From NCBI GenBank assembly GCA_014239735.1, contig JAAZYI010000024.1:58670-122669 (forward strand): a stretch of DNA of 64,000 bases. Reading direction: 5' to 3'. The notes under the pieces are model-generated. The model searched no databases. It was given only the letters and a program-made list of their open reading frames with translations, and was not told the DNA's origin. Shown here one piece after another: positions 1 through 64,000 of the stretch; positions within the stretch are counted from its first letter, which is position 1; every line of letters begins with the position of its first letter. Position numbers and translations under genes: made by a program. This stretch comes from Dehalococcoidia bacterium (lineage in GTDB: Bacteria > Chloroflexota > Dehalococcoidia > Lucifugimonadales > Lucifugimonadaceae).

Positions 1-1
1 A

Positions 2-253
2 ACGGTTATTTGGAATGGAAGTATGGGTGTTTTTGAGTGGGAAACTGGGTGTTTAGGCACAATAGAGTTAATTAAATCTATTGAAAATAGTAAGTGCAAG
101 GCATATGCAGGCGGCGGATCAACCATTGAGGCAATTAACTCTTTTGGCACAAAAGATTCATTTGAGCATATTTCAAGTGGCGGCGGAGCTTTTCTTGAAT
201 TGCTTGAAAGTGGTAGTCTTGTTGGAATAGATAATCTAATTAAAAATGAATAA
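2..253 (+). CDS. pgk: phosphoglycerate kinase, C-terminal fragment (open to window edge)
   Basis: Frame is open from nt 2. Contains 'WNGSMGVFE' (PGK WNGPxGVFE motif) and 'ISSGGGAFLELLES' (C-terminal STGGGA..LE motif). Followed directly by tpiA. Confidence 0.85.
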   Translation, partial: TVIWNGSMGVFEWETGCLGTIELIKSIENSKCKAYAGGGSTIEAINSFGTKDSFEHISSGGGAFLELLESGSLVGIDNLIKNE

Positions 254-977
254 ACTTTTTATATCAAATTGGAAAATGAACCTTGCTGTTACTGAGAGTA
301 TTGATTTTTCTAATGAAATTTCTAGGACGATAAATGAAAATATTATTAAGGATAATATTGAAATAATTATATGCCCTCCTTTTATTTCCATTCCTTACTG
401 TTTCCAAATTCTTAAATCTGTTGCAAAAATTGGTGCCCAAGATATATCAAAAATGAATGAGATCAAAGGTGCATATACTGGTGAAATATCAGCAAAAATG
501 ATTTCAGATTATGCTGATTATGTGATTATTGGGCATTCTGAAAGAAGAACAAACCTAAAAGAAACAAATCAAGATGTGTCATTAAAGGGCATAAATATTT
601 TAAAAAATAATATGACTCCAATATTGTGCATTGGTGAAACAGAAGAGCAGAGAAAAACAGGAGAGCACATATCCATATTAATTGATCAATTAAATGAGAG
701 CTCTGAAGGTCTTGAGAATAAGATGATCGTTGCATATGAACCTATTTGGGCGATTGGGTCAGGCAATTCTTGCAATATAGAACAAATAATTGAAGTATCA
801 AGTGAAGTTAAGGCGCTATGTGGAAATGGCACTCCATTTATATATGGCGGAAGCGTAAATGAAGACAATTGTAAAGAGTTGCTATATCAAAAAGAAATAG
901 ATGGAGTATTAGTTGGCTCTGCTTCTTTGAACCTTAATAGTTTTAATAAAATGATAAGTTCAATGAATGGTGATTAG
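246..977 (+). CDS. tpiA: triosephosphate isomerase
   Basis: Motifs 'ISNWKMN', 'IIGHSERR' and 'AYEPIWAIGSG'. Overlaps the pgk stop by 8 nt. Confidence 0.95.
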   Translation: MNKLFISNWKMNLAVTESIDFSNEISRTINENIIKDNIEIIICPPFISIPYCFQILKSVAKIGAQDISKMNEIKGAYTGEISAKMISDYADYVIIGHSERRTNLKETNQDVSLKGINILKNNMTPILCIGETEEQRKTGEHISILIDQLNESSEGLENKMIVAYEPIWAIGSGNSCNIEQIIEVSSEVKALCGNGTPFIYGGSVNEDNCKELLYQKEIDGVLVGSASLNLNSFNKMISSMNGD

Positions 978-1884
978 TAAGTCTATTGTAATAGTTGGCC
1001 CTACTGCTTCCGGAAAGACAGATTTATCAATAAAGTTAGCAAAAAGAATAGGGTCATCCATTATCAACACTGATTCTAGGCTTTTCTACAAAAATTTAGA
1101 TATAGGAACCGGGAAACCATCAAAGCCTCAAAGATCCGAAGTAAAGCATTATTTAGTAGACATTATAGACTCAATAGATGATTTTTCTATTTCAGAATTT
1201 ATTAAAAAAGCTTCTAAAGCGATTTCTCAAATTATTACAGACAGGAAGATTCCTATTCTTGTGGGAGGAAGTGGTCAATATACTAAAGCGCTTATTGAAG
1301 GCTGGGACATTCCAGAAGTTCCTCCAGATATTGAGCTTAGAATGTCTCTCCAAGAAATTATTGACAGCAAAGGTGTTGATTTTTTTTACAAAAAATTAGA
1401 AAAAGATTTTCCTGAAAATGCTTTGAATATTGATAGAAAAAATCCTAGAAGATTGATCAGGGCTTATGAATTAGGAAAAAATAATATTGTTAGGGCGCCA
1501 AAAAGTAAAAATCCATCTAATTTATTTAAATTATATGGTTTAACCTTAGATAGGAAGATTTTATATTCTAGAATTGACGAAAGAATAGACAAAATGATTG
1601 ATGGAGGATGGGTAGAAGAAGTAAGAAAATTAATCAGTCAAGGGTGTGACCCCAAGAGCAATTCTTTTTCAAGTATAGGTTACAGAGAAATTTATTCATA
1701 TATAATTGGGATCACTAATTTAGAAGAATCAAAATCAATTATTAAAAAAAAGACTAGAAATTTAGTTAGGCATCAATATAATTGGTTTAAGCTGAATGAT
1801 CCAGAAATAACATGGTTTGATATAAATAGTTACTCTCAAGGTGAAATAATTAGTCAAATAGTTGAGGATTTTAATGAAAATTGA
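967..1884 (+). CDS. miaA: tRNA dimethylallyltransferase
   Basis: P-loop 'GPTASGKT', 'VGGSGQY', MiaA-like length and layout. miaA-dapF-hflX synteny. Confidence 0.92.
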   Translation: MVISKSIVIVGPTASGKTDLSIKLAKRIGSSIINTDSRLFYKNLDIGTGKPSKPQRSEVKHYLVDIIDSIDDFSISEFIKKASKAISQIITDRKIPILVGGSGQYTKALIEGWDIPEVPPDIELRMSLQEIIDSKGVDFFYKKLEKDFPENALNIDRKNPRRLIRAYELGKNNIVRAPKSKNPSNLFKLYGLTLDRKILYSRIDERIDKMIDGGWVEEVRKLISQGCDPKSNSFSSIGYREIYSYIIGITNLEESKSIIKKKTRNLVRHQYNWFKLNDPEITWFDINSYSQGEIISQIVEDFNEN

Positions 1885-2731
1885 ATTTACTAAATATCAT
1901 GGCGCAGGAAATGATTATATAGCTGTAGATGGCAGAGGATTAAACTTAGATTGGGGGCTGCTTTCAAAAGAAATGAGTGAGCCTCATTTTGGTGTGTATA
2001 GTGACGGGATAGTTGTGGTTAAAGAATCTAGTGTTGCAGATATAAGGATGAGAGGGTTTAATCCAGATGGTTCAGAGTTTGAAATGAGTGGCAATGGAGT
2101 GCGCTTATTTTCTAAATTTGTACTTGATAATAAGATAATTGAGCCAAGCGCAGACTACCTTAAAGTAGAAACAGGAGGAGGTGTAAGAGAGGTGTATCCG
2201 CAATTTAAAAATGATCTTATGGTATCGGCAAAAGTTGCTATGGGTGAACCAAGCTTCTTAAGAGATGAAATACCTCTTAATAAAGAATTAATTTCAGAGA
2301 ATATTGAAGTTCAAGATTTCAGATTAAATTTAGATGATGAAATCACGGTTAATTGCGTTAATATAGGAAATCCTCATGCTGTAATGATAACTGATGTTGA
2401 TATTGATGAAATTGATCTTAAAAGGATAGGCCCATTAGTAGAAAATAATAAACTTTTTCCAAATAGAGTAAATTTTGAGGTAGTAAATATTATTTCAAGA
2501 GATGAAATAAGAGCTAGGATTTTTGAGAGAGGGGCAGGGGAGACCTTGTCTTCTGGAACAGGAACCTCTGCCTGTGCCATTATTTGTATAAAAAAAGGTC
2601 TGACCAATGAAAATGTAAAAGTAAATGTTCCAGGAGGCTTTTTAAATATAAACTGGATTGTTGGAAAAGGAGCTTATTTAGATGGTCCTACTGCTAAAGT
2701 TTTTTCGGGCACCTGGGAATTAAGGAGTTAA
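1862..2731 (+). CDS. dapF: diaminopimelate epimerase (true start possibly the ATG at 1874)
   Basis: 'YHGAGNDY' N-terminal motif, 'GNPH', and 'ERGAGETLSSGTG' containing the second active-site region. Confidence 0.9.
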   Translation: MRILMKIEFTKYHGAGNDYIAVDGRGLNLDWGLLSKEMSEPHFGVYSDGIVVVKESSVADIRMRGFNPDGSEFEMSGNGVRLFSKFVLDNKIIEPSADYLKVETGGGVREVYPQFKNDLMVSAKVAMGEPSFLRDEIPLNKELISENIEVQDFRLNLDDEITVNCVNIGNPHAVMITDVDIDEIDLKRIGPLVENNKLFPNRVNFEVVNIISRDEIRARIFERGAGETLSSGTGTSACAIICIKKGLTNENVKVNVPGGFLNINWIVGKGAYLDGPTAKVFSGTWELRS

Positions 2732-2732
2732 A

Positions 2733-3893
2733 ATGAAATTTTCTAAAAGATTTGACACTATAGAGCCATACTTATTTGTTGCTATATCAAGAACTATATC
2801 TGAGAAAAAAAAGAAGGGGATTGATGTAATCTCTTTTGGAATAGGAGACCCTGACATACCAACGCCTAAATTTGTACTGGACTCTATGAAAAAGCATTCT
2901 GATAACCCTGCCAATCATAGGTATCCTGAATCTGAAGGACTACCTGAATTTAGAAATGAAGTTTCAGAATATATGAGCAGCAGGTTTGGAGTAGATGTTG
3001 ATCCTGAGAAGCAAGTTATTAGCCTTATTGGCGCCAAAGAAGGCATAGGTCATGCATCATTATGTTTAATTGATGAAGGGGATGTATCAATTGTTCCAGA
3101 CCCAGGGTACCCCGTTTATTCTGCAGGATGCAATTTTGCAGGTGGGGAAATATACAAGATGCCATTATTACAATCAAAAGGGTGGAAGCCTGACCTAAAC
3201 AATATTCCATCAGATATTCGAGAGAAGGCAAAAATGCTTTGGCTAAATTACCCCAATAATCCTACAGGTGGTGTTGCAGATTTAGATTTTTTTCAAGAAG
3301 TAGTAAATTTTGGCATAGAGAATGATATAGCCATTATGCATGATGCTTGTTATTCCGATGTAACTTTTGATGGATATAAAGCTCCATCTATACTAGAAGC
3401 AAAAAATTCAATGGAAATAGCTATGGAGTTCCATTCTTTTTCTAAGATATTCAATATGACAGGTTGGAGATTAGGTTTTGCAGTAGGAAATGAGCAGCTT
3501 GTACAAAGCCTTTTAACTGTTAAATCTAATTTAGACTCTGGGGCTCCTCAAGCAATTCAGATGATGGGAATTGATGCCTTGAAAAATATTGAAGTATTTA
3601 CCCAAGAAAATAATGCTATTTATCAAGCTAGGAGAGACAAATTATCTTCAGCGCTAGAGGAAATTGGCTTGACTGTTGAGTTCCCCAGGGCTGCTTTATA
3701 TTTGTGGTGCAGGGTGCCAGAAGGTTACAATTCTGCTTCTTTTACTGAGTTACTTTTGGAGCAATGCAATGTTGTAGTAACACCAGGAACTGGTTATGGA
3801 GAATACGGTGAAGGCTACGTCCGACTTTCATTAACTACACCTGATGAATTAGTTGATGAAGGAGTAAAACGAATATCGAAATGGAAAGGCTAA
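2733..3893 (+). CDS. dapL: class I/II PLP aminotransferase, LL-diaminopimelate aminotransferase-like
   Basis: 'EPYLF..I......KG.DVISFGIGDPDIPTP' N-terminus typical of DapL-annotated aminotransferases. PLP-lysine motif 'SFSKIFNMTGWRLG'. Lies directly downstream of dapF. Confidence 0.65.
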   Translation: MKFSKRFDTIEPYLFVAISRTISEKKKKGIDVISFGIGDPDIPTPKFVLDSMKKHSDNPANHRYPESEGLPEFRNEVSEYMSSRFGVDVDPEKQVISLIGAKEGIGHASLCLIDEGDVSIVPDPGYPVYSAGCNFAGGEIYKMPLLQSKGWKPDLNNIPSDIREKAKMLWLNYPNNPTGGVADLDFFQEVVNFGIENDIAIMHDACYSDVTFDGYKAPSILEAKNSMEIAMEFHSFSKIFNMTGWRLGFAVGNEQLVQSLLTVKSNLDSGAPQAIQMMGIDALKNIEVFTQENNAIYQARRDKLSSALEEIGLTVEFPRAALYLWCRVPEGYNSASFTELLLEQCNVVVTPGTGYGEYGEGYVRLSLTTPDELVDEGVKRISKWKG

Positions 3894-3909
3894 ATCATTA
3901 ATATTTTAG

Positions 3910-5043
3910 ATGGTTAGAACTGAAAGATCACATATATTAATAGCAAACAATTTTAATATTGAAGACTGGGAGTTAGAGGACAGGGTAGAGGAGATCATTA
4001 ATCTTGCAGAAACTGCTAATGCAGAGATTTCAGGTATAACTCTACAAAAATTAAAGAAACCAGCAAGAACTTATTTGGGCTTAGGAAAATTATCTGAAGC
4101 CAAAGATCAAGTTATTCAGGAGAGAGCGAACCTTATTATAGTTGATGATGAGTTGTCGCCTAATCAGCAAAGATACTTAGAAGATTTGTTTAAAATTAAA
4201 GTTGTTGACAGGACTGCGCTAATTCTTGATATTTTTGCTAATAGGGCAAAATCAAGAGAAGGAAGATTGCAAGTAAGTTTGGCTCAATTCGAATATTTAT
4301 TACCTAGACTGGCAGGCCAGTGGTCTCACTTAGAAAGGCTAGGCGGAGGAATAGGAACTAGAGGGCCTGGAGAAACTCAAATTGAAACAGACAGAAGATT
4401 AGTCAGGAATAGCATAAAAAAAATAAAAAAAGATTTATCAAAAATAAAAATTTCTAGAAGCGCACAAAGATCTAAGAGGCTTAAGAGAGCTTTTAATATT
4501 TCTTTGGTGGGGTATACCAATGCTGGGAAAAGCACATTGTTTAATTGTCTTTCTAAAAAAAATTCAATTTCATCTAGAAAGCTTTTTTCAACTCTGGATA
4601 CTAAAACAAGTAAAATTTACTTAAATAATGAAATTACCTGCACTATTAGTGATACTGTAGGATTTGTTAATAAATTGCCGACTGTATTAGTAGATTCATT
4701 TAAAGCTACTTTGGAAGAGCTTAATGATTCTAACTTATTATTACACGTAATTGATTCGTCTGATAATAATTTCGAAAAACAGATAGAGGTAGTTGATAAT
4801 TTATTAGAAGATTTGGGTCTGGAAAGAAATAATATGATTTATGTATTTAACAAAATAGATAAATTAAATAGCAAAGATCTTGATAAATTTAATAATAAAA
4901 TTAATCATTTAATATCAGCAGATGAGGGATCAGTTGTAAATGTTTCAGCAATTAAAAGTTTAAATATTGATTTACTGAGAGATAAAATCCAAAATCATGC
5001 AGAATCAGGCTACAATATAAATAGTGCAAAAGTATTATATTAA
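3910..5043 (+). CDS. hflX: GTPase HflX
   Basis: 'GPGETQIETDRR' HflX N-domain motif, G1 'GYTNAGKST', G3 'DTVGF'. Confidence 0.93.
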   Translation: MVRTERSHILIANNFNIEDWELEDRVEEIINLAETANAEISGITLQKLKKPARTYLGLGKLSEAKDQVIQERANLIIVDDELSPNQQRYLEDLFKIKVVDRTALILDIFANRAKSREGRLQVSLAQFEYLLPRLAGQWSHLERLGGGIGTRGPGETQIETDRRLVRNSIKKIKKDLSKIKISRSAQRSKRLKRAFNISLVGYTNAGKSTLFNCLSKKNSISSRKLFSTLDTKTSKIYLNNEITCTISDTVGFVNKLPTVLVDSFKATLEELNDSNLLLHVIDSSDNNFEKQIEVVDNLLEDLGLERNNMIYVFNKIDKLNSKDLDKFNNKINHLISADEGSVVNVSAIKSLNIDLLRDKIQNHAESGYNINSAKVLY

Positions 5044-5092
5044 TATATATAACGTCGCACTATATAAGTTATGTAAAGTATATACTTGAATA

Positions 5093-6319
5093 ATGGAAAA
5101 TATATATAAATTAAATTTAAAAAAAATTGGTTCACTAATATTATTTTTATTTGCCTTCCTATTATTTTCTTGTAATAACGCATCTAATCCAGATATAAAA
5201 TTCCCTGTAATTGACGAGGCAAATGCAATTCCGCAGCCTTCGCCTAGAGAAATGGACGAAGATCTTTTAATAATTTGGGAAGCATATTCATATCTTGCTA
5301 GAGAATTTGTTGGTAGAAATGAGATGGATAACTCTAAATTGGCTGAAGGAGCCGTTCAAGGCATGTTTAAGGCACTTAAAGACAAACATTCTGGTTATAT
5401 ACCTCCAGAAAGATTTAAAATTGATCAAACTGCACTACAAGGTAAATTTTCTGGAATTGGAGCTACTGTAGGGCCTACTGAAGACGGATCAAGAATAATA
5501 ATTGTAGCTCCTATACCTGGTTCCCCTGCTGAGGAAGCTGGGATTAAAGCTGGAGATATAATTTTTGAGGTTGATGGTGATGATACTGAAGGATGGACTG
5601 TATTAGAGGCTGTAAATCGAATAAGAGGAAAGTCAGGTACCTCTGTCAGATTAAAAGTACAAAGAATTGGCGAAGTCGCACTAATTGAAATAAAAATTGT
5701 TAGAGGTGAGATAAAGCTACCTAGTGTTTCTTCTAAAATGATAACCGATGAAGAATATGGCCATATAAAAATAACTTCATTTACTAGAGAAACTCACCCT
5801 GAACTGCTAGTTGCTCTCCAAGAAATGAAAGCTAAAGAAGCCAAAGGAATAGTTCTTGATTTGAGAGAAAATCCTGGCGGATACCTTGATGTTGTAGTTG
5901 ATATTGTTAGTGAATTTATACCAAAAAATGAATTGGTTTTGTATGAAGTAGATGGCAATGGCTTCAGGAAAAACCACTTATCAAAAGATTCTGGCAATTA
6001 TACTGATATGCCAATGGTGATTCTTGTAAATGAATTTAGTGCTAGTGGAAGCGAAGTTTTAACTGGTGCTCTTCAAGATTTAGATAGAGCGGTTGCAATT
6101 GGAACAACAACTTTTGGAAAAGGGAGTGTGGGTATTCAAAGAAGACTTAGCAATGAAGGCGGAATATATTACACAGTGGCAAGATGGTATACGCCAAAAG
6201 GAAGGGTTATAGAGGAAAATGGCTTAGAACCTGATGTAATTGTAAGGAATAAAGCTAATGAAACTGATGATCTTCAAATGATAGCGGCAATTACACAGCT
6301 TGATTTTGAATTAAATTAG
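5093..6319 (+). CDS. S41 C-terminal processing peptidase with PDZ domain, probable lipoprotein
   Basis: Lipobox 'LLFSC'. PDZ 'PGSPAEEAGIKAGDII'. Catalytic region 'FSASGSEVLTGALQD' and 'TFGKGSV'. Confidence 0.85.
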   Translation: MENIYKLNLKKIGSLILFLFAFLLFSCNNASNPDIKFPVIDEANAIPQPSPREMDEDLLIIWEAYSYLAREFVGRNEMDNSKLAEGAVQGMFKALKDKHSGYIPPERFKIDQTALQGKFSGIGATVGPTEDGSRIIIVAPIPGSPAEEAGIKAGDIIFEVDGDDTEGWTVLEAVNRIRGKSGTSVRLKVQRIGEVALIEIKIVRGEIKLPSVSSKMITDEEYGHIKITSFTRETHPELLVALQEMKAKEAKGIVLDLRENPGGYLDVVVDIVSEFIPKNELVLYEVDGNGFRKNHLSKDSGNYTDMPMVILVNEFSASGSEVLTGALQDLDRAVAIGTTTFGKGSVGIQRRLSNEGGIYYTVARWYTPKGRVIEENGLEPDVIVRNKANETDDLQMIAAITQLDFELN

Positions 6320-6322
6320 AAC

Positions 6323-6763
6323 ATGACTACCAACAGGAAAGCTTATTTTAATTATCATATTGAAGAAAATTTAAGTGCTGGTATTGTTTTAAAAGGTTCT
6401 GAAATTAAATCTATAAGAGATGGAAAAATAGATATCTCTCAAGCTTTTTGCAGAATACAGAATCAAGAAATTTGGCTTCATAACGCACATATTGCTCCAT
6501 ATGAAAATGCTAGTGTTCAATCAGATCATGATCCGCTCAGATCAAAAAAGCTTCTTTTGCAAAAAAAAGAAATAAAAAAATGGGACCTAGAAGTGAAAAG
6601 AAAAAATTACATTATTGTCCCATTAAATCTTGTAATTACTAAAGGTAAAGCCAAACTAAAAATAGGCTTAGGTAAAAGTAAAAGAAAATATGATAAAAGA
6701 GCTGAGATAAAAAATAGAGAAGCTCAGAGAGATATAGATAAAACTAGAAAAGCTAATAGATGA
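6323..6763 (+). CDS. smpB: SsrA-binding protein
   Basis: 'NRKA.FNY.IEE...AGIVL.GSEIKS' SmpB signature. Lies immediately upstream of the tmRNA. Confidence 0.95.
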   Translation: MTTNRKAYFNYHIEENLSAGIVLKGSEIKSIRDGKIDISQAFCRIQNQEIWLHNAHIAPYENASVQSDHDPLRSKKLLLQKKEIKKWDLEVKRKNYIIVPLNLVITKGKAKLKIGLGKSKRKYDKRAEIKNREAQRDIDKTRKANR

Positions 6764-6790
6764 CTAATATAATTGTTTTACTAACGAATT

Positions 6791-7138
6791 GGGGACGCGT
6801 GGCTTTGACAGGTAAATAATAGAATAGTTTGCGAAACGAGATTCCAAATTCTCGCTAAACTTTGGAAAAAAATAAACGGCGAAAAAGAATACGCTTTAGC
6901 AGCAGTTTAATCTAGCTTGCTACATCTTAATGAGTTTTTTCTCGGAAAACTTATAAAGATGACAAATTTCCGAGATGCACTATCAAATTGCTGAGTTTGA
7001 TAGTTAAGGCTTCTCAGCAGAATGCTTAGCTTAGATTTGTCGCTTTGCGGCTAAGTATTTATTAAAGTGACTATTTTCGTAGAGAATTAATCTGGTGTTT
7101 ATTTGGACGGGGAGTTCGACTCTCCCCCGTCTCCACCA
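6791..7138 (+). ncRNA. ssrA: tmRNA (transfer-messenger RNA)
   Basis: 5' end 'GGGGACGCGTGGCTTTGACAGG'. 3' end is a tRNA-Ala-like T-arm and acceptor, 'GGACGGGGAGTTCGACTCTCCCCGTCTCCACCA'. Internal tag frame GGC GAA AAA GAA TAC GCT TTA GCA GCA GTT TAA (about 6878-6910). Confidence 0.9.
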
Positions 7139-7140
7139 AA

Positions 7141-7875
7141 TTAATAAAAAGTTGAAGAAATTATTTTTGCTCCTAAATATATGAGACTTAAATTTGCAAA
7201 TATATAGATAACCCAAATAAATATATTTTTTTGACCCAATACTCTTTTTTCAATATGAACAGGCATAGAGCCTTCTTCTGAGGTAAAAACAGTGATAATT
7301 TTAGGGGCTAATATAAGTCCTGCTACCCAACCTGATAATAATCCGCCTAAATGAGCTGAATTATCAATTCCGCTCACAGTAAAACCAAAAATTAGATTTA
7401 TTCCTATTATCCAAGAAAGTCCAATTAACGATTCTCTTCCTGAATTACCTAAATTTCCTTTATTAATATACAGATATGCAGCATATGATCCGGCAAGCCC
7501 AAATAGGGCCCCACTTGCTCCTGCCCCAACTGCATAACTTGTAAAAAAACTAAATAGATTTCCCCATATTCCAGCAATCAAATAAATTATTAAAAATCTT
7601 TTTTGGCCAAGAATCTTTTCCATAATTGGCCCAAAAATAATTATACCGATTGTATTTGATATGAGATGAAAAAAGCCTATATGCATAAATATTGGAGAAA
7701 ATAATCTCCAGTATTCCCCTCGAGAGATTAATGTTCCTTCTTTTGCGCCCCAAGCAATCAAGGTTAGCCAATTTTTGGAACCCCCATCCAGCTCTAGTAA
7801 AAGAAAGTAGATTAAATTGATAATTAAAATTATACCTACTGCTGGGTTTTCTTTAAGCTTGTACCCTAGAAACAT
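7141..7875 (-). CDS. rhomboid-family intramembrane serine protease
   Basis: Polytopic membrane protein with 'HIGFFHLISN' (H..H..N), catalytic 'GASGALFGL' and 'AHLGGLLSG'. Confidence 0.85.
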   Translation of the reverse strand: MFLGYKLKENPAVGIILIINLIYFLLLELDGGSKNWLTLIAWGAKEGTLISRGEYWRLFSPIFMHIGFFHLISNTIGIIIFGPIMEKILGQKRFLIIYLIAGIWGNLFSFFTSYAVGAGASGALFGLAGSYAAYLYINKGNLGNSGRESLIGLSWIIGINLIFGFTVSGIDNSAHLGGLLSGWVAGLILAPKIITVFTSEEGSMPVHIEKRVLGQKNIFIWVIYIFANLSLIYLGAKIISSTFY

Positions 7876-8721
7876 TTATTTCTTTGGATGTATTAGATCA
7901 ATTTCAGGTTTTTCTGAAAGTATTCCATTTTGGATTGCAAGATCGAATAATTTATTAATTGCACTAAGCCCCTCCTGCCCCATATCTAAAGTATCTTTAT
8001 TTACATACATTCGGACAAATTTTCTTGCTTCTTCTAAAGAAAGATTTCTCCCATATTGCATAGCATATTTTAAAGCATCATTTTCATTCTCAATTGCGTA
8101 TTTAACGCTATTATAGAAAACTGTAGTTAAATCTTCTCGTAATTTTAAGTCGAATTTTCTATTAACTAAATCAACACCTAAAGGAATAGGCAAATCCGTT
8201 TTTTTATACCACTCCTCTCCAAGATCTAAAATTTTATTGAAGCCATCTTTTTCAAATAATATTTGCCCTTCATGTAAAAGCACTCCAGCATCTACTTCTC
8301 CCCTGTCAATAGACCTCATGATTTTTTCAAAATGCATGAATTCAACATCTAAGCCTTTTCCTGCAAATATTTGAAATAACATATAAGAAGTTGTGAATCT
8401 TCCAGGTATACCTATCTTCTTGCCTTTTAGTTCATCAATTGATTTATAATTTTTTGATACAAGAACTGGGCCATAATTTCTTCCTACTGAAGAACCACAG
8501 CTCATTATTTGATAATGATTACTAACATTTGGGTAATGAGCAACAGATATAGCGGTTACGTCAAGTTCCCCCTTTTCAGATCTTAGGTTAAGCGATTCAA
8601 TATCTTCCATTAAATGAGATATTTTGTAGCCATCAAGTTTTACATTTTCACTTGCAATTCCATAGTACATAAAAGCATCATCTGAGTCTGGGCTATGTCC
8701 AAAAATTACTTCTTTTTCCAT
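7876..8721 (-). CDS. mqnD: MqnA/MqnD-family protein, probable 1,4-dihydroxy-6-naphthoate synthase
   Basis: 'GHSPDSDDAFMYYGI' N-terminus typical of the MqnD branch of the MqnA/MqnD periplasmic-binding-like fold. Lies in the mqn operon. Confidence 0.7.
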   Translation of the reverse strand: MEKEVIFGHSPDSDDAFMYYGIASENVKLDGYKISHLMEDIESLNLRSEKGELDVTAISVAHYPNVSNHYQIMSCGSSVGRNYGPVLVSKNYKSIDELKGKKIGIPGRFTTSYMLFQIFAGKGLDVEFMHFEKIMRSIDRGEVDAGVLLHEGQILFEKDGFNKILDLGEEWYKKTDLPIPLGVDLVNRKFDLKLREDLTTVFYNSVKYAIENENDALKYAMQYGRNLSLEEARKFVRMYVNKDTLDMGQEGLSAINKLFDLAIQNGILSEKPEIDLIHPKK

Positions 8722-9830
8722 TATGTTGCTTTACTCATTTCTTCTATAAGATCATATTCTGTTGTTCTTTGAGTTGCTTCAAAGCCTGCATCATTGATTA
8801 ATTTTTTTATTCCTTCAACAGATGTCCTGTTATAAAAACCCGCAGATAACATAACGTTTTCATCAAATAGTGTTCCTCCGAAATCATCCGCCCCAAAGGA
8901 AAGTGCAATTTGCCCAGTTTTATATCCCTCAGAGAACCAAGAAGCCTGAATATGATTTATGTTATCTAAATAAAGTCGAGAAAGCGCTATTATTCTTAAA
9001 TATTGATTTGGGCCTGCCTCTTTATCTATTTTTTTTCCTAGTGCAGTATTATCTTTTTTAAATGACCATGGAATGAAAGCTGTAAATCTTGCTGGCTTTG
9101 AATTAATTGCTTCATCTTGCACTGTCCTGATATGACTTAGAGTTTCAATAATATCTTGATCATTTTCCAAGTGACCATACATCATTGTTGCTGTTGTATA
9201 AATCCCTGTTTCATGAGCATTTCTATGAACATCAGTCCATTGATCAACAGAATTTTTTGGCTTAAACTTGCTGATTTTAGATTTAATTTCATTTGATAAT
9301 ATTTCAGAACCTCCTCCAGGCATTGTTCTTTGCCCTGCCTTTTTTAGTTCTTGGAAAACTTCTTTTATAGTGAGGCCTGATACTTCGGTCATTTTTATAA
9401 TTTCTGGGGCAGAAAAAAAATGAGGTGTTATATCAGGAAATTCCTTAACTGTTCTAGAGACGATTTCGGTATAGAAATTAAAAGGTATCTCCCTGTTTAA
9501 GCCTCCTTGCATAAGAATTGTAGTGCAGCCTTTGTTGCGAGCTTTTCTTATTTTTTTTATCATCTCATCAACACTATAAGTATATGAGGATGGGTCGTCG
9601 GGGTCAGTTCTATAAAATGCACAAAAACTGCAATAAGCATCACAAATATTTGTGTAATTTAGGTTTGTGTCTATTACAAATGAAACTGACTTATTGGGCA
9701 CTAGTCTGTGCCTTCTTTGTTGCGCTAACTGACCTAAGGTTAATAAATCTAAGTCTCTATATAAGAAAATAGCTTCTTCTTCATTAATTCTTTTGTCATT
9801 TAAAACTTTGGTTGTTATTTTTTCTAGCAT
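8721..9830 (-). CDS. mqnC: radical SAM enzyme, cyclic dehypoxanthinyl futalosine synthase-like
   Basis: 'NYTNICDAYCSFCAFYR' CxxxCxxC radical-SAM cluster motif, 'GGGSE', about 370 aa. Confidence 0.75.
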   Translation of the reverse strand: MLEKITTKVLNDKRINEEEAIFLYRDLDLLTLGQLAQQRRHRLVPNKSVSFVIDTNLNYTNICDAYCSFCAFYRTDPDDPSSYTYSVDEMIKKIRKARNKGCTTILMQGGLNREIPFNFYTEIVSRTVKEFPDITPHFFSAPEIIKMTEVSGLTIKEVFQELKKAGQRTMPGGGSEILSNEIKSKISKFKPKNSVDQWTDVHRNAHETGIYTTATMMYGHLENDQDIIETLSHIRTVQDEAINSKPARFTAFIPWSFKKDNTALGKKIDKEAGPNQYLRIIALSRLYLDNINHIQASWFSEGYKTGQIALSFGADDFGGTLFDENVMLSAGFYNRTSVEGIKKLINDAGFEATQRTTEYDLIEEMSKAT

Positions 9831-9834
9831 TTAT

Positions 9835-10590
9835 TTATGAATTATTTGAATAAATATTGTTTAATTTATTATACATCTCTTTGAAGGTTGTTATTGCATT
9901 ATTTTCTGGTTTTGTTAATTCATAATTAAAACCTTTGATGTAATTGGTAATAATTTCAGAGGAAAAAAAATCTGATCCTCTTTTCTCAATGATTAATTTA
10001 ATAGAATTATCATAATTATTAAGACCATAATCAATGCATTCCTTGAGATTATTAATTTGAGTGGTGTCTAAATTATTGTGAGCCCATAATGCAAACACAA
10101 ATGGCAAGGAAGTAAATTTATACCATTCAAAACCTAAATCAATTATATGATCATATTGGTTATCATTGGATAATTTCATAATTAAGGCTCTATCTCCAAT
10201 TAATAATTGAGAGTCAGCATTATTTACTTCTTTAGAGATCTCGAAGATATCATTCTTCCAGTAGAAATGATTTAAGACTTTCATTAGCATGACAGATGTG
10301 GATGTTTCATCTGTTATGTATATATTTTTTATTTCACCAAGTTTCTTTTTTGAAAAAATAAATACACTGTTCGCATATTTTTTCGTTGAAACACAATAAT
10401 TCATCAGAGGTTGTAATGATTTGGTGTTAATAAAATCGATCAGCGAAATTGGCCCTGCATCTATATACCCATTTTGAATTGATTTACCCATTTCTTTTGG
10501 AGTTAAATAAATATAATTAAAATTATCTTCCTTTTTTAGGTAAAAGATTTCAGAATTTAAATATGGCATTTTGCCAATATTAGTCATCAT
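9835..10590 (-). CDS. mqnA: chorismate dehydratase (MqnA)
   Basis: 'IGKMPYLNSEIF' N-terminus (MqnA 'YLN' motif), about 250 aa, sits between two mqn radical-SAM genes. Confidence 0.72.
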   Translation of the reverse strand: MMTNIGKMPYLNSEIFYLKKEDNFNYIYLTPKEMGKSIQNGYIDAGPISLIDFINTKSLQPLMNYCVSTKKYANSVFIFSKKKLGEIKNIYITDETSTSVMLMKVLNHFYWKNDIFEISKEVNNADSQLLIGDRALIMKLSNDNQYDHIIDLGFEWYKFTSLPFVFALWAHNNLDTTQINNLKECIDYGLNNYDNSIKLIIEKRGSDFFSSEIITNYIKGFNYELTKPENNAITTFKEMYNKLNNIYSNNS

Positions 10591-11686
10591 AAACTTTTAT
10601 TTCGTTATATAAAGCATCCCTTTCAACAGGGATTTTTCTAGCTTCCTTAATTAGATAAATCATTTTCTCCATAGCCAATCCTCCTGGTGAGTTAGCTTTT
10701 GCAGCATGCATTATATTTTCTTTCACTATTGTTCCATCTAAATCATCAGCTCCAAAATTAAGTCCAATTGATGCAGTTTGTTCTCCGATCGTTACCCAGT
10801 AAGATTTAATATGACTAATGTTATCCAGCATAAGCCTAGATAAAGATATCATTTTTAAATCATCTAACGGTGTTGCTGGATTGTCTGTTAGTTGTGTTGT
10901 GCCTGTTTGATATTGGAGAGGGATAAATGCTAAGAAACCATTTGTTTCATCCTGCAAATCTCTAAGTTGTATAAAATGATCCACTCTTTCCTCAATTGTT
11001 TCTATGTGGCCATATAGCATAGTGCAGTTCGATTTTATTCCTTGTTTATGAGCTATTTTATGAATCTCTTGCCATCTAGAAGCTTTAGATTTGCCTGGCA
11101 ACAACATTTTATGAACCCTTGGAGAAAAAACTTCTGCGCCTCCTCCAGGCATTGAGGTTAGCCCTGCTTCTTTCAGTCTTGCAAGCGATTCTTCTGGGTC
11201 AATCTTCCATCTTTTATGAAAATAATCAATTTCAGCTGCAGTAAATCCTTTTATGTGCAAATTAGGATGCTTACCTCTTATAGACCTAACTATTTCTTCA
11301 TAGTATTCGAACTTCCAAGTTGGATGATGGCCCCCAACCATGTGAACTTCGCGCATTTCATCGTTTATGCTTCCTAGAATTTCTTCTACAGTCATTTCGT
11401 AAGCATCATCATCACCTTTCTTTTTGGCAAAATCGCAAAAACTGCAACTCAAAACACATATATTAGTAGGGTTTACGTGTCTATTTAAAACAAAGAAAAC
11501 TTTATCGCCTGAAACTTCCCTTTTTTTAATATCTGCGAGTTTACCTAAAGTATGGATATCTTCAGTTTCAAATAGATTAACCCCATCTTCAAAGTTTAAT
11601 CTCTGCTTACTTATAATTTTTTCAGCAATCTTATTTAACTTTTTGTCTGATGAAATAATATTTTCTATTTCCAATAAGTTTCCCAT
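10580..11686 (-). CDS. mqnE: radical SAM enzyme, aminodeoxyfutalosine synthase-like
   Basis: 'NPTNICVLSCSFCDFAKK' CxxxCxxC motif, 'GGGAEVF', paralogous to the mqnC-like gene. Confidence 0.72.
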   Translation of the reverse strand: MGNLLEIENIISSDKKLNKIAEKIISKQRLNFEDGVNLFETEDIHTLGKLADIKKREVSGDKVFFVLNRHVNPTNICVLSCSFCDFAKKKGDDDAYEMTVEEILGSINDEMREVHMVGGHHPTWKFEYYEEIVRSIRGKHPNLHIKGFTAAEIDYFHKRWKIDPEESLARLKEAGLTSMPGGGAEVFSPRVHKMLLPGKSKASRWQEIHKIAHKQGIKSNCTMLYGHIETIEERVDHFIQLRDLQDETNGFLAFIPLQYQTGTTQLTDNPATPLDDLKMISLSRLMLDNISHIKSYWVTIGEQTASIGLNFGADDLDGTIVKENIMHAAKANSPGGLAMEKMIYLIKEARKIPVERDALYNEIKVYDD

Positions 11687-13416
11687 TTTTCTTCTACCTT
11701 TTTTACTATTTTAGCATCCATTTCTAGAGTCTTTTGGTAACCACCTTTCCACGTAGCATCTATGCCCAAAATTCCTTCATATTTTGGAATAGCACCAACA
11801 AATTCCTGTTTATTAAAATAAATATCATCTCCTGGGTCAAATCTTGTGAATATTCCCCACATTATTTCCACGTCATTATTTAGGTTTATGTCAGTCGAGA
11901 CTGCAGCGATAATTTTTATGTTAGATATTAAGGGGCTTTTTAATATATTTTTTATCACTTCTGCCCCATTATTTTTTACTTTAATAACAAGCAGAGTGTT
12001 CTTAATTAGTCTCCAATCCTCAATTCTGGAATCTATAACTGATAAATCTTTTGGAAGGACAGGAGGTAAATTTTGTATTTTTGTATTTTTTGATGTTGCA
12101 TTAATAATAAGTTTATTCCCATGATGAGTTTTTTTTGACGTGAAATCTAATGTATCTGAAGGAGCTTGAGAAATAAGCATAATAGAGTCTGTGGGATCAA
12201 AATTTTTTCTAATTTCTTCTAAAACATCCCCTTTGTTTTTCACGTTAACATGTTTATCCACTAGAACCATTACTTTGGTAAGCGAAAGCTGCCCAAGCCC
12301 TAGTATTGATAAACCGGTTTTATAAGCTTCTCGTGCATACCTATTTTCAGTAGAAACTACAAGGAAGCTGTGAAATCCAGCTTCAAAATATGCCCATAGA
12401 TCATGTATTTCTGGATGTATAACCTTAATCAAAGGCTTGAGAATATTTTGGGTACAATCTCCTAAGTATTTATCTTCTTGAGGTGGCTTGCCAACAACTG
12501 TAGCTGGATAAATTGCATCTTCTCTATAGAAGACATTATTTATATGAAACACTGGATAGTTGCCTGCTTCAGAATAATGACCAAAATGATCTCCAAAAGG
12601 GCCCTCAAGCCTTCTTTCATCTGGTTTTAAGTATCCTTCAATTAGAAATTCCCCAGTTGATGGAGTGCGCATATCTATTGTTTTAGATTTTGAAAGCTTT
12701 GTCCTTTTTCCTCTCACTAATCCTGCGAATTCTAATTCTCCAATCCCTTCTGGAAGCGCCATTATTGATGCTATTGTAAGAACAGGGTCTCCTCCTAGAG
12801 TTACAGCTAGAGGTAGATCCTTTCCAAGCTTCTCTGCTTCTTTATAGTGATATCCTCCGCCTTTACCAATTTGCATATGCATTCCAGTAGAGAAATTATC
12901 GTAAACATGCATCCTGTACATTCCTAAATTTGAGGCTTTGCTTATAGGATCCGTAGTTTGAACTAATGGAAGAGTAATAAACTTCCCTCCATCTTCTGGC
13001 CAACATTTCAATATGGGTAAGTCTTCAAGTCCATTTTTTAAAATCAAATTAGGGAGCCTATTGCTATTTTTTTTTGGAGGGAACGCTAAAATTCTTTTTA
13101 TTGTTTTTCTTTGCGCGAAAATCTTTTTAAGGTTAGGGGGCCTCATTGCATCAACAAAATTAAGTAGTTCTATGCCAATTTCTTCAGGATTCTGCCCTAA
13201 TGCAACATCAATCCTTTTTTCGCTAGCAAATGTATTTATTGCTAGAGGAAACTTAGAGCCTTTTACATTTTCAAATAAAATTGCAGGTTTATTTTCTATT
13301 TGAGCTTTAATTGCAATTTCAGTAATTTCTAAGCTTGGGTCAACTTCTTCTGAAACTCTATGCAGCTCACCTTCTTTTTCAAGTTTTTCAACAAAAGTTC
13401 TGAAATCTGAAACCAA
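11665..13416 (-). CDS. UbiD-family (prenyl-FMN dependent) decarboxylase, menaquinone-pathway type
   Basis: UbiD-family similarity throughout (for example 'GMYRMHV', 'GGGYHY', 'EGPFGDHFGHY'). Adjacent to ubiX and ubiA homologues in the mqn operon. Confidence 0.85.
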   Translation of the reverse strand: MVSDFRTFVEKLEKEGELHRVSEEVDPSLEITEIAIKAQIENKPAILFENVKGSKFPLAINTFASEKRIDVALGQNPEEIGIELLNFVDAMRPPNLKKIFAQRKTIKRILAFPPKKNSNRLPNLILKNGLEDLPILKCWPEDGGKFITLPLVQTTDPISKASNLGMYRMHVYDNFSTGMHMQIGKGGGYHYKEAEKLGKDLPLAVTLGGDPVLTIASIMALPEGIGELEFAGLVRGKRTKLSKSKTIDMRTPSTGEFLIEGYLKPDERRLEGPFGDHFGHYSEAGNYPVFHINNVFYREDAIYPATVVGKPPQEDKYLGDCTQNILKPLIKVIHPEIHDLWAYFEAGFHSFLVVSTENRYAREAYKTGLSILGLGQLSLTKVMVLVDKHVNVKNKGDVLEEIRKNFDPTDSIMLISQAPSDTLDFTSKKTHHGNKLIINATSKNTKIQNLPPVLPKDLSVIDSRIEDWRLIKNTLLVIKVKNNGAEVIKNILKSPLISNIKIIAAVSTDINLNNDVEIMWGIFTRFDPGDDIYFNKQEFVGAIPKYEGILGIDATWKGGYQKTLEMDAKIVKKVEEKWETYWK

Positions 13417-14019
13417 CTAAGTCCCTTCCCACTCTTTTAAGTTTGATGAAACTATTTCCAGCTTTTCTAAAATTCTTGAGGAAACCATATTTACTAAATC
13501 ATCAATATTTTTTGGAAGATTGTAAAAGCCTGGGGAAGCTGGAAGCACTATTGCACCTGCTTTTGTTAATTTAGTCATATTCTCAAGGTGAATTAAACTA
13601 TAAGGAGTTTCTCTTGGGACTACTATTAGTGTTCTCCTTTCTTTTAGGCATACATCTGCTGCTCTTTCTATTAAACCTCTAGAAATCCCATTAGCTATAC
13701 TTCCTAGTGTTCCTGTAGAGCAAGGAACAATGGCCATCCCTTTTGTTCTAAATGAACCACTAGCAATATTAGCTCCAACATCATTTTCATCAATAACTTC
13801 TAATTTTTCATCATCAATACTTAAATTATCTTGAAGAATTTTTTTGTCTGAAGCAGGTTTGCCAACAAGATTTAAACCTGTCTCTAAAGATAATACTCTT
13901 CTGCCCGGCTTAGATGTGACTAAATAGCAAATATTTCCTGAATCACAAATACCTTTTAAGACAGCTAAGCTATATAAGGCCCCACTTCCTCCTGAAATAC
14001 CTAAAATATACTTATTCAT
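13417..14019 (-). CDS. ubiX: flavin prenyltransferase UbiX
   Basis: 'ILGISGGSGALY' N-terminus, 'VPCSTGTLG', 'LVVPRETP', about 200 aa. Confidence 0.9.
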   Translation of the reverse strand: MNKYILGISGGSGALYSLAVLKGICDSGNICYLVTSKPGRRVLSLETGLNLVGKPASDKKILQDNLSIDDEKLEVIDENDVGANIASGSFRTKGMAIVPCSTGTLGSIANGISRGLIERAADVCLKERRTLIVVPRETPYSLIHLENMTKLTKAGAIVLPASPGFYNLPKNIDDLVNMVSSRILEKLEIVSSNLKEWEGT

Positions 14020-14876
14020 TGAATCAATGTGCTTAAAGCAAACATTATAAGAAGCACTATAGATATTTGTGCATTCATATTAAAAAAAGCTTTGTTTATA
14101 TTATTTTTATCTATTTTTAGAATCAAAAAATGCTCCCTAATAAATAATCCAAACAATATTGTACAACCAATCCAATAAATTAGCCCCAGATTTTCAACAA
14201 AACCGATTGAACATATAAGAATTATTGTTATTAAATGTGAGACCCATGAGATAATCTTTGATTGCTTAATACCCAATTTTGAAGGCATTGAGAAAATATT
14301 ATTCTTTTTATCAAATTCTATATCTAGAATCGCGTAAATTATATCAAATCCCGACACCCAAAAAAAACCTGATAAGCCTAGGAGAAATATAGATAAAGAA
14401 AAACTTCCGGTTAATGCTATTTCTACAGCTGGAGGAGCAATTAGATATACCAATCCAAGAAAATGATGACACATATAGGTAAATCTTTTTGTGAATGGAT
14501 AGATAGTAAAAACAGCAATAACAATGGGAGACAGTAAAAAAACAATGCTATTGAAGCTCATTAAAGATATATAAAAGATGATTAAGGCTACGAAAGAGAC
14601 TAGATATGCATCTCTTGCGCTTATCTTTTTAGTTATAAGCTCTCTATGCATAGTTCTAGGATTTTTAGAGTCAATATTCCTATCTATAATTCTATTAATA
14701 GCCATTCCATACGTTCTGGCAGATATTAACGCAATCATAATTAATAATAGATTTAGAAGACTAAATTGATTATGTTTGACCACTAAAAGGTATGCACTAA
14801 GTGCAAATGGCAATGCAAAGAGTGAGTGTTCAAACTTAATAAAATTTGAAATTATTTTTATTTTTTCTAAAGTCAT
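14016..14876 (-). CDS. UbiA-family aromatic prenyltransferase (MqnP-like)
   Basis: Polytopic membrane protein with the Asp-rich motif 'NRIIDRNID' and a second 'DIEFD' region. Confidence 0.85.
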   Translation of the reverse strand: MTLEKIKIISNFIKFEHSLFALPFALSAYLLVVKHNQFSLLNLLLIMIALISARTYGMAINRIIDRNIDSKNPRTMHRELITKKISARDAYLVSFVALIIFYISLMSFNSIVFLLSPIVIAVFTIYPFTKRFTYMCHHFLGLVYLIAPPAVEIALTGSFSLSIFLLGLSGFFWVSGFDIIYAILDIEFDKKNNIFSMPSKLGIKQSKIISWVSHLITIILICSIGFVENLGLIYWIGCTILFGLFIREHFLILKIDKNNINKAFFNMNAQISIVLLIMFALSTLIQ

Positions 14877-16078
14877 TATTTTATTTTTCTGAAAGAATCA
14901 GATATAAGCACCAAAATTAATAGAATGCTAATTAGCGCTATACCATCAAATATTAATGTATTTATAGCGCCAATTTTATCAATTCCGTATCCAATTGGTA
15001 ATGCTCCAATTGGAATAGACGCAAAATTTAACATGAAAAACCCCATCATTCTTGCTCGATACTTACTGTCTGTATATTCCATAGTAAGTATGTTGCTTAA
15101 AGCCATTCTTATTTGCTCAAATGCACCAAAGAAAACCATAACAACTAAGCCTATGGAGTATTCAGGAGCTAAGCCAAATGTCAAAGTACAAAAACCTAAC
15201 CCAAAAGCCGATAATAGAAAAATAGTAAATCTTAACCTACCCTTTTTTAAAGTTGAGATTAATAGGGTTCCAATTACTGCACCAACACCAGCCATGGTTA
15301 GCATCAATCCTATTTCTTGAGGAGACACCATATATAATCTTCTGGCAATTATAGGCAGTTGTAATCTTATTGGCATAGCTATCATACTTACAATTAGGGA
15401 AGAAATTAAAATAGCCAACACCATCTTATTACCAATTAGATATTCAAAAGATTTTTTCATCTCAGAAACATAACTTCCTGAAATCAAGTCACTTTTTTCT
15501 GTTTTAGGTAGACGTAATGCCAAAATAAAAGCGCAAAACTGAATAGCTGATATGATTAAAAATACATTTCCAGGTCCGTATTTTCCGTATAGATATCCCA
15601 CTGCTGAGCCAGAAAAAATAGTTACTAAAGCCATCCCAGATGATAATAAAGCTATGCCATTACTCACACTTTCTTCGGGCACAATTTTTGGTATGAAAGA
15701 ATATCTTGCTGGAAGTTGAAATGAAAAAAGTGCACCTTGAATTAAAGAAACAAAAAATAAGAAATGCCAATTTATGAGGCCTAATTCAATTAAAATCCAA
15801 GTAGACAATGAGGAAAGAAAAAAGCCGACCTGAACAATTTGCATAATTCGTCTGTTCTCAAATTTATCACCTATTATCCCTCCTATTATTGAAAACAGGA
15901 GCAATGCTGGAGCAAAACCCATACTCACAATTCCAGAAATAAATGCACTATTGGTTAAATCGTCTGTAAGCAATGCCCTAGAAGGCATTGCCATTTGGAT
16001 GGCTAGAATAAGAGTAACACTTGTTATCCATAGAATTCTATACCCAGGATATTGAAATGATGATAAGAAAGATTTCAT
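14876..16078 (-). CDS. MFS transporter
   Basis: About 12 hydrophobic segments, 400 aa, 'GGIIGDKFENRR' loop 2-3 motif. First gene of the mqn transcription unit. Confidence 0.8.
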   Translation of the reverse strand: MKSFLSSFQYPGYRILWITSVTLILAIQMAMPSRALLTDDLTNSAFISGIVSMGFAPALLLFSIIGGIIGDKFENRRIMQIVQVGFFLSSLSTWILIELGLINWHFLFFVSLIQGALFSFQLPARYSFIPKIVPEESVSNGIALLSSGMALVTIFSGSAVGYLYGKYGPGNVFLIISAIQFCAFILALRLPKTEKSDLISGSYVSEMKKSFEYLIGNKMVLAILISSLIVSMIAMPIRLQLPIIARRLYMVSPQEIGLMLTMAGVGAVIGTLLISTLKKGRLRFTIFLLSAFGLGFCTLTFGLAPEYSIGLVVMVFFGAFEQIRMALSNILTMEYTDSKYRARMMGFFMLNFASIPIGALPIGYGIDKIGAINTLIFDGIALISILLILVLISDSFRKIK

Positions 16079-16123
16079 ATGACAAAATGAATTTAATGTT
16101 TTTATTATAAAATTGCAATTAGT

Positions 16124-17101
16124 ATGATTTTAGATCTGAGTTATAAATATTTAATAAAGAAGATATTATTTCTTTTTCCGCCTGAAATGGCACATATTAT
16201 TGTAGAAAATTTTCTTTATTTTGCTCCAAATTTTTTGTTTAAGAATAAATTCAGTAAATCAACAGAAATAACGTTATTTGAAAAAAAAATCCCTAGTCCA
16301 ATTGGAATAGCAGCTGGCCTAGATAAGAATTGTAAATCTACTAATAAATATTTAAATATGGGCTATGGATTCTCAGTTGTAGGCACTGTTATGAAAAACC
16401 CAAGAAAAGGCAATCCTAAACCTAGGCTAATTCGATTAATTAATGAGAAATCTTTATTGAACTCACTTTCCTTCCCTAGTGATGGATCAAAAGTTATTTT
16501 AAAAAGACTAAAAAGATTAAAAAATGTTAAAGACAGGATAATCGTGTCAGTTTCAGGGCTAAATGAAGATGAAATTATACAAAATATTTTAGTTTTTAAA
16601 GGTCATTGCTTTGGATTTGAAATAAATATTTCTAGTCCTAACACTAAGGACCTAAGGAAATTTATAAACCCTGAATCAGTCCATTCAATAATTACTAAAG
16701 CACGCAATATTACTGATGCTCCAGTTTTAATCAAATTGCCAAGAGTTAAAAACTTAGAAATTTATGAAAATATTTTAAAAGCCATCTCAAAATTTAATAA
16801 AACAGGGATTGTTATTGCTAACACAAAGCCAATAAGTGATTCTAGATTAAAAGTTGGGAATGGAGGTAAAAGTGGCGCCCCTCTATTTAACGAAACTTTA
16901 AAAATTTTGGACTACCTAAGACCCAAATTTAAAGATGCCGTAATTATTTGCTCAGGAGGAGTATCAAATTTTAAAGATGCCAAGAAATTATTAGAATCTG
17001 GCGCTAATGCTATTCAAGTATATTCAGCTTTAATTTACGAAGGCCCAGGAATAGCAAAAAAAATAAATAAGCAATTAAAAAATTCTAGATTATTGAATTG
17101 A
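16124..17101 (+). CDS. pyrD: dihydroorotate dehydrogenase, class 2 (quinone-dependent)
   Basis: 'GIAAGLDKN' and 'EINISSPNT' (serine catalytic base, class 2), hydrophobic N-terminal extension, 'SGGVS'. Confidence 0.85.
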   Translation: MILDLSYKYLIKKILFLFPPEMAHIIVENFLYFAPNFLFKNKFSKSTEITLFEKKIPSPIGIAAGLDKNCKSTNKYLNMGYGFSVVGTVMKNPRKGNPKPRLIRLINEKSLLNSLSFPSDGSKVILKRLKRLKNVKDRIIVSVSGLNEDEIIQNILVFKGHCFGFEINISSPNTKDLRKFINPESVHSIITKARNITDAPVLIKLPRVKNLEIYENILKAISKFNKTGIVIANTKPISDSRLKVGNGGKSGAPLFNETLKILDYLRPKFKDAVIICSGGVSNFKDAKKLLESGANAIQVYSALIYEGPGIAKKINKQLKNSRLLN

Positions 17102-17906
17102 TGTAGTTGACAAATCCTAGTCTATTAGGAGCTTCTATTGAATTTACTTCAGGTATCATTTGGGAGGCAAAGCTGCCTTTTACAGTAAATCCATATTTAG
17201 CATATTTGATAAGATTTAAATCTGCAGAGCCATCTCCAAAATAGAATAGGTCGTCTTTGGATAAGTTTAATAATTTCAAGAGGTCCATAGCAGCATTTAT
17301 TTTACTTCCTCTTTCAGATGAAATCTCGCACATATTAGGGAAAACCTTATTTATTTCTAAGTTACTATAATCTTTTTTTAAATTTTTATGAGTACTGTCG
17401 ATTTCTTCTTCATTACTTACTAAAAGAATTACAATTTTATTTGGTATTTTTATTAAATTATTAACCTGATTAAGCATTATTTTTTGTCTTTTGCAGTAAT
17501 CTTCAATCCATTTAAATTTTTTATGTATATATATTTGATCATTGCTATAAATAGCTATATTTATACTTGGGTTTAAGTTTTCAATAATTTGAATTGCAAG
17601 CCTTTCATTTATTTCATGCCTATATATGTCACTTCCAGTCTCAGTGTCTGTCATTATTGCCCCGCCTGAACAAATAATTGGTATATCTATATTTAACTGC
17701 CGAGCATATTTTAGTGCAGGAATTTTACTTCTTCCAGTTGCGAACGTAAAGTGAATCCCAATGTTTTTAAGTTTAGTGCTTAATTTTTCTAACTCTTCTG
17801 ATATTGAGCCATTGTATAGGATAGTTCCATCTAAATCTGTTAATAATATTGGATTACTTGATAGTCTTTCTATAATACTCATGTTGTGTATAATATCTTT
17901 GTTCAA
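17085..17906 (-). CDS. HAD-IIB (Cof-type) phosphatase
   Basis: 'LLTDLDGTIL' motif I, 'ATGR' motif II, 'FGDGSADL' motif IV. Confidence 0.8.
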   Translation of the reverse strand: MNKDIIHNMSIIERLSSNPILLTDLDGTILYNGSISEELEKLSTKLKNIGIHFTFATGRSKIPALKYARQLNIDIPIICSGGAIMTDTETGSDIYRHEINERLAIQIIENLNPSINIAIYSNDQIYIHKKFKWIEDYCKRQKIMLNQVNNLIKIPNKIVILLVSNEEEIDSTHKNLKKDYSNLEINKVFPNMCEISSERGSKINAAMDLLKLLNLSKDDLFYFGDGSADLNLIKYAKYGFTVKGSFASQMIPEVNSIEAPNRLGFVNYINSII

Positions 17907-17923
17907 TTAAACAGTGTAAAAAA

Positions 17924-18220
17924 ATGAATATAATAGTTATTATACCCTCGCCTTTAAGAAATCTAACTAATGAGGAGAGAAAAGTTAATATAGAGCTTGA
18001 TGACGAAAGTTCTTCTGTTCAAAATGTAATTCTAGCTTTGAATAATTTATATCCTGGAATTTTAAATAAAGTTCTAGATAATGATAATCAATTGCATAAA
18101 TATGTGAACATTTTCATTGATGGTGAAGATATCAGATATCTTGATGGTATTAATACCCAAGTGAATGACAATGACGAATTAAGCATAGTACCTGCTGTTG
18201 CAGGTGGATCTATTGGCTAG
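17924..18220 (+). CDS. MoaD/ThiS-family ubiquitin-like sulfur-carrier protein
   Basis: 98 aa beta-grasp-like sequence ending '...ELSIVPAVAGG-SIG'. The Gly-Gly is followed by 3 extra residues. Confidence 0.7.
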   Translation: MNIIVIIPSPLRNLTNEERKVNIELDDESSSVQNVILALNNLYPGILNKVLDNDNQLHKYVNIFIDGEDIRYLDGINTQVNDNDELSIVPAVAGGSIG

Positions 18221-19310
18221 ATCTAAGGGAATCAGTAACAACTTGATCAGGAACGTCATTAACAATTTTTGATTCGCCTATTTCTTTTAGTAGTACCCAA
18301 TTTATCTTCCCAGCCCTTACTTTTTTATCTGATTTAGCAATAGTGTAAAGATTATCTAAATTTATGTTTTTAGGGATTCTTGTTGGCAGATTATACGCCT
18401 CTAGAATATTTTTTATTTCGTCCACTAAATTTTCTTGGCAATAGGATAGTGCTGAGGATATGTTGGCTGCTACTACCATTCCTATACTAACAGCTTCTCC
18501 ATGGAGTAAATTGCTGTATGATGTGGCTGACTCAAGTGCATGCCCAATGGTATGACCAAAATTTAACTTAATCCTATCTTTGCCTGTCTCATATTCATCT
18601 TTAGATACAATTTCAGCTTTAATTTCAACACTTCTTTTAATGGCGTCAGTAAAAAAAGGCTCATCTTTATTAAGCAATTTGCTATGATTGTTTTTAAATT
18701 TATTAAATAGGTCTTTATCAAATAAAAAAGAATGCTTTAAGGCCTCTGCCCACCCAGAATTCATTTCTCTTTGCTTTAAAGTAGAGAGACTTTTAGTGTC
18801 CATAATTATTAATTTTGGCTGATGGAAAGCTCCTACAAGATTTTTGCCTCGCTTTAAATTTACTGCGGTTTTACCTCCTATTGATGCATCAACCATTGAG
18901 GCTAAAGTAGTTGGAATATGGATTAATCTGATTCCTCTTAGCCATGTAGCTGCTGCATATCCTATAAGATCTGTTGCAACGCCTCCTCCAAGAGAAAAAA
19001 TAATATCAGATCTTTCAGCGCCTTTTTCATGGAGCCACTCATAAATCTTGTCTACAGTGGATAAGTTTTTTTTGGTTTCATCTAATTCTACAGAAAGAGA
19101 CTCGACCTTAATTGAGTTAGATTCAAAAGTTTTAATTATATTTGTTCCAAGACCTGAAAATACTTTTATATCAGATATTAGAAATACTCTTGAATTATTA
19201 ATTTCATTTTTTGAAAGGCTATATATTTTATCCAATATACCTTCGCCAACATGAATACTATAGTCACCCTGTTGAGATTTAATTTGACCTGCAAGTGTAG
19301 AATTATTCAT
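18210..19310 (-). CDS. aroB: 3-dehydroquinate synthase
   Basis: 'GGGVATDLIGYAAA', 'IPTTLASMVDASIGGKTAVN', and metal-binding 'GHTIGHALE' and 'HGEAVSIGM'. Confidence 0.92.
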   Translation of the reverse strand: MNNSTLAGQIKSQQGDYSIHVGEGILDKIYSLSKNEINNSRVFLISDIKVFSGLGTNIIKTFESNSIKVESLSVELDETKKNLSTVDKIYEWLHEKGAERSDIIFSLGGGVATDLIGYAAATWLRGIRLIHIPTTLASMVDASIGGKTAVNLKRGKNLVGAFHQPKLIIMDTKSLSTLKQREMNSGWAEALKHSFLFDKDLFNKFKNNHSKLLNKDEPFFTDAIKRSVEIKAEIVSKDEYETGKDRIKLNFGHTIGHALESATSYSNLLHGEAVSIGMVVAANISSALSYCQENLVDEIKNILEAYNLPTRIPKNINLDNLYTIAKSDKKVRAGKINWVLLKEIGESKIVNDVPDQVVTDSLRSSQ

Positions 19311-19854
19311 GTTTTATACAAATTATGTTTTTAATTTCTAGGGCAACATCTTCCATATTCTTATTATCTGTATCAATATGAAATGATGCCCTTGAATACA
19401 AAGAATATCTTTTTTTTGCTTGTTGTTCTAAATTTTCGATTAAGCTTAGATTATTATTAAATAGAAGAGGCCTGTGGCTCTTATTAGATTTCATTAGTCT
19501 GCTCTCTATTTCTGAGGGACTAGTTTGCAGCCAAAATGTTGCCCCAAAATGATTCATTAGCCCCATTATATTTTCAATCTCAGGCATCCCTCCTCCAGTT
19601 GAAATAACTATTTTGTCTTTTTTAATTAATTCTTTAGCAATCATTAATTCTTCAGACCTAAAAAATTTTTCTCCGCTTTCCTTAAAAATATCATCTATAG
19701 ATTTTCCATGTTTTAATATTAATTCTTCATCTGTATCAATAAATTTCCAATTAATTAAATCCGATAATGCCTTGCCACAGGAAGTTTTCCCTGAGCCTGA
19801 TTGTCCGACCAGAAAAATCCGATTATATTCGATATTATTTTCCACCAAACTCAT
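19303..19854 (-). CDS. aroK: shikimate kinase
   Basis: P-loop 'GQSGSGKTS', 'DTDE', 'FR..E', 'STGGG'. Confidence 0.9.
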   Translation of the reverse strand: MSLVENNIEYNRIFLVGQSGSGKTSCGKALSDLINWKFIDTDEELILKHGKSIDDIFKESGEKFFRSEELMIAKELIKKDKIVISTGGGMPEIENIMGLMNHFGATFWLQTSPSEIESRLMKSNKSHRPLLFNNNLSLIENLEQQAKKRYSLYSRASFHIDTDNKNMEDVALEIKNIICIKHE

Positions 19855-21013
19855 TATGCGTGTTGGTGTAATTAGAAATATTGGATATTATTTCATCAAT
19901 ATGATCTCCTCCGAATTTTTCTAATATCACATCTGTAAGTGAGATAGCTAGCATAGCTTCGCCTATTACACATGCTGGAGGTACTTGGCATATGTCACTT
20001 CTATTGTACTGGGCGTCAACTACCTTTCCTGTGTTTATGTCAACTGAAGGAAGTGGATTAGTCATAGTTGCAATTGGCTTAATAGCAACATTAACTATTA
20101 TTGGCTCTCCATTTGTTACTCCACCTTCGAGGCCGCCCGCATGGTTTGTGAGATGCTTAAAATTCCTTTTATCTTTTTTATCAGGAACAATGACATCCTG
20201 AACATCTTTTCCTGGTTTTTTTGTATTTTTAAATCCATTACCTATCTCTACACCTTTTACAGCGTTGATGCTCATCATGGCTTGAGCAATTTTTCCATCT
20301 AATTTTCTGTCCCATTGGGAAAAGCTTCCCAAACCAACAGGCAAGTTAAATGCAACTACTTGAAATACTCCTCCTATAGTAGTCCTCTCTTTTTTAGATT
20401 TTAAAATTGCACCAATAAATTTCTTTTCTAATTCTGGCGAAGTTGTTCTTACTTCTGAGGTTTCAGCATACTCCCAGTCTGTATTGTTAATGTCTTCTTC
20501 CGTGCCTGCATCTATTTCTCCAATTGATAGAACTTTACTTTTTATGTGAATCTCGAACTTTGATAAAAATATTTTACAAATTGCTCCTGCTGCCACTCTA
20601 GCTGTTGTTTCACGTGCACTTGCTCGTTCAAGAACATTTCTAAGGTCGTGTTGTTTGTATTTTAAGGCCCCAGCAAAATCGGCATGACCAGGAACGGTAT
20701 TGGCAAACTCTTTTTTATCTACTGAATCATCCACTGGATATGGGGACATCGCCCCTTCCCAATTTTTATGATCAAGATTTTCAATCCATAGTGATATTGG
20801 GGAGCCCAAGGAAGTTCCATGCCTAATGCCTGATTTTATGACAGCATGATCTTTTTCTATTTTCATTCTGCCTCCTCTACCAAACCCTTTTTGCCTTCTT
20901 TGAAGATCAATTTTTATATCATCCTCTGATATATCTAATCCGGCTGGCATCCCGTCTAATAGAACAGATAATCCAGGTCCATGTGATTCGCCAGCTGTTA
21001 AAAATCTAAACAT
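19835..21013 (-). CDS. aroC: chorismate synthase
   Basis: 'FRFLTAGESHG', 'GRGGRMKIE', 'ERASARETTARVAAGA'. Confidence 0.95.
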   Translation of the reverse strand: MFRFLTAGESHGPGLSVLLDGMPAGLDISEDDIKIDLQRRQKGFGRGGRMKIEKDHAVIKSGIRHGTSLGSPISLWIENLDHKNWEGAMSPYPVDDSVDKKEFANTVPGHADFAGALKYKQHDLRNVLERASARETTARVAAGAICKIFLSKFEIHIKSKVLSIGEIDAGTEEDINNTDWEYAETSEVRTTSPELEKKFIGAILKSKKERTTIGGVFQVVAFNLPVGLGSFSQWDRKLDGKIAQAMMSINAVKGVEIGNGFKNTKKPGKDVQDVIVPDKKDKRNFKHLTNHAGGLEGGVTNGEPIIVNVAIKPIATMTNPLPSVDINTGKVVDAQYNRSDICQVPPACVIGEAMLAISLTDVILEKFGGDHIDEIISNISNYTNTHNEFGGK

Positions 21014-21055
21014 ATTTTGCTCCTTATAAAGAGTTTATAGCTTTAACAGTAGTTA

Positions 21056-21889
21056 TTACAATTCGCTAATGATTGATTTTTCCATTATTTCGTAAGGACA
21101 ATTTTCCCCAGTAATAAGTTCTAATCCTTCTATAGCTTGATGGATTAGCATGGACACTCCTGTTATGGCCTCTCCGCCACAATTTTCTATTGTAGTTAAA
21201 AAGGGAGTTTTTATTGGGGAATAAACTAGATCAAAGCCAACTACATCTTTATTTAGTCTTATATCATTAACAACTGAGTTGCGAGAATCAGGCCCACTGC
21301 TCATGCCTAGTGATGTTGTATTAATTATTAGATTGGCCTCACTTATTAATTTTTCTGAATTCTTATCGTAAATTTCAGAAGTAATAATATTTGAGTTGGG
21401 ATATTTAGAAGAAATATAATCTGCGTTCTTGATTGTTCTGTTTATTATGGATAATTTTTTAGAGCCTTTTGAAATAAGAGATTCAACCACAGCTTTTGAT
21501 GATCCTCCGGCACCTATAACAACAATATTAATATTGCCTAGTGACTTTTTTATTTGTTCAGGCAATGAATTGTAAAAACCAATATGATCCGTATTGAACC
21601 CCTTTATTCCTCCTTCTTCTGCCTTGAACCAATTGATTGCGCCAATTCTCTTTACACTATCATGCAAATCTGAACAATAATTAAATAACTCTTCTTTAAA
21701 AGGGATAGTTACGCAACCTCCTATAATTTGATTTTTTTTCAAATTTGAGAAAAAATCTTCTAAAGAATTCAAGGGAATTTCCCATTTCTCAAATCCTAAA
21801 TTTAATTTTAGATGTTTTATAGCTGCATTGTGCATAACCGGGGATAGAGAGTGAGACAAGGGATTTCCGAGTATTCCGATTTTTTTCAT
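21056..21889 (-). CDS. aroE: shikimate 5-dehydrogenase
   Basis: 'GNPLSHSLSPVMHN', 'NTD', 'GAGGSSKAV'. Confidence 0.9.
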   Translation of the reverse strand: MKKIGILGNPLSHSLSPVMHNAAIKHLKLNLGFEKWEIPLNSLEDFFSNLKKNQIIGGCVTIPFKEELFNYCSDLHDSVKRIGAINWFKAEEGGIKGFNTDHIGFYNSLPEQIKKSLGNINIVVIGAGGSSKAVVESLISKGSKKLSIINRTIKNADYISSKYPNSNIITSEIYDKNSEKLISEANLIINTTSLGMSSGPDSRNSVVNDIRLNKDVVGFDLVYSPIKTPFLTTIENCGGEAITGVSMLIHQAIEGLELITGENCPYEIMEKSIISEL

Positions 21890-22308
21890 GTCTGTCTTGC
21901 CTTCTTTTCTAAAAAACTATTTAAAATTATTGTTGCAGAGGAGTCGTCTACATATTTATTCTTTGAATTTGGATCTATAGCTTTTTTTGCTTGCAAAGTA
22001 GATAGCCTTTCATCTTCTAAAATGACCTCTAAATTAGTCTCATCTTCTAAAATTTCTTTAAATTTAATTACCTCTTCAGCTTTGAATCCCTCTTTGTTTT
22101 TCATTGTAATTGGTAACCCTAAAACAATCATTTTAGCTTTGTATTCTAGAATGATTTTTTTTAATTGATCTAACGCATCTTCTGTTTTTTTATATGAGAT
22201 AATCGAATGAGGGACAGCCATCTTTCCATTTAAGACAGAAATAGATACTCCAATTCTTCTCTCACCATAATCAAGACCAAGGATATTATTTGTGTTATTT
22301 GAGTCCAT
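21886..22308 (-). CDS. ruvX: putative pre-16S rRNA nuclease / Holliday-junction-resolvase-like YqgF
   Basis: 'ILGLDYGERRIGVS', 'VLGLP', 'DERLST'. alaS-ruvX synteny. Confidence 0.88.
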   Translation of the reverse strand: MDSNNTNNILGLDYGERRIGVSISVLNGKMAVPHSIISYKKTEDALDQLKKIILEYKAKMIVLGLPITMKNKEGFKAEEVIKFKEILEDETNLEVILEDERLSTLQAKKAIDPNSKNKYVDDSSATIILNSFLEKKARQT

Positions 22309-25159
22309 TTTTGATTAATGATCGTGTTAATTCCATTGCTTCACGAATTCCTTTTAAGTTTGACCCACCAGCTTGAGCCATATCTGGCTTACCACCACCA
22401 CCACCTCCAATAATAGGGCCAATCTCTTTTATTATTTTTTCAGAATTAAGTTTGTTTGTCAGGCTTTTATTAATCGCAATAACAACTGTTACTTTATTGT
22501 CTGAAGTTGAAAATAATGCAGCGATACCATTAATTTTCTCTTTTAGTTGTTCTGCAGTATTTCTAATTTCTTTTGCATCAAAATTAACTTCCTGGATGAT
22601 GCAGCTTGAATCACCAATCTTTTCTGCTTTTTCGGTTAAATCATTAATTATTTTTTTTGTATTATTATTCTCGCTTGAACTTATTTCTTTTTTTAAATCT
22701 TTTATCTGTTTATTAAATTGTAAAATTTTTGATGGAATTTCATCAGTTGATACATTTAAATCATTAGATATAGTTCTTAGCAGATCAAATTGTTTTTTTG
22801 CATAATTTTCTGCATTTATTCCAGTTACCGCTTCTATCCTTCTAACACCTGACGCAATACTAGACTCTGAAATAATATAAAACGATCCAATTTCTCCGGT
22901 ATATTCACAATGCGTTCCGCCGCATAATTCATAACTAAACTTAGATCCATTCGATATTTCTACAGTCCTTACATCTTTGCCATATTTATCCCCAAAGAAG
23001 GCAATAGCTCCATTATTTATAGCCTCTGAATAAGAAGTCTCATGTTTTTTAACTGGTAAATTAGCCCGAATTTTTGAATTCATTAGCTTTTCAATTTTAT
23101 TTAGTTCTTCTTTAGACATTTTATTTAGATGAGTAAAATCGAACCTCAGTCGATCTGGAGATACAAAAGATCCTTGCTGATGAACATGTTTTCCTAGTAT
23201 CTCTCTAAGAGACGCATGTAATAAATGTGTTCCAGTATGGTTCCTTTTTGATCCATTTCTTAGATCTACATCAACTTTTGAGTTGAGAGATACACCAGTA
23301 GAAACAACTCCAAGAGTAACTTTGCATTTATGAAATATATAACCATCTACTTCTGATGTTGTGTCTAAAACTTCTAACTCGACTTTTTCGTTTGATAGTA
23401 GACCTTTGTCCCCAACTTGCCCCCCACCTTCAGGATAAAATGGAGTTTCATCTAATAATACATAAATTACATCACCCTTTTTTGCCTTGCCTATGCTTGC
23501 CGCAAGATGATTATCTAATAATGCAGAGACTTTTGATTCTGAGGTAGTTTTTATATAACCTTTAAAAGCAGTTTTATTAATTTTCATTTCCGATATCAAA
23601 TTAACTAAACTCTTGTCTCCTCCAAAATCGCTAGTAGTTTTGGACAGCTTTTGGAGATTAGACATTAAATTATCGAACTTTTGCCTGTTAAGCATGAGGT
23701 TCTGTTGAGCGCAGTACTCAAATGTTACTTCGTAAGGAAAGCCAAGAGTATCATATAAATAGCAAGCTTCTAAATATGAAATTTCTTTGCTCCATGAAGT
23801 AGTCATTATATTTTTTCTTAAGGAAGAAAAATAATTTTTATTGGTAATGTTAAGTGATTCGCCTAATTTTAATTCTTTTTGTAATAAGTCACTGATTATG
23901 CCCTGCTTGCCTATTTCACTTTCTATAAATTTTAGTATAAATTCTTCATCGCCTTTATTGTCGGCATCAATCTTTTTAATATGCTTTTCTAAGTTCACTC
24001 TATTAGAAGAGAAGTCTTCTAAAATTTTTGAGCCCGTTTTTAATGTTTTGGAGAAACTAGTACATTCATTCTCAAGAACTTTTTTTATGAAGCTTAGGTT
24101 ATCTTCTAGCTCAGGATAAAAATCAGACATATTTTTAGCAATTATTTCAGCCAGAACTATTAAAAAATCCTCTCTTAAGTTTAGTTCTAATCCATACCTC
24201 ATCGCTTTTCTAATCAACCTTCTTAGTATGTAGCCTCTCCCTATATTTTCGGGTATTACTCCATCTGCAATCAAAAATGTTGCAGATCTAGAATGCTCTG
24301 CTAAAACTGCCATTGCTTTATTAGAATTTGTAGATCCAATTTTTTTGTTTTGTTGCCATTTATATCCTGAAGCATTTTCAATTTCTTTTATTACATCTCG
24401 GAACAAGTCAGTTTCATAGATAGAATTTTTTCCTTGTAAAATAGTAGCAACCCTTTCTAGTCCCATCCCGGTGTCTATATTCTTTTTGGGTAACTCTTTT
24501 CTTGTTCCATCTATATGGTGATAAAACTGTGTAAACACTAAGTTGTAGAGTTCAACAAAATCTTCATGAATATTAGGACCCCAAGATTTTGATTTTGAAA
24601 GTTTTTTAAAATCCTTTTCATTTTCATTTCCAATATAGTAATGAAGCTCACTGCAAGGACCGCAAGGACCTTCATCCCCTGCTGGCCCCCACCAGTTATC
24701 TTTGTCATCAAAAAAGTAAATTTTTTCTTTCGGTATACCTATATTTTCCCAGATTTTTGCACACTCTTTGTCATCATTGTGTACTGTAATAAAGATTTTT
24801 TCATATTTAAATCCTAAATGATCAGTCATTAATTCTAGCGCCCATTTACATGCATCTTCTTTAAAATAATTTCCAAATGAAAAATTTCCCAGCATTTCAA
24901 ATAATGTTAGATGAGTTGTATCACCTACTTCGTCTATATCTGTTGTTCTGAAAGATTTTTGTGCTGTTGCTATTCTTTCATTGGGAGGTTCAGATTCTCC
25001 AGCAAAATATGATTTAAACTGAGCCATTCCAGAGTTAGTTAGGAGCAATGTTGGATCATTAGAAGGTATTAACGATGATGGCGGATGAATAAGATGGTCT
25101 TTTGAATTAAAAAAATCTAAAAATATTTTTCTTATTTCATTGGAACTTCTTGATATCAT
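22295..25159 (-). CDS. alaS: alanine--tRNA ligase
   Basis: 'IRKIFLDFF..K.H', 'FTNSGM', 'WGP.GPCGPCSE', editing-domain 'HTGTHLLH' and 'CGGTH', C-terminal 'GGGGGGKPDMAQAGG'. Confidence 0.97.
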   Translation of the reverse strand: MISRSSNEIRKIFLDFFNSKDHLIHPPSSLIPSNDPTLLLTNSGMAQFKSYFAGESEPPNERIATAQKSFRTTDIDEVGDTTHLTLFEMLGNFSFGNYFKEDACKWALELMTDHLGFKYEKIFITVHNDDKECAKIWENIGIPKEKIYFFDDKDNWWGPAGDEGPCGPCSELHYYIGNENEKDFKKLSKSKSWGPNIHEDFVELYNLVFTQFYHHIDGTRKELPKKNIDTGMGLERVATILQGKNSIYETDLFRDVIKEIENASGYKWQQNKKIGSTNSNKAMAVLAEHSRSATFLIADGVIPENIGRGYILRRLIRKAMRYGLELNLREDFLIVLAEIIAKNMSDFYPELEDNLSFIKKVLENECTSFSKTLKTGSKILEDFSSNRVNLEKHIKKIDADNKGDEEFILKFIESEIGKQGIISDLLQKELKLGESLNITNKNYFSSLRKNIMTTSWSKEISYLEACYLYDTLGFPYEVTFEYCAQQNLMLNRQKFDNLMSNLQKLSKTTSDFGGDKSLVNLISEMKINKTAFKGYIKTTSESKVSALLDNHLAASIGKAKKGDVIYVLLDETPFYPEGGGQVGDKGLLSNEKVELEVLDTTSEVDGYIFHKCKVTLGVVSTGVSLNSKVDVDLRNGSKRNHTGTHLLHASLREILGKHVHQQGSFVSPDRLRFDFTHLNKMSKEELNKIEKLMNSKIRANLPVKKHETSYSEAINNGAIAFFGDKYGKDVRTVEISNGSKFSYELCGGTHCEYTGEIGSFYIISESSIASGVRRIEAVTGINAENYAKKQFDLLRTISNDLNVSTDEIPSKILQFNKQIKDLKKEISSSENNNTKKIINDLTEKAEKIGDSSCIIQEVNFDAKEIRNTAEQLKEKINGIAALFSTSDNKVTVVIAINKSLTNKLNSEKIIKEIGPIIGGGGGGKPDMAQAGGSNLKGIREAMELTRSLIKNGLK

Positions 25160-25172
25160 ATTAATTTTTTAA

Positions 25173-25742
25173 CTAAGTAATGCTGTCTTTGTCCCAAATT
25201 GTAGCAAATTCACCTTGCTGACCTGTAATTAAATCGTAAAGATCATTATTTTTTACTTTTTCAATTATACTTTTTTCTTCTAATGACAGACGAAATAACG
25301 TTTCAGCCATTTCTTCCAGCAACTCTTCACTAAACTTGTCTTTATATATAACTGATATTGCTGACATTAATTCTTTTTTATTGAAGCTCAGGACTTGCCC
25401 AGAAAAGAAAAAAATAGAAATTAGCTCATGAGATATTTCTTTAAAATACCCCAACTCCTCTCTAACTGAATCCATTATTCTTGCTATAGTTTCATCTCTT
25501 AGTATGGTTTCAATTTTTTCAGGAACTCCATTTGGGCTTAATATTGAAAACCCTCCAGATCTTATCTCTTTGCTGAATTTTGATTCAATAGAATCATAGA
25601 AGTCATCATTAAACATAATTTTAGAATTCAATGTAATAATATTTTTAGTGGAATCAATAGAATTTAACAATAATATTTTTTCCAAATGAGGGAAAACGCA
25701 TAAAATTATGTTAGGCATTGTATTTTCTGATTCAAAGGACAT
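25173..25742 (-). CDS. hypothetical protein (189 aa, soluble, acidic)
   Basis: Long ORF 14 nt upstream of alaS on the same strand. No family recognised. Confidence 0.5.
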   Translation of the reverse strand: MSFESENTMPNIILCVFPHLEKILLLNSIDSTKNIITLNSKIMFNDDFYDSIESKFSKEIRSGGFSILSPNGVPEKIETILRDETIARIMDSVREELGYFKEISHELISIFFFSGQVLSFNKKELMSAISVIYKDKFSEELLEEMAETLFRLSLEEKSIIEKVKNNDLYDLITGQQGEFATIWDKDSIT

Positions 25743-25817
25743 ATTAAATGTTGATAAATTAATAATTTAATTACTACTTGTATTGAGTATAAACTAGCAA
25801 TAGGAAAAATAAAACAA

Positions 25818-25991
25818 ATGGATGACAGGTCATACAGAGAAGGGCACCCCCCCTACTGCACATGTGTAGAATGCATAGAAAAAAATAATAAAAATCAAAA
25901 AAAAATGATTCAATTCAGTATTAGGCGCCCCATTGTTTTAACCCTTATATTTTTAGTTATGATTTCTTTAATCTTGATAATTTTTATATAA
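25818..25991 (+). CDS. candidate small tail-anchored membrane protein (57 aa), absent from the ORF track
   Basis: ATG preceded by 'AGGA'. N-terminal 'HPPYCTCVEC' Cys motif, a Lys-rich linker, then the hydrophobic C-terminus 'IVLTLIFLVMISLILIIFI'. Fills one of the few long intergenic gaps. Confidence 0.3.
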   Translation: MDDRSYREGHPPYCTCVECIEKNNKNQKKMIQFSIRRPIVLTLIFLVMISLILIIFI

Positions 25992-26943
25992 ATTTATTTT
26001 CTGAAAGACTAGCCCATAATTCTGGAGGTATAGTTTCATTTGCTATATCTATATTATCTTTTACTTCATTTATTGAGCTCATGCCTGGAACAACAGAAAA
26101 AACTTGAGAGTTGTTCAAAACAAAATTTAAAGCAGCAGATTTTAATGAAATGTTAAATTTGTTTGTAGTTTTTTCGATATTTTTTGCCTTATTGATTAAA
26201 TGAATAGGAGCAATTTCATAGTTATATGAAACTGGAGAATTAAGATCTCTTGCTAAAATCCCGCTATTATAAGGTCCTCCTATAATCACCCGAACACCTT
26301 TCTGGGCACACATTTTCATGAATTTAGTTGACTTAGTATTTTCTAAAAGAGTGTATCTTCCTGCTAAAAGTATTTTATCCAAGTCTATATTCTCCATAAA
26401 ACGAATAGGCATTTCGCATTCATTCATTCCGCAGCCAATGTTTTTAATGATACCTTCTTCTTTCATCTTTAACATTTCTGGGAATGCAAATCGAACTGCT
26501 TCTCTTTCTAGGCCCCCTTGATCAGGATCATGGAGCAAAAGTGTATCTAAATAATCAGTTTTTAGTCTTAGCAAAGACTCTTCTGTAGACCTTCTAATTC
26601 CGTCTTTTGAGTAGTCAAATATGGGCTCTCCGTAACCCTTATCTATTTCCATTTCATTTATTTTAGAACTATTTTTATTTCTTGAATTTCTGATTAATCT
26701 TCCACATTTAGAAGTTAAATTTATATTCTCTCTCTTTATTCCTTTTAAAGCTCTTCCATACCATAGTTCGCTTCTTCCGAATCCATACAAAGGGGCAGTA
26801 TCAAATATTTTTATTCCTGATTCGTATGCATAATTTATTATTTCAATTGTTTTTTCTTGATTTGCACCACCAAAAATGCCATCAGCTAGAACATTCCCAA
26901 AAGTTGCTCCTCCCAGACCTAATTTACTTAAATTATTATTCAT
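25984..26943 (-). CDS. aldo/keto reductase
   Basis: 'LGLGGATFG', 'FDTAPLYG.G.SE', 'YLD.LLLHDP'. Confidence 0.85.
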   Translation of the reverse strand: MNNNLSKLGLGGATFGNVLADGIFGGANQEKTIEIINYAYESGIKIFDTAPLYGFGRSELWYGRALKGIKRENINLTSKCGRLIRNSRNKNSSKINEMEIDKGYGEPIFDYSKDGIRRSTEESLLRLKTDYLDTLLLHDPDQGGLEREAVRFAFPEMLKMKEEGIIKNIGCGMNECEMPIRFMENIDLDKILLAGRYTLLENTKSTKFMKMCAQKGVRVIIGGPYNSGILARDLNSPVSYNYEIAPIHLINKAKNIEKTTNKFNISLKSAALNFVLNNSQVFSVVPGMSSINEVKDNIDIANETIPPELWASLSENKFI

Positions 26944-27997
26944 CTAATTTTAATATTACTTCTTCAGCGCATTCAGTTGTTGTAGCATTCCCGCCAAGGT
27001 CTGCAGTAATGCTATTGCCAGTCTTTAAAACAATTTTTACTGCCTCTCTAATCGAATTTGCGGCATTATTTTCTCCTAAATAAGACAGCATCATTGCCCC
27101 TGTTAATATCTGTGCCATCGGATTTGCAATATCTTGCCCTTCTATATCAGGAGCACTTCCATGAGTAGGCTCAAACATAGAGGGGTTATCTTTATTTTCT
27201 GATATATTTCCGCTTGATGCTAAACCAAGCCCTCCAGTTATCATGGCAGCAATATCTGTGAGAATATCACCAAATAAATTACTAGCAACAACTACATCGA
27301 ATTCAGAAGGTTTTCTTATGAAATCCATACAAGCAGCATCGATCAATAATGAATTAGTTTTAACATCTGGGTAATCTTTTGATACCTCTTTAAAAACCTT
27401 ATCCCACAAGACCATAGAATATCCTTGAGCGTTAGATTTGGTGATTGATGTTAACTTTTTATTTCTGTCCATTGACAGATCAAAGGCGTACCTTATAACC
27501 CTTTCTGTTCCTTTTCTTGTAAAAACAGATGATTGAATCGCAATTTCATCATCAAAATTTTCGTATTGAAAGCCTCCAACATTAGCATACTCTCCTTCTG
27601 TATTTTCTCTAACAACAACTAGGTCTATTTCTCCTGCATTAATACCTTTTAATGGAGACTCAACGCCTTCAAACAAAGCAGATGGTCTTAGGCATACAAA
27701 TTGATCAAATCTTCTCCTTATAGGTAAAAGTAACCCATTTAAAGTTATGTGATCTTGAATTTTTGGGTCACCAACTGCTCCTAAAAAAATTGCATCAAAG
27801 TTACTTAGAATTTCTAAGCCATCTTCAGGCATCATTTTTTTGTTTTTAAAATAAAAATCTGAACCCCAATCAAAAGAATCATAGTTGAGCTTAAAGTTAT
27901 TTATAGTTGCGACGCTATCTAGTACTCTGCAAGCTTCTCTGACCACTTCTTTTCCTATTCCGTCGCCTGGAATTACTGCTATTTTATATTCATTCAT
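26936..27997 (-). CDS. tartrate/D-malate dehydrogenase-type member of the isocitrate/isopropylmalate dehydrogenase family
   Basis: 'YKIAVIPGDGIGKEV', 'VVVRENTEGEY', 'NLFGDILTD', 'GSAPDI'. Confidence 0.8.
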   Translation of the reverse strand: MNEYKIAVIPGDGIGKEVVREACRVLDSVATINNFKLNYDSFDWGSDFYFKNKKMMPEDGLEILSNFDAIFLGAVGDPKIQDHITLNGLLLPIRRRFDQFVCLRPSALFEGVESPLKGINAGEIDLVVVRENTEGEYANVGGFQYENFDDEIAIQSSVFTRKGTERVIRYAFDLSMDRNKKLTSITKSNAQGYSMVLWDKVFKEVSKDYPDVKTNSLLIDAACMDFIRKPSEFDVVVASNLFGDILTDIAAMITGGLGLASSGNISENKDNPSMFEPTHGSAPDIEGQDIANPMAQILTGAMMLSYLGENNAANSIREAVKIVLKTGNSITADLGGNATTTECAEEVILKLDE

Positions 27998-27998
27998 T

Positions 27999-28886
27999 TT
28001 AAACCTCTTTGTCTTTTGATAATTTATTTATATAGATAGCAACACTAGCTATATCAGGCTCATCAATATCTAATTTATCCGTTTCCTCGAATAAATTTAA
28101 TGATAAGCTAGTTAATGGCAGATCCAAGTTCATTTGGTTACTCATTTCAGATATAATTTTTAAGTCTTTTACTATGTTTCTTATTGGGGCTGAAGAGTTT
28201 TCATAGTCCTTTTTCATATATATTGGCATATTTCTTTCAACCATTCTGCTGCCCCCAAAGCTTTTTGAAAGAATTTTTATTACTGAATTTAAGTCTATTC
28301 CGTATTTGTCTGCAAGAATCGCTGCTTCCATTGCAGCAACAGTATTAACTGAAGTCAGAAGCTGATTGACTATCTTCATGGATGTGCCAGTTCCTGGTCC
28401 TCCCATATGAACAACAGTTGTGCCCATTTTATTGAAAATTGGTTTAGCTTTTTCAAACGCTATACTGTCCCCACCACACATTATCGTTAAGGTCCCTTCA
28501 TTTGCACCTACTGGCCCCCCACTAATAGGAGCATCAATAAAATATACATTTTTATCTAAAGATTTTTCCCATATCAACTTTGAAGTTTCAACATCTACAG
28601 TGCTATGATCAACTATTATCGTGCCAGGCTTTGCTTCACTTAGAATTCCATTTTTTCCTAAAAAAACTTCAATCGAAGTTTCAACATTAGGTAGGCACGC
28701 AAGTATAAGCTCAGAATCATTAGTCAGTGACTTAATGCTTTTATGAGAAAACGCACCTTTTTCAACAAATGGCACCATTTTAGATTTTGATCTTGTAAAT
28801 ACGTTTAGATAAATTCCTTTTTCTACAAGATTGTGTGCCATTCCGCTACCCATGTTCCCTAGACCTATAAATCCAACTTTACTCAT
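27999..28886 (-). CDS. NAD(P)-dependent 3-hydroxyisobutyrate / tartronate-semialdehyde reductase family dehydrogenase
   Basis: 'VGFIGLGNMGSGMAHNL', 'DAPISGG', 'KIVNQ' region. Confidence 0.85.
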   Translation of the reverse strand: MSKVGFIGLGNMGSGMAHNLVEKGIYLNVFTRSKSKMVPFVEKGAFSHKSIKSLTNDSELILACLPNVETSIEVFLGKNGILSEAKPGTIIVDHSTVDVETSKLIWEKSLDKNVYFIDAPISGGPVGANEGTLTIMCGGDSIAFEKAKPIFNKMGTTVVHMGGPGTGTSMKIVNQLLTSVNTVAAMEAAILADKYGIDLNSVIKILSKSFGGSRMVERNMPIYMKKDYENSSAPIRNIVKDLKIISEMSNQMNLDLPLTSLSLNLFEETDKLDIDEPDIASVAIYINKLSKDKEV

Positions 28887-28954
28887 ATACCTCCAATAAA
28901 TTATTTTTATTGAAATTATGATATTTTAATTACTGGCCCTAAAACAAATTTGTT

Positions 28955-29740
28955 ATGAAAAAATTTTCTATAGAAATATTACCTAAGCAAAAATCAAAAA
29001 TTGTTGAGCTAAATCCTCAATTTTTTGAGGATGTTTATATAACACATATCCCAGGCTCCTCTTTGGAAGATTTAATAGATACTGCCAAGGAAGTAATTAT
29101 TCACGGCTTTAACCCAGTGCCTCATATACCTGCAAGATCAATTACTGATGAATCTTTATTGAATAAAACTTTAAAAAATTTAAAAGAAATAGGGGTCAAG
29201 GATTTGTTGACGATAGGGGGAAGTGTAAAGAATATAGTTGGTGAATTCGACTCAACAATAGATATGTTTAAAACTGGAGTATTAAATAACATTGTTTTTA
29301 GAAGTGTAAGAATCGCTGGCCACCCAGAGGGAAATCCTGATGATAAGAATTCAAAGGAATCTCTAAAAAATAAACTAATTTGGCTGAAAAAAAACAAATA
29401 TTCAACATCGATAGTTACTCAATTTTGCCTATCACCAGAAATAACAAATACCTGGATAAACGAAACCAAAGATTTGATACAAGAATTTGGAAGAGATGAT
29501 ACTAAAATTATTATTGGGGTGGCAGGACCTTCAAAAATTACTACTCTTATTAAATATGCTAAGGTGTGTGGTGTAAGTTCATCTGCAAATTTTCTAATCA
29601 AGCAGGGCTTGGACATTACAAAGTTGATAAAGCATTCCCCTACTGAATTGATAAAAAAATTAGATGGTTTTGACTCTCTACATTTCTTCCCTTTTGGAGG
29701 GATAAAAGAATTAGATAATTGGTTATTAAATCAAGTATAA
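28955..29740 (+). CDS. metF: methylenetetrahydrofolate reductase family protein
   Basis: 'FSIEILP' N-terminus (compare SFEFFPP), 'IAGHPEG', 'FCLS' region. First gene of the corrinoid/C1 cluster. Confidence 0.78.
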   Translation: MKKFSIEILPKQKSKIVELNPQFFEDVYITHIPGSSLEDLIDTAKEVIIHGFNPVPHIPARSITDESLLNKTLKNLKEIGVKDLLTIGGSVKNIVGEFDSTIDMFKTGVLNNIVFRSVRIAGHPEGNPDDKNSKESLKNKLIWLKKNKYSTSIVTQFCLSPEITNTWINETKDLIQEFGRDDTKIIIGVAGPSKITTLIKYAKVCGVSSSANFLIKQGLDITKLIKHSPTELIKKLDGFDSLHFFPFGGIKELDNWLLNQV

Positions 29741-29753
29741 TCAAAGGAAAAAA

Positions 29754-30761
29754 ATGAAAAGATTTACAGTAATTGGTGAAAATATACATGCGACTAGAGT
29801 GCTGAGACTTAATGGAAAAAGAGTTGGGGATAATGATGAAGGAGTTCAATCAGTCAAGTACTATTCTGAAGGGGAGACAAAATTTATGACAATTCCTGAT
29901 GAAATGAAAAAAACTCAACCATATCAGCAAGGCCAAGCTAAACACTTTATGATTGCTGTATGGAAAGGCTTGTTTGGTGACTCTAGAGATCAAGAAGAGT
30001 CTGCTGATTACATTAAAAATGAAATAAAACGTCAAGAAGTGGCAGGCGCAAACTTCTTAGATCTAAATGTTGACGAGATGTCTCATAAGCTTGATATTCA
30101 GATTAAAGCAATGAAATGGTTGGTCTCAATTGTAGAGAAATTTTCTTCAGCTCCACCAAGTATAGATTCCTCTAATTCAGAAATAATTCAGGCAGGCTTA
30201 GCTCAATATACAGGAAAACAAGGTAGTCCAATGATAAATTCTATTGCACTAGAAAGAGTGGAAACTTTTGATTTAGTACAAGAATTTAATGCTAGTGCAA
30301 TCTTGACTGGTGCTAGCGAAGATGGGATGCCTAGTAATTCTGATGAAAGAGTCACCAATATAAATAAGATTGTGGAAATCTCAAAAAAACATAATATTAA
30401 TTTTTCAGATATACACCTCGATCCGCTTGTATTCCCTATTTCTGTAGCTCCAGAATATGGAGTTCATTTTTTTGATGCCGTAGAAAAGATCAGGGAATTA
30501 TTTGGTGATGAAATAAATATAAGCGGAGGGCTTAGTAATGTTTCTTTTGGTCTTCCTAGAAGAAAATTAGTAAATGATGTTTTTATATATATTTGCCTTC
30601 AGAGAGGCCTAGATAGTGGAATAATAGATCCCTTACAGTTAAAAATTGATGATATTTTGGCGCTCGATGAAAATTCTGAAGACTTCAAAATAGCAGAAAA
30701 TATGCTTATGGGAAGAGATGATTTTTGTATGAATTATATAAAATATTGCAGAGAAGGATAG
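29754..30761 (+). CDS. pterin-binding methyltransferase (methyl-THF:corrinoid methyltransferase; MetH pterin-domain / MeTr-like)
   Basis: 'IGENIH', 'LDLNVDE', 'SIDSSN', 'INSIA', 'GGLSNVSFGLPRR', matching the dihydropteroate-synthase-like pterin-binding fold of MetH/AcsE. Confidence 0.82.
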   Translation: MKRFTVIGENIHATRVLRLNGKRVGDNDEGVQSVKYYSEGETKFMTIPDEMKKTQPYQQGQAKHFMIAVWKGLFGDSRDQEESADYIKNEIKRQEVAGANFLDLNVDEMSHKLDIQIKAMKWLVSIVEKFSSAPPSIDSSNSEIIQAGLAQYTGKQGSPMINSIALERVETFDLVQEFNASAILTGASEDGMPSNSDERVTNINKIVEISKKHNINFSDIHLDPLVFPISVAPEYGVHFFDAVEKIRELFGDEINISGGLSNVSFGLPRRKLVNDVFIYICLQRGLDSGIIDPLQLKIDDILALDENSEDFKIAENMLMGRDDFCMNYIKYCREG

Positions 30762-30762
30762 A

Positions 30763-31104
30763 TTGATTAAAATCAGAATAATGTATTGGAAAGAGATACC
30801 TGTGCAAATTGAATTTTCTACTTCTTCAATAAAAAAGTCTGTTAAATTAGATGAAAGGTTTCAATTTGCAGTTGACTCTTTGTCAATGAAGGATGGTAGT
30901 TATGGATCTGATGATTATTTAGATGGGTGGCAATGGAAAGATAAAGAAGAGATTGAGGAAGAATTTACGGAAAAATTACTCAATGAATATTTAGATAGAT
31001 ATAAATATCCTCAAGATTTAATAAAAAAAACTACTGAACTGTTAAAATCTGGTAAAAGAGACGAGTCTCCAGGCGCAATAGATGACTGGATTATAGGTAA
31101 TTAA
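30763..31104 (+). CDS. small conserved protein of the type found beside split methionine-synthase genes ('virulence factor'-annotated family); TTG start
   Basis: N-terminus 'IRIMYWKEIPVQI' resembles the 'YWRDIPAQV' start I recall for that family. Tightly coupled: 1 nt after the upstream stop and 1 nt before the next start. Confidence 0.5.
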   Translation: MIKIRIMYWKEIPVQIEFSTSSIKKSVKLDERFQFAVDSLSMKDGSYGSDDYLDGWQWKDKEEIEEEFTEKLLNEYLDRYKYPQDLIKKTTELLKSGKRDESPGAIDDWIIGN

Positions 31105-31105
31105 C

Positions 31106-31987
31106 TTGAGTTTTATAGACAGAATAAATTCTCCAGGTACTTTGCTCTCAGATGGAGCAACAGGTACTTTTTTACAAACAAGAGGGCTTGAGCCAGGTGG
31201 TTGTCCAGAATTAATGAATGTAGAAAAAGAAGATGCCGTTATTGAAATGGCTCAGGGTTATTTCGATTCTGGATCAGATTTCGTATTAACAAATACTTTT
31301 GGGGGAAGTCCGTTCATGTTAAAGAAATACGGTTACGAGAAAAAAACCCATGAATTTAATAAAGCTGGAGCTGAATTAGCAAAGTCAGTGTGCCCTAAAG
31401 ACAAATTTGTATTCGGCTCTATAGGGCCTACTGGAGAATTTATAAAACCTTTAGGTAATGTATCTGAAGATGAAATGTCAGATGGTTTTAAAAGACAGAT
31501 TAATGGTCTTTTAGAAGGAGGAGTTGATGGAATAATTTTTGAAACACAAATGGCGATAGAAGAGTTAGTCTTAGGTATAAAAACAACTAAATCGATAACA
31601 AATTTGCCGATTATAGGCAGTATGGTTTTTGACAAAGGCCCAAGAGGTTTTTTTACAATGATGGGGGTAACTCCAGAGCAGGCATCAGCTGAAATTTATA
31701 ATGCTGGAGCTGATATAGTGGCTACAAATTGTGGTAATGGATCAGAAATTATGTCAGAACTTTCTAAGGAGTTAATTAGTCATAGCAAGCTGCCTGTTAT
31801 GATTCAGTCAAATGCTGGCATTCCTAAAATAGTTAAAGGAAAGGTAATTTATGATGAAAAACCTGATTTTATGACTAAAAATTATAAAAAAATTATAGAT
31901 TACGGGGCAAGCATTATTGGTGGATGTTGTGGAACTACATTTGAACATATAAAAAGATTTAGAAAATTTTTAAATGAAAATGATTGA
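31106..31987 (+). CDS. homocysteine S-methyltransferase domain protein (MetH Hcy-binding module or MmuM/BHMT-like); TTG start
   Basis: 'LLSDGATGT', 'TNTFG', Zn ligands 'ATNCG' and 'GGCCGTT'. Confidence 0.85.
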   Translation: MSFIDRINSPGTLLSDGATGTFLQTRGLEPGGCPELMNVEKEDAVIEMAQGYFDSGSDFVLTNTFGGSPFMLKKYGYEKKTHEFNKAGAELAKSVCPKDKFVFGSIGPTGEFIKPLGNVSEDEMSDGFKRQINGLLEGGVDGIIFETQMAIEELVLGIKTTKSITNLPIIGSMVFDKGPRGFFTMMGVTPEQASAEIYNAGADIVATNCGNGSEIMSELSKELISHSKLPVMIQSNAGIPKIVKGKVIYDEKPDFMTKNYKKIIDYGASIIGGCCGTTFEHIKRFRKFLNEND

Positions 31988-32009
31988 ATATTTTATTATA
32001 ATTTAAATT

Positions 32010-32672
32010 ATGAATATTAGACCTATAGAAGTAATTGAAAAGTATGGAAGGTGCATAGAGTTAATTTCTATGGATCCTTTTTTTAATGAAATAACTATCG
32101 GCTTATTTTTTAAAGAACCTAACATAACAGTATTTTCTTATAGTAAGCTTGATGGCGTTTCAGGAAGGTTAAATCAAATTAGAGATCGGATTGTTGATGT
32201 ATCTGGGGCTCTTCCTAATGAAGCCAACCCACATCAGGCAACATTTAAATGTGGTATGGAAGGAGGCTGCTGCTCTGCCCCACTTAGGTTTGCTTTAAAG
32301 GAAGCGGTAACTAAAGATAGAGAATTAGATCTTTCTCAAGGCATTATCTGTAAGGACTTAAGATCAAACATGATGATAAAAGTTAATTATGAAGAAAATT
32401 CAAATGGAAAAATCTATACTGTTTCAGGTGATGATAATGCCGAAAAACCAATTATAAGATATAGGGCAATTACTAATGGGCTTATTAAGTACGGAGGGTT
32501 TGAAAGAATTGATAATTTTTCATTCAGATTAAGTTGCAATGAAAGAAATGATAAAATTGTAAACCTTCTCCTTCCTTTAGCAAGAAATATCAGTGCGACA
32601 GAAGAATCATTAGCATCAGAAGATGCTGCCGGGCAAATGACAACACAATCTCTAGGTTTTTCAGCAAATTAA
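32010..32672 (+). CDS. hypothetical protein, 220 aa, no recognised family
   Basis: Uninterrupted ORF inside the co-directional corrinoid cluster. Stop lies 1 nt before the next start. Contains 'CGMEGGCCSAP' (Cys81, 87, 88). No TM segments. Confidence 0.6.
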   Translation: MNIRPIEVIEKYGRCIELISMDPFFNEITIGLFFKEPNITVFSYSKLDGVSGRLNQIRDRIVDVSGALPNEANPHQATFKCGMEGGCCSAPLRFALKEAVTKDRELDLSQGIICKDLRSNMMIKVNYEENSNGKIYTVSGDDNAEKPIIRYRAITNGLIKYGGFERIDNFSFRLSCNERNDKIVNLLLPLARNISATEESLASEDAAGQMTTQSLGFSAN

Positions 32673-32673
32673 A

Positions 32674-33717
32674 ATGATAGATATTAACTTGAAATTAACA
32701 AAAAAACAGCGAGTTCTTAATGCGCTAGCTGGCGAAGACGTAGATAAGCCACCGGTATCAAATCCTACAAATGTTGCGACAGTAGAACTAATGGATTATG
32801 TTGACGCTCCATTTCCAGATGCGTGCAGAAATCCTGAACTTAATGCTAAATTAGCCTTGACAGGTCACACTGAACTTGGATTTGATTCTATTGCTCCTTA
32901 TTTTTCTATTATTCAAGAATCTTCGGCTCTAGGTTGTGAAATGCAATGGGAACAGAAAGATAATTGGCCAACTGTAAGAATGGGAAACCCAATTTGGAAA
33001 TCTATTTCTGATATTAAAATTCCATCTGGATTTCTTGAGCACCAAGATAATGTTGCAATTACTAGATCTATTAATATTTTAAAAGAAGAAGTAAAAGGCG
33101 AGGTTGCAATATTAGGCAAAACCATGGGGCCATGGACTTTAGCATATCATGTTTTTGGGGTTGAGCCGTTTCTTTTATTGTCAATTGATGACCCAGAAGA
33201 AACAAAAAAAATACTAAGAAAATTAAAAGAAATTACTATTCTTTTTGGTCAAGCTCAAATCGATTCAGGAGCAGATGTTTTAGTAATCCCAGATCATGCA
33301 ACTGGAGATCTTGTGAGTGGTAAATATTATGACGATTTTTTATTAGAAATTCATCAGGAATTAGTTGAGGATTTAAAAGTTCCACTGATCCTGCATATTT
33401 GCGGTAGAACTGTAGATAGAATGCCTTCTATAGCAAAAACTGGTATGGCAGCTTTTCATTTTGACTCAAAGAATCTGCCATCTGAAGCTATGGAAGCTGT
33501 TGGAGAAGGTATTAGGCTTGTTGGCAACATCAATAATCCTGAAACTCTTTACTCTAAAACCCCTGAAGATGTCAGACAGGAAGTTTATAGGGCACTTGAT
33601 TCAGGTGTCCAGCTTATTGCTCCTGAGTGTGCTATTCCTCTTAAAACAAAAATAGAAAATCTGCTTGCAATACCAGATGCTGTAAATCAGTGGGTTTCTA
33701 ATAAATTTCAATCTTAG
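32674..33717 (+). CDS. uroporphyrinogen-decarboxylase-family methyltransferase (MtaA/MtbA/MtsA-like methylcobamide:thiol methyltransferase)
   Basis: N-terminus 'KKQRVLNALAGEDVDKPPV' typical of MtaA-like proteins. Zn motif 'LILHICGRT' (H-x-C) plus the distal 'APECAIP' Cys. 347 aa. Confidence 0.8.
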   Translation: MIDINLKLTKKQRVLNALAGEDVDKPPVSNPTNVATVELMDYVDAPFPDACRNPELNAKLALTGHTELGFDSIAPYFSIIQESSALGCEMQWEQKDNWPTVRMGNPIWKSISDIKIPSGFLEHQDNVAITRSINILKEEVKGEVAILGKTMGPWTLAYHVFGVEPFLLLSIDDPEETKKILRKLKEITILFGQAQIDSGADVLVIPDHATGDLVSGKYYDDFLLEIHQELVEDLKVPLILHICGRTVDRMPSIAKTGMAAFHFDSKNLPSEAMEAVGEGIRLVGNINNPETLYSKTPEDVRQEVYRALDSGVQLIAPECAIPLKTKIENLLAIPDAVNQWVSNKFQS

Positions 33718-33759
33718 TCAATATATGATATAAATTCGCTTTAGTAACATTCTATAATT

Positions 33760-34497
33760 ATGATAAAACACGAAGGACTTAAAGAAGAATTTAATTATGT
33801 GACTAAACCCGATGAGCAAGAACATATTGAGGGGTTATTTGCGAGCGGCGATATGCTGATGCAAGAAATTGCTTACAACCTTATCACAGGTCAGAATGAT
33901 CAAGTTGGAATTTTAGTAAAAAAAGCACTAGATGAAGATTACGCAGCAAATATTGTCCTTGATGATGGCTTGATAGCAGGAATGGCTATTGTAGGTGTTA
34001 AATTTAGAGATAATATTATTTTTGTTCCTGAAGTATTAATTTCTGCTAGAGCTATGAAGGCAGGAATGGAGCATATAGAACCTATTTTATCTGCCTCAGG
34101 GATTGAGCCTGTTGGCACTGTGATTATGGGAACCGTCAAGGGCGACCTTCATGATATAGGAAAAAATCTTTGCATAATGATGCTAAGGGGCGGCGGTTTT
34201 TCAGTTCATGATTTAGGAGTAGATACTAAACCTGATGACTTTATCGATGCTGTAATGGAACATGGTGCCGCAATTGTTGGGATGTCAGCTCTTTTGACTA
34301 CCACAATGCCAAATATGGGAACAACAATTGAAGCTTTTGAGGATGCAGGTATGCGAGAAGAAGTAAAAATAATGGTTGGAGGAGCTCCTGTAACACAAGA
34401 ATTTGCTGATGAAATGGGTGCAGATGCATATGGCGCAAATGCTATAGATTGTGTTCAAAAAGCTAAAGATTTTTCAACTACTAAAAATGGCACCTAA
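33760..34497 (+). CDS. corrinoid (cobalamin-binding) protein, cap plus Rossmann B12-binding domains
   Basis: 'GDLHDIGKN' (D-x-H-x-x-G), 'MSALLTTT' (S-x-L), 'MVGGAPV' (G-G). N-terminal helical cap. Confidence 0.9.
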   Translation: MIKHEGLKEEFNYVTKPDEQEHIEGLFASGDMLMQEIAYNLITGQNDQVGILVKKALDEDYAANIVLDDGLIAGMAIVGVKFRDNIIFVPEVLISARAMKAGMEHIEPILSASGIEPVGTVIMGTVKGDLHDIGKNLCIMMLRGGGFSVHDLGVDTKPDDFIDAVMEHGAAIVGMSALLTTTMPNMGTTIEAFEDAGMREEVKIMVGGAPVTQEFADEMGADAYGANAIDCVQKAKDFSTTKNGT

Positions 34498-34756
34498 AAA
34501 AAAATTAACGGATAAAAAACGTGCAAAAGAAAGCCTAGAGACTCTATTTGATATTTTTAAGGAAATTTCAAATCATGCAGACGAATTAACAAAAAAAAGA
34601 TGCCCTTATAAAAATGCTAAATCAAGATGTACCGCTAAGTTTGAGTGTAAGAACCAACACTATATAAAAAAATTTGGAGAAGGGCCTGTGTGTACTGGAT
34701 CAGATCTTCTTGATTATAGACCTGCGTGGAGAACAGATAAAAAAATTAGCTCCTGA
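34487..34756 (+). CDS. small basic Cys-rich protein (about 89 aa from the ATG at 34487; the ORF track starts it at an upstream GTG, 34451)
   Basis: The ATG overlaps the last codons of the corrinoid-protein gene. Four Cys in 'RCPYKNAKSRCTAKFECKN...GPVCTG'. Confidence 0.5.
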   Translation: MAPKKKLTDKKRAKESLETLFDIFKEISNHADELTKKRCPYKNAKSRCTAKFECKNQHYIKKFGEGPVCTGSDLLDYRPAWRTDKKISS

Positions 34757-34770
34757 TAGAATATATCATT

Positions 34771-36393
34771 ATGGGTGATATTAAATCTGATAGTAATAGA
34801 ACGCCTTCTTTAATAGGCAAAACACTTTTTGACTTTGCAGACACATTAAGTATTAGAGTTCCTACAAGTTGCGGAAGGACTGGAGAGTGTCATGAGTGCA
34901 TTATTCAAGTTACTGAAGGATTAGAAAACTTGTCAGAAAAAAAAGAGCTTGAGAGTTTTCTGGGTCCGGAATTTAGATTAGCCTGCCAAGCCATTATAAA
35001 TAATGATAGTAATAATGTTAGTTTTAATGTTTTAAGAAGGCAGCCTAAAATACTAGACAAAGGAAATAAAACTGACTTTTCATTAAATCCATCTGTTATT
35101 TTAAATGAAAGTAAAGTTATTTATAAATATGATAATCGTGTTTTAAATGAGAAAATTACTCCAATTTATGGCGTTGCTGTTGATTTAGGAACCACTACAG
35201 TAGTGTGCAGTATTATAGATTTAATTAGTGGTAAAAAAATTGGAACTTCTTCATTTGAAAACCCTCAAAGATTTGGAGGTAGCGACACATTAAATAGAAT
35301 TTCATATGAAACAACTAAATTCCCCGGAGAGTTAAAATCAGTGATTATTTCTGGAATAAATTTTGAAATTGGTGAATTGTGCAAAAAAAATAAAATTAGA
35401 AGGTCTCATATTTATGAAATGGTAATAGTCGGTAATACTACTATGCGAGATATTTTTTTTGGGATAGATGTTTCTTCAGTTGGCCAAAAACCTTATAAAT
35501 CAATAACTCAACTCGAACTTGAAAATGGAAAAAGAGATTCAACAGCACTTTTATTTAATTCTTCAGAACTTGGGATAAGGATTAACAAAAAAGGCTTAAT
35601 TGTTAGCCCACCATTAATTTCATCTCATATAGGTTCTGATATTACTGCTGATTTAGTTTCTATATCTGCTGATACTCATGAAGAAAATTTTATTTTATTA
35701 GACGTTGGGACAAATACTGAAATTGTTATAGGAAATAAAGATAATTTAGTAGCCGCTTCTTGCCCTGCAGGACCAGCATTTGAAGGTGGGGAGGTAAGGT
35801 ATGCTATGCCAGGCTATGATGGTGCTATTGAGAAATTTGAAATAAATAATGGAATAGAAACCTTTTCTACAATTAATAATAATCCTCCGCAAGGTATCTG
35901 TGGGTCTGGATTAATAGATTTGCTTGCTGCCCTCAAATCAAATTCAATAATTAATGAATTAGGCGTTTTATCAAATGGAAGCGACCATTATGAAATTAAT
36001 AATAGTAACGGAATAAATATTTCTAGATCTGATATGAGTGCATTAGCTCAAGCAAAAGCAGCAAATTATTGTGGCCAGTCAATAGCTTTAAAGAATTCAT
36101 CAATAGATATAAATAATTTTGATAAACTTTATTTAAGTGGTGGATTTGCAAATTATATTAATGTAGATAATGCAATTAAAATTGGATTTATAATAGATAC
36201 TCCAAATGCTGAAATAATAAAAATTGGCAACTCAGCACTTCAAGGGGCAATTATGTTATTACTTGATGTTAATTTAAGAAGTAAATTTGATAATCTTGTT
36301 AAATCTATTAAGCACATAGAATTGGAAACTGATGAGAGTTTTTTTGAACATTTTGTTGAAGGTTGTCAATTTAAAGAATTATCTATTATGTAA
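34771..36393 (+). CDS. corrinoid reductive activase (RACo/RamA-like: N-terminal [2Fe-2S] ferredoxin plus ASKHA ATPase, DUF4445-type)
   Basis: 'SCGRTGECHEC...LACQA' plant-type 2Fe-2S pattern. ASKHA phosphate motifs 'AVDLGTTTV' and 'LLDVGTNTE'. Also 'ICGSGLIDL'. Confidence 0.85.
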   Translation: MGDIKSDSNRTPSLIGKTLFDFADTLSIRVPTSCGRTGECHECIIQVTEGLENLSEKKELESFLGPEFRLACQAIINNDSNNVSFNVLRRQPKILDKGNKTDFSLNPSVILNESKVIYKYDNRVLNEKITPIYGVAVDLGTTTVVCSIIDLISGKKIGTSSFENPQRFGGSDTLNRISYETTKFPGELKSVIISGINFEIGELCKKNKIRRSHIYEMVIVGNTTMRDIFFGIDVSSVGQKPYKSITQLELENGKRDSTALLFNSSELGIRINKKGLIVSPPLISSHIGSDITADLVSISADTHEENFILLDVGTNTEIVIGNKDNLVAASCPAGPAFEGGEVRYAMPGYDGAIEKFEINNGIETFSTINNNPPQGICGSGLIDLLAALKSNSIINELGVLSNGSDHYEINNSNGINISRSDMSALAQAKAANYCGQSIALKNSSIDINNFDKLYLSGGFANYINVDNAIKIGFIIDTPNAEIIKIGNSALQGAIMLLLDVNLRSKFDNLVKSIKHIELETDESFFEHFVEGCQFKELSIM

Positions 36394-36401
36394 GGAAAAA
36401 T

Positions 36402-37376
36402 ATGAAGATTGTAATTTCAGATTATGCTTGGCCTAACATAGATATTGAAAAAGAATATTTTATGAGTAAGTCAGTAGATATAAATATTGCCACTGGAAAA
36501 GATGACTTACTAAATAAAATCGAAGATGCAGATGGACTACTTTTTTGTTTTGAGGATATTAATGAAGATGTTTTAAGATCCGGCAAAAAACTTAAAGCTG
36601 CGCAAAGATATGGTATAGGAGTAGACAATATTAACATTAAGGTAGCTACAGAGTTGGGTATAGTAGTTTCAAATATTCCAGATTACTGTATCAATGAAGT
36701 TTCAGATCATGCGCTATCTATGATACTCGCTATAAACAGAATGATTATACCTGATAGCAAAATGGTAAAACTGGGCAAATGGAATGATGTTAAAAAAGGC
36801 AGTAGAGTGTACAGACTTAAAGATGCAACATTAGGAATTATAGGTTTTGGTCGCATTGGTAGACGCCTTGCATTTAAGGCAAAAGCATTAGGATTAAATG
36901 TTATTGCATATGACCCATATATTAATGAAAAGATTTATGATGACGTAAACATTTTATCTTTTGATGAAGTCATTTCAAATAGTGACATATTATCGCTTCA
37001 CGTACCTCTTACGGAGGAAACTAATCATTTGATTAGTAATAAAGAGCTTGAAAAAATGAAAAAAGATGCAATTTTAATTAATGTTTCGAGAGGTGGCTTG
37101 ATTGATGAAGCAGCCCTTTCAAAATATTTAGATAATGGAAAAATTAGAGGCGTGGGTTTAGATGTCATGGAAGATGATAATCCATCTCCTTCTAATCCTT
37201 TATTTAAATATGAAAATGTAATTGTTACACCTCACACTGCATTTTTCTCTCAAGAATCTAGCCAGGAGCTACAAATCAGATCTTGTAAGCAGTTATATGA
37301 TGTATTAAATGGGAAAATACCAGAGTTTTTAATTAATCCTGATGTACTAGATCATTCAGACGTTAATCTTATTTGA
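36402..37376 (+). CDS. D-isomer-specific 2-hydroxyacid dehydrogenase
   Basis: 'LGIIGFGRIGRRLA' NAD site, 'INVSRGGLIDE', 'GLDV', 'TPHTAF'. Confidence 0.85.
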   Translation: MKIVISDYAWPNIDIEKEYFMSKSVDINIATGKDDLLNKIEDADGLLFCFEDINEDVLRSGKKLKAAQRYGIGVDNINIKVATELGIVVSNIPDYCINEVSDHALSMILAINRMIIPDSKMVKLGKWNDVKKGSRVYRLKDATLGIIGFGRIGRRLAFKAKALGLNVIAYDPYINEKIYDDVNILSFDEVISNSDILSLHVPLTEETNHLISNKELEKMKKDAILINVSRGGLIDEAALSKYLDNGKIRGVGLDVMEDDNPSPSNPLFKYENVIVTPHTAFFSQESSQELQIRSCKQLYDVLNGKIPEFLINPDVLDHSDVNLI

Positions 37377-37885
37377 TGAATATTAAAAATTTTATCAGAG
37401 AAATTGATGACTACCCAGAAAAAGGAGTCTCATTCAAAGACATCACCACTTTAATTTTTGATGTTAAAGCATTCAAGTTTACTCTTGACGTCATGACTGG
37501 ATTTATTTCAAGCGATATTGATTATATTGCATCAATTGATTCAAGAGGATTTATATTTGGATCGGCAATATCTGACAGATTAGATATCCCTAACATTTTA
37601 TTAAGGAAAAAAGGTAAGCTGCCACCACCAGTAATCTCTAAAGAATATAAACTTGAATATGGCCAAGATACTATAGAAGTAGGAAAAATTACTGTTCCCG
37701 AAAATAAAAAAATAATGATTATAGATGATCTAATTGCATCTGGAGGAACAGCGAAAGCTTCGCTGGATTTATTAGAAATGTGTGGCAATTCAGTTTTAGG
37801 AATAATAGTTGCAGTAAAATTACAATATTTAAATCCTAGAAAATTATTTACTAAACCTATTTATTCAGTATGCGAATATAATTAA
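37373..37885 (+). CDS. apt: adenine phosphoribosyltransferase
   Basis: 'DYPEKGVSFKDIT', 'SRGFIFG', PRPP motif 'IMIIDDLIASGGTA'. Confidence 0.9.
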   Translation: MMNIKNFIREIDDYPEKGVSFKDITTLIFDVKAFKFTLDVMTGFISSDIDYIASIDSRGFIFGSAISDRLDIPNILLRKKGKLPPPVISKEYKLEYGQDTIEVGKITVPENKKIMIIDDLIASGGTAKASLDLLEMCGNSVLGIIVAVKLQYLNPRKLFTKPIYSVCEYN

Positions 37886-38043
37886 TTTGAGGATTTATCA
37901 ATAAAGTCTTCAATCAATCTTTTGTATTCAGAAAGTATAAATTCTAGATTTTTTATACTCTCATCAAGCATAGATTTTCCCTCAATATCCATTGATTTTA
38001 TTTTTTTTAGGTTTTCTAAAGTTTCTGTGATTATCTCTCTCAT
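37882..38043 (-). CDS. candidate 53-aa helical protein, absent from the ORF track
   Basis: The ATG overlaps the ThDP-enzyme stop as TGATG. Fills the whole gap down to apt, with a convergent 4-nt overlap. No family recognised. Confidence 0.3.
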   Translation of the reverse strand: MREIITETLENLKKIKSMDIEGKSMLDESIKNLEFILSEYKRLIEDFIDKSSN

Positions 38044-39662
38044 CAGTCCCCTATTGTTCCTCCAAAATTATCTTGATATATCTTTGGGTCTATTCTTGCA
38101 TCTATTACAGTCGCTACTTCGCTTTTAAAAGCATTGATTAAAGCTTTTCTAAAATCTTCTGGATTATCGGCAGTTTCACCCTTCAATCCGCAAGATTTGG
38201 CAACTCCAGCAAAATCAACCATTTTTAGGTCTAACCCATAATCATCATAACCCCTAAACCCTTGCCTATATTTCATTGTTCCTAATGCGGCATCATTGAT
38301 TATGACTATTGGCCATTTTAAATTACTTCTTTTAATTGTTTCAAACTCACCTAATCTCATAAGCGTACTTCCGTCTGCGCCTATTCCCATTAAAGGGGTT
38401 TCATTATTTGTAGCTAAAGCTCCTCCTATATACGAAGGAATCATTAACCCCATGCTCCTGCCTCCAGAAGTTCCAAAATATTTTAATGGCTTGTCGAATT
38501 TCCAAGTATTTTCTAATAAAGCAATGAAAGCTCCAGTCTCAGTGAACAGTAAGCCATCTTTAGGAAGTATTTCCTTTGATATTTCTATAACATCTTGTGC
38601 TGCAAATATAGCACTTTTAGGCCTTGAAAATCTAGGATCTATATCCTTGTATATTTGATGTATTTCATCTGTTTTCCATCCAGTTTTTTCATTTGAATCC
38701 ATTAACATTTTGATTAAATCTTTTATATTGCCGCTACAAATTGTCTTTGGGCTGCTAGATAATGTCTTAGATTTTCTATTTGATACTATTTCAACTGTAT
38801 CAACTACTCCTTCAGGCCAAGGAGCATGCGTCATCATTTGGTCTGCTCCAATTAATATTATTAAATCTGAACCTGATGTTAGTATATTCGGCCTACTATT
38901 GTCTCCTTGTCCAAATGCTGTTGAAACACCTACCCATCTTTTATGGGTTTCAGGGAAAACTCCTCTTGCCTTCATTGTAGACAAGACTCCAGCCCCAATT
39001 TTTTCTGATAATTTCACTACTTCTTCTATTGCATCATCTTTTCTTGCGCCATCACCAATTAATATCATTGGTTTTTTAGAATTATTTATTAAATTAATGA
39101 TTTCTTTAATTTTATCAAATGAATTATTATGTCCTTTATCTTTTGGTCTTAATTTTTCATCTTCTGCTTCAATAAGCCCCATGTCAGATGGAAAGTCTAT
39201 AAGAACAGGTCCAGGCAATCCGTCGATGGAAGTACTGAATGCATTTCTAATTGAATGGGCAGGATTATCACTTGATAGTGTAATCATAGATTTTGTAACT
39301 GACTTCATTAGCCCTTGGTGGTCAGTATGCTGAACCATTTCATTTTCATAAGAATAATTAGGAGTAGTTTCACATACGCATACCACTGGCATTCTTTCGA
39401 AATACGCATTCGCTACCCCACCAGCCAAATTCCCTGCCCCTACGCCTTTTACTCCTAAGCATAACCCTGCAGATTCTTTGATCAATCCATAAGTTCCTGC
39501 AGCGATAGCAGCAGTAGATTCATGAGCTACATTAATAAAATGAAGATCAATATTTTTACCACTATCCATTAAATCTAAAGGGACCCCGCTACCAGGTATT
39601 CCAAAGAAATGATCATTTTTCATTTCTTTTGCTATTTTCATAAAAAGTTCACTTAAATTCAT
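38043..39662 (-). CDS. thiamine-diphosphate-dependent enzyme, acetolactate-synthase-like fold; substrate unknown
   Basis: 'FFGIPGSG' N-terminal Pyr domain. C-terminal ThDP motif 'GADGSTLM...IINDAALG'. Confidence 0.85.
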   Translation of the reverse strand: MNLSELFMKIAKEMKNDHFFGIPGSGVPLDLMDSGKNIDLHFINVAHESTAAIAAGTYGLIKESAGLCLGVKGVGAGNLAGGVANAYFERMPVVCVCETTPNYSYENEMVQHTDHQGLMKSVTKSMITLSSDNPAHSIRNAFSTSIDGLPGPVLIDFPSDMGLIEAEDEKLRPKDKGHNNSFDKIKEIINLINNSKKPMILIGDGARKDDAIEEVVKLSEKIGAGVLSTMKARGVFPETHKRWVGVSTAFGQGDNSRPNILTSGSDLIILIGADQMMTHAPWPEGVVDTVEIVSNRKSKTLSSSPKTICSGNIKDLIKMLMDSNEKTGWKTDEIHQIYKDIDPRFSRPKSAIFAAQDVIEISKEILPKDGLLFTETGAFIALLENTWKFDKPLKYFGTSGGRSMGLMIPSYIGGALATNNETPLMGIGADGSTLMRLGEFETIKRSNLKWPIVIINDAALGTMKYRQGFRGYDDYGLDLKMVDFAGVAKSCGLKGETADNPEDFRKALINAFKSEVATVIDARIDPKIYQDNFGGTIGD

Positions 39663-39687
39663 GTTTTCCTCTTTGAATTAATAATTT

Positions 39688-40299
39688 TTAATATGATACA
39701 TCAGTGTTATCTATATTTCTCCATAAATACCAGGAAGCAACTGTGCACCAAGGACTCCACATTTTTTTAAATTCGTTAAAATTAAAGTCTTTTTTACTAT
39801 TTTTATTGTATGAAAATTTAATTGATCTAATTATTCCTGCATCACCGACTGGGAGTACGTCGGGTCTGTTTAGATGAAATATTAGATACATATGAGCTGT
39901 CCATAGACCGATACCCTTGATCTTAGTTAGCTTATCTATTATTTCTTCATCATTTAGTTGATTAATATTATTGAAATTCAATTCTCCGTTAACAAACATA
40001 TAGGAAATTTCTTTGATATATTGTATTTTCATATTTGAAAGCCCGCATTCTCTAAGATTCATATTTGATTTTTTAAGTATTGAATTGGGGCTTAGATTGC
40101 ATAAATCTTTTAATTTATTCTCTATACTATTTGCAGCCTTAATTGATAACTGTTGCCCTATTATAGAATGCAGTAATGTTAAAAAGGGGTCAGGTGACTT
40201 CGTAAGCATCCCAGTGAAATTCTTATTTATTATTTTAGCTAATATTGGATCTCTTAAAGATAATTCTTTTGTTGCTCTATCCCAATATGCAGGCTTCAT
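39688..40299 (-). CDS. alkA: DNA-3-methyladenine glycosylase II (HhH-GPD, AlkA-like)
   Basis: 'IIGQQLS..AA', 'IKGIGLWTAHMYLIF', 'DVLPVGDAGI', including the catalytic Asp context. Confidence 0.8.
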   Translation of the reverse strand: MKPAYWDRATKELSLRDPILAKIINKNFTGMLTKSPDPFLTLLHSIIGQQLSIKAANSIENKLKDLCNLSPNSILKKSNMNLRECGLSNMKIQYIKEISYMFVNGELNFNNINQLNDEEIIDKLTKIKGIGLWTAHMYLIFHLNRPDVLPVGDAGIIRSIKFSYNKNSKKDFNFNEFKKMWSPWCTVASWYLWRNIDNTDVSY

Positions 40300-40301
40300 A
40301 C

Positions 40302-40490
40302 TTAACTATTTTCTGTAGGTCGGGCGCATTCCCACCTATCTCTAGCTTCCCAGGTGCATTGCATTTTTTTTGAATCGCTATAATAAATAAATAAAATTAT
40401 TATTAATCCTGTAAAAACCAAAGGAAGTATCCATATAGATCTAAAAGGCTTAGTGTTTATCCAAAAATTGTATATCGTCTTTAGGTTCAT
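40302..40490 (-). CDS. small single-pass membrane protein (62 aa)
   Basis: Hydrophobic 'IWILPLVFTGLIIILFIYY'. Packed between pepN and alkA with gaps of 12 nt and 2 nt. Confidence 0.45.
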   Translation of the reverse strand: MNLKTIYNFWINTKPFRSIWILPLVFTGLIIILFIYYSDSKKMQCTWEARDRWECARPTENS

Positions 40491-40502
40491 TAATTTGCCT
40501 CC

Positions 40503-43025
40503 TTATCTTAACCAACTGTTTAATTTTTCTTTTTGATAATTAACAAAGTTAATATTTTGATACATTTTTTCTAAATTTTGATCAATAGTTTTTTGTCCTT
40601 GAGGGATAGGGTTATTTTTGAAAAATAAATTAATTCTATCTGCTAATTTTTCATTTGAAATTATTTTAATTCCTCCGAAAATTCTAGGCACTGCATTATC
40701 AGGGAATTTTTTAATTATATCTGCCCAGTTATTTTCAATAAAATTCCATGTTTTTTCCGAATGCCTATAATTCCTAAGTGCATAAGCGATTAAATATGGA
40801 GCATCTTGGTTTTTTATGTTGTCAGACAATGAAGCATCAAGTGTTTTTTCTAGTAATTTTGGATCTCTAAATTCTGCTAATGAATATAAAAATCTCATTT
40901 TTTCTTGCGGTGTCTCTCCATCTGTATATTTCAGAAAGTAATCTTTGTAAGTTTTTTCACTTCCATAATACGCAACAGATGCAATTGCAGATGCAATTAT
41001 ATTTGGATCTATAGAGCCTTTATTTGAATTGTGTTGTTTATATATTTCATTGAGCTTATTGATATATTTTTTATTTTCGCATGTTATTGAAAGAGTTTTA
41101 TATATTATTGCCCTTAGTTCTTTGATTTTTAAGCTTTCTTCATTTTTTGAATCTTCATCTATTTTTCCTAAAAGATTTAAAGCATAATTTTCTATTATTG
41201 ATATATATTTTGATTCAAGTTCTTCATGCGTATGTCTTTTTAAAGAGGATATTGTTGATAATATTAGGGATTGTAGTTCAGGATCCGTGTCTTGGTTAAA
41301 ATATAGAGAATTATTTAAAAATTTATCAATTGGAATTCTACAAGATACAGAGCTTGCCCAAAGATCATCAATCAGTGAAAATTTCTCCGATTTATTTAAA
41401 AATTTTATATTATTTAAGAAATCTTTTGATATTTCATATTCGCTCCTATAAAAACCATTAGCATTTGAATTGCCTGAAATTAAATTAATTTCTGAATCAA
41501 TCTTAATTTCACCTGACTCTTCTTCTAAAAGTATTTTTTTTGAATTAACTTTTCCATCTAATTCATATTTAATATTTATAGGGACTTTCCAAATAGTTTC
41601 ATCATTAGAATTGTCATATCTAAATGTTGATTGGGTTATATTAAGGCTATTATTTTCATTTTTGATAGATATTCTAGGAAATCCTGGCTGAAGGATCCAC
41701 GAATTCATAGTTTCTCTTACTGGTATTGAAGAAAATTCTTCAATGCTTTCCCATAAATCTTCAGTTTCAGTATTTGAAAATTCATGCTTATTTAGATAGC
41801 TTCTTATCCCATCTCTAAAAGGCTCTTCACCTACATATTGCTCTAGCATTCTTAATACTGCCCCACCCTTTTCGTATGTTAAAAGATCAAACATAGCAGT
41901 TGCATCATCAGGTGATACAACATCATATTCAATTGGTCTTGTTGATTTCAGCGAATCAACATCAAATGCTGCTGACTTTTCAATTCCAAACTCAACCCAT
42001 CTCTCCCATTCAGGATTAAATTTATCTACTGCTTTTGTAGCCATGAATGTAGCAAAAGCTTCGTTTAGCCATATTCCATTCCACCATTTCATAGTAACTA
42101 GGTCACCAAACCACATATGAGCAATTTCATGCATAACAACATCAGCAATTCGTGTTAATTCTCCTTCTGTTGCTTCATCTTTATTTACAAGTAGCAATGC
42201 TTCTCTGTATGTAATACAACCTAAATTTTCCATTGCTCCAGACGCAAAATCTGGTATGGCTATCATGTCTAATTTATCTCCAGGATAAGGTCTTCCAAAG
42301 TAATTAGAAAAATATTTAAGAGCGAATTTTCCTGTTTCTATAGCAAAATCAGTTAAATGAGATTTTCCAATAGCATGCACTATTCTTAGCGGAATTCCAT
42401 CTACCATGACCTCATCCGTAGCCTCAAATGGACCTATGACGAATGCAACTAAATAAGTCGACATTTTTATAGAATCTTCAAATTCATATATATCATGAGA
42501 ATCAGTATTCACAATACTCTTAATTCCTGTATTAGAAACTGTGAATAAGCCTTTTGGAACTTTTAGCGTGATAGAAAATATTGATTTAAATTCTGGTTCG
42601 TCGAAACATGGAAAAGCACGCCTTGCATCAGTGCTTTCAAATTGCGTAGTTCCTATTTTATGATCTACTCCATTATCATCTTTATATCTAGATAGATAAA
42701 ATCCTCTTAGAGAATTATCAAGATCCCCGAAAAATATCATCTTTAGTCTATACTCCCCAGGTTCTATATCTTGATCAAAATTAATCGATATAGTTTCATG
42801 CTCTTTGTCTTCTACAATATTTTTTGATTCTAACCCTACATCTATTATTTCAGCTTTATTTATAACTAGGCCAATTGAGTTTAATTTTATCGAATTTGTC
42901 TTTTCTTTTATTGTTACTGAAATTATTTCAGACCCATTAAATTTTTCATTATCTAGATCGGGTTCTATTGTTATCGAATAGTAGTTTGGTGTAACTGATT
43001 TTGGTAATCTATATTTGTTTTCCAT
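40503..43025 (-). CDS. pepN: aminopeptidase N (M1 family)
   Basis: 'GAMEN', 'HEIAHMWFGD' (HEXXH), 'WLNEAFA', 840 aa. Confidence 0.95.
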   Translation of the reverse strand: MENKYRLPKSVTPNYYSITIEPDLDNEKFNGSEIISVTIKEKTNSIKLNSIGLVINKAEIIDVGLESKNIVEDKEHETISINFDQDIEPGEYRLKMIFFGDLDNSLRGFYLSRYKDDNGVDHKIGTTQFESTDARRAFPCFDEPEFKSIFSITLKVPKGLFTVSNTGIKSIVNTDSHDIYEFEDSIKMSTYLVAFVIGPFEATDEVMVDGIPLRIVHAIGKSHLTDFAIETGKFALKYFSNYFGRPYPGDKLDMIAIPDFASGAMENLGCITYREALLLVNKDEATEGELTRIADVVMHEIAHMWFGDLVTMKWWNGIWLNEAFATFMATKAVDKFNPEWERWVEFGIEKSAAFDVDSLKSTRPIEYDVVSPDDATAMFDLLTYEKGGAVLRMLEQYVGEEPFRDGIRSYLNKHEFSNTETEDLWESIEEFSSIPVRETMNSWILQPGFPRISIKNENNSLNITQSTFRYDNSNDETIWKVPINIKYELDGKVNSKKILLEEESGEIKIDSEINLISGNSNANGFYRSEYEISKDFLNNIKFLNKSEKFSLIDDLWASSVSCRIPIDKFLNNSLYFNQDTDPELQSLILSTISSLKRHTHEELESKYISIIENYALNLLGKIDEDSKNEESLKIKELRAIIYKTLSITCENKKYINKLNEIYKQHNSNKGSIDPNIIASAIASVAYYGSEKTYKDYFLKYTDGETPQEKMRFLYSLAEFRDPKLLEKTLDASLSDNIKNQDAPYLIAYALRNYRHSEKTWNFIENNWADIIKKFPDNAVPRIFGGIKIISNEKLADRINLFFKNNPIPQGQKTIDQNLEKMYQNINFVNYQKEKLNSWLR

Positions 43026-43032
43026 ATTCTCC

Positions 43033-43905
43033 TTATAGTTCTCTAAATCCTTCTATTCCTATGCTTATTGCTATTGCAATCATTGCAAAAGATAATAATT
43101 TCATCATTAATCTTCCTTTTAATCTTTTTGAAATTATAACTCCAAATTGAGACCCTATTATAGCTCCTACCCCCAAAGGCAATACTGCCTGTGTATTCAC
43201 ATTTCCATTTATATAGTGCGCCGCAGATCCAAAAATAGTATAAATTGACATAGTTGCAATAGATGTTGCTGTAGCAACTTTTACAGGAAAATTAAAAAAA
43301 TAGACTAATGTTGGAGTCCTTACTGGGCAACCACCAATTCCAAAAAAACTAGAAATAAACCCAAACAAAGTATTAATAGCTGTTGCAGTTGGTTCTATAA
43401 AATTGTATTTGAAATATTCACCTGTAGTAGGAGTAATAGTTCTGTAAACTCTCCACCACCCTCTTTTATTTTTACTAATTATTTTCTTTTCTTTACTTGT
43501 TATTTTTTCTGACTTTGAAGGACTCCAGAAAACGTATAAACCAGTTAGAATTAGTATAATTGAAAACAATATATTAAAAAGGGCGCTATCTACTTTTTCA
43601 AGTCCAATAACTGCAAGAATAGCGCCAGGCATTGCTGCGATACTGAATAAAAGCGCACTTCTAATATCAACAATTTTTAATCTTAAGTATGATATGGCTC
43701 CAGATATTGATGCTACAGAAACACAGACTAAACTTGTGCCTACTGCTTCCTTATTTTCCCAGCCAAAAACTAGGATTAATATTGGGCCAATAATAAATCC
43801 GCCACCGGCACCTACAAGCACTCCATAAGATGTAGCTATTATTCCAACAGTAAGAAATGCTAGAAAAAGTAAAATTACACTAAACTCCATAATTACTAGC
43901 TCCAT
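43033..43905 (-). CDS. TauE/SafE-family anion (sulfite-type) exporter
   Basis: Polytopic membrane protein with two repeats, 'GAGGGFIIGPIL' and 'FFGIGG'. Confidence 0.78.
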   Translation of the reverse strand: MELVIMEFSVILLFLAFLTVGIIATSYGVLVGAGGGFIIGPILILVFGWENKEAVGTSLVCVSVASISGAISYLRLKIVDIRSALLFSIAAMPGAILAVIGLEKVDSALFNILFSIILILTGLYVFWSPSKSEKITSKEKKIISKNKRGWWRVYRTITPTTGEYFKYNFIEPTATAINTLFGFISSFFGIGGCPVRTPTLVYFFNFPVKVATATSIATMSIYTIFGSAAHYINGNVNTQAVLPLGVGAIIGSQFGVIISKRLKGRLMMKLLSFAMIAIAISIGIEGFREL

Positions 43906-45242
43906 GTCCTATCATGTGAATCAAGATTAGTCCATTCATCTGTAGGCTCAAAAGCTCCAGCAGGATAAATTTCTAATTCAGTTGATGACCCACCCCACCC
44001 ATCAGGATTTGTGTTTAAGTGTTCTTTTACTGCATCTTCATTAAGCTCTATTCCAAGACCAGGTGACTCAGGAACTTTAACAAAACCATTGTTAATAATT
44101 TTATCTGTTTCTCCTGTTACTAAATCATCCCACCAAGGATTATCAACAGAATGCATTTCAAGCCCAATAAATCCTTCAGTTGCTGCTGCACAATGAACAT
44201 TTGCCATAGCAACTACTGGCGATCCAGCTTGATGCAATGCCATTGGGATCCCTTTTTGTTGTGCGTAGTCACCAATCCTTTTGGTTTCAAGAATTCCTCC
44301 AGAAGTTGCTAAGTCTGGGTGAACTACAGAAACTGCTTCATTATCAATTAAGTCCTTAAATCCTTCTAATAAATATATATCTTCACCTGTGCAGACTGGC
44401 GTTGCAACAGAATTTTTTAATTGTTTCCACTGGTTGGTATATTGCCAGGGAATCATATCCTCATACCATGCTAAAGAATATTGATCTAATTCTCTGCCAA
44501 GCCTAATACAGCTTTCTAATCCAATGTGACCAAAATGATCTGTGGCAATTGGTGTCTCATAACCAACAATGTCTCTTACAACTTTTACATATTCAGATAT
44601 AGCTTTTATTCCAATATCAGTGAGCTGGATTCCTGTGAATGGATGCATTGTATTTTGAGCTTCTACCATCATGCTTTTTAATGACCCTCCGGTCGCACTT
44701 TCTTCAACAGTTCCTTTTTGGAAGTCATTTGGGAAAATTAATCCACCTTCAACTTTTTCTGCAATCCAGACCCCTATGTCCATTTTAAGATAGGTAAAAC
44801 CTCTTTCTACTCGCTTTTTAAGTGCATTTCCCATTTCAACTGGATCATCCTTAGAAGGCGTATCTGAGTAAACCCTTATTTGATCTCTATATTTACCACC
44901 AGCTAACATATATGCAGGGACACCGTAAGCCTTGCCAGCTAAATCCATTAATGCCATCTCTATTCCGCATACTCCTCCGCCTAGTCTTCCATGGCCTCCA
45001 AATTGCGTAATTTTTCTAAATAATCTTTCCACATCACATGGGTTCTCGCCCATTAATCTACTTTTTAAAAGTAATGCATATCGAGCACTAGCACCATCCC
45101 TGACTTCTCCAAGTCCAACCAATCCCTGATTTGTATATAATTTAATAATTGGCCACCTCCAATTATTTTCTCCAACAACTGCAATTCTCATATCTGTTAT
45201 TTTCAAATCACTTGGTTTTGAGTTGGTGTTGACTGAATTCAT
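43896..45242 (-). CDS. enolase-superfamily enzyme (mandelate racemase/muconate-lactonizing; acid-sugar dehydratase-like)
   Basis: 'KITDMRI', 'GLVGLGE', 'ALMDLAGKAYGVP', 'YLKMD', 'WYED'. Metal-ligand contexts present. Confidence 0.85.
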   Translation of the reverse strand: MNSVNTNSKPSDLKITDMRIAVVGENNWRWPIIKLYTNQGLVGLGEVRDGASARYALLLKSRLMGENPCDVERLFRKITQFGGHGRLGGGVCGIEMALMDLAGKAYGVPAYMLAGGKYRDQIRVYSDTPSKDDPVEMGNALKKRVERGFTYLKMDIGVWIAEKVEGGLIFPNDFQKGTVEESATGGSLKSMMVEAQNTMHPFTGIQLTDIGIKAISEYVKVVRDIVGYETPIATDHFGHIGLESCIRLGRELDQYSLAWYEDMIPWQYTNQWKQLKNSVATPVCTGEDIYLLEGFKDLIDNEAVSVVHPDLATSGGILETKRIGDYAQQKGIPMALHQAGSPVVAMANVHCAAATEGFIGLEMHSVDNPWWDDLVTGETDKIINNGFVKVPESPGLGIELNEDAVKEHLNTNPDGWGGSSTELEIYPAGAFEPTDEWTNLDSHDRTWS

Positions 45243-45313
45243 TGATTTTCCTTTCTAAATTAAATATAAAAACCTAAACGGATATTAAAGCTAATTTAGT
45301 ATAAAATCAACGA

Positions 45314-46219
45314 ATGGAATTTTGGATTATATTTTCACTAACCAGTTCTTTTTTATTCGCTATAGTAAGTGTTATAGACAAGTATGGGGTCTTTGACTCT
45401 ACAAATTTATCCCCTAAATTCCTTAATATGTATGTTGGTTTTAGTAATGCGATAGTAGGAGCTATTGTGTTATTGTTTTTCGGCGTAACTGACTTCTTCT
45501 CCTCAATTACCTTATTAGCTTTGACTGTAGGAATGATTCAAGGTTTAAGCTTAATCATATTATTTTGGTCTCTGAAAAATAATGATGTGACGCGTGTCAT
45601 GCCAATATGGAGCGCATACCCAATATGGGTCCTCTTAATTGCATTAACACTAACTAATGAAGTTCTAACTTTTAGTCAATTGCTATGCATCCTTTTATTA
45701 ATTTCAGGCAGCATAATAGCGAATATAAAAATTGATAAATCAAGCCCATTAAAATTTTCAATTAAATCTTTTATTATTTTAATTTTTGGGACGTTGCTAT
45801 TTGGGTTATCTCAAGTCATAAATAAAGAGGTTGTTCAGAATATCCCTGTAATTGAAGCATTTGGATTTCGAGGAATAGGAGTATGCTTAACTTTGGCAAT
45901 TCCATTCTCAAAACGTGATAATTTAGTGTTTCTTGCTAAATATGTATCAAATTGGAAAAAGAGCAAGTATATTTTTACTGCAGAAACTTTTTTAGCAACT
46001 TTTGCTTATTTAACAATTTTATATTCTCTAGTTAATGGCCCAGTCTCTCTTGTTGCCGCTATTTCTGGTACAAGGCCAGTATTTATAGTAGTTATTTATA
46101 CTGTTTTGGGAATTCTGAGAGTAAATATTTCTGAATCTTTTTCAAAAAATGAAGTTGTGGTAAAAATCATTTCTGCTATATTTGTTTCAATGGGGGTATT
46201 TGGAATTGCATTCTTTTAA
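45314..46219 (+). CDS. EamA/DMT-family transporter
   Basis: About 10 hydrophobic segments arranged as two EamA-like halves. Confidence 0.78.
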   Translation: MEFWIIFSLTSSFLFAIVSVIDKYGVFDSTNLSPKFLNMYVGFSNAIVGAIVLLFFGVTDFFSSITLLALTVGMIQGLSLIILFWSLKNNDVTRVMPIWSAYPIWVLLIALTLTNEVLTFSQLLCILLLISGSIIANIKIDKSSPLKFSIKSFIILIFGTLLFGLSQVINKEVVQNIPVIEAFGFRGIGVCLTLAIPFSKRDNLVFLAKYVSNWKKSKYIFTAETFLATFAYLTILYSLVNGPVSLVAAISGTRPVFIVVIYTVLGILRVNISESFSKNEVVVKIISAIFVSMGVFGIAFF

Positions 46220-47217
46220 CAATAAGATTGGAGTAGCACAAATTGGTTCTAAACATGGGCATGCAACTTCAGTTTTATCCACGATTTTAAATAATCCAAA
46301 AGTAAATTTTTATGGTATTTTTGAGCCTGACATAGAAAAAAGAAATGAACTCAAAAAAAACAAATTCTTTCCATGGAATAAAGTTAATTTTATTGAGAAT
46401 GAAGATGAGATTTATGCTCCAGAAATTATTGCGATTGCATCTGAAGGTTCAAATATAGAATCTTTAAAACAAACAAAAAAAAATTCTTATGAAGGGTAAA
46501 AATGTTTTTTATGATAAGCCCGCCGGAGATAACTTCAAAGAATTTCAGCAATGCATAAAAATAGCTAAAGATAATGATCTTCATATTCAGATGGGTTATA
46601 TGTTTAGAAATCACAAAGGATTTCAAGCATTGATTGATATTTCTAAATCTGGACGTATAGGAGATATTTTTTCCCTAAGGGCACACATGTCTACTTCTAT
46701 TCAAGAGCCAATGAGGAAGCAAATTTCTGACCATAGAGGAGGCATATTTTTTGATTTGGCGGGGCATATTTTAGACCAACTTGTTTATTTAATGGGGAGG
46801 CCAGATAAAATAACAAGTTTTATTAGGAAAGATATAACCAGAACAGCTAATTTTTATGATAATTGTGTGTGTGTTTATGAATTTAAAAATGCATTTGCTA
46901 CTGTTGATATTTCATCAGCTGAAGCAACGCCAATGGCTAGAAGGTTTGAAATATATGGAACTAAAGGCAGTTTGATAATGGAGCCATTCGAGCCTGCACA
47001 AACTATAAGAGCAATAATACCTAATGAAAAACCCAATGAGTTTTATATATCAATAAAAGATTACATTGCGTCTTTTGGAGGTAATGATACTGCCAGATAT
47101 ATTGAAGGATTTGATAGGTTTATAGATATAATAAGTGGTAAATTAAAGCCAGATAGAACGCTTGAACATGAACTGCTTGTTCAGGAAACACTTCTCAGGT
47201 CAGTCAGTCTGTTGTAG
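46206..47217 (+). pseudogene. Gfo/Idh/MocA-family oxidoreductase split into two frames at an A9 run (46475-46483)
   Basis: N-terminal Rossmann half 'KIGVAQIGSKHGH...' stops at 46499. The +1 frame continues 'KKILMKGKNVFYDKPAG...' (EKP-type motif) to 47217. Removing one A restores one protein of about 340 aa. There is no in-frame ATG near the N-terminus (TTG at 46200 or 46206). Confidence 0.65.
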
Positions 47218-47226
47218 TGTATTAAT

Positions 47227-48945
47227 ATGGCATCTGTTTTTAAAAGGAAAAACCCGTCTGCATTATCTGCATTATCTGCGATTGAAAAAAAAATTATAAG
47301 AGCTTGGTGCATGTATGACTGGGCAAATTCAGCTTTTTTTACAAGTGTTGTTTCTGCAATTATGCCGCTTTATTTTGTTGGTCTTTATAAAGAAGAGTTA
47401 GGATCAGGCGTTGTTATTTTTAATTTTCAGTTTTCAGCAACTGTAGTTTGGGCTCTAACAGGTGCGTTAGGAACATTTCTCGTAGCACTAAGCAGCCCTA
47501 TATTTGGAATTATTGCTGATAGGGCAGGAATTAAAAAGAAATTAATGACTATTTTTTGTATTACTGGATGTCTGAGCACTTTGATGTTATTTTTCTCTGC
47601 ATACTCATCTTCGCCTTGGCTATTTAGCTTAGCATTTTATTTTCTTGGTGCTATAGGCGCAGCCGGTTCAAATGTATTTTATAACTCGCTTTTACCACAT
47701 ATTGCTCCGGAAGATTTATTAGATGATGTAAGTAGCAGAGGCTATGCATATGGATACTTAGGTGGTGGTTTATTGCTTTTCGCCCATTTGGTATTTTTAA
47801 TATTTTTTGAATATTCAGATTTGGCAATTAGATCATGTTTAGCTTCAGTTGGTGTCTGGTGGTTTGGATGGGCATTATGGACATTAATTGTTGTTCCTGA
47901 ACCTAAGGTTGCCAAAGTAAAAAAAATAGGAGTTAAGAGATCAATTATAAGGGCATTTAATCAATTAAAATCTACTGCTAGAGAATTTAAACAATTTAAA
48001 CAATTATTAATTTTTCTTATTGCATTTGTAATTTTTAATGATGCTATTGCTACTTGTTTAGGTATTGCTGGAGCATTTGGCTTGGATGTCCTTAGAATTT
48101 CACAGGAAACCACTATTCTTACTATTTTAATTGTTCAATTTGTTGCATTTCCAGGATCTATCTTTTTTAGTAATTTAGCAAAAAAAATAGGCACATTGAA
48201 AGCATTAAGTATTGCAGTAATTGGTTGGGGTATAATTTCAATATTGGCTGTTGGTTTTGCTCCACTTAGCTTAAATAAACATACAGACTATGATTACCAA
48301 TTAAGTTATGTTTCTGATTTAAATATGTATTCTTTTGATGTTGATCCAACATTATCTGAAACTAATAAAGTGGAAATTAGATGGGCTGAAATAAATTCAG
48401 ATTATTTAAGTTCAGCAACACTATCTATTTCTGATAGTAATAATTTTGCTGATAACTTTAGTGAACCAAATTGTAAATATAGTATTTCGTTTGATAATGG
48501 ACCTCTTAATGAATTAACAAAAATATGTGACTCTCACCCTACATTTTTAAATGAAAATTTTGTGGATAATTGGCCAAAATTTTTAAGGTTTATACTTTGG
48601 TCACCTTTAAACATAAGTCAAGATGTTCAGTTCCTTTTAATGGGAGTATTGGTAGGTTTGGTAATGGGTGGTGCGCAAGCATTAGGTAGAAGTTTATTTG
48701 CATATATGTCACCAAAAAGTCGAAGTGGCGAATTTTTTGGATTTTTCTCTTTTTCATGGAGATCAGTATCTGTCATAGGTCCAGTTAGCTATGCACTTTT
48801 GGCTGGCTTCACAACGCCTAGAATTGGCATATTGTTTTTAGCATTTCAAATTTTCTTAGGATTATTTATTTTGAAATTCGTTAATGTTGATGAAGGCAGA
48901 AAAGTTGCTATTGAACACGATAAAGCTATTTATAAAATTAAATAA
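47227..48945 (+). CDS. MFS transporter, UMF1 (Atg22-like) family, with a large hydrophilic insertion
   Basis: 'WCMYDWANSAFFTSV' N-terminal signature and multiple TM segments. A hydrophilic stretch of about 120 aa spans about 48271-48625. Confidence 0.78.
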   Translation: MASVFKRKNPSALSALSAIEKKIIRAWCMYDWANSAFFTSVVSAIMPLYFVGLYKEELGSGVVIFNFQFSATVVWALTGALGTFLVALSSPIFGIIADRAGIKKKLMTIFCITGCLSTLMLFFSAYSSSPWLFSLAFYFLGAIGAAGSNVFYNSLLPHIAPEDLLDDVSSRGYAYGYLGGGLLLFAHLVFLIFFEYSDLAIRSCLASVGVWWFGWALWTLIVVPEPKVAKVKKIGVKRSIIRAFNQLKSTAREFKQFKQLLIFLIAFVIFNDAIATCLGIAGAFGLDVLRISQETTILTILIVQFVAFPGSIFFSNLAKKIGTLKALSIAVIGWGIISILAVGFAPLSLNKHTDYDYQLSYVSDLNMYSFDVDPTLSETNKVEIRWAEINSDYLSSATLSISDSNNFADNFSEPNCKYSISFDNGPLNELTKICDSHPTFLNENFVDNWPKFLRFILWSPLNISQDVQFLLMGVLVGLVMGGAQALGRSLFAYMSPKSRSGEFFGFFSFSWRSVSVIGPVSYALLAGFTTPRIGILFLAFQIFLGLFILKFVNVDEGRKVAIEHDKAIYKIK

Positions 48946-49726
48946 ATTTTTTCGCTACATCTGGCCAATCTACTGTCATAGCTTTTGCGCCTAGCTTTTT
49001 CATTTTACTTACATCACTCTCTGACTTAGCTCCCCATGCGCACATTACTAGATTTTTTTTTGATATAAATTCAATAAACTCTTCATCGGTCCATATGTCA
49101 TCATGCACATTAGGTATGATCATGCCTATATTATATTCAGATAAAATCTTAATTATTTTACTTTTTGTTACATTGTTTAATAGCCAACCGACTCTAAAAT
49201 TAGGAGATATTTCTATGGCTTTTATAACATGGTTTAAGTTAAAAGAAGTGATGCTAAATCCTGGCACTTGATAAGGAGTATTATTTGATTTATCTGACCA
49301 GCCACACTTATTTATTAAATCAATAACTAATTGGGGTAAATCTGGATCATATGATTTTAGTTCAATTTGTAAGTGAGCATTATCTGCATACTTATCTAGA
49401 ACATCTTTTAAAACTGGCACTCTCTCTTCTTTAAATGACTTACTGAACCATCTTCCTGCATCTAATTTTTTAATATCATTATAATTAAATTCTTTAACTA
49501 ATCCCTTGCCGTTAGTAGTCCTGTCAATTTTATAATCATGCATTATAATAGGCACTTTATCTCTAGTTAAATGGACATCCAATTCAATAATATTAAATCC
49601 ATTTTTAATAGCCATATCAAAACTCGCAAAAGTATTTTCAGGAGCTTTAGAAGAAAAACCTCTATGCGCAATTAAATTCATAAAAAGACCAACTGTATTA
49701 AAAAAAAATGTTATTATAAGTATCAT
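48938..49726 (-). CDS. glycerophosphodiester phosphodiesterase (true start possibly the Met at 49681)
   Basis: 'IAHRGFS..APENT', 'IELDVHLTRD.VPIIMHD'. Confidence 0.88.
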   Translation of the reverse strand: MILIITFFFNTVGLFMNLIAHRGFSSKAPENTFASFDMAIKNGFNIIELDVHLTRDKVPIIMHDYKIDRTTNGKGLVKEFNYNDIKKLDAGRWFSKSFKEERVPVLKDVLDKYADNAHLQIELKSYDPDLPQLVIDLINKCGWSDKSNNTPYQVPGFSITSFNLNHVIKAIEISPNFRVGWLLNNVTKSKIIKILSEYNIGMIIPNVHDDIWTDEEFIEFISKKNLVMCAWGAKSESDVSKMKKLGAKAMTVDWPDVAKKFI

Positions 49727-49758
49727 TATTATAACTAATTTAATTATAGAGAATAAAG

Positions 49759-50640
49759 TTGTTCAAAAATTTAGAAAAAATATCTTGCGAAAGTTCTATA
49801 TTTATAGTTGCATTTAAAGGCTGGTCTGATGCTGCAGAAGGGGCAACTAATGCTATAGAGACTTTAATTTCTCAATATGAAGCAGAAAAATTTGCTACTT
49901 TTGAAGAAGAGGATTTATTTGCTTTTGCTAGAGAAAGGCCAGTTATAAAAAATTCTAAAAATGGTAGGGAAATATTTTGGCCGAATAATGATATTTTTTA
50001 TATAGAGAATGCTATAAATGAGTCTACATCATTAGTTGTTCTAAATGGAACAGAACCTCATTTTAAATGGAAAACATTTTCATCTGAAATTGTAAAACTT
50101 CTACTATCTATGAATGTTAAGGCTGTCGTTACTTTAGGCGCATTGTTAGATTCAATTCCTCACACAAGAGGGGTTAAAACCCAAATCACTGGGCAGCATA
50201 CATATATGCCATCTGAATTTATGAAAAAGAAAATAGAGCCATCAAAGTACGAAGGTTCTACTGGAGTTTCTTCAGTAATTATTGAAGATTTCAAGAAAAT
50301 GAATATACCTTCAATGAGTATTTGGGCACATGCTCCTCATTATTTGCAGAGCTCTCCTAATCCATTAGTTTCAAAAGCATTACTAGATGAACTTTCAAAT
50401 TGGTTGCCTCTTAGTTTCGATACAAAAAAGCTTCAAAAAAAATCAGAAAAATATATTAGTGCACTTGACAGTGCTATAGCGCAAGATTCTGAGCTTAAAT
50501 CATACATAGAGAAACTTGAAACGAAATACGATTCAGCAGTAGTTGATTTTCCTCCTGTTGATGATGACCTGCTACTTAAAGATTTAGAAAAATTTCTTGA
50601 AACCAATAATAAAGGCAATGATAGTAGTTCTGGCGAGTGA
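49759..50640 (+). CDS. PAC2-family (proteasome-assembly-chaperone-like) protein; TTG start
   Basis: 'IVAFKGWSDAAEGATNAIETL' and overall PAC2-like layout, with an acidic C-terminal tail. Confidence 0.7.
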   Translation: MFKNLEKISCESSIFIVAFKGWSDAAEGATNAIETLISQYEAEKFATFEEEDLFAFARERPVIKNSKNGREIFWPNNDIFYIENAINESTSLVVLNGTEPHFKWKTFSSEIVKLLLSMNVKAVVTLGALLDSIPHTRGVKTQITGQHTYMPSEFMKKKIEPSKYEGSTGVSSVIIEDFKKMNIPSMSIWAHAPHYLQSSPNPLVSKALLDELSNWLPLSFDTKKLQKKSEKYISALDSAIAQDSELKSYIEKLETKYDSAVVDFPPVDDDLLLKDLEKFLETNNKGNDSSSGE

Positions 50641-50876
50641 ATAGGTTCTTAGAAAATATATCTAACCTCTTTAATTAATCTAATAAAGAAATTGGCTTTG
50701 GAAGTAAAGCTAAATCAATAAATTCTAGAAAAGCTTTACTTTTTCAAGAATTAAAATCTGAATCCTCTGCATATGAAGAATATATCGATGGAGTTATTTA
50801 TAAAGATTTAGAATTCGATAAATTAAAAAAATTAAGTAATAAAAATGTTCTTAATGGATTAATTTTTCCTGATAAA

Positions 50877-51362
50877 ATGATTAACCTAGAAAAACTAGAA
50901 AATTGTAATTTTGATTTTGTAATACTTCATGATTTAAATATTTCATCTGAATTTCTCTTATCTGAAAAGATAGCATCTGGCTTTTATATAAATAGCAATC
51001 TTGATGATAGTACTTACGATACTATAAATAATATCCCCTTCTCTTTTGTTGTTATTGATTTAATAAAAAAACCAAAATATGAAACTTTATCTGGTATATT
51101 CGACTTAACAAAGATAATTTCAAATATTGATAACAATATAATTTTAAAATTAGATTACATACCAACTGAGAAGACGTTAGAGCTTTTATATTTACTAGGT
51201 ATAGTTGGGGTTATTATTGATTCTGAAGCACACAGAGAAGATAAATTTAAAATACTAGATAAATATTTGAAAGACTTAAAAGGGGATATAAAAAAGAAGC
51301 CTATTTTATATCCTAATATTTCAAATAACATGGATTTTATTCCATATGATGATGAGGAATAA
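50877..51362 (+). CDS. hypothetical protein (161 aa from the first ATG; frame open upstream to 50679)
   Basis: ORF with no recognised family. 66 in-frame sense codons upstream contain no ATG, GTG or TTG. Confidence 0.5.
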   Translation: MINLEKLENCNFDFVILHDLNISSEFLLSEKIASGFYINSNLDDSTYDTINNIPFSFVVIDLIKKPKYETLSGIFDLTKIISNIDNNIILKLDYIPTEKTLELLYLLGIVGVIIDSEAHREDKFKILDKYLKDLKGDIKKKPILYPNISNNMDFIPYDDEE

Positions 51363-51365
51363 TAT

Positions 51366-52280
51366 ATGAAAATTTCAATTTTAGGCCTTAATGATGATGC
51401 CACTTTTTTTTTAAAAAGATCTGATATTTTAAAAAAAAATAGCCAGTTAGATTTTTTTGCATTTGATGATAGAAAAAAACAAAATTATTTCAAGAAAAAA
51501 TTTCCAAATCTAAAAGCTCCATGGAATTTAAATGAGGTTTTTGAATCATCTGAACTTTTACTTAATTTTTCTGATTTAAAGAGTTTGCCTGATTCGTTGG
51601 CAATAATTCAAGATAACAAGCTTGATTGTCCAATAATTGATTTTTCACCAAATAAAAAATATTCAATAAAGTTATTCAATGATTCATCATTATCGCAAAA
51701 TAATATAGTTCATGCTATGTCACCAGGAAGAGTTGGTATAAACAATAATCAGGAAATTATTAACTTGCCGGTGGTTCTTAATAATAATGTTCGGTCAGAT
51801 TTCAACGAACAAACCAATTTATTTTTTAAAAGATTAAAAATTACATTCAAATTTATGGATGAAATTGAGCATGATGAAGTTCTTAGATCAAATTATTATT
51901 TGCCGAATATATTGTTATTTTCATTAGCTAAAATAATGGATCAAAAATCTAAAATTATTTCTAATACCTTGGGAACAGAATTCATCGAAAATATAAGAAC
52001 ATTGGTAAATGTTAATATTGATGATGATCTCATACAGAATTATATATACGATGATTTAAATGAATTAATAAATTCTTTGAACTATGAAATGAAAGAAATA
52101 TTTACAAATACTAATAAATTAGATGATTCATATTTTATTAATTCAAAAAAAGCAGCAAATATATTAGACCCCAATGCATCAATTCCAAAATCTAAAGATA
52201 CTATTATGAGTCTTTTTTTTGGAACTAGATTCACTAAATTAGTATCAGGCTGGTCTAAAATTGATAAATCAAATGATTAA
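51366..52280 (+). CDS. divergent prephenate/arogenate dehydrogenase (TyrA)-like protein
   Basis: 'KISILGL..' Rossmann-like start, 'VHAMSPG' (compare HPMAG), 'EIEHDEVLRSNYYLPNILLFSLA' (compare EHD...SHLPH..A.AL). Lies immediately upstream of aroA. Confidence 0.45.
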   Translation: MKISILGLNDDATFFLKRSDILKKNSQLDFFAFDDRKKQNYFKKKFPNLKAPWNLNEVFESSELLLNFSDLKSLPDSLAIIQDNKLDCPIIDFSPNKKYSIKLFNDSSLSQNNIVHAMSPGRVGINNNQEIINLPVVLNNNVRSDFNEQTNLFFKRLKITFKFMDEIEHDEVLRSNYYLPNILLFSLAKIMDQKSKIISNTLGTEFIENIRTLVNVNIDDDLIQNYIYDDLNELINSLNYEMKEIFTNTNKLDDSYFINSKKAANILDPNASIPKSKDTIMSLFFGTRFTKLVSGWSKIDKSND

Positions 52281-53562
52281 ATTAAATTCATCTTTATTAT
52301 TTAGTGGTGAACTTAAAGTGCCTAGCGACAAAAGCATTTCACATCGTTCAGCATTATTAAATTCAATTTCAATCGGTAAATCAAAGATATTAAATTATAG
52401 TAATGGTGAAGATTGCCTTAGCACACTCTCTGTTCTAAAAGAACTTGGTGTTAATATAAATTTAATCCCTAAAGAAAATTCATATGACTTAGAGATTGAA
52501 TCAAAAGGGTTAAATTCGCTTACTAAACCAAAAAATAATTTATATGCAGGAAACAGCGGCACAACAACAAGACTTTTGTCGGGAATCTTGTCATTTTCTA
52601 ATTTCAATTCAATTCTTTTAGGTGATATCTCTTTGAATTCTAGGCCAATGAAAAGAATTATTGATCCTCTCATTATGATGGGAGCTAATATAAAAAGTAA
52701 TGATAATTGTGCTCCACTTGAATTTAGCCAATCAAATTTAAGTGGCATTCACTATAATATGGATGTTGCTAGCGCCCAAGTTAAATCTTGCATTATCCTA
52801 GCAACTTTAGGAGCTAATTCAAAATCTGTAATTACTCAGCCAGCCTTATCTAGAGATCACACTGAAAGAATGCTTATTTCTATGGGCTCAGATATTAAAA
52901 TTAATAAAAATGAAGTAACTATTTGCCCAGGAGAAATTAATTCTATAGATATTGAAGTTCCTGGAGATATTAGTTCTGCTGCATTTTGGATTGTTGCTGC
53001 CCTGATACACCCTAAAGGAAATATTGTTTTAAAAAATGTTGGTATAAATCCACTTAGAACAGGAATACTAGATGTCCTTATTAAGATGGGTGGAAGAATT
53101 GAAATATTCAATGAAAGAGAAGTTGCTAATGAGCCAGTAGCTGATATTAGAGTGATTCATTCAGAACTAAATGGCATTGAAATTAATGGGGATATTATTC
53201 CTAAACTTATTGATGAAATACCAATTATAATTATAGCTTCAGTTGTTGCAAAAGGGACAACTATTATAAAAGATGCTTCAGAATTAAGAGTTAAGGAAAC
53301 TGACAGGCTTTTTGCAATGTCAGAATTTTTGAAAGGCTCAAATATTAAACATCATCTTTTTGATGATGGAATTGAAATTTCTGGCAATTCTAATTTTAGT
53401 GGAGGCAATTTTGATTCTTTTAATGATCATAGAATAGCTATGTCAATTGCTGTAAGCTCACTAATTTCTGACCAAGAAACTATAATAAATAATCATGAAG
53501 CTGCATCAGTTTCATATAAACAATTTTGGAATCACCTAGAATTATTAAAATTAGATAATTGA
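52261..53562 (+). CDS. aroA: 3-phosphoshikimate 1-carboxyvinyltransferase (EPSP synthase)
   Basis: 'LKVPSDKSISHR', 'GNSGTTTRLL', 'LRVKETDR', 'NDHRIAMS'. Confidence 0.93.
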   Translation: MINQMIKLNSSLLFSGELKVPSDKSISHRSALLNSISIGKSKILNYSNGEDCLSTLSVLKELGVNINLIPKENSYDLEIESKGLNSLTKPKNNLYAGNSGTTTRLLSGILSFSNFNSILLGDISLNSRPMKRIIDPLIMMGANIKSNDNCAPLEFSQSNLSGIHYNMDVASAQVKSCIILATLGANSKSVITQPALSRDHTERMLISMGSDIKINKNEVTICPGEINSIDIEVPGDISSAAFWIVAALIHPKGNIVLKNVGINPLRTGILDVLIKMGGRIEIFNEREVANEPVADIRVIHSELNGIEINGDIIPKLIDEIPIIIIASVVAKGTTIIKDASELRVKETDRLFAMSEFLKGSNIKHHLFDDGIEISGNSNFSGGNFDSFNDHRIAMSIAVSSLISDQETIINNHEAASVSYKQFWNHLELLKLDN

Positions 53563-54134
53563 TAGATAAAAATGAACAACAAAATATAATAGTGATATCA
53601 GGGCCTTCTGGGGTTGGCAAAGATACTCTTATGGAAACAATTGAAAAGAAATATCCAGAAAAAATTCATATAGTTATAACTGCTACTACCAGAAAGCCTA
53701 GATCTAATGAAGAGAATGGAGTTAATCACTTTTTTGTTGATAAAGATAAATTTAATCAAATGATCAATAATGATGAACTTATTGAATGGGCAAAAGTATA
53801 TGAAAACTTATATGGTGTCCCTAAGTCAGAAATAACTAATAATATATCTAAAAATATTAAAGTATTAATTAGAGTTGATGTTCAAGGTGCTAGAAGACTA
53901 AAAGAGATTTTAAAATATTCAGTTTTTATTTTTATAAGTCCTGAATCAAAAGAAGATTTAAATAAAAGGTTAATATTAAGACATGAAAACTCTGAAAGTG
54001 ACATAGAAAAAAGATTGATGGAGGTTGAGGCAGAAATTGTTGAGTCTGAATGGTTTGATTTCATTGTCATTAACTATCCTGGCCAAGCTGAAAAAGCAGT
54101 TTTAGAACTTTCAGATATTATAGGATTGAATTGA
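53559..54134 (+). CDS. gmk: guanylate kinase
   Basis: 'ISGPSGVGKDTL', 'TTR.PR..E..G..Y.F', 'YG'. Confidence 0.92.
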   Translation: MIDKNEQQNIIVISGPSGVGKDTLMETIEKKYPEKIHIVITATTRKPRSNEENGVNHFFVDKDKFNQMINNDELIEWAKVYENLYGVPKSEITNNISKNIKVLIRVDVQGARRLKEILKYSVFIFISPESKEDLNKRLILRHENSESDIEKRLMEVEAEIVESEWFDFIVINYPGQAEKAVLELSDIIGLN

Positions 54135-54135
54135 T

Positions 54136-55269
54136 ATGAAAATTGTAATAGCGCCTCAAGCATTTAAAGGGTCTTTAACAGCAAGTGAAGCAACTGACTG
54201 TATTTCAGAGGCTGTGCTTGATATTTTTCCGAATTCAGAAATAGTAAAACTTCCTATTGCAGATGGTGGAGATGGGACTTTAGAAACTTTAGTTGAAAGC
54301 CATAAAGGAAAATTCATTGAATCAGAAATTTTAGATCCTTTAGGTAATAATGTTATTGCAGAATGGGGACTAATTGGAGATATAGCTATTATTGAAATGG
54401 CGAGAAGCTCGGGACTTGCTTTAATTGATCCAAAAAAACTTGATCCAATGAATGCAACTTCGTTTGGTACAGGGCAGCTAATATTAGAATCCTTAAATCA
54501 TAATGTAAGTAAAATTATATTAGGCATAGGTGGTAGCGCAACAAATGATTGTGGTGTTGGAGTTGCTAAAGCATTAGGAGTGAAATTTCTTAAAGAAGAT
54601 GGTTCTGAAGTTTCAAATAATGTTGAAGACTTTATAAATATAAAAACTATAAACATGGAATCTGTTAACTCAAAAATCAGCCATATTGATATAGAAGTTG
54701 CATGTGACGTTACTAATACTTTATGCGGGAAAGAAGGCGCTTCATATATATATGGTCCTCAAAAAGGTGCTAGCAGCCAGCAAATCGAAATCCTTGATAA
54801 TAATCTTATGCATCTATCCAATGTTATAAAAAATAATATTGGCAAAGATATTTTAAATTTAGAAGGAGGTGGAGCTGCTGGAGGAATGGGAGCTGGCATG
54901 GTTGCATTTTTTTCCGCTAAATTAAGGCCAGGTGTAGATATTGTTTTTGATACCTTAGATGTTAAAGAGAAAATTTCAGGTGCTAATTTAATTATTACAG
55001 GTGAAGGTCAATTTGATATTTCATCTACTTATAACAAGGCTCCAACTGCTATTGCAAAGCTCGGCATGAAGCATAATATACCTTCTATAGGTATTAGTGG
55101 CTCTTTTGGAGAAGGATTTGAAAAATTAGATGAATATGGAATTCTTTCTAAATCAACACTTATAAATAAAATTTCTGACTTAGAAACAAATATAAAAGAA
55201 GCAAAGTATCTACTTAAAATTGCCGCCAAAGAACAGTTGAAAGCTATAAAAATTGGAATGAATCTATGA
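54136..55269 (+). CDS. glxK: glycerate kinase
   Basis: 'MKIVIAPQAFKGSLTASEA', 'PIADGGDGT', 'ITGEGQFD'. Confidence 0.9.
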   Translation: MKIVIAPQAFKGSLTASEATDCISEAVLDIFPNSEIVKLPIADGGDGTLETLVESHKGKFIESEILDPLGNNVIAEWGLIGDIAIIEMARSSGLALIDPKKLDPMNATSFGTGQLILESLNHNVSKIILGIGGSATNDCGVGVAKALGVKFLKEDGSEVSNNVEDFINIKTINMESVNSKISHIDIEVACDVTNTLCGKEGASYIYGPQKGASSQQIEILDNNLMHLSNVIKNNIGKDILNLEGGGAAGGMGAGMVAFFSAKLRPGVDIVFDTLDVKEKISGANLIITGEGQFDISSTYNKAPTAIAKLGMKHNIPSIGISGSFGEGFEKLDEYGILSKSTLINKISDLETNIKEAKYLLKIAAKEQLKAIKIGMNL

Positions 55270-56483
55270 GAAAATATGATATTGCAATTATTGGAGGCGG
55301 AATCATTGGATTTGGAACTGCCTTAGGTATACAGAGAAAAAACCCTAAATTAAAAATATGCATTATTGAAAAAGATGATGTAGTTTCAAACCATCAAACT
55401 GGTCATAATAGTGGCGTGATTCATTCAGGAATTTATTATAAACCTGGTTCTTTAAAAGCAAATTTTTGTGTTGAAGGAAGGGCTAGCATGGCTGAGTTTT
55501 GTCAAAAATATAACTTAAAATATATTAAATGCGGAAAAATTATTGTTGCATACACAGAAGATGAAATACCTAGACTCCAAAATTTATATGAAAGAGGAAT
55601 TGCTAATAAGGTAAAAGGACTAGAAATTATCGGCCCAGAAAGAATTAAAGAGATAGAACCCCACGCAGTAGGCTTAAAAGCACTTTATGCTCCTAATACT
55701 GGGATAGTAGATTATAAAGAAATAACAGAAAAATATGCCCAAATTTCTATGGAAAATGGAGCTGATGTTTTACTTGGTACTAGTTTTGAAAGTTTTTCTG
55801 ATTCTAGAGATTCAGGAGATCTTGTTCTTGAAACATCAAATGGTGAAATATGCTCTAAATTAACTATAAATTGTGCAGGATTACAATCTGATATTGTGGC
55901 AAAAAAAATGGGAATAAACCCAAAACTTCAAATAATACCTTTTAGAGGCGAATATTATAATTTAATTCCTGAAAAGAAAGATTTAGTTAAAGGCTTGATA
56001 TACCCTGTTCCAGATCCTGCATTTCCTTTTTTAGGTGTCCACTTTACCAAAACGGTACATAATGGTCTTGTTGAAGCCGGCCCAAATGCTGTCCTTGCCT
56101 ATTCAAGAGAAGGATACAAAAAAACTGATATCAATATAAGAGAATTGCTTTCCACTCTTTCATTTCCTGGCTTTATTAAATTCGGCCTTAAAAATTGGAA
56201 AACCGGAGTTAGTGAAATTAATAGATCTTATAGAAAAAGCGTTTTTGTGAAGGATTTACAAAAAATGATACCGGATGTTAAATCTGAAGATTTAGAAAGC
56301 GGAGGATCAGGGGTGAGAGCTCAAGCCATTGGTTCAGATGGAGCCATGATTGATGATTTTGCAATAGAAACTACAGATAAATCTATCCATGTTTTAAATG
56401 CGCCATCTCCTGGTGCTACATCCTCTTTAGTAATTGGAAATTATATTGCTGGGTTAGCATTAGAAAAAATATCTCTTGACTAA
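55266..56483 (+). CDS. lhgO: FAD-dependent L-2-hydroxyglutarate oxidase/dehydrogenase
   Basis: 'YDIAIIGGGIIG', 'HQTGHNSGVIHSGIYYKPGSLKA', 'SPGATSS'. Confidence 0.85.
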   Translation: MRKYDIAIIGGGIIGFGTALGIQRKNPKLKICIIEKDDVVSNHQTGHNSGVIHSGIYYKPGSLKANFCVEGRASMAEFCQKYNLKYIKCGKIIVAYTEDEIPRLQNLYERGIANKVKGLEIIGPERIKEIEPHAVGLKALYAPNTGIVDYKEITEKYAQISMENGADVLLGTSFESFSDSRDSGDLVLETSNGEICSKLTINCAGLQSDIVAKKMGINPKLQIIPFRGEYYNLIPEKKDLVKGLIYPVPDPAFPFLGVHFTKTVHNGLVEAGPNAVLAYSREGYKKTDINIRELLSTLSFPGFIKFGLKNWKTGVSEINRSYRKSVFVKDLQKMIPDVKSEDLESGGSGVRAQAIGSDGAMIDDFAIETTDKSIHVLNAPSPGATSSLVIGNYIAGLALEKISLD

Positions 56484-56526
56484 TAAATTGGTTTAATATT
56501 TAATTTTTATATTAACAATAAAAATA

Positions 56527-56659
56527 TCTCTAAGGATAAGAGAATCGGTTTAAATCCGAACGGTTTGCGCCACTGTTACGCGTGATGCATTGGTCACTGG
56601 ATAATATCTGGGAAGGCTAATTTAAAATGTACGCATAAGTCAGGAGACCTCCTTAAAGA
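56527..56659 (+). promoter_or_regulatory. cobalamin (B12) riboswitch aptamer
   Basis: Conserved 'GAATCGGTTTAAATCCGAACGG', 'GCCACTG' (56569-56575), 'CTGGGAAGGC', and B12-box 'AAGTCAGGAGACCTCC' (56637-56652). P1 pairs TCTCTAAGGA (56527-56536) with TCCTTAAAGA (56650-56659) at 9 of 10 positions. Lies upstream of a btuCFD-like operon. Confidence 0.85.
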
Positions 56660-56707
56660 ATAGTTAAAGGTTTTCGCAATAAAAAATCTGTATTTCAGAG
56701 ATTTATT

Positions 56708-57787
56708 GTGTTCGAATTTTATATGTTGAACACTAATTTAAAATCTATAAGACACTTTTCTGTGTATCATAAATTTATTTTTATTGTTCCTGTAATTTCA
56801 ATTTTAGGATTAATTTTAATAGTTATATCTTTATCAAATGGGGCTGTATCAACAAATTTCTCAGATTCTTTTAAATATTTATTTTCATATTTTATAGATT
56901 CTTCAACTGTTGACCCTATAAAAGATATGGTAATTTCAAACATAAGAATGCCAAGAATTATATTGTCACTGCTTGTGGGTTCAGCATTAGCTGTCTCTGG
57001 GGCTTCCCTTCAAGGTGTTTTTAAAAATCCAATGGCAGATCCAGGAATAATTGGAGTTTCTTCTGGGGCAGCTGTAGGAGCTGTAGTAATAATATCTTTA
57101 GGGATAGCAGGATCATCAATATTTATACTGCCAATCTTTTCATTCATTGGAGGGTTGTTCGCTGCACTTATAGTTTTTTTATTATCAAGAATTTCTACAA
57201 ATACTTCTGGAACATCTTTTATTCTATCTGGTCTTGCTGTATCAGCATTTTTAAATTCAATAATTTCTTTAGTTTTGGTTTCTTCAAAAAAATTTGGTGA
57301 ACTTAATGCAATTTTAAATTGGCTTGCTGGTGGATTCCAAGATACAAGATGGGAACATGTCTATATGGCCGCCCCTATTATAATTGTGCTTCTGCCGCTA
57401 TTCTTTATTTTTTCAAATAGAATAAATATCTTATCTTTATCTGATGATTCAGCAAAAACATTGGGTTTAAATGTTGAATTAAATAGATTTATATTTTTAG
57501 TTTTAGCAACACTAATGACTTCTGTTTCTGTCGCCGTATGTGGAATACTAGCTTTTGTGGGAATAATGATTCCGCATATAACTAGATTAATTGTAGGCCC
57601 AGATAATAGGCTTGTAATTCCAATTTCAGCTTTAATTGGGGCTGTTTTTTTATTATCCGGCGATCTTATAGCAAGGACTATCTTAGTGCCTAGCGAAATC
57701 AGGTTAGGAATAATTACAAGTTTCATTGGAGCTCCTTACTTTATTTTTCTATTAATCAAACAAAGAAACAACTTTATTGAAAGGTAA
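56708..57787 (+). CDS. btuC: FecCD-family ABC permease (BtuC-like); GTG start or ATG at 56723
   Basis: 'RMPRIILSLLVGSALAVSGASLQGVFKNPMADPGIIGVSSGA', 'LSLSDDSAKTLG', 'GIITSFIGAPYFIFLL'. Confidence 0.88.
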   Translation: MFEFYMLNTNLKSIRHFSVYHKFIFIVPVISILGLILIVISLSNGAVSTNFSDSFKYLFSYFIDSSTVDPIKDMVISNIRMPRIILSLLVGSALAVSGASLQGVFKNPMADPGIIGVSSGAAVGAVVIISLGIAGSSIFILPIFSFIGGLFAALIVFLLSRISTNTSGTSFILSGLAVSAFLNSIISLVLVSSKKFGELNAILNWLAGGFQDTRWEHVYMAAPIIIVLLPLFFIFSNRINILSLSDDSAKTLGLNVELNRFIFLVLATLMTSVSVAVCGILAFVGIMIPHITRLIVGPDNRLVIPISALIGAVFLLSGDLIARTILVPSEIRLGIITSFIGAPYFIFLLIKQRNNFIER

Positions 57788-57790
57788 AAA

Positions 57791-58930
57791 ATGCATAAAT
57801 TACTTCTAACTTTTCTACTTGTTTTCTCATTGGTTGCTTGTGACACCATTGATGAAATTCAGCAAGTAGAAAGTGAAAGTAACATTAATGATTCATTAAT
57901 AGCAAATACTATCGAAGATAAGGATCATGAACACGACGAAGATAAGGATCATGAACTTAGTTTTTCTCATTATCTAGAAGAATTTGGAACTCAAGGATTA
58001 TTAAGCATAGAAAAACTTGATGGCATTGATTTGAGTTGGCCTAGAGAAGTTGAAGCTATGAATGGAAAAATTACAATTGAAGAAAAACCTAATAGAATTC
58101 TAACAATATCTGTTGGTCACGATGAAATGCTTTTTGGTTTTGCTGACATTGATACTATTGTTGCGGTATCGTCTTTTTCTCAAAATGAAACTGGCAATAT
58201 TTATGACCTAACTAAGGATCTGCCTACAATTTCTTCTGAAATAGAAACAATAATTGCTCAAGAGCCTGACTTAGTTTTTGCTGACCCTTACGCTAATCCA
58301 AGTTTGATAGAATCGTTAATAGATGTAGGTATTACTGTTGTTCAGACTCAATTAAATAATGATTATATTGGAAGAATAAATGACATACTGTTTACTTCGT
58401 ATGTTATAGGGCAAACAGAGAATGTCTCTAATCTTATAAGCGTTATAGAGGAAAAAATTTCTATAATTGATGAATTTAAGGGTCAGTTTGATAGAAAGCC
58501 AAGCGTCCTATCAGTTACTTATTATGATGCTTACTGGGCTGCTGGGGCAGGCTCTGCTGAAGGAAGTATAATTGAGCTTGCTGGTGGATTAAATATTGCT
58601 TCAGAGAATGGTGTTGAATCAAATAACATGATTACCAAAGAAGCTTTAATTGATATGAATCCTGAGTATATTGTTATTCCTCAATCAATTGCATGGGGTG
58701 GTCAAGATTTCTATGATTCATTGTTTGCTGATGAGTCGTTTCAATCTATAGACGCAATTATAAATAAAAATGTTTACTTGGTTGATACAAGTTACTTCAC
58801 AACGCTTTCCCATTGGAATATTATTGGAGCAGAAAAATTAATGGAAATAATCTGGGAGGATGAGTGGAATAAGGTAGTTGGTGATTTGCCAGAATTTTAT
58901 TCTTGTATGAACTGCGATATCTACAATTAA
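57791..58930 (+). CDS. periplasmic-binding-protein family (cluster A-2, BtuF/siderophore-type) substrate-binding lipoprotein
   Basis: Lipobox 'SLVAC', 'RILTISVGHDEMLF', 'PDLVFA'. Lies between the permease and ATPase genes. Confidence 0.8.
   Translation: MHKLLLTFLLVFSLVACDTIDEIQQVESESNINDSLIANTIEDKDHEHDEDKDHELSFSHYLEEFGTQGLLSIEKLDGIDLSWPREVEAMNGKITIEEKPNRILTISVGHDEMLFGFADIDTIVAVSSFSQNETGNIYDLTKDLPTISSEIETIIAQEPDLVFADPYANPSLIESLIDVGITVVQTQLNNDYIGRINDILFTSYVIGQTENVSNLISVIEEKISIIDEFKGQFDRKPSVLSVTYYDAYWAAGAGSAEGSIIELAGGLNIASENGVESNNMITKEALIDMNPEYIVIPQSIAWGGQDFYDSLFADESFQSIDAIINKNVYLVDTSYFTTLSHWNIIGAEKLMEIIWEDEWNKVVGDLPEFYSCMNCDIYN
57914..57956 (+). repeat. 19-nt perfect direct repeat (GAAGATAAGGATCATGAAC x2, 24-nt period) encoding EDKDHEHD-EDKDHE
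   Basis: Read directly: copies at 57914-57932 and 57938-57956, inside the linker after the lipoprotein signal. Confidence 0.9.
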
Positions 58931-58936
58931 TTAAAT

Positions 58937-59680
58937 ATGAGCATAAAAATAAAAAAGTTAAGTTATTCCCCTAATAACATAAATGTATTAGATAACATTT
59001 CATTAGATATTAATGGAGGAACAACTACCTTTTTAGGCCAGAATGGATCTGGTAAAACAACTTTAATGAAATTGATTTCAAAATTGATTGATCCAACTAA
59101 TGGGGAAGTTTTAATTAATGATATAAATGTTAAAGATATAAAAAAATATGATTTATCAAAATTAATAACTTATATCTCGCAAGACAGAGAAAATATTCAA
59201 GGCTTTACTGTATTTGAATATGCAGAAATGGGCAGATTTCCATACCAAAACTTTTATGGAAAATATGACAATAAAAGCCTAGAAGCAATAGAAAATTCTT
59301 TAAGAATAGTTAACTTATACAAAAGAAGAGATGATCTTGTTAATAATCTATCTGGGGGCGAAATGCAGATTCTTAGGATTGCAAGAGCTTTAACTCAAGA
59401 TACAGAAATAATATTATTTGATGAGCCTACATCCAATTTAGACATTAAAAACACGAAGAGAGTAAAAGATTTGATTTTAAAACTAAAAGATTTGGGTAAA
59501 AAGATACTGATTTCTACTCATGATATAAATTTTGCTGAATCAATTTCAGATTTTATTTTTATGATTAAAGAGGGAAAATTGATTTATTCAGATATAAAAG
59601 AGAAAGCGCTAACTAAAGAAAATATTATAGATTGTTATGACTTAGATATTTATGAGGGCACTGAAATTAAACTTTTTTAA
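58937..59680 (+). CDS. ABC transporter ATP-binding protein (BtuD/FepC-like)
   Basis: Walker A 'GQNGSGKTT', signature 'LSGGEMQ', Walker B 'ILFDEPTSNLD'. Confidence 0.88.
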   Translation: MSIKIKKLSYSPNNINVLDNISLDINGGTTTFLGQNGSGKTTLMKLISKLIDPTNGEVLINDINVKDIKKYDLSKLITYISQDRENIQGFTVFEYAEMGRFPYQNFYGKYDNKSLEAIENSLRIVNLYKRRDDLVNNLSGGEMQILRIARALTQDTEIILFDEPTSNLDIKNTKRVKDLILKLKDLGKKILISTHDINFAESISDFIFMIKEGKLIYSDIKEKALTKENIIDCYDLDIYEGTEIKLF

Positions 59681-59984
59681 CTGCTTCATCGTTTTTTGCT
59701 AATAATTCTAATAGCTCGTATGTAAATATTCCTGTCGTAGAGCACGGATCAGCATTTGACCAAAGAAATTGATATGCATAATTACCTATAATTAAGAAAT
59801 CAACTATAAATATATCATCAGGTATTGAATTAACGTTGAGTAAGTTCCTGCCTGTCATCTCTTCTATGCAATTTGCACAAGGACACTGCATTCTAAGATA
59901 TTTGTAGGGGAATAAATATTTATTATTTTCGAATTCAAGCAAAAGGCCATTGTCTTCAAGTTGAATTAATGTTGGAATGTTCAT
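59667..59984 (-). CDS. DUF971-family protein (gamma-butyrobetaine-hydroxylase N-terminal-like)
   Basis: 'YLRMQCPCANC' motif and about 105 aa, typical of DUF971. Confidence 0.72.
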   Translation of the reverse strand: MNIPTLIQLEDNGLLLEFENNKYLFPYKYLRMQCPCANCIEEMTGRNLLNVNSIPDDIFIVDFLIIGNYAYQFLWSNADPCSTTGIFTYELLELLAKNDEAVKKV

Positions 59985-60027
59985 ATTCTTATTTTAACTT
60001 ATAATGAAAATAATTAAGAGGAGTGTA

Positions 60028-61203
60028 ATGAGCAAAAAATTTACCGTAGCTGTTATTGGTGCTGGCTCTATATCTCAAGCACATATGAATGGCTATAACA
60101 TCAATGAAAAAGATATCTCTGTAGAAGCAGTGGTAGATCCTGTTGAAAACGCCAGAAAAATTTTTATGGATCAATATGATGTAAAAAAATCTTACTCATC
60201 TATGAAAGATCTATTTGAGCACTTCATTCCTGACATTGTAAGCATATGCACTTGGCATGCATTACACCATGAACAAACAGTAGAAGCAGCGAAAGCAGGA
60301 GTAAAAGCAATAATATGCGAAAAACCTATGGCTATTGGCTCAGGACCAGCTAAAGCTATGATTGATGCATGTGCTGAAAATAATGTAAAACTTGTTATTT
60401 CACATCAAAGAAGATTTACCCCTGGATGGGAAAAAGCCAAAGAACTGGTAGAAAGTGGATTAATTGGCAATCCATTGTTTGTTGAATTGAAAGCATTAGA
60501 GGGGTTACTAAATTGGGCTACACATAATATTGACGGATCCAGGTATATTATAGGAGACCCTGACACAGAATGGGTTTTTGGCTCAGTTGAAAGAACTACT
60601 AATAAGTTTGAGAGAGACACAAGAATAGAAGATTCTTGTATGGGTCTTATTCAATATAAAAATGGCATTCAATCTTTTGTTCAATCAGATTTAGCTCAAT
60701 ATGATTATGAATCTCAATGGAAAACCAACCATCCTATATTTATAAGAGGCGAAATTGGTGCCCTTGATATCACTGAATATGAAGTTAAGTATTTAGGAGG
60801 AAGGTATTCTGGATGGGAAACAATACCTGCTGATATTCCTAAAGAAAAAATTGATCCTATTGGTGGAGATACTAACGGGAAGTTAGTTAAAGAATTGGTT
60901 AATTGGCTTAACGGTGGTAATGACCATAGGTGCTCTGGAGATAAAGCAAAACAAACTTTAGATATAATGATGTCCATTTACCAGTCAGCAAGAATTAATG
61001 AGAAAGTGTATTTTCCTGTTAATGAGAATACTTACCCTCTTGATTTAATGTTTGATGAAGGGAAAATACCTCTTAAAAACCCCGAAAGGTATGACATCAG
61101 AGGCTTCCTTGATAGATCGGATATAGATGAGGAAGATTATAATATGTTAAAAAAACAAGGTATACCTCATCATCAAATAATGCAAAAAGTTAAAAGATTA
61201 TAA
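60028..61203 (+). CDS. Gfo/Idh/MocA-family oxidoreductase
   Basis: 'FTVAVIGAGSISQAH' Rossmann start, 'IICEKPMA'. The ORF track start at 60004 is probably too early. Confidence 0.85.
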   Translation: MSKKFTVAVIGAGSISQAHMNGYNINEKDISVEAVVDPVENARKIFMDQYDVKKSYSSMKDLFEHFIPDIVSICTWHALHHEQTVEAAKAGVKAIICEKPMAIGSGPAKAMIDACAENNVKLVISHQRRFTPGWEKAKELVESGLIGNPLFVELKALEGLLNWATHNIDGSRYIIGDPDTEWVFGSVERTTNKFERDTRIEDSCMGLIQYKNGIQSFVQSDLAQYDYESQWKTNHPIFIRGEIGALDITEYEVKYLGGRYSGWETIPADIPKEKIDPIGGDTNGKLVKELVNWLNGGNDHRCSGDKAKQTLDIMMSIYQSARINEKVYFPVNENTYPLDLMFDEGKIPLKNPERYDIRGFLDRSDIDEEDYNMLKKQGIPHHQIMQKVKRL

Positions 61204-61204
61204 T

Positions 61205-62197
61205 TTATCTATACTCTGAAATTGCGTTCCACATATCTGGATTATCTCCGATATGGGCTTTTATAGGATCTGTAATCTCATTAAATAACCCAGAAATTTC
61301 ATCAGAAATTTCATTTTCAAAGGAAGTTTTATTTAAAAGAACTTCCTTTTTATTTCTTGCGCCTACCAACATAGAAATTACACCTTTTTGTTTTTTTAAC
61401 CAACATAAGGACATAACTGCAGGATTGATATTATAACTATTTGATAAACTTATTATTTTATTAATACAATCAAATAGTAAATCCTCGCATCCTTCATCAT
61501 TATGCCTGCAAAGCTTAGAAGTACTTTTTGAAAAAAGTCTGCTTCTTGAAACTCCATATGGAACATCTTCAACTTTTTTATATCTTCCTGTCAGTAGTCC
61601 TTGCGATAAAGGGCTATAGCATATTATTCCACTTCCTTTTGAAATACATTCAGGCTTAATTTCAAACTCAATTGCTCTCCAAAAACCATTATATGGCAAT
61701 TGATTTGTTACTACTTCAGTTAATTCTGATATTTCTGAAAAATCATTTTTACCAAAGTTGCTTACTCCTATGGTTAATATTTTTCCTTCTTTTTTTAATT
61801 TTTTTAACTCATCAACAGAATCTTGAATTGGTAAATTGTGATTAGGCCAATGAATTTGATAAAGGTCTATATAATCTGTTTTTAATCTTTTGAGGCTTTC
61901 CTCACACGCTTTTCTTATATTTTTTGGTGATAAATCACTTGGAGGGACTTTCGTTCCTATTATGCTTGATTGCCTTTTTTTTATAAGAGCTTTTCCTAAT
62001 ACCTCTTCTGATCGCCCTTCTCCATACCCTGGGGCTGTATCAAAGAAATTTATTCCGTTTTCAATTGATTCATTTACTGCATCTATAGAATCTGAATCAT
62101 TCTGATCGCCCCATAACTCTCCTCCAGCAAAAGGCCAGCAACCTAAAGCAAATTGAGAGATTTTGATTTTACTTTGTCCCAGTTGTGTATATTTCAT
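61205..62197 (-). CDS. aldo/keto reductase
   Basis: 'FDTAPGYGEGRSEE', 'YIDLYQIHWP', 'IGVSNF'. Confidence 0.88.
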   Translation of the reverse strand: MKYTQLGQSKIKISQFALGCWPFAGGELWGDQNDSDSIDAVNESIENGINFFDTAPGYGEGRSEEVLGKALIKKRQSSIIGTKVPPSDLSPKNIRKACEESLKRLKTDYIDLYQIHWPNHNLPIQDSVDELKKLKKEGKILTIGVSNFGKNDFSEISELTEVVTNQLPYNGFWRAIEFEIKPECISKGSGIICYSPLSQGLLTGRYKKVEDVPYGVSRSRLFSKSTSKLCRHNDEGCEDLLFDCINKIISLSNSYNINPAVMSLCWLKKQKGVISMLVGARNKKEVLLNKTSFENEISDEISGLFNEITDPIKAHIGDNPDMWNAISEYR

Positions 62198-62268
62198 ATT
62201 AAATTCTTTTTATTTACATAAATAAACTATAATTAAATTTCTATTTAAACAAATTATTAGACAATTTT

Positions 62269-62607
62269 ATGAAAATATATGCTCAAGCATTAGATCTAAA
62301 AGATAACAAAGATCTAATAATGAAATATGAAAATTACCATAAGAATGTTTGGCCTGAAACGCTTGAAGGGCTTAAATATGTTGGCGTATTGAGAATGCGT
62401 ATTTGGAGGGTTAATAATAGGTTATTTATGCTTATGGAGACATCAGATGATTTTTATATTGAGAAATTTCAAGACTACACATCTAACAATCCAAAAGCTA
62501 AAGAATGGAATGATTTAATGATAAATTTTCAACAACAAATACCATCTCCAACTGGAGAATGGTGGAGCCCAATGAGCTTAGCATTTGATTCTGAATGGTT
62601 TGATTAG
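62269..62607 (+). CDS. rhaM: L-rhamnose mutarotase family protein
   Basis: 'YAQALDLKDN.DLI..YE.YHK.VWPE' and about 110 aa, typical of RhaM/DUF718. Confidence 0.78.
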   Translation: MKIYAQALDLKDNKDLIMKYENYHKNVWPETLEGLKYVGVLRMRIWRVNNRLFMLMETSDDFYIEKFQDYTSNNPKAKEWNDLMINFQQQIPSPTGEWWSPMSLAFDSEWFD

Positions 62608-63386
62608 AAAAGGTTGCTACTCTGTCCAGCATCTATATTTATGCACGTTCCAGTAATTGTAAATGCTTGAATTGATGAAAGAAATGCCACCATTTCACCT
62701 ACTGGCTCTGGCTTCCCGAAATCACCCATAGGAAGGTTCTGTTTTATAAAATCATCAACCTCTTCTTTTGGTGAATTATTGACAAATTTTTCCCATGAAC
62801 CTCCATGATGTTTAATAGATCCTGGGGCTATTGAATTTACAGTAATACCCGATTTGGCTGTTTCTATAGCCATATGCTTAGTTGCAGCAATTAAGCTAGC
62901 CTTAGAAGACATGTAGCTTGAACTTTTGCCTCCATATTCACGCCCAAATATAGACGAAATATTTATTATCCTTCCCCACTTATTAGTTAGCATTTTCTTT
63001 GATACTATTTTCATCAATTTTAGAGAAGCCCAAAAATTTAAGTTAAAAACTTTTTCATAATTTTCAAGATCATCTTTTAATAATGAATCTGAACCTAGTG
63101 ACCCACCAACATTATTTACTAGAATATCAATATCTCCAATATTCCTTTCTGCTTTATTTACTAATTCGCTTAAAGAATCTAGATCGTTATTAATCTCGTG
63201 CTTAATACCAATATATTTAATATTTTTTTTATCTAATAGATCAATTGTTTCTTTTATTCCTTCGTCTGATCTAGAGCAAAATGCAATATTAACTCCTTCA
63301 TTTGACAATGATTTTAAAGATGCTAAGCCGAGACCCCTTGTTCCTCCAGTAATCAGAGCATTTTTGCCTTTTATTCCTAGATCCAT
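62604..63386 (-). CDS. short-chain dehydrogenase/reductase (SDR)
   Basis: 'ITGGTRGLG', 'NNVG', catalytic 'YMSSKAS' (Y-x-x-x-K), 'PG'. Confidence 0.9.
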   Translation of the reverse strand: MDLGIKGKNALITGGTRGLGLASLKSLSNEGVNIAFCSRSDEGIKETIDLLDKKNIKYIGIKHEINNDLDSLSELVNKAERNIGDIDILVNNVGGSLGSDSLLKDDLENYEKVFNLNFWASLKLMKIVSKKMLTNKWGRIINISSIFGREYGGKSSSYMSSKASLIAATKHMAIETAKSGITVNSIAPGSIKHHGGSWEKFVNNSPKEEVDDFIKQNLPMGDFGKPEPVGEMVAFLSSIQAFTITGTCINIDAGQSSNLF

Positions 63387-64000
63387 ATTTCTACTACTCC
63401 TTTTATTAATCCAACCATAAATAATTGAAATATCATTGTACTTGGAATATACGTAAATATGACAATCAAGAATGATTTTAGATATCTTAAATACAAAGAT
63501 TGATTAATTTCTAAATTGAATCCGTATAAAACAAATATTGATCTTATAATTAATGTATATAGCCATATTGTTGATATGAATATAATAATATCTGATAGAA
63601 TTTTTTGCTCACGAATAATTGGCGCAACTGAAATCATACCAATCAAAACTGGAATTTGAATCAACGATAGTAAATTTATATGCTTTTTAAATGTTAGTAT
63701 GTTTATTTCATCTGGACTTTCGCCATTAATATTTTTTAATCCTGCCCTAATTGGTGTAGCAAACAATGTAATTCCTAAAAAATATAATCCTGAAATAATA
63801 AATAAATTTTGGCTTAAAAGCCCTATAAACTTAATAATAAATTCTGATGTTGAAAAATTTAAACTTGAATCAAATTGTAAGAATGGGTAAATTGCCCCGC
63901 AAATACACGAAAGAATTAGAATAATTAATGAAATTATAATATTTTTATCTGAATAAAATAATCTTTCAAAAGGCTGATTTGTAAATGAAAGATTTAGTGT
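63377..64000 (-). CDS. polytopic membrane protein, N-terminus beyond the window edge
   Basis: I checked the minus-strand frame codon by codon from 63766 to 64000 and found no stop. The sequence is hydrophobic throughout. The listed TTG start at 63766 is probably internal. Confidence 0.55.
   Translation of the reverse strand, partial: TLNLSFTNQPFERLFYSDKNIIISLIILILSCICGAIYPFLQFDSSLNFSTSEFIIKFIGLLSQNLFIISGLYFLGITLFATPIRAGLKNINGESPDEINILTFKKHINLLSLIQIPVLIGMISVAPIIREQKILSDIIIFISTIWLYTLIIRSIFVLYGFNLEINQSLYLRYLKSFLIVIFTYIPSTMIFQLFMVGLIKGVVEIWI

Follow-up and report, generated by a model that had tools for sequence, protein, structure and literature searches.

The Mtg system of Ruegeria pomeroyi, Phaeobacter inhibens and Sinorhizobium meliloti (MtgBCDE with MetF2, RamA and DUF1638) is both a glycine-betaine methyltransferase and a split methionine synthase (PMC12478193; PMC5764234). 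Its corrinoid protein, its pterin-binding methyltransferase and its homocysteine (Hcy)-binding methyltransferase are encoded by separate genes, a RamA/RACo-type activase takes the place of the SAM activation domain, a MetF paralogue serves methyl-THF oxidation, and a PF13769 gene lies nearby. The carrier is common to catabolic demethylation and methionine synthesis in these aerobic marine bacteria: for MtgC of Ruegeria, which has an MttB-type loader, genetic proof of its service in both glycine-betaine demethylation and methionine synthesis came in 2025 (PMC12478193).

Other systems share parts with the locus described here, among them the methylcobamide:CoM methyltransferases of methanogens. 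MtaA and MtbA, the nearest characterised relatives of its sixth gene product, act on the acceptor side, from methyl-cobalt to a thiol. MtsA and MtpA, which handle DMS and methylmercaptopropionate, show the family able to demethylate thioethers onto a corrinoid, and to our knowledge only these two run in both directions. The CmuAB pathway of Methylorubrum extorquens CM4 (with MetF2, FolD and PurU) has a halide substrate. Type 1 mlp clusters, proposed to act in methyl-sulfur or methyl-selenium metabolism, require at least two distinct Mlps (Mlp2 and Mlp3), lack a THF methyltransferase and are confined to obligate anaerobes (Kountz and Balskus, PMC10418091). Finally, in the scheme of LigM/DesA/Dmt with S6MTHFR, corrinoid-independent, THF-dependent demethylases make methyl-THF that is then oxidised, in connection with methionine supply (PMC11868366).

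Layout of the operon

The locus belongs to a marine member of the Chloroflexota/Dehalococcoidia of 32% GC, and lies in a 64-kb window (the whole stretch of DNA analysed). It has the separate genes, the activase, the MetF paralogue and the PF13769 gene of the Mtg system; unlike in Mtg, a single operon encodes all parts, and the organism belongs to the Chloroflexota.

28955-29740, + strand: g1, ATG start, 261 aa, MTHFR-family protein
29754-30761, + strand: g2, ATG start, 335 aa, pterin-binding methyl-THF:corrinoid methyltransferase, MeTr/MtgD-like
30763-31104, + strand: g3, TTG start, 113 aa, PF13769 ('Virulence_fact') protein
31106-31987, + strand: g4, TTG start, 293 aa, homocysteine-binding Zn methyltransferase, MtgE-like
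32010-32672, + strand: g5, ATG start, 220 aa, conserved protein of an unnamed family
32674-33717, + strand: g6, ATG start, 347 aa, MtaA/MtsA-type UroD-superfamily Zn methyltransferase
33760-34497, + strand: g7, ATG start, 245 aa, corrinoid carrier, B12 cap and Rossmann domain with DxHxxG
34487-34756, + strand: g8, ATG start, 89 aa, Cys4 protein
34771-36393, + strand: g9, ATG start, 540 aa, RACo/RamA-type ATP-dependent reductive activase with N-terminal [2Fe-2S] ferredoxin domain
36402-37376, + strand: D-2-hydroxyacid dehydrogenase, 324 aa, PGDH/glyoxylate-reductase-like, 8-nt gap after g9
37373-37885, + strand: adenine phosphoribosyltransferase, 170 aa, 4-nt overlap with the dehydrogenase gene

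The nine co-directional frames g1 to g9 occupy 28955-36393 of the + strand, as in an earlier note on this DNA, with gaps of 13, 1, 1, 22, 1, 42, -11 (an overlap) and 14 nt in order. That note described nine packed co-directional genes; the frames and their spacing stand, and the run is longer, extending to 11 genes through the dehydrogenase and the phosphoribosyltransferase. The dehydrogenase (2-Hacid_dh_C 194.6 bits; TIGR01327 PGDH 270 bits, cut-off 454) is probably co-transcribed with the cluster. Its gene comes after RACo at 29 or more of the 80 Dehalococcoidia loci, and likewise in 'Ca. Lucifugimonas marina', and is absent after RACo from the loci of other phyla. Adenine phosphoribosyltransferase (NF002636, 187 bits, cut-off 125) is syntenic within the low-GC clade only, and it is doubtful that it is part of the system. 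The mechanical frame of g8 begins at GTG 34451; we place the start at ATG 34487 because the resulting length fits the 87-89 aa of its relatives.

The motifs quoted in the earlier note (GGLSNVSFGLP, YWKEIPVQ, GGCCGTT, HICG...APEC, and D-L-H-D-I-G in g7) are all found in the translations, and each of its assignments to a named family passes the profile-HMM searches. It had seen the parts of a split MetH in the Hcy, pterin, B12 and activase genes, which agrees with the match of this set to MtgE/MtgD/MtgC/RamA (PMC5764234, PMC12478193) and with profile searches in which no cluster protein matched the SAM activation domain (PF02965). Its picture of the host as a streamlined, quinone-respiring marine heterotroph and not an anaerobe is supported by a small, streamlined genome type (contigs of ~1.2 Mb in relatives), affiliation with aerobe-like marine Chloroflexota, and menaquinone genes of the futalosine type. 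A BtuCFD-like transporter at 56516-59680, preceded by a cobalamin riboswitch, points to a B12 supply, which counts in favour of a corrinoid hub.

Conservation of the cluster

Two samples were compared, 80 species-level loci of Dehalococcoidia and 40 loci from other phyla. Synteny is very strong: essentially all 80 Dehalococcoidia loci have their genes in the order g3-g4-g5-g6-(g2)-g7-g8-g9, which is also that of the cultured SAR202 'Ca. Lucifugimonas marina' and persists where g5 identity falls to 36-45%. Conservation of gene order in 80 of 80 loci indicates that the cluster is not due to chance. In 78 to 79 of these loci the UroD-family gene and the two supposed orphans, g5 and g8, show synteny with the MetH-like modules; the lack of such synteny in relatives, which the earlier note named as refuting its reading, is thus not seen.

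The sub-module g5-g6-g7-g8-g9 recurs, in the same order, in metagenome contigs outside Dehalococcoidia, whose g6 clusters with MAG proteins labelled Terriglobia/Acidobacteriota, Alphaproteobacteria and Planctomycetota. There, MTHFR and MeTr genes follow the module, with PurU and a divergent GntR/FCD regulator alongside. The Hcy gene g4 is present in 78 of the 80 Dehalococcoidia loci versus 1 of the 40 others, and g3 lies immediately upstream of it in 70 of the 80. At many loci of large Dehalococcoidia genomes no g2 is found within 10 kb, and g1 is within the operon solely in the low-GC clade (loci L007-L016). Judged from these sequences, g5-g9 is a deeply conserved cross-phylum core, to which the Hcy module would have been added in Dehalococcoidia, and g1 and g2 in the streamlined clade; g6 is counted in this core because the five genes keep their order across phyla. 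This reverses the hierarchy proposed earlier, in which the MtaA-like and orphan genes were extras to a split MetH. We found no description of the five-gene module in the literature.

Could the locus carry out methyl-THF:homocysteine transfer and nothing else, with g5, g6 and g8 serving in assembly or repair, or having no catalytic part, and lying next to the others because they are regulated together? On paper, g2, g7, g4 and g9 suffice for methionine (PMC5764234). However, the catalytic Zn ligands of g6 are all in place, no other protein of the set is as well conserved (68-77% identity to other Dehalococcoidia, 61-69% to other phyla), and methionine synthesis as sole purpose makes no sense for a g5-g9 module that occurs with no Hcy gene at 39 of the 40 loci from other phyla. 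We consider such a restricted function very improbable.

The carrier, its activase and the small conserved proteins

The carrier g7 matches PF02607 (B12-binding_2) and PF02310 (B12-binding), and scores 186-188 bits with MtgC/MtbC-type NCBIfam models, under the equivalog cut-offs. It is 44% identical to an MtgC-type cobalamin-binding protein of S. meliloti, a neighbour of MttB and DUF1638, and 60-76% identical across all loci. The activase g9 combines Fer2 (28.8 bits), Raco_middle (141.8) and RACo_C_ter (210.5), with no RACo_linker match in the profile search; against AcsV it reaches 298.6 bits, under the cut-off. The Hcy-binding g4 carries the Cys...GGCCGTT motif and matches PF02574 (S-methyl_trans, 202.9 bits), the MetH N-terminal region (153 bits) and NF005718 ('betaine-Hcy MT', S. 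meliloti Bhmt/MtgE type, 234 bits).

Three small proteins had been taken as unassignable or orphan. The 113-aa g3 is in fact a PF13769 protein (41.5 bits), 30% identical to that of S. meliloti, where the gene adjoins MTHFR, MeTr and ASKHA genes; its AF2 model (pLDDT 78) has no fold match in the PDB. Since PF13769 is fused N-terminally to Fer2 and RACo in Terrarubrum (locus L088), g3 probably works together with the reductive activase. The 220-aa g5 and 89-aa g8 are not orphans either, and represent unnamed families present in hundreds of genomes. For g5, which has no Pfam or NCBIfam match, a profile search returned 161 representative proteins, species-representative genomes have 308 matches, and a distant subfamily occurs at 73 metagenome loci; its gene is always immediately upstream of the MtaA-like gene. 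Its AF2 model (pLDDT 75) consists of beta-beta-beta-alpha repeats and has no PDB match. The DUF1638 of Mtg is absent here, nor is g5 a homologue of it (hhalign probability 0.3). The g8 protein, without Pfam or NCBIfam family match, has a four-Cys motif, RCPY...CT...C...C...W, invariant in Dehalococcoidia and other phyla, and its gene is always between those of the corrinoid protein and RACo. Neither g5 nor g8 has a counterpart in Mtg and, as neither has a fold or family match, a role in reactivation is a guess.

Direction and donor of the methyl transfer

We lean, with moderate confidence, towards the view that the genes of the cluster work as a single unit, namely as a cobalamin methyl-transfer hub of several components that is loaded by g6 and unloaded to THF or homocysteine; its best reading is as a variant of the MtgBCDE/split-MetH systems. 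The carrier g7 would cycle between Co(I) and CH3-Co(III), and the three TIM-barrel methyltransferases (g6, g2, g4) would dock on it by turns. The donor, from which g6 would load g7, would be small and probably sulfur-linked: a methyl thioether, for example methylmercaptopropionate, DMS or methanethiol, would be likelier than a selenide or halide. MeTr-like g2, which would be reversible, would move the methyl group to tetrahydrofolate, type-4-like g1 would oxidise methyl-THF to the C1 pool, and g4 would make methionine from methyl-Co(III) and homocysteine. After a slip to Co(II), the [2Fe-2S]/ASKHA activase g9 would re-reduce the cofactor with ATP, probably helped by g3 and possibly by g5 and g8. 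We infer that g7 is common to all three methyltransferases and that g6 is a donor-side enzyme; the sense in which the MtaA-like step runs, the donor chemistry and any role of g3, g5 and g8 have the same standing. The branched use of one carrier, put forward in the earlier note, has its precedent in Ruegeria, and a shared carrier is since 2025 no longer a mere proposal.

The loader distinguishes this hub from Mtg, where it is of the MttB superfamily (PF06253); here it would be a UroD-superfamily MtaA-type Zn enzyme. The 64-kb window contains no PF06253 gene, and no unassigned frame of MttB size remains in it; g6 is the sole candidate loader within the cluster. Counted against the hub are the acceptor-side action of MtaA and MtbA, the frequent lack of g2 within 10 kb, the signature residues of g1 (see below), and the extreme conservation of g6 and g7, whose identity across phyla stays at 61-77% where that of their partner proteins drops to 29-52%. 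To judge from these identities, the pair would sooner be taken for housekeeping, on a substrate that is universal, than for niche catabolism.

A catabolic direction, from methyl to THF to oxidation, is suggested by the company of the other-phylum module (MTHFR, MeTr, PurU and GntR/FCD, with the Hcy module missing in 39 of 40), by g1 and by g2. The g1 protein passes Pfam MTHFR narrowly (24.9 bits, cut-off 24) and matches Sphingobium S6MTHFR (PDB 7XG9) with 121.8 bits (E 3e-34), its only solved relative and only significant PDB match. S6MTHFR is a CH3-THF-oxidising (type 4) enzyme that pairs with demethylases, with signature residues Leu48, Pro268 and Arg78 (PMC11868366). The alignment has Ile at the Leu48 position and Ser at that of Arg78, with Pro268 unchanged; of the three signature residues checked, g1 retains only two. 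By sequence g1 resembles the type 4, methyl-THF-oxidising class. In contrast to the LigM scheme, the methyl group is proposed to pass through a B12 protein. As for g2 (PF00809 Pterin_bind, 70.8 bits; NF005719, 198.6 bits), in the PDB it matches best MT2 of the D. hafniense O-demethylase (4O0Q) and MeTr/AcsE, MetH pterin domains ranking lower, and it shares 31% identity with the MeTr of the S. meliloti Mtg cluster.

Vanillate demethylation is under GntR-family regulators in some bacteria. This, together with MT2 as best structural relative of g2 and the resemblance of g1 to an MTHFR paired with LigM-type demethylation, would fit a g6 that demethylates methoxylated aromatics like MtvB, OdmB and MtoB, as would suit SAR202-type degraders of recalcitrant matter. 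However, UroD-type O-demethylases have one or both Zn-binding Cys replaced by carboxylates or lost (PMC10418091), while g6 retains His-Cys-Cys and is about as distant from MtaA as CoM methyltransferases are from one another. O-demethylation is thus highly unlikely.

The g6 protein matches PF01208 (URO-D, 226.3 bits) and NF004889 (263.8 bits, above the cut-off of 244), and falls under the equivalog cut-offs of MtaA (242.8 vs 400) and MtbA (194.6 vs 600). Against M. mazei MtaA (4AY7, 177 bits), with which it shares fold and ligands, H-x-C and C align with HICG and APEC. Because these ligands are those of MtaA, and UroD-type O-demethylases replace Cys, S-type chemistry is favoured, and zinc bound by His-Cys-Cys suggests a methyl thioether as donor. 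Unlike the methanogen enzymes, g6 belongs to a bacterial, aerobe-type host without methanogenesis, and its acceptors would be THF and homocysteine, not CoM. Unlike type 1 mlp clusters, the locus contains a single UroD gene, accompanied by those of MeTr, an Hcy methyltransferase and MTHFR, and it occurs in genomes of aerobe type.

The score of g6 with TIGR01463 mtaA_cmuA (235.2 bits, cut-off 235.4) raises a further scenario, in which g6 and g7 are a split CmuA, g2 is CmuB and g1 MetF2, CH3Cl, CH3Br or CH3I being dehalogenated and the methyl passed to THF or homocysteine. The cmu pathway is indeed parallel in its MtaA-like and corrinoid domains, pterin methyltransferase, type 4 MTHFR and PurU, here found in related loci (PMC11868366), and Roseobacter MtgC is reported to be close to CmuA. 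But in a comparison by profile models CoM-methyltransferase models outscore mtaA_cmuA on g6, CmuA is a single fused protein and g6 and g7 are separate genes, and the GntR/FCD regulator suggests an organic-acid effector. The cmu pathway also differs in having no Hcy module, operon RACo, g5 or g8. We find a methyl-halide donor quite improbable.

Alternatively, the hub could be fed by methyl-THF through g2 only, g6 methylating a small thiol, sulfide or selenide; methanethiol, DMS or a methylated CoM-like thiol would then arise alongside the methionine made by g4. That g6 passes the cut-off of the NCBIfam 'methylcobalamin:CoM methyltransferase' subfamily and is nearest to MtaA with its zinc site intact is in line with this, a fixed endogenous substrate agrees with its high conservation, and in vitro methylation of selenide and sulfide is known for an Mlp homologue (PMC10418091). 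Against it, the other-phylum module with MTHFR, PurU and GntR and no Hcy is a signature of methyl-group oxidation and not of biosynthetic methylation, g1 resembles an oxidising MTHFR and would not supply methyl-THF, and we found no reason known why an aerobic heterotroph should require such a product. We regard an acceptor-side g6 as unlikely, if worth keeping in view, and retain the g6-loaded hub, which would send methyl groups from the donor to folate or into methionine through one B12 carrier.

The operon and its surroundings

Nine open reading frames (g1 to g9) lie on the + strand at 28955-36393 of the window, separated by spacers of 13, 1, 1, 22, 1, 42, -11 and 14 nt, and two of the nine start with TTG. 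The earlier note had described such a co-directional, tightly spaced run, and all the peptide motifs that it quoted are found in the translations. The families it had named (MTHFR, Pterin_bind, S-methyl_trans, URO-D, B12-binding_2/B12-binding and the RACo domains) were all matched in profile-HMM searches, and the MetH activation domain PF02965 was matched by none of the nine proteins. The packed co-directional run continues beyond g9 with two further genes:

36402-37376, + strand: D-2-hydroxyacid dehydrogenase gene, 8 nt past g9; last gene of the operon
37373-37885, + strand: adenine phosphoribosyltransferase gene (apt), overlapping the dehydrogenase gene by 4 nt

A promoter and terminator scan of 28700-38200 was of little help: it gave no convincing internal terminator, and fewer promoter-like sites than shuffled sequences (38 versus a shuffle mean of 45). 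G+C content is about 32% throughout the window, which also contains four other features:

6791-7138: one-piece tmRNA of standard type, tag peptide GEKEYALAAV
8721-13416, - strand: two CofH/MqnC-type radical SAM genes and a UbiD-family decarboxylase gene
25984-28886, - strand: divergent trio encoding an aldo-keto reductase, a tartrate-dehydrogenase-like Iso_dh protein and a 2-hydroxy-3-oxopropionate-reductase-like protein
56516-59680: cobalamin riboswitch (RF00174, 49.6 bits) followed by genes for a FecCD permease, a periplasmic binding protein and an ABC ATPase

The genes at 8721-13416 look like the futalosine route to menaquinone, in keeping with a respiring organism, and the set at 56516-59680, 20 kb from the B12-dependent cluster, resembles a BtuCFD-like B12 uptake operon. 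All the close homologues of g5 belong to MAGs of marine Chloroflexota/Dehalococcoidia, and some of them are encoded on 1.21 Mb contigs. Together, the g5 relatives, the tmRNA, the futalosine-type genes and the riboswitch with its Btu-like transporter fit a streamlined, respiring, B12-importing organism.

The Iso_dh protein of the divergent trio scores 478.7 bits against TIGR02089 (cut-off 470.4), and the same trio lies upstream of the methyltransferase operon in 21 to 26 other Dehalococcoidia loci (among them L017, L026 and L090; homologous loci in other genomes carry the prefix L). At the other end, L001 and L002, which diverge most within the low-GC clade, have a gene of the PNP_UDP_1 family beside the phosphoribosyltransferase gene (15502-16657), just downstream of the operon. 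The PNP_UDP_1 family includes methylthioadenosine phosphorylases, and a link to methylthio-group salvage through the PNP_UDP_1 and apt neighbours is conceivable.

The carrier, the activase and the candidate partner proteins

The homocysteine-type Zn methyltransferase g4 scores 202.9 bits against PF02574, 234 bits against NF005718 and 153 bits against the MetH N-terminal region, and has the C...GGCC motif. The corrinoid carrier g7 matches PF02607 (B12-binding_2) and PF02310 (B12-binding), carries a DxHxxG motif (DLHDIG), and is 44% identical to an MtgC-type cobalamin-binding protein of Sinorhizobium meliloti whose gene has an MttB-family gene on one side and DUF1638 on the other. CP090106.1 (L087), which carries the Mtg/MetF/ASKHA region of S. 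meliloti, is titled 'plasmid pSymB' although it is 3.7 Mb long; this label looks odd. With the RACo/RamA activases g9 shares an N-terminal [2Fe-2S] ferredoxin domain (Fer2, 28.8 bits), a middle domain (Raco_middle, 141.8 bits) and an ASKHA ATPase domain (RACo_C_ter, 210.5 bits); RACo_linker (PF17650) was not detected in g9 by profile search.

Profile search assigns g3 to PF13769 ('Virulence_fact'). The MTHFR-MeTr-ASKHA gene row of S. meliloti begins with a PF13769 gene, and on a Terrarubrum flagellatum plasmid (NZ_CP091854.1; L088, 8296-10578), after genes for a B12-binding protein and DUF1638, a 760-aa protein annotated 'virulence factor' fuses PF13769 to Fer2, RACo_linker, Raco_middle and RACo_C_ter. 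This fusion ties g3 to the activase, and the family name seems misleading.

Profile searches gave no family for g5 or g8. The AF2 models of g5 and g3 are of moderate confidence (pLDDT 75 and 78) and neither has a PDB fold match at E <= 0.001; a g5 profile search against PDB sequences returned noise only. Could g5 be a divergent DUF1638? This was rejected: 26 members of the family gave no Pfam match even at E up to 5, and the hhalign probability against the S. meliloti DUF1638 was 0.3. Both g3 and g5 start with a beta-beta-beta-alpha arrangement, but common ancestry was rejected at an hhalign probability of 0.2. In g8, the pattern RCPY...CT...C...C...W and four cysteines are invariant across all Dehalococcoidia and other-phylum loci. 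A 112-aa hypothetical protein encoded between MeTr and ASKHA in S. meliloti was considered as its equivalent and discarded, as the two show no similarity.

Conservation of gene order within and beyond Dehalococcoidia

In a word-indexed search g5 appeared to be a clade-restricted orphan (27 clusters), a view overturned by a HMMER profile search that returned 161 representative proteins. When a single genome of each GTDB species was scanned for the C-terminal motif GQM[TN]T[QGN][TS]LG, 308 relatives were confirmed, whose titles are nearly all Dehalococcoidia, Chloroflexota or SAR202. The proteins that the earlier note had called orphans are in fact widespread families.

The genome data covered 64 kb of the host genome and 10 kb on either side of the relatives' loci; the 80 loci given by the motif scan were compared with the window proteins by tblastn. 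The order g3-g4-g5-g6-(g2)-g7-g8-g9 is kept nearly everywhere in these 80 Dehalococcoidia loci, often with the 2-hydroxyacid dehydrogenase gene following, which bears out the proposed association of the UroD-family and 'orphan' genes with the MetH modules. Clustering of the reading frames finds g5 in 80 loci, g6 in 79, g4 in 78, g3 in 70, g7 in 65, g8 in 63 and g9 in 41, the lower counts of the last three coming largely from contig ends and insertions. The cultured SAR202 strain 'Ca. Lucifugimonas marina' has, in order, genes for a PF13769 protein, S-methyl_trans, a 223-aa protein, URO-D, a B12 protein, an 88-aa protein, RACo and a 2-hydroxyacid dehydrogenase. The position of the folate genes varies: g1 and g2 lie directly upstream of the operon only in the low-GC clade (L007-L016), and outside it g2 separates g6 from g7 in about 20 loci and is otherwise not within 10 kb.

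In large SAR202 genomes some operon genes are set apart by insertions of 1-5 kb. We considered that these might bring in substrate-specific methyltransferases; they encode DNA methylase/endonuclease fusions, AbiJ, Uma2, DUF433 and HEPN proteins, and in the large Dehalococcoidia genomes what fills the gaps is genes of restriction-modification, Abi and toxin-antitoxin type instead of methyltransferases. The g5/g6 and g6/g7 gaps are invaded (as in L046, 10807-13650, and L063, 10815-19115), yet operon order is still kept. Two SAR202 loci (L075, 10654-12800; L076, 10652-12840) are the only ones to carry tandem MtaA-like copies, 61-62% and 70-71% identical to g6, so that certain lineages may have a second substrate specificity. 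One Dehalococcoidia-type operon, with g6 at 72% identity, is on a record titled 'Candidatus Entotheonella sp.' (L039, OZ244252.1), a label that looks odd.

Scanning metagenome contigs with a distant g5 subfamily (24-33% identity) gave 73 further loci of 41-73% G+C, in which g5 is followed by g6, g7, g8 and g9 as in Dehalococcoidia. Their g6 proteins cluster with MAG proteins that the source records label Terriglobia/Acidobacteriota, Alphaproteobacteria and Planctomycetota. The module is continued by g2 in 14 loci, in several of which g2 is preceded by an MTHFR + DUF5981 gene and followed by PF13769; a divergent GntR/FCD regulator is present in 22 of the 40 longer loci, PurU in six, and the homocysteine module g4 in just one. 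Conserved small reading frames upstream of g5 in these phyla were set aside: from their position and their low-complexity, Arg/Ser/Pro-rich translations, we read them as antisense shadows of the GntR gene. A tblastn search of plasmids gave no match to g3 or g8, and only HemE-level matches (28% or less) to g6.

Median identity to the window protein (other Dehalococcoidia; other phyla)
g6: 73%; 65%
g7: 73%; 66%
g9: 52%; 47%
g8: 51%; 42%
g4: 49%; one locus
g3: 42%; 35%
g5: 40%; 29%

One corrinoid gene, three methyltransferase genes of different specificity and the gene of an ATP-dependent activase have been kept together over very large evolutionary distances. Order and conservation across phyla designate g5-g6-g7-g8-g9 as the evolutionary core; PF13769 and the homocysteine module were placed ahead of it in Dehalococcoidia, and MTHFR and MeTr were added in the streamlined clade.

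Predicted direction of methyl transfer

The closest system to the cluster is MtgBCDE with MetF2, RamA and DUF1638, in which a carrier is shared (Mausz et al. 2025, PMC12478193; Price et al. 2018, PMC5764234). The carrier-sharing logic is the same, and the MtgC, MtgD, MtgE, RamA, MetF and PF13769 parts are homologous. The cluster differs in that its loader would be of UroD/MtaA type rather than MttB, in having no DUF1638 and two extra conserved families, in forming a single operon and in belonging to another phylum. The MttB superfamily (PF06253, the MtgB-type loader) was matched by none of the nine proteins, all window reading frames of at least 430 aa belong to other families, and DUF1638 (PF07796) had no match in the cluster. 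The branched methyl transfer proposed in the earlier note was largely right in spirit and has a 2025 precedent as a branched hub, but the MtaA branch belongs to the ancient core instead of being an add-on.

Other known systems were compared as well. As in a split cobalamin-dependent methionine synthase with RamA-type reactivation, the homocysteine, pterin and B12 proteins are separate and accompanied by an activase, though not by DUF1638. CmuA of CmuAB is a single methyltransferase-corrinoid fusion, and since g6 and g7 are unfused, separate reading frames 42 nt apart, the cluster is not CmuAB. Nor is it a type 1 mlp cluster, which has at least two UroD paralogues (Mlp2 and Mlp3) and no THF methyltransferase, because here there is one UroD gene, a THF methyltransferase (g2) and hosts of aerobe type. 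In the literature covered, which mostly excluded subscription-only journals, we found no description of the module, of the operon in SAR202 or of aerobic bacterial MtaA-type systems.

On the folate side, g1 matches the Pfam MTHFR profile weakly (24.9 bits), and its sole significant solved relative is S6MTHFR, the Sphingobium type 4 enzyme (PDB 7XG9, 121.8 bits). Two of three mapped residues fit: Pro268 is kept and Ile at Leu48 is compatible, whereas Ser at Arg78 is not. S6MTHFR works in the oxidising direction on methyl-THF, and CmuAB is among the demethylases that it pairs with (PMC11868366). For the pterin-binding protein g2 the profile scores are 70.8 bits (PF00809) and 198.6 bits (NF005719), and its closest structures are the Desulfitobacterium hafniense O-demethylase MT2 and MeTr/AcsE, ahead of MetH pterin domains. 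Lying 13 nt apart, g1 and g2 reproduce the MtgD gene beside a MetF paralogue of the MtgBCDE system, and the oxidation direction is predicted.

The UroD-superfamily protein g6 (PF01208, 226.3 bits) aligns over its full length with Methanosarcina mazei MtaA (4AY7, 177 bits), HICG pairing with HICG and APEC with APGC, so that its His-x-Cys and Cys zinc ligands are in register. It passes the cut-off of the methylcobalamin:CoM methyltransferase subfamily NF004889 (263.8 versus 244), marginally misses TIGR01463 (235.2 versus 235.4), and stays below the equivalog cut-offs of MtaA (242.8 versus 400) and MtbA (194.6 versus 600). Within the superfamily, His-Cys-Cys marks S/Se-methyltransferases, and O-demethylases replace the cysteines (Kountz and Balskus, PMC10418091); haloalkane enzymes, as in CdmB, can be without zinc altogether. 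The zinc site of g6 favours a thioether (or selenoether) donor, and the FCD-type regulator is a weak hint of a carboxylate donor such as methylmercaptopropionate.

From what is established for these families, g7 would cycle between Co(I) and CH3-Co(III), g2 would exchange methyl groups with THF, g4 would methylate homocysteine and g9 would repair Co(II). The question arises as to which side g6 serves. The main counter-argument to its being the loader of g7 is that its best-known relatives act on the acceptor side, and the unusual conservation of g6 and g7 also suggests a universal substrate. The context of g6 points to the donor side: where the module has no homocysteine gene, MeTr, MTHFR, PurU and a transcription factor are its neighbours, which is the make-up of cmu/Mtg-like methyl oxidation; g1 in the window looks like an oxidising MTHFR; and no other candidate loader is present in the cluster.

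With g6 as the putative loader, a joint reading may be proposed, which taken as a whole we hold to be rather improbable. The core g5-g9 would be an unrecognised, oxygen-tolerant, B12-dependent methyl-thioether demethylase (of methylmercaptopropionate, DMS or methanethiol type), spread through SAR202/Dehalococcoidia and present in the contigs whose g6 clusters with Acidobacteriota, Alphaproteobacteria and Planctomycetota MAG proteins. In streamlined surface-ocean Chloroflexota, where the cluster-linked MTHFR would be of the oxidising type, methionine and the folate C1 pool would both have it as their obligatory methyl source, much as Sphingobium SYK-6 depends on methyl groups; g5 and g8 would join the methyltransferase and the activase as new and essential partners.

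In both the dark and the surface ocean, SAR202 and related Dehalococcoidia rank with the most abundant bacteria, and since a cultured SAR202 strain carries the operon, the question is open to direct experiment. The locus gives a functional context to three uncharacterised families, PF13769, the g5 family and the Cys4 family of g8. If the operon works as proposed, the shared-carrier principle of MtgBCDE would extend from Proteobacterial MttB-type loaders to MtaA-type loaders in other phyla; the methionine, one-carbon supply and B12 demand of SAR202-type cells would be tied to one methylated substrate, and in marine and soil carbon and sulfur cycling the methyl groups of organosulfur (or other) compounds would have an extra, B12-dependent sink.

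Follow-up and report, generated by a model that had tools for sequence, protein, structure and literature searches.

The closest described counterpart of the operon studied here is the MtgBCDE system. Genetic work in Ruegeria pomeroyi has shown that the stand-alone corrinoid protein MtgC and the pterin-binding methyltransferase MtgD, which works in both directions, have a double function there: with MtgB they demethylate glycine betaine, and with MtgE, which binds homocysteine (Hcy), they make methionine. The system, to which a MetF paralog and a RamA-type activase also belong (PMC12478193), is reported from Phaeobacter inhibens as well (PMC12478193; PMC5764234 as cited there). A second point of comparison is given by the Type 1 mlp clusters, which bring together bacterial MtaA homologs, a corrinoid protein and Ram/RACE, and for which methyl-sulfur and methyl-selenium substrates have been proposed (PMC10418091). 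The mec (dichloromethane) cassette, whose MecG is a DUF1638 protein, and the cdm chloromethane system are other bacterial systems based on MtaA/UroD-type enzymes; both were considered and set aside as counterparts, being without a protein of the type described below.

The window, that is the whole stretch of 64,000 nucleotides that was analysed, contains an operon that is a variant of this known type of corrinoid methyl transfer, with one component, a 220-aa protein, that belongs to an undescribed family without detectable structural relative. Its genes are:

28955..29740, + strand: divergent MTHFR-like protein, first gene of the cluster (PF02219, E 1.6e-5, just over the cut-off)
29754..30761, + strand: pterin-binding methyl-THF:corrinoid methyltransferase, analogous to MtgD/MeTr (PF00809, E 2e-19; NF005719, E 1e-58)
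30763..31104, + strand: PF13769 ('Virulence_fact') protein by Pfam match, constant neighbour of the Hcy module
31106..31987, + strand: Hcy S-methyltransferase module, analogous to MtgE (PF02574, E 1e-59)
32010..32672, + strand: the 220-aa protein, of an undescribed family of ~210 aa (ATG start, ORF confirmed)
32674..33717, + strand: MtaA-type (UroD-fold) zinc methyltransferase (PF01208, E 7e-67; NF004889, score 263.8 against a cut-off of 244)
33760..34497, + strand: corrinoid (B12-binding) protein resembling MtgC/MtbC (PF02607 and PF02310)
34487..34756, + strand: small protein of ~89 aa with four conserved Cys, no Pfam match, always between the corrinoid protein and RACo
34771..36393, + strand: RACo-type reductive activase with [2Fe-2S] and ASKHA ATPase domains (PF00111, PF17651, PF14574)
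36402..37376, + strand: D-2-hydroxyacid dehydrogenase (phosphoglycerate dehydrogenase/glyoxylate reductase-like), after RACo in the Chloroflexota-type arrangement

Comparison of the operon with described systems

The operon shares its modular logic with MtgBCDE, since both have a homologous corrinoid protein, pterin-binding and Hcy methyltransferases, a MetF paralog and an ATP-dependent reductive activase, and the likeness would extend to their serving methyl-group catabolism as well as the synthesis of methionine in marine aerobes. However, the window operon lacks MtgB (PF06253) and has the MtaA-like enzyme and the 220-aa protein instead, while the small four-Cys protein and the PF13769 protein are additional and DUF1638 is absent. 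The 220-aa-type family, MtaA and the Chloroflexota are not mentioned in PMC12478193. With the Type 1 mlp clusters the operon has in common the combination of MtaA-like methyltransferases with a corrinoid protein and a reductive activase, but those clusters carry several Mlp paralogs, have no folate methyltransferase and occur in obligate anaerobes only, and a 220-aa-type protein is not described in them (PMC10418091). A likeness of another kind is offered by DUF1638 (MecG; SPO2162), an accessory protein that recurs in corrinoid methyltransferase clusters; DUF1638, however, travels with the corrinoid protein and the activase, whereas the 220-aa family travels with the MtaA-like enzyme.

The MtaA-like gene itself is a true member of the MtaA/MtbA/MtsA/MtpA group, whereas the 220-aa protein has no similarity to these enzymes, and the characterised archaeal members act without a comparable partner. 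Its product matches the MtaA structure 4AY7 with an E-value of 4e-51 and retains the zinc ligands H241-x-C243 and C319; judged by these matches, it is a zinc methyltransferase of the thiol/thioether type and not a UroD enzyme of the O-demethylase type. The Hcy module has its zinc residues at C209 and in 'GGCCG' at position 272 (C274/C275). The original prediction that both neighbours of the 220-aa protein are zinc-type methyltransferases is upheld by the PF02574 match (E 1e-59) on one side and the PF01208 and NF004889 matches on the other.

Within the clade of the window protein the gene order is fixed as listed above, from the MTHFR-like gene to the 2-hydroxyacid dehydrogenase gene, and it is identical in an intermediate subfamily; among metagenome loci, the Hcy module lies directly upstream of the 220-aa-type gene in 49 of 54. 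Another order of these genes, amid unrelated flanks, is seen in Gemmatimonadota, Latescibacterota and others: next to a divergent GntR regulator stands the 220-aa-type gene, then come the genes for the MtaA-like enzyme, corrinoid protein, small protein and RACo, and these are followed by the genes for an MTHFR-DUF5981 fusion, the pterin-binding and Hcy methyltransferases and, last, the PF13769 protein. A set of nine genes recurs amid unrelated flanking genes, and the small ~89-aa protein keeps its motif (RCPYKN..CTA.F.C.NQ..C.G.D.L.YR.AW) across phyla. Rfam searches of the operon, both in the window and at five related loci, gave no riboswitch. Elsewhere in the window, at 56516-59680, a cobalamin riboswitch precedes a BtuCDF-like ABC transporter, and the riboswitch and B12 transporter together fit a B12-dependent lifestyle.

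The 220-aa protein and its family

The gene begins 22 nt after the end of the Hcy S-methyltransferase gene at 31987, and its stop, ending at 32672, is separated by a single nucleotide (TAAAATG) from the MtaA-like ATG at 32674. The protein has cysteines at positions 15, 81, 87, 88, 114 and 176, and 'CGMEGGCCSAP' starts at residue 81; position, length of 220 aa, both spacers and the Cys81/87/88 cluster all agree with what had been stated before. Compared with a 91%-identical ortholog (L095), the gene has a dN/dS of 0.068, which lies among the values of its neighbours (MtaA-like 0.033, pterin-binding 0.056, Hcy module 0.076, PF13769 gene 0.145). The ORF is a real gene under strong purifying selection, and an artefactual ORF is excluded because of its conservation and its dN/dS. 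That the gene is real is also borne out by homologs in several phyla and by the synteny kept in relatives.

No family could be assigned to the protein. Scans against Pfam, NCBIfam and PADLOC gave noise at most, both for the protein and for 16 close relatives, 59 broad relatives and three distant members, and phmmer and profile searches of PDB sequences with the 220-aa protein likewise returned noise at most. Two AlphaFold2 models were made, the first from 16 sequences (pLDDT 75) and the second from 59 sequences (pLDDT 87.2, pTM 0.82). In the second model the protein is laid out as two tandem beta-beta-beta-alpha-beta-alpha units, followed by a C-terminal helix and tail of low confidence, and the predicted fold is a tandem repeat, not a TIM barrel. 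Foldseek found no match with E <= 0.001 for this model in the PDB (best E 0.75, TM < 0.25) and no significant match in BFVD; over both models against the PDB and the better one against BFVD, the best E was 0.09 and TM-scores were at most 0.26. Matches to PUR-alpha and Arp2/3 p34 were judged to be noise, and a circularly permuted glyoxalase/VOC-like fold, for which the order of secondary structures had given the idea, is not claimed, as it had no Foldseek support. By 'new fold' we mean here a fold without a Foldseek-detectable relative among solved structures, and nothing wider. The original statement that no family can be assigned stands after Pfam, NCBIfam, PADLOC, PDB-sequence and PDB/BFVD fold searches that were all empty, and literature searches on SAR202, Poribacteria, MtaA and sponge symbionts gave no description of the family.

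A first protein search retrieved 27 relatives with 55-99% identity; every one of them came from a MAG of marine Chloroflexota/Dehalococcoidia, and none has a protein name. Contigs of 1.2 Mb with ~32% GC point to a streamlined lineage. A profile search of 1.84 billion cluster representatives returned 161 clusters, a second profile search returned ~376 proteins of ~210 aa without Pfam domain or name, and a scan of one genome per species found a family member in 431 species-level genomes. The best 80 of these 431 belong to Gemmatimonadota, Latescibacterota, Poribacteria and Opitutales, and many are sponge-associated MAGs; Poribacteria carry several paralogous pairs of a family member with an MtaA-like gene. 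An Alphaproteobacteria MAG also encodes a family member, linked to an MtaA-like gene, and the intermediate subfamily, which shares 33-40% identity with the window protein, occurs commonly in marine metagenomes, where its GC content ranges from 39 to 66%. The 220-aa protein is a member of an undescribed, uncharacterised family that spans at least six phyla. It had been called an orphan, which is right as to annotation but wrong as to evolution, since the family is sizeable (~376 relatives, 431 species-level genomes).

Internal repeat and conserved cysteine motifs

When the profiles of the N- and C-terminal halves were aligned with hhalign, they matched with a probability of 96.3% and an E-value of 1.6e-9, pairing Y44 with Y136, R53 with R150 and C81 with C176, and on this profile match the protein is an internal duplication. 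The pairs D22/D116, Y44/Y136, R53/R150 and C81/C176, together with G208, are invariant in 59 sequences, and the invariant polar residues number eight (E17, D22, Y44, R53, R93, D116, Y136 and R150). The features that define the family, two homologous halves each with an Asp, a Tyr, an Arg and a Cys and a conserved C-terminal tail, are present in the window protein, as follows:

32037..32321, + strand: N-terminal repeat, residues 10-104, beta-beta-beta-alpha-beta-alpha, with invariant D22, Y44, R53 and C81
32250..32273, + strand: Cys81 together with Cys87 and Cys88, the latter two from the 'GCC' insertion specific to the clade; candidate ligands for a metal in repeat 1; G86, C87 and C88 invariant in the clade
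32331..32600, + strand: C-terminal repeat, residues 108-197, with invariant D116, Y136, R150 and C176
32535..32549, + strand: Cys176 and Asn180, motif of repeat 2; the His usual in the family is Asn in the window clade
32601..32669, + strand: C-terminal tail 'EESLASEDAAGQMTTQSLGFSAN', nearly invariant in the clade, low-confidence prediction, candidate partner-docking segment

The motifs around C81 and C176 stand at equivalent positions because of the internal repeat. Among 265 distinct full-length family members, 232 have C-x3-H in both halves ('F.CG..H'), and in the 24 members of the window clade there are C81, an inserted G-C87-C88 and C176, with the second His changed to Asn. Both cysteines are missing together in three members (P0031, P0032 and P0090). 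These patterns point to a preserved set of four ligands, Cys2His2 in most members and Cys4 in the window clade, and to a tetrahedral metal site; the exchange of His for Cys at a constant number of ligands and the joint loss of the cysteines are what would be expected of a single tetrahedral site. In such an arrangement each half may contribute one Cys-containing knuckle to a joint four-ligand site, for which C81, C87/88 and C176 would have to lie close in space, as we infer from the motifs, and the CC pair of the window clade probably binds the metal. The simplest guess for this metal is Zn2+, with a [2Fe-2S] cluster as the alternative.

The cluster around C81 had been taken as a superficial echo of the GGCC zinc motif of the Hcy module. 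The PF02574 profile is not matched by the 220-aa protein or its 59 relatives at E-values up to 5, and the CC pair is a clade insertion that replaces the His found in 232 of the 265 members, so the resemblance is convergence at most. Homology of the cluster to the Hcy motif is thus dropped, and the weaker idea of metal binding gains from the four ligands being preserved through the His-to-Cys swap.

The same ligand exchange bears on the idea that the protein might be a [2Fe-2S] redox protein, Rieske-like where it has Cys2His2 and ferredoxin-like where it has Cys4, that supplies or gates the electrons for reductive activation of the corrinoid or gives the corrinoid protection in oxic cells. Exchange between Cys2His2 and Cys4 is the classic difference in ligands between Rieske and ferredoxin clusters and is seen across the family; RACo needs an electron donor, and the hosts are probably aerobes. 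On the other hand, canonical [2Fe-2S] ligands are spaced C-x-H...C-x-x-H in Rieske proteins and C-x4-C-x2-C...C in plant-type ferredoxins, whereas the motif of this family is C-x3-H twice, ~95 residues apart, and the Rieske and Fer2 profiles are matched neither by the 220-aa protein nor by its 59 relatives. Moreover, RACo has a [2Fe-2S] domain of its own and is adjoined by the separate four-Cys small protein, and the family stays with the MtaA-like gene at loci that lack the corrinoid protein and RACo. We consider a redox role improbable.

Association with the MtaA-like gene and possible role

The constant unit of these loci is the 220-aa-type protein together with the MtaA-like enzyme. In the 76 evaluable loci from species-level genomes, the MtaA-like gene is directly downstream in 61, with one gene between in 9 and absent within 6 kb in 6, these six being all Poribacteria paralogs; in the 58 evaluable loci from marine metagenomes it is adjacent in 48, one gene away in 9 and absent in 1. 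Pooled, a same-strand MtaA-like gene lies downstream, adjacent or one gene away, in 127 of 134 loci, and in the window clade the spacer between the two genes is 0-13 nt. What is inserted before the MtaA-like gene was not accepted as a further component, as it is a non-coding stretch of ~700 nt or an unrelated ORF of 322 aa instead. The pairwise identities of the two proteins correlate with r = 0.94 over 3570 locus pairs, with a mean identity of 60% for the 220-aa-type protein and 84% for the MtaA-like protein, and of ~27-30% and 64-68% between phyla. The corrinoid protein and RACo are present in 40 and 38 of the 76 species-genome loci, and many Poribacteria loci have the pair alone, with neither of them nearby; since the pair is found without them, the tie is to the MtaA-like enzyme. 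A functional tie to this gene, which had been put forward before, is strongly supported by three observations, namely linkage in 70 of 76 and 57 of 58 loci, the correlation of 0.94 and the pairs that sometimes have no corrinoid protein nearby.

No Rosetta-stone fusion of a family member to an MtaA-like protein was found. Three candidate fusions were rejected: P0027, in which a thioredoxin N-terminus precedes the C-terminal family half, comes from a single 1.6-kb contig and looks chimeric, P0064 is a frameshifted read-through of the Hcy module, and P0163 is an unrelated Ig-repeat protein.

Linkage to the MtaA-like gene, and not to the corrinoid protein, is also what speaks against the protein being a chaperone for cobalamin, or a factor that loads it onto the corrinoid protein, in a role like that of CblC/CblD or DUF1638, as do the 59 members scanned, none of which matches DUF1638 (PF07796) or any B12-related family at E-values up to 5. 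The conserved Cys could ligate cobalt, and the organism imports B12, with the cobalamin riboswitch ahead of the ABC transporter, but we regard this role as very improbable.

Our preferred reading is that the 220-aa protein may be a metal-binding accessory subunit, a specificity factor or adaptor, of the adjacent MtaA-like enzyme, and we give this reading an even chance. A subunit or adaptor of the MtaA-like enzyme fits the loci that have the pair but no corrinoid protein nearby better than a factor for the corrinoid protein does. The C-terminal tail may be part of such an interaction. Its last three blocks of ten residues have pLDDT values of 71, 57 and 43, yet it is conserved, reading 'LPLARNISATEESLAAED.AGQMTTQSLGF' in the window and intermediate clades and, in a different but also conserved form, 'RA.NVRA..RE.E....RGvLaAPSaQ' in the main family; a conserved, flexible tail of this kind could fold on a partner, which would be the MtaA-like enzyme or the corrinoid protein. 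Several points weigh against the subunit reading. To our knowledge, the characterised MtaA, MtbA, MtsA and MtpA need no such partner; no fusion was found, and the six Poribacteria paralogs have no MtaA-like gene within 6 kb. The Cys pair is absent in three members, which means that the site is possibly structural and dispensable, and the eight invariant polar residues could make the protein an enzyme in its own right, or could be structural, since they occur in symmetric pairs.

Instead of being a subunit, the protein might be a separate pathway enzyme or carrier for a thiol, sulfide or metalloid that is made or used by the MtaA-like enzyme, with a Cys/His site for binding or relay. The paired conserved Cys/His and the many invariant polar residues would suit this, and linkage in an operon is equally compatible with consecutive steps of a pathway; in addition, a preprint by Kountz and Balskus makes the case that bacterial MtaA homologs act in methyl-sulfur or methyl-selenide metabolism (PMC10418091). 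However, no similarity was found to known folds that handle thiols or sulfur (rhodanese, TusA, DsrE, MerB and ArsD; best Foldseek E in the PDB 0.75), and a spacing of 1 nt in the window and a co-divergence of r = 0.94 are more typical of subunits, and we find this reading unlikely.

Returning to the accessory subunit, the 220-aa protein and the MtaA-like enzyme would together be the substrate-side module of a split demethylase/methionine-synthase system that depends on a corrinoid. The pair would take a methyl group from a small methylated compound and transfer it to the Co(I) corrinoid protein. The next acceptor would be either tetrahydrofolate, by way of the pterin-binding methyltransferase and MTHFR, or homocysteine, by way of the Hcy module, giving methionine, while RACo would re-reduce oxidised cobalt. 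The operon has all the functions of the MtgBCDE system except MtgB, and the pair stands in the place of MtgB. MtsA and MtpA are MtaA-family enzymes able to run the half-reaction from substrate to Co(I) with thioethers. Because of what these two enzymes do, and because the His-Cys-Cys zinc site is intact, the donor would by analogy most plausibly be a methyl-thioether or sulfonium compound, for example DMSP, methylmercaptopropionate, DMS or methanethiol. The MtpA case is described in bioRxiv 10.1101/548461. That the two proteins form a complex, which metal is bound, which way the methyl group flows, from which substrate, and how the protein takes part are all inferred.

The operon content also allows for the 220-aa protein itself being a new methyl-donor:corrinoid methyltransferase (MT1) that is not a TIM barrel and in which the donor is bound or activated at the metal site, with the MtaA-like enzyme acting as an ordinary MT2 from methyl-Co to thiol. 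Apart from this protein, the operon has only methyltransferases of acceptor or reversible type (MtaA-like, Hcy and pterin-binding) and lacks an MT1 of the MtgB, MttB, MtaB or O-demethylase type. The many invariant polar residues, the several paralogous pairs in Poribacteria and a divergence faster than that of the MtaA-like and corrinoid proteins, as is usual for substrate-specific parts, would also agree with an MT1. However, the known MT1 families (MtaB, MttB/MtgB PF06253, MtmB, MtbB, UroD-type O-demethylases and pterin-binding) are unmatched by the 220-aa protein. The corrinoid MT1 enzymes known to us all have a length of 300 aa or more and are of the TIM-barrel type, whereas the proteins of this family have ~210 aa; a metal site with four ligands would be coordinatively saturated, three members lack the cysteines, and with thioethers an MtaA-family enzyme can act as MT1 unaided. 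An MT1 in its own right is therefore, in our estimate, unlikely.

A bolder and more doubtful reading, which we put forward tentatively, is that this new-fold metalloprotein could be the substrate-recognising or activating half of an unrecognised two-subunit methyl-donor:corrinoid methyltransferase, which in marine bacteria and sponge symbionts that are abundant but uncultured would feed folate C1 metabolism and methionine synthesis. The family is probably a missing component of a corrinoid methyl-transfer system. As a component without known family or fold occurs as a constant extra in 431 species-level genomes and in six phyla or more, the parts list of corrinoid systems is incomplete. The MtgBCDE system links osmolyte demethylation to methionine synthesis and to the demand for B12 in the ocean, and in the window operon the substrate-specific part is a different one. 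The role of the pair could reveal a methylated compound used by streamlined marine Chloroflexota and sponge symbionts, and could show how organisms other than methanogens make use of MtaA-type enzymes. The family lends itself to structure determination, metal analysis and reconstitution, and, if the two-subunit reading is true, it would add a new kind of part to B12-dependent methyl transfer and would give a handle on an unknown methylated substrate of the ocean.

Conservation of the operon between phyla

The MtaA-like and corrinoid proteins of the operon share an unusually high identity (~64-68%) between Chloroflexota and both Gemmatimonadota and Poribacteria (loci L007-L011 and L013 onward, which carry family members in other genomes and metagenomes), whereas the family member encoded beside the MtaA-like gene shows only 25-32% identity in the same comparison. 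This difference suggests that the operon has spread laterally, that its catalytic parts are very strongly constrained, or both. Three other genes of the operon are listed here:

28955-29740, +, short MTHFR-like protein of 261 aa, first gene of the operon, with a marginal PF02219 match
30763-31104, +, PF13769 ('Virulence factor') protein of ~110 aa, neighbour of the homocysteine methyltransferase gene
34487-34756, +, small 4-Cys protein of ~89 aa, second uncharacterised member of the operon

The MTHFR-like protein matches PF02219 at 24.9 bits (cut-off 24), and its operon counterpart in other phyla is a ~530-aa MTHFR-DUF5981 fusion protein. The PF13769 gene adjoins the homocysteine methyltransferase gene in all operon arrangements observed. 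Equally constant, from Chloroflexota to Latescibacterota, is the position of the 4-Cys gene between those of the corrinoid protein and the reductive activase RACo. Its product, to which Pfam assigns no family, has four conserved cysteines in the motif RCPYKN..CTA.F.C.NQ..C.G.D.L.YR.AW; it could serve the activase as a small protein carrying a metal or an Fe-S cluster.

Variation around the family gene

In several marine loci a stretch of ~700 nt separates the family gene from the MtaA-like gene (7676-8383 in locus L101, with gaps of ~750 nt in others); these stretches contain no ORF of at least 60 aa on the coding strand and no Rfam match at the gathering threshold. Extra paralogs of the family occur in Poribacteria (L029, L036, L042, L047, L051, L052, L059). 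For some Poribacteria paralogs there is no MtaA-like gene within 6 kb, and these are preceded by a conserved gene pair whose products, going by their N-terminal sequences only, look membrane-associated (~510 aa) and secreted (~311-328 aa); for others a RuvC-like gene intervenes ahead of the MtaA-like gene.

Probable B12 uptake and a possible metabolic setting of the cluster

Two RNA elements and the genes flanking the cluster were located in the window:

6791-7138, +, tmRNA gene (RF00023, 151 bits)
56516-56669, +, cobalamin riboswitch (RF00174, 49.6 bits)
25984-28886, -, aldo-keto reductase, tartrate dehydrogenase and tartronate-semialdehyde-reductase-like gene, divergent from the cluster
36402-37376, +, 2-hydroxyacid dehydrogenase, phosphoglycerate-DH/glyoxylate-reductase-like, downstream of RACo

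Directly downstream of the riboswitch, genes at 56708-59680 encode the permease (BtuC-like), binding protein (BtuF-like) and ATPase of an ABC transporter, and the organism appears to take up B12 in a riboswitch-controlled way. The synteny of the flanks is conserved across the window's close relatives among marine Chloroflexota, the tartrate dehydrogenase matches TIGR02089 above the cut-off, and a 2-hydroxyacid dehydrogenase gene likewise follows RACo in the intermediate subfamily, whose members are 33-40% identical to the window protein. Through its flanking genes the operon may be connected with the metabolism of glycerate, glyoxylate or serine.
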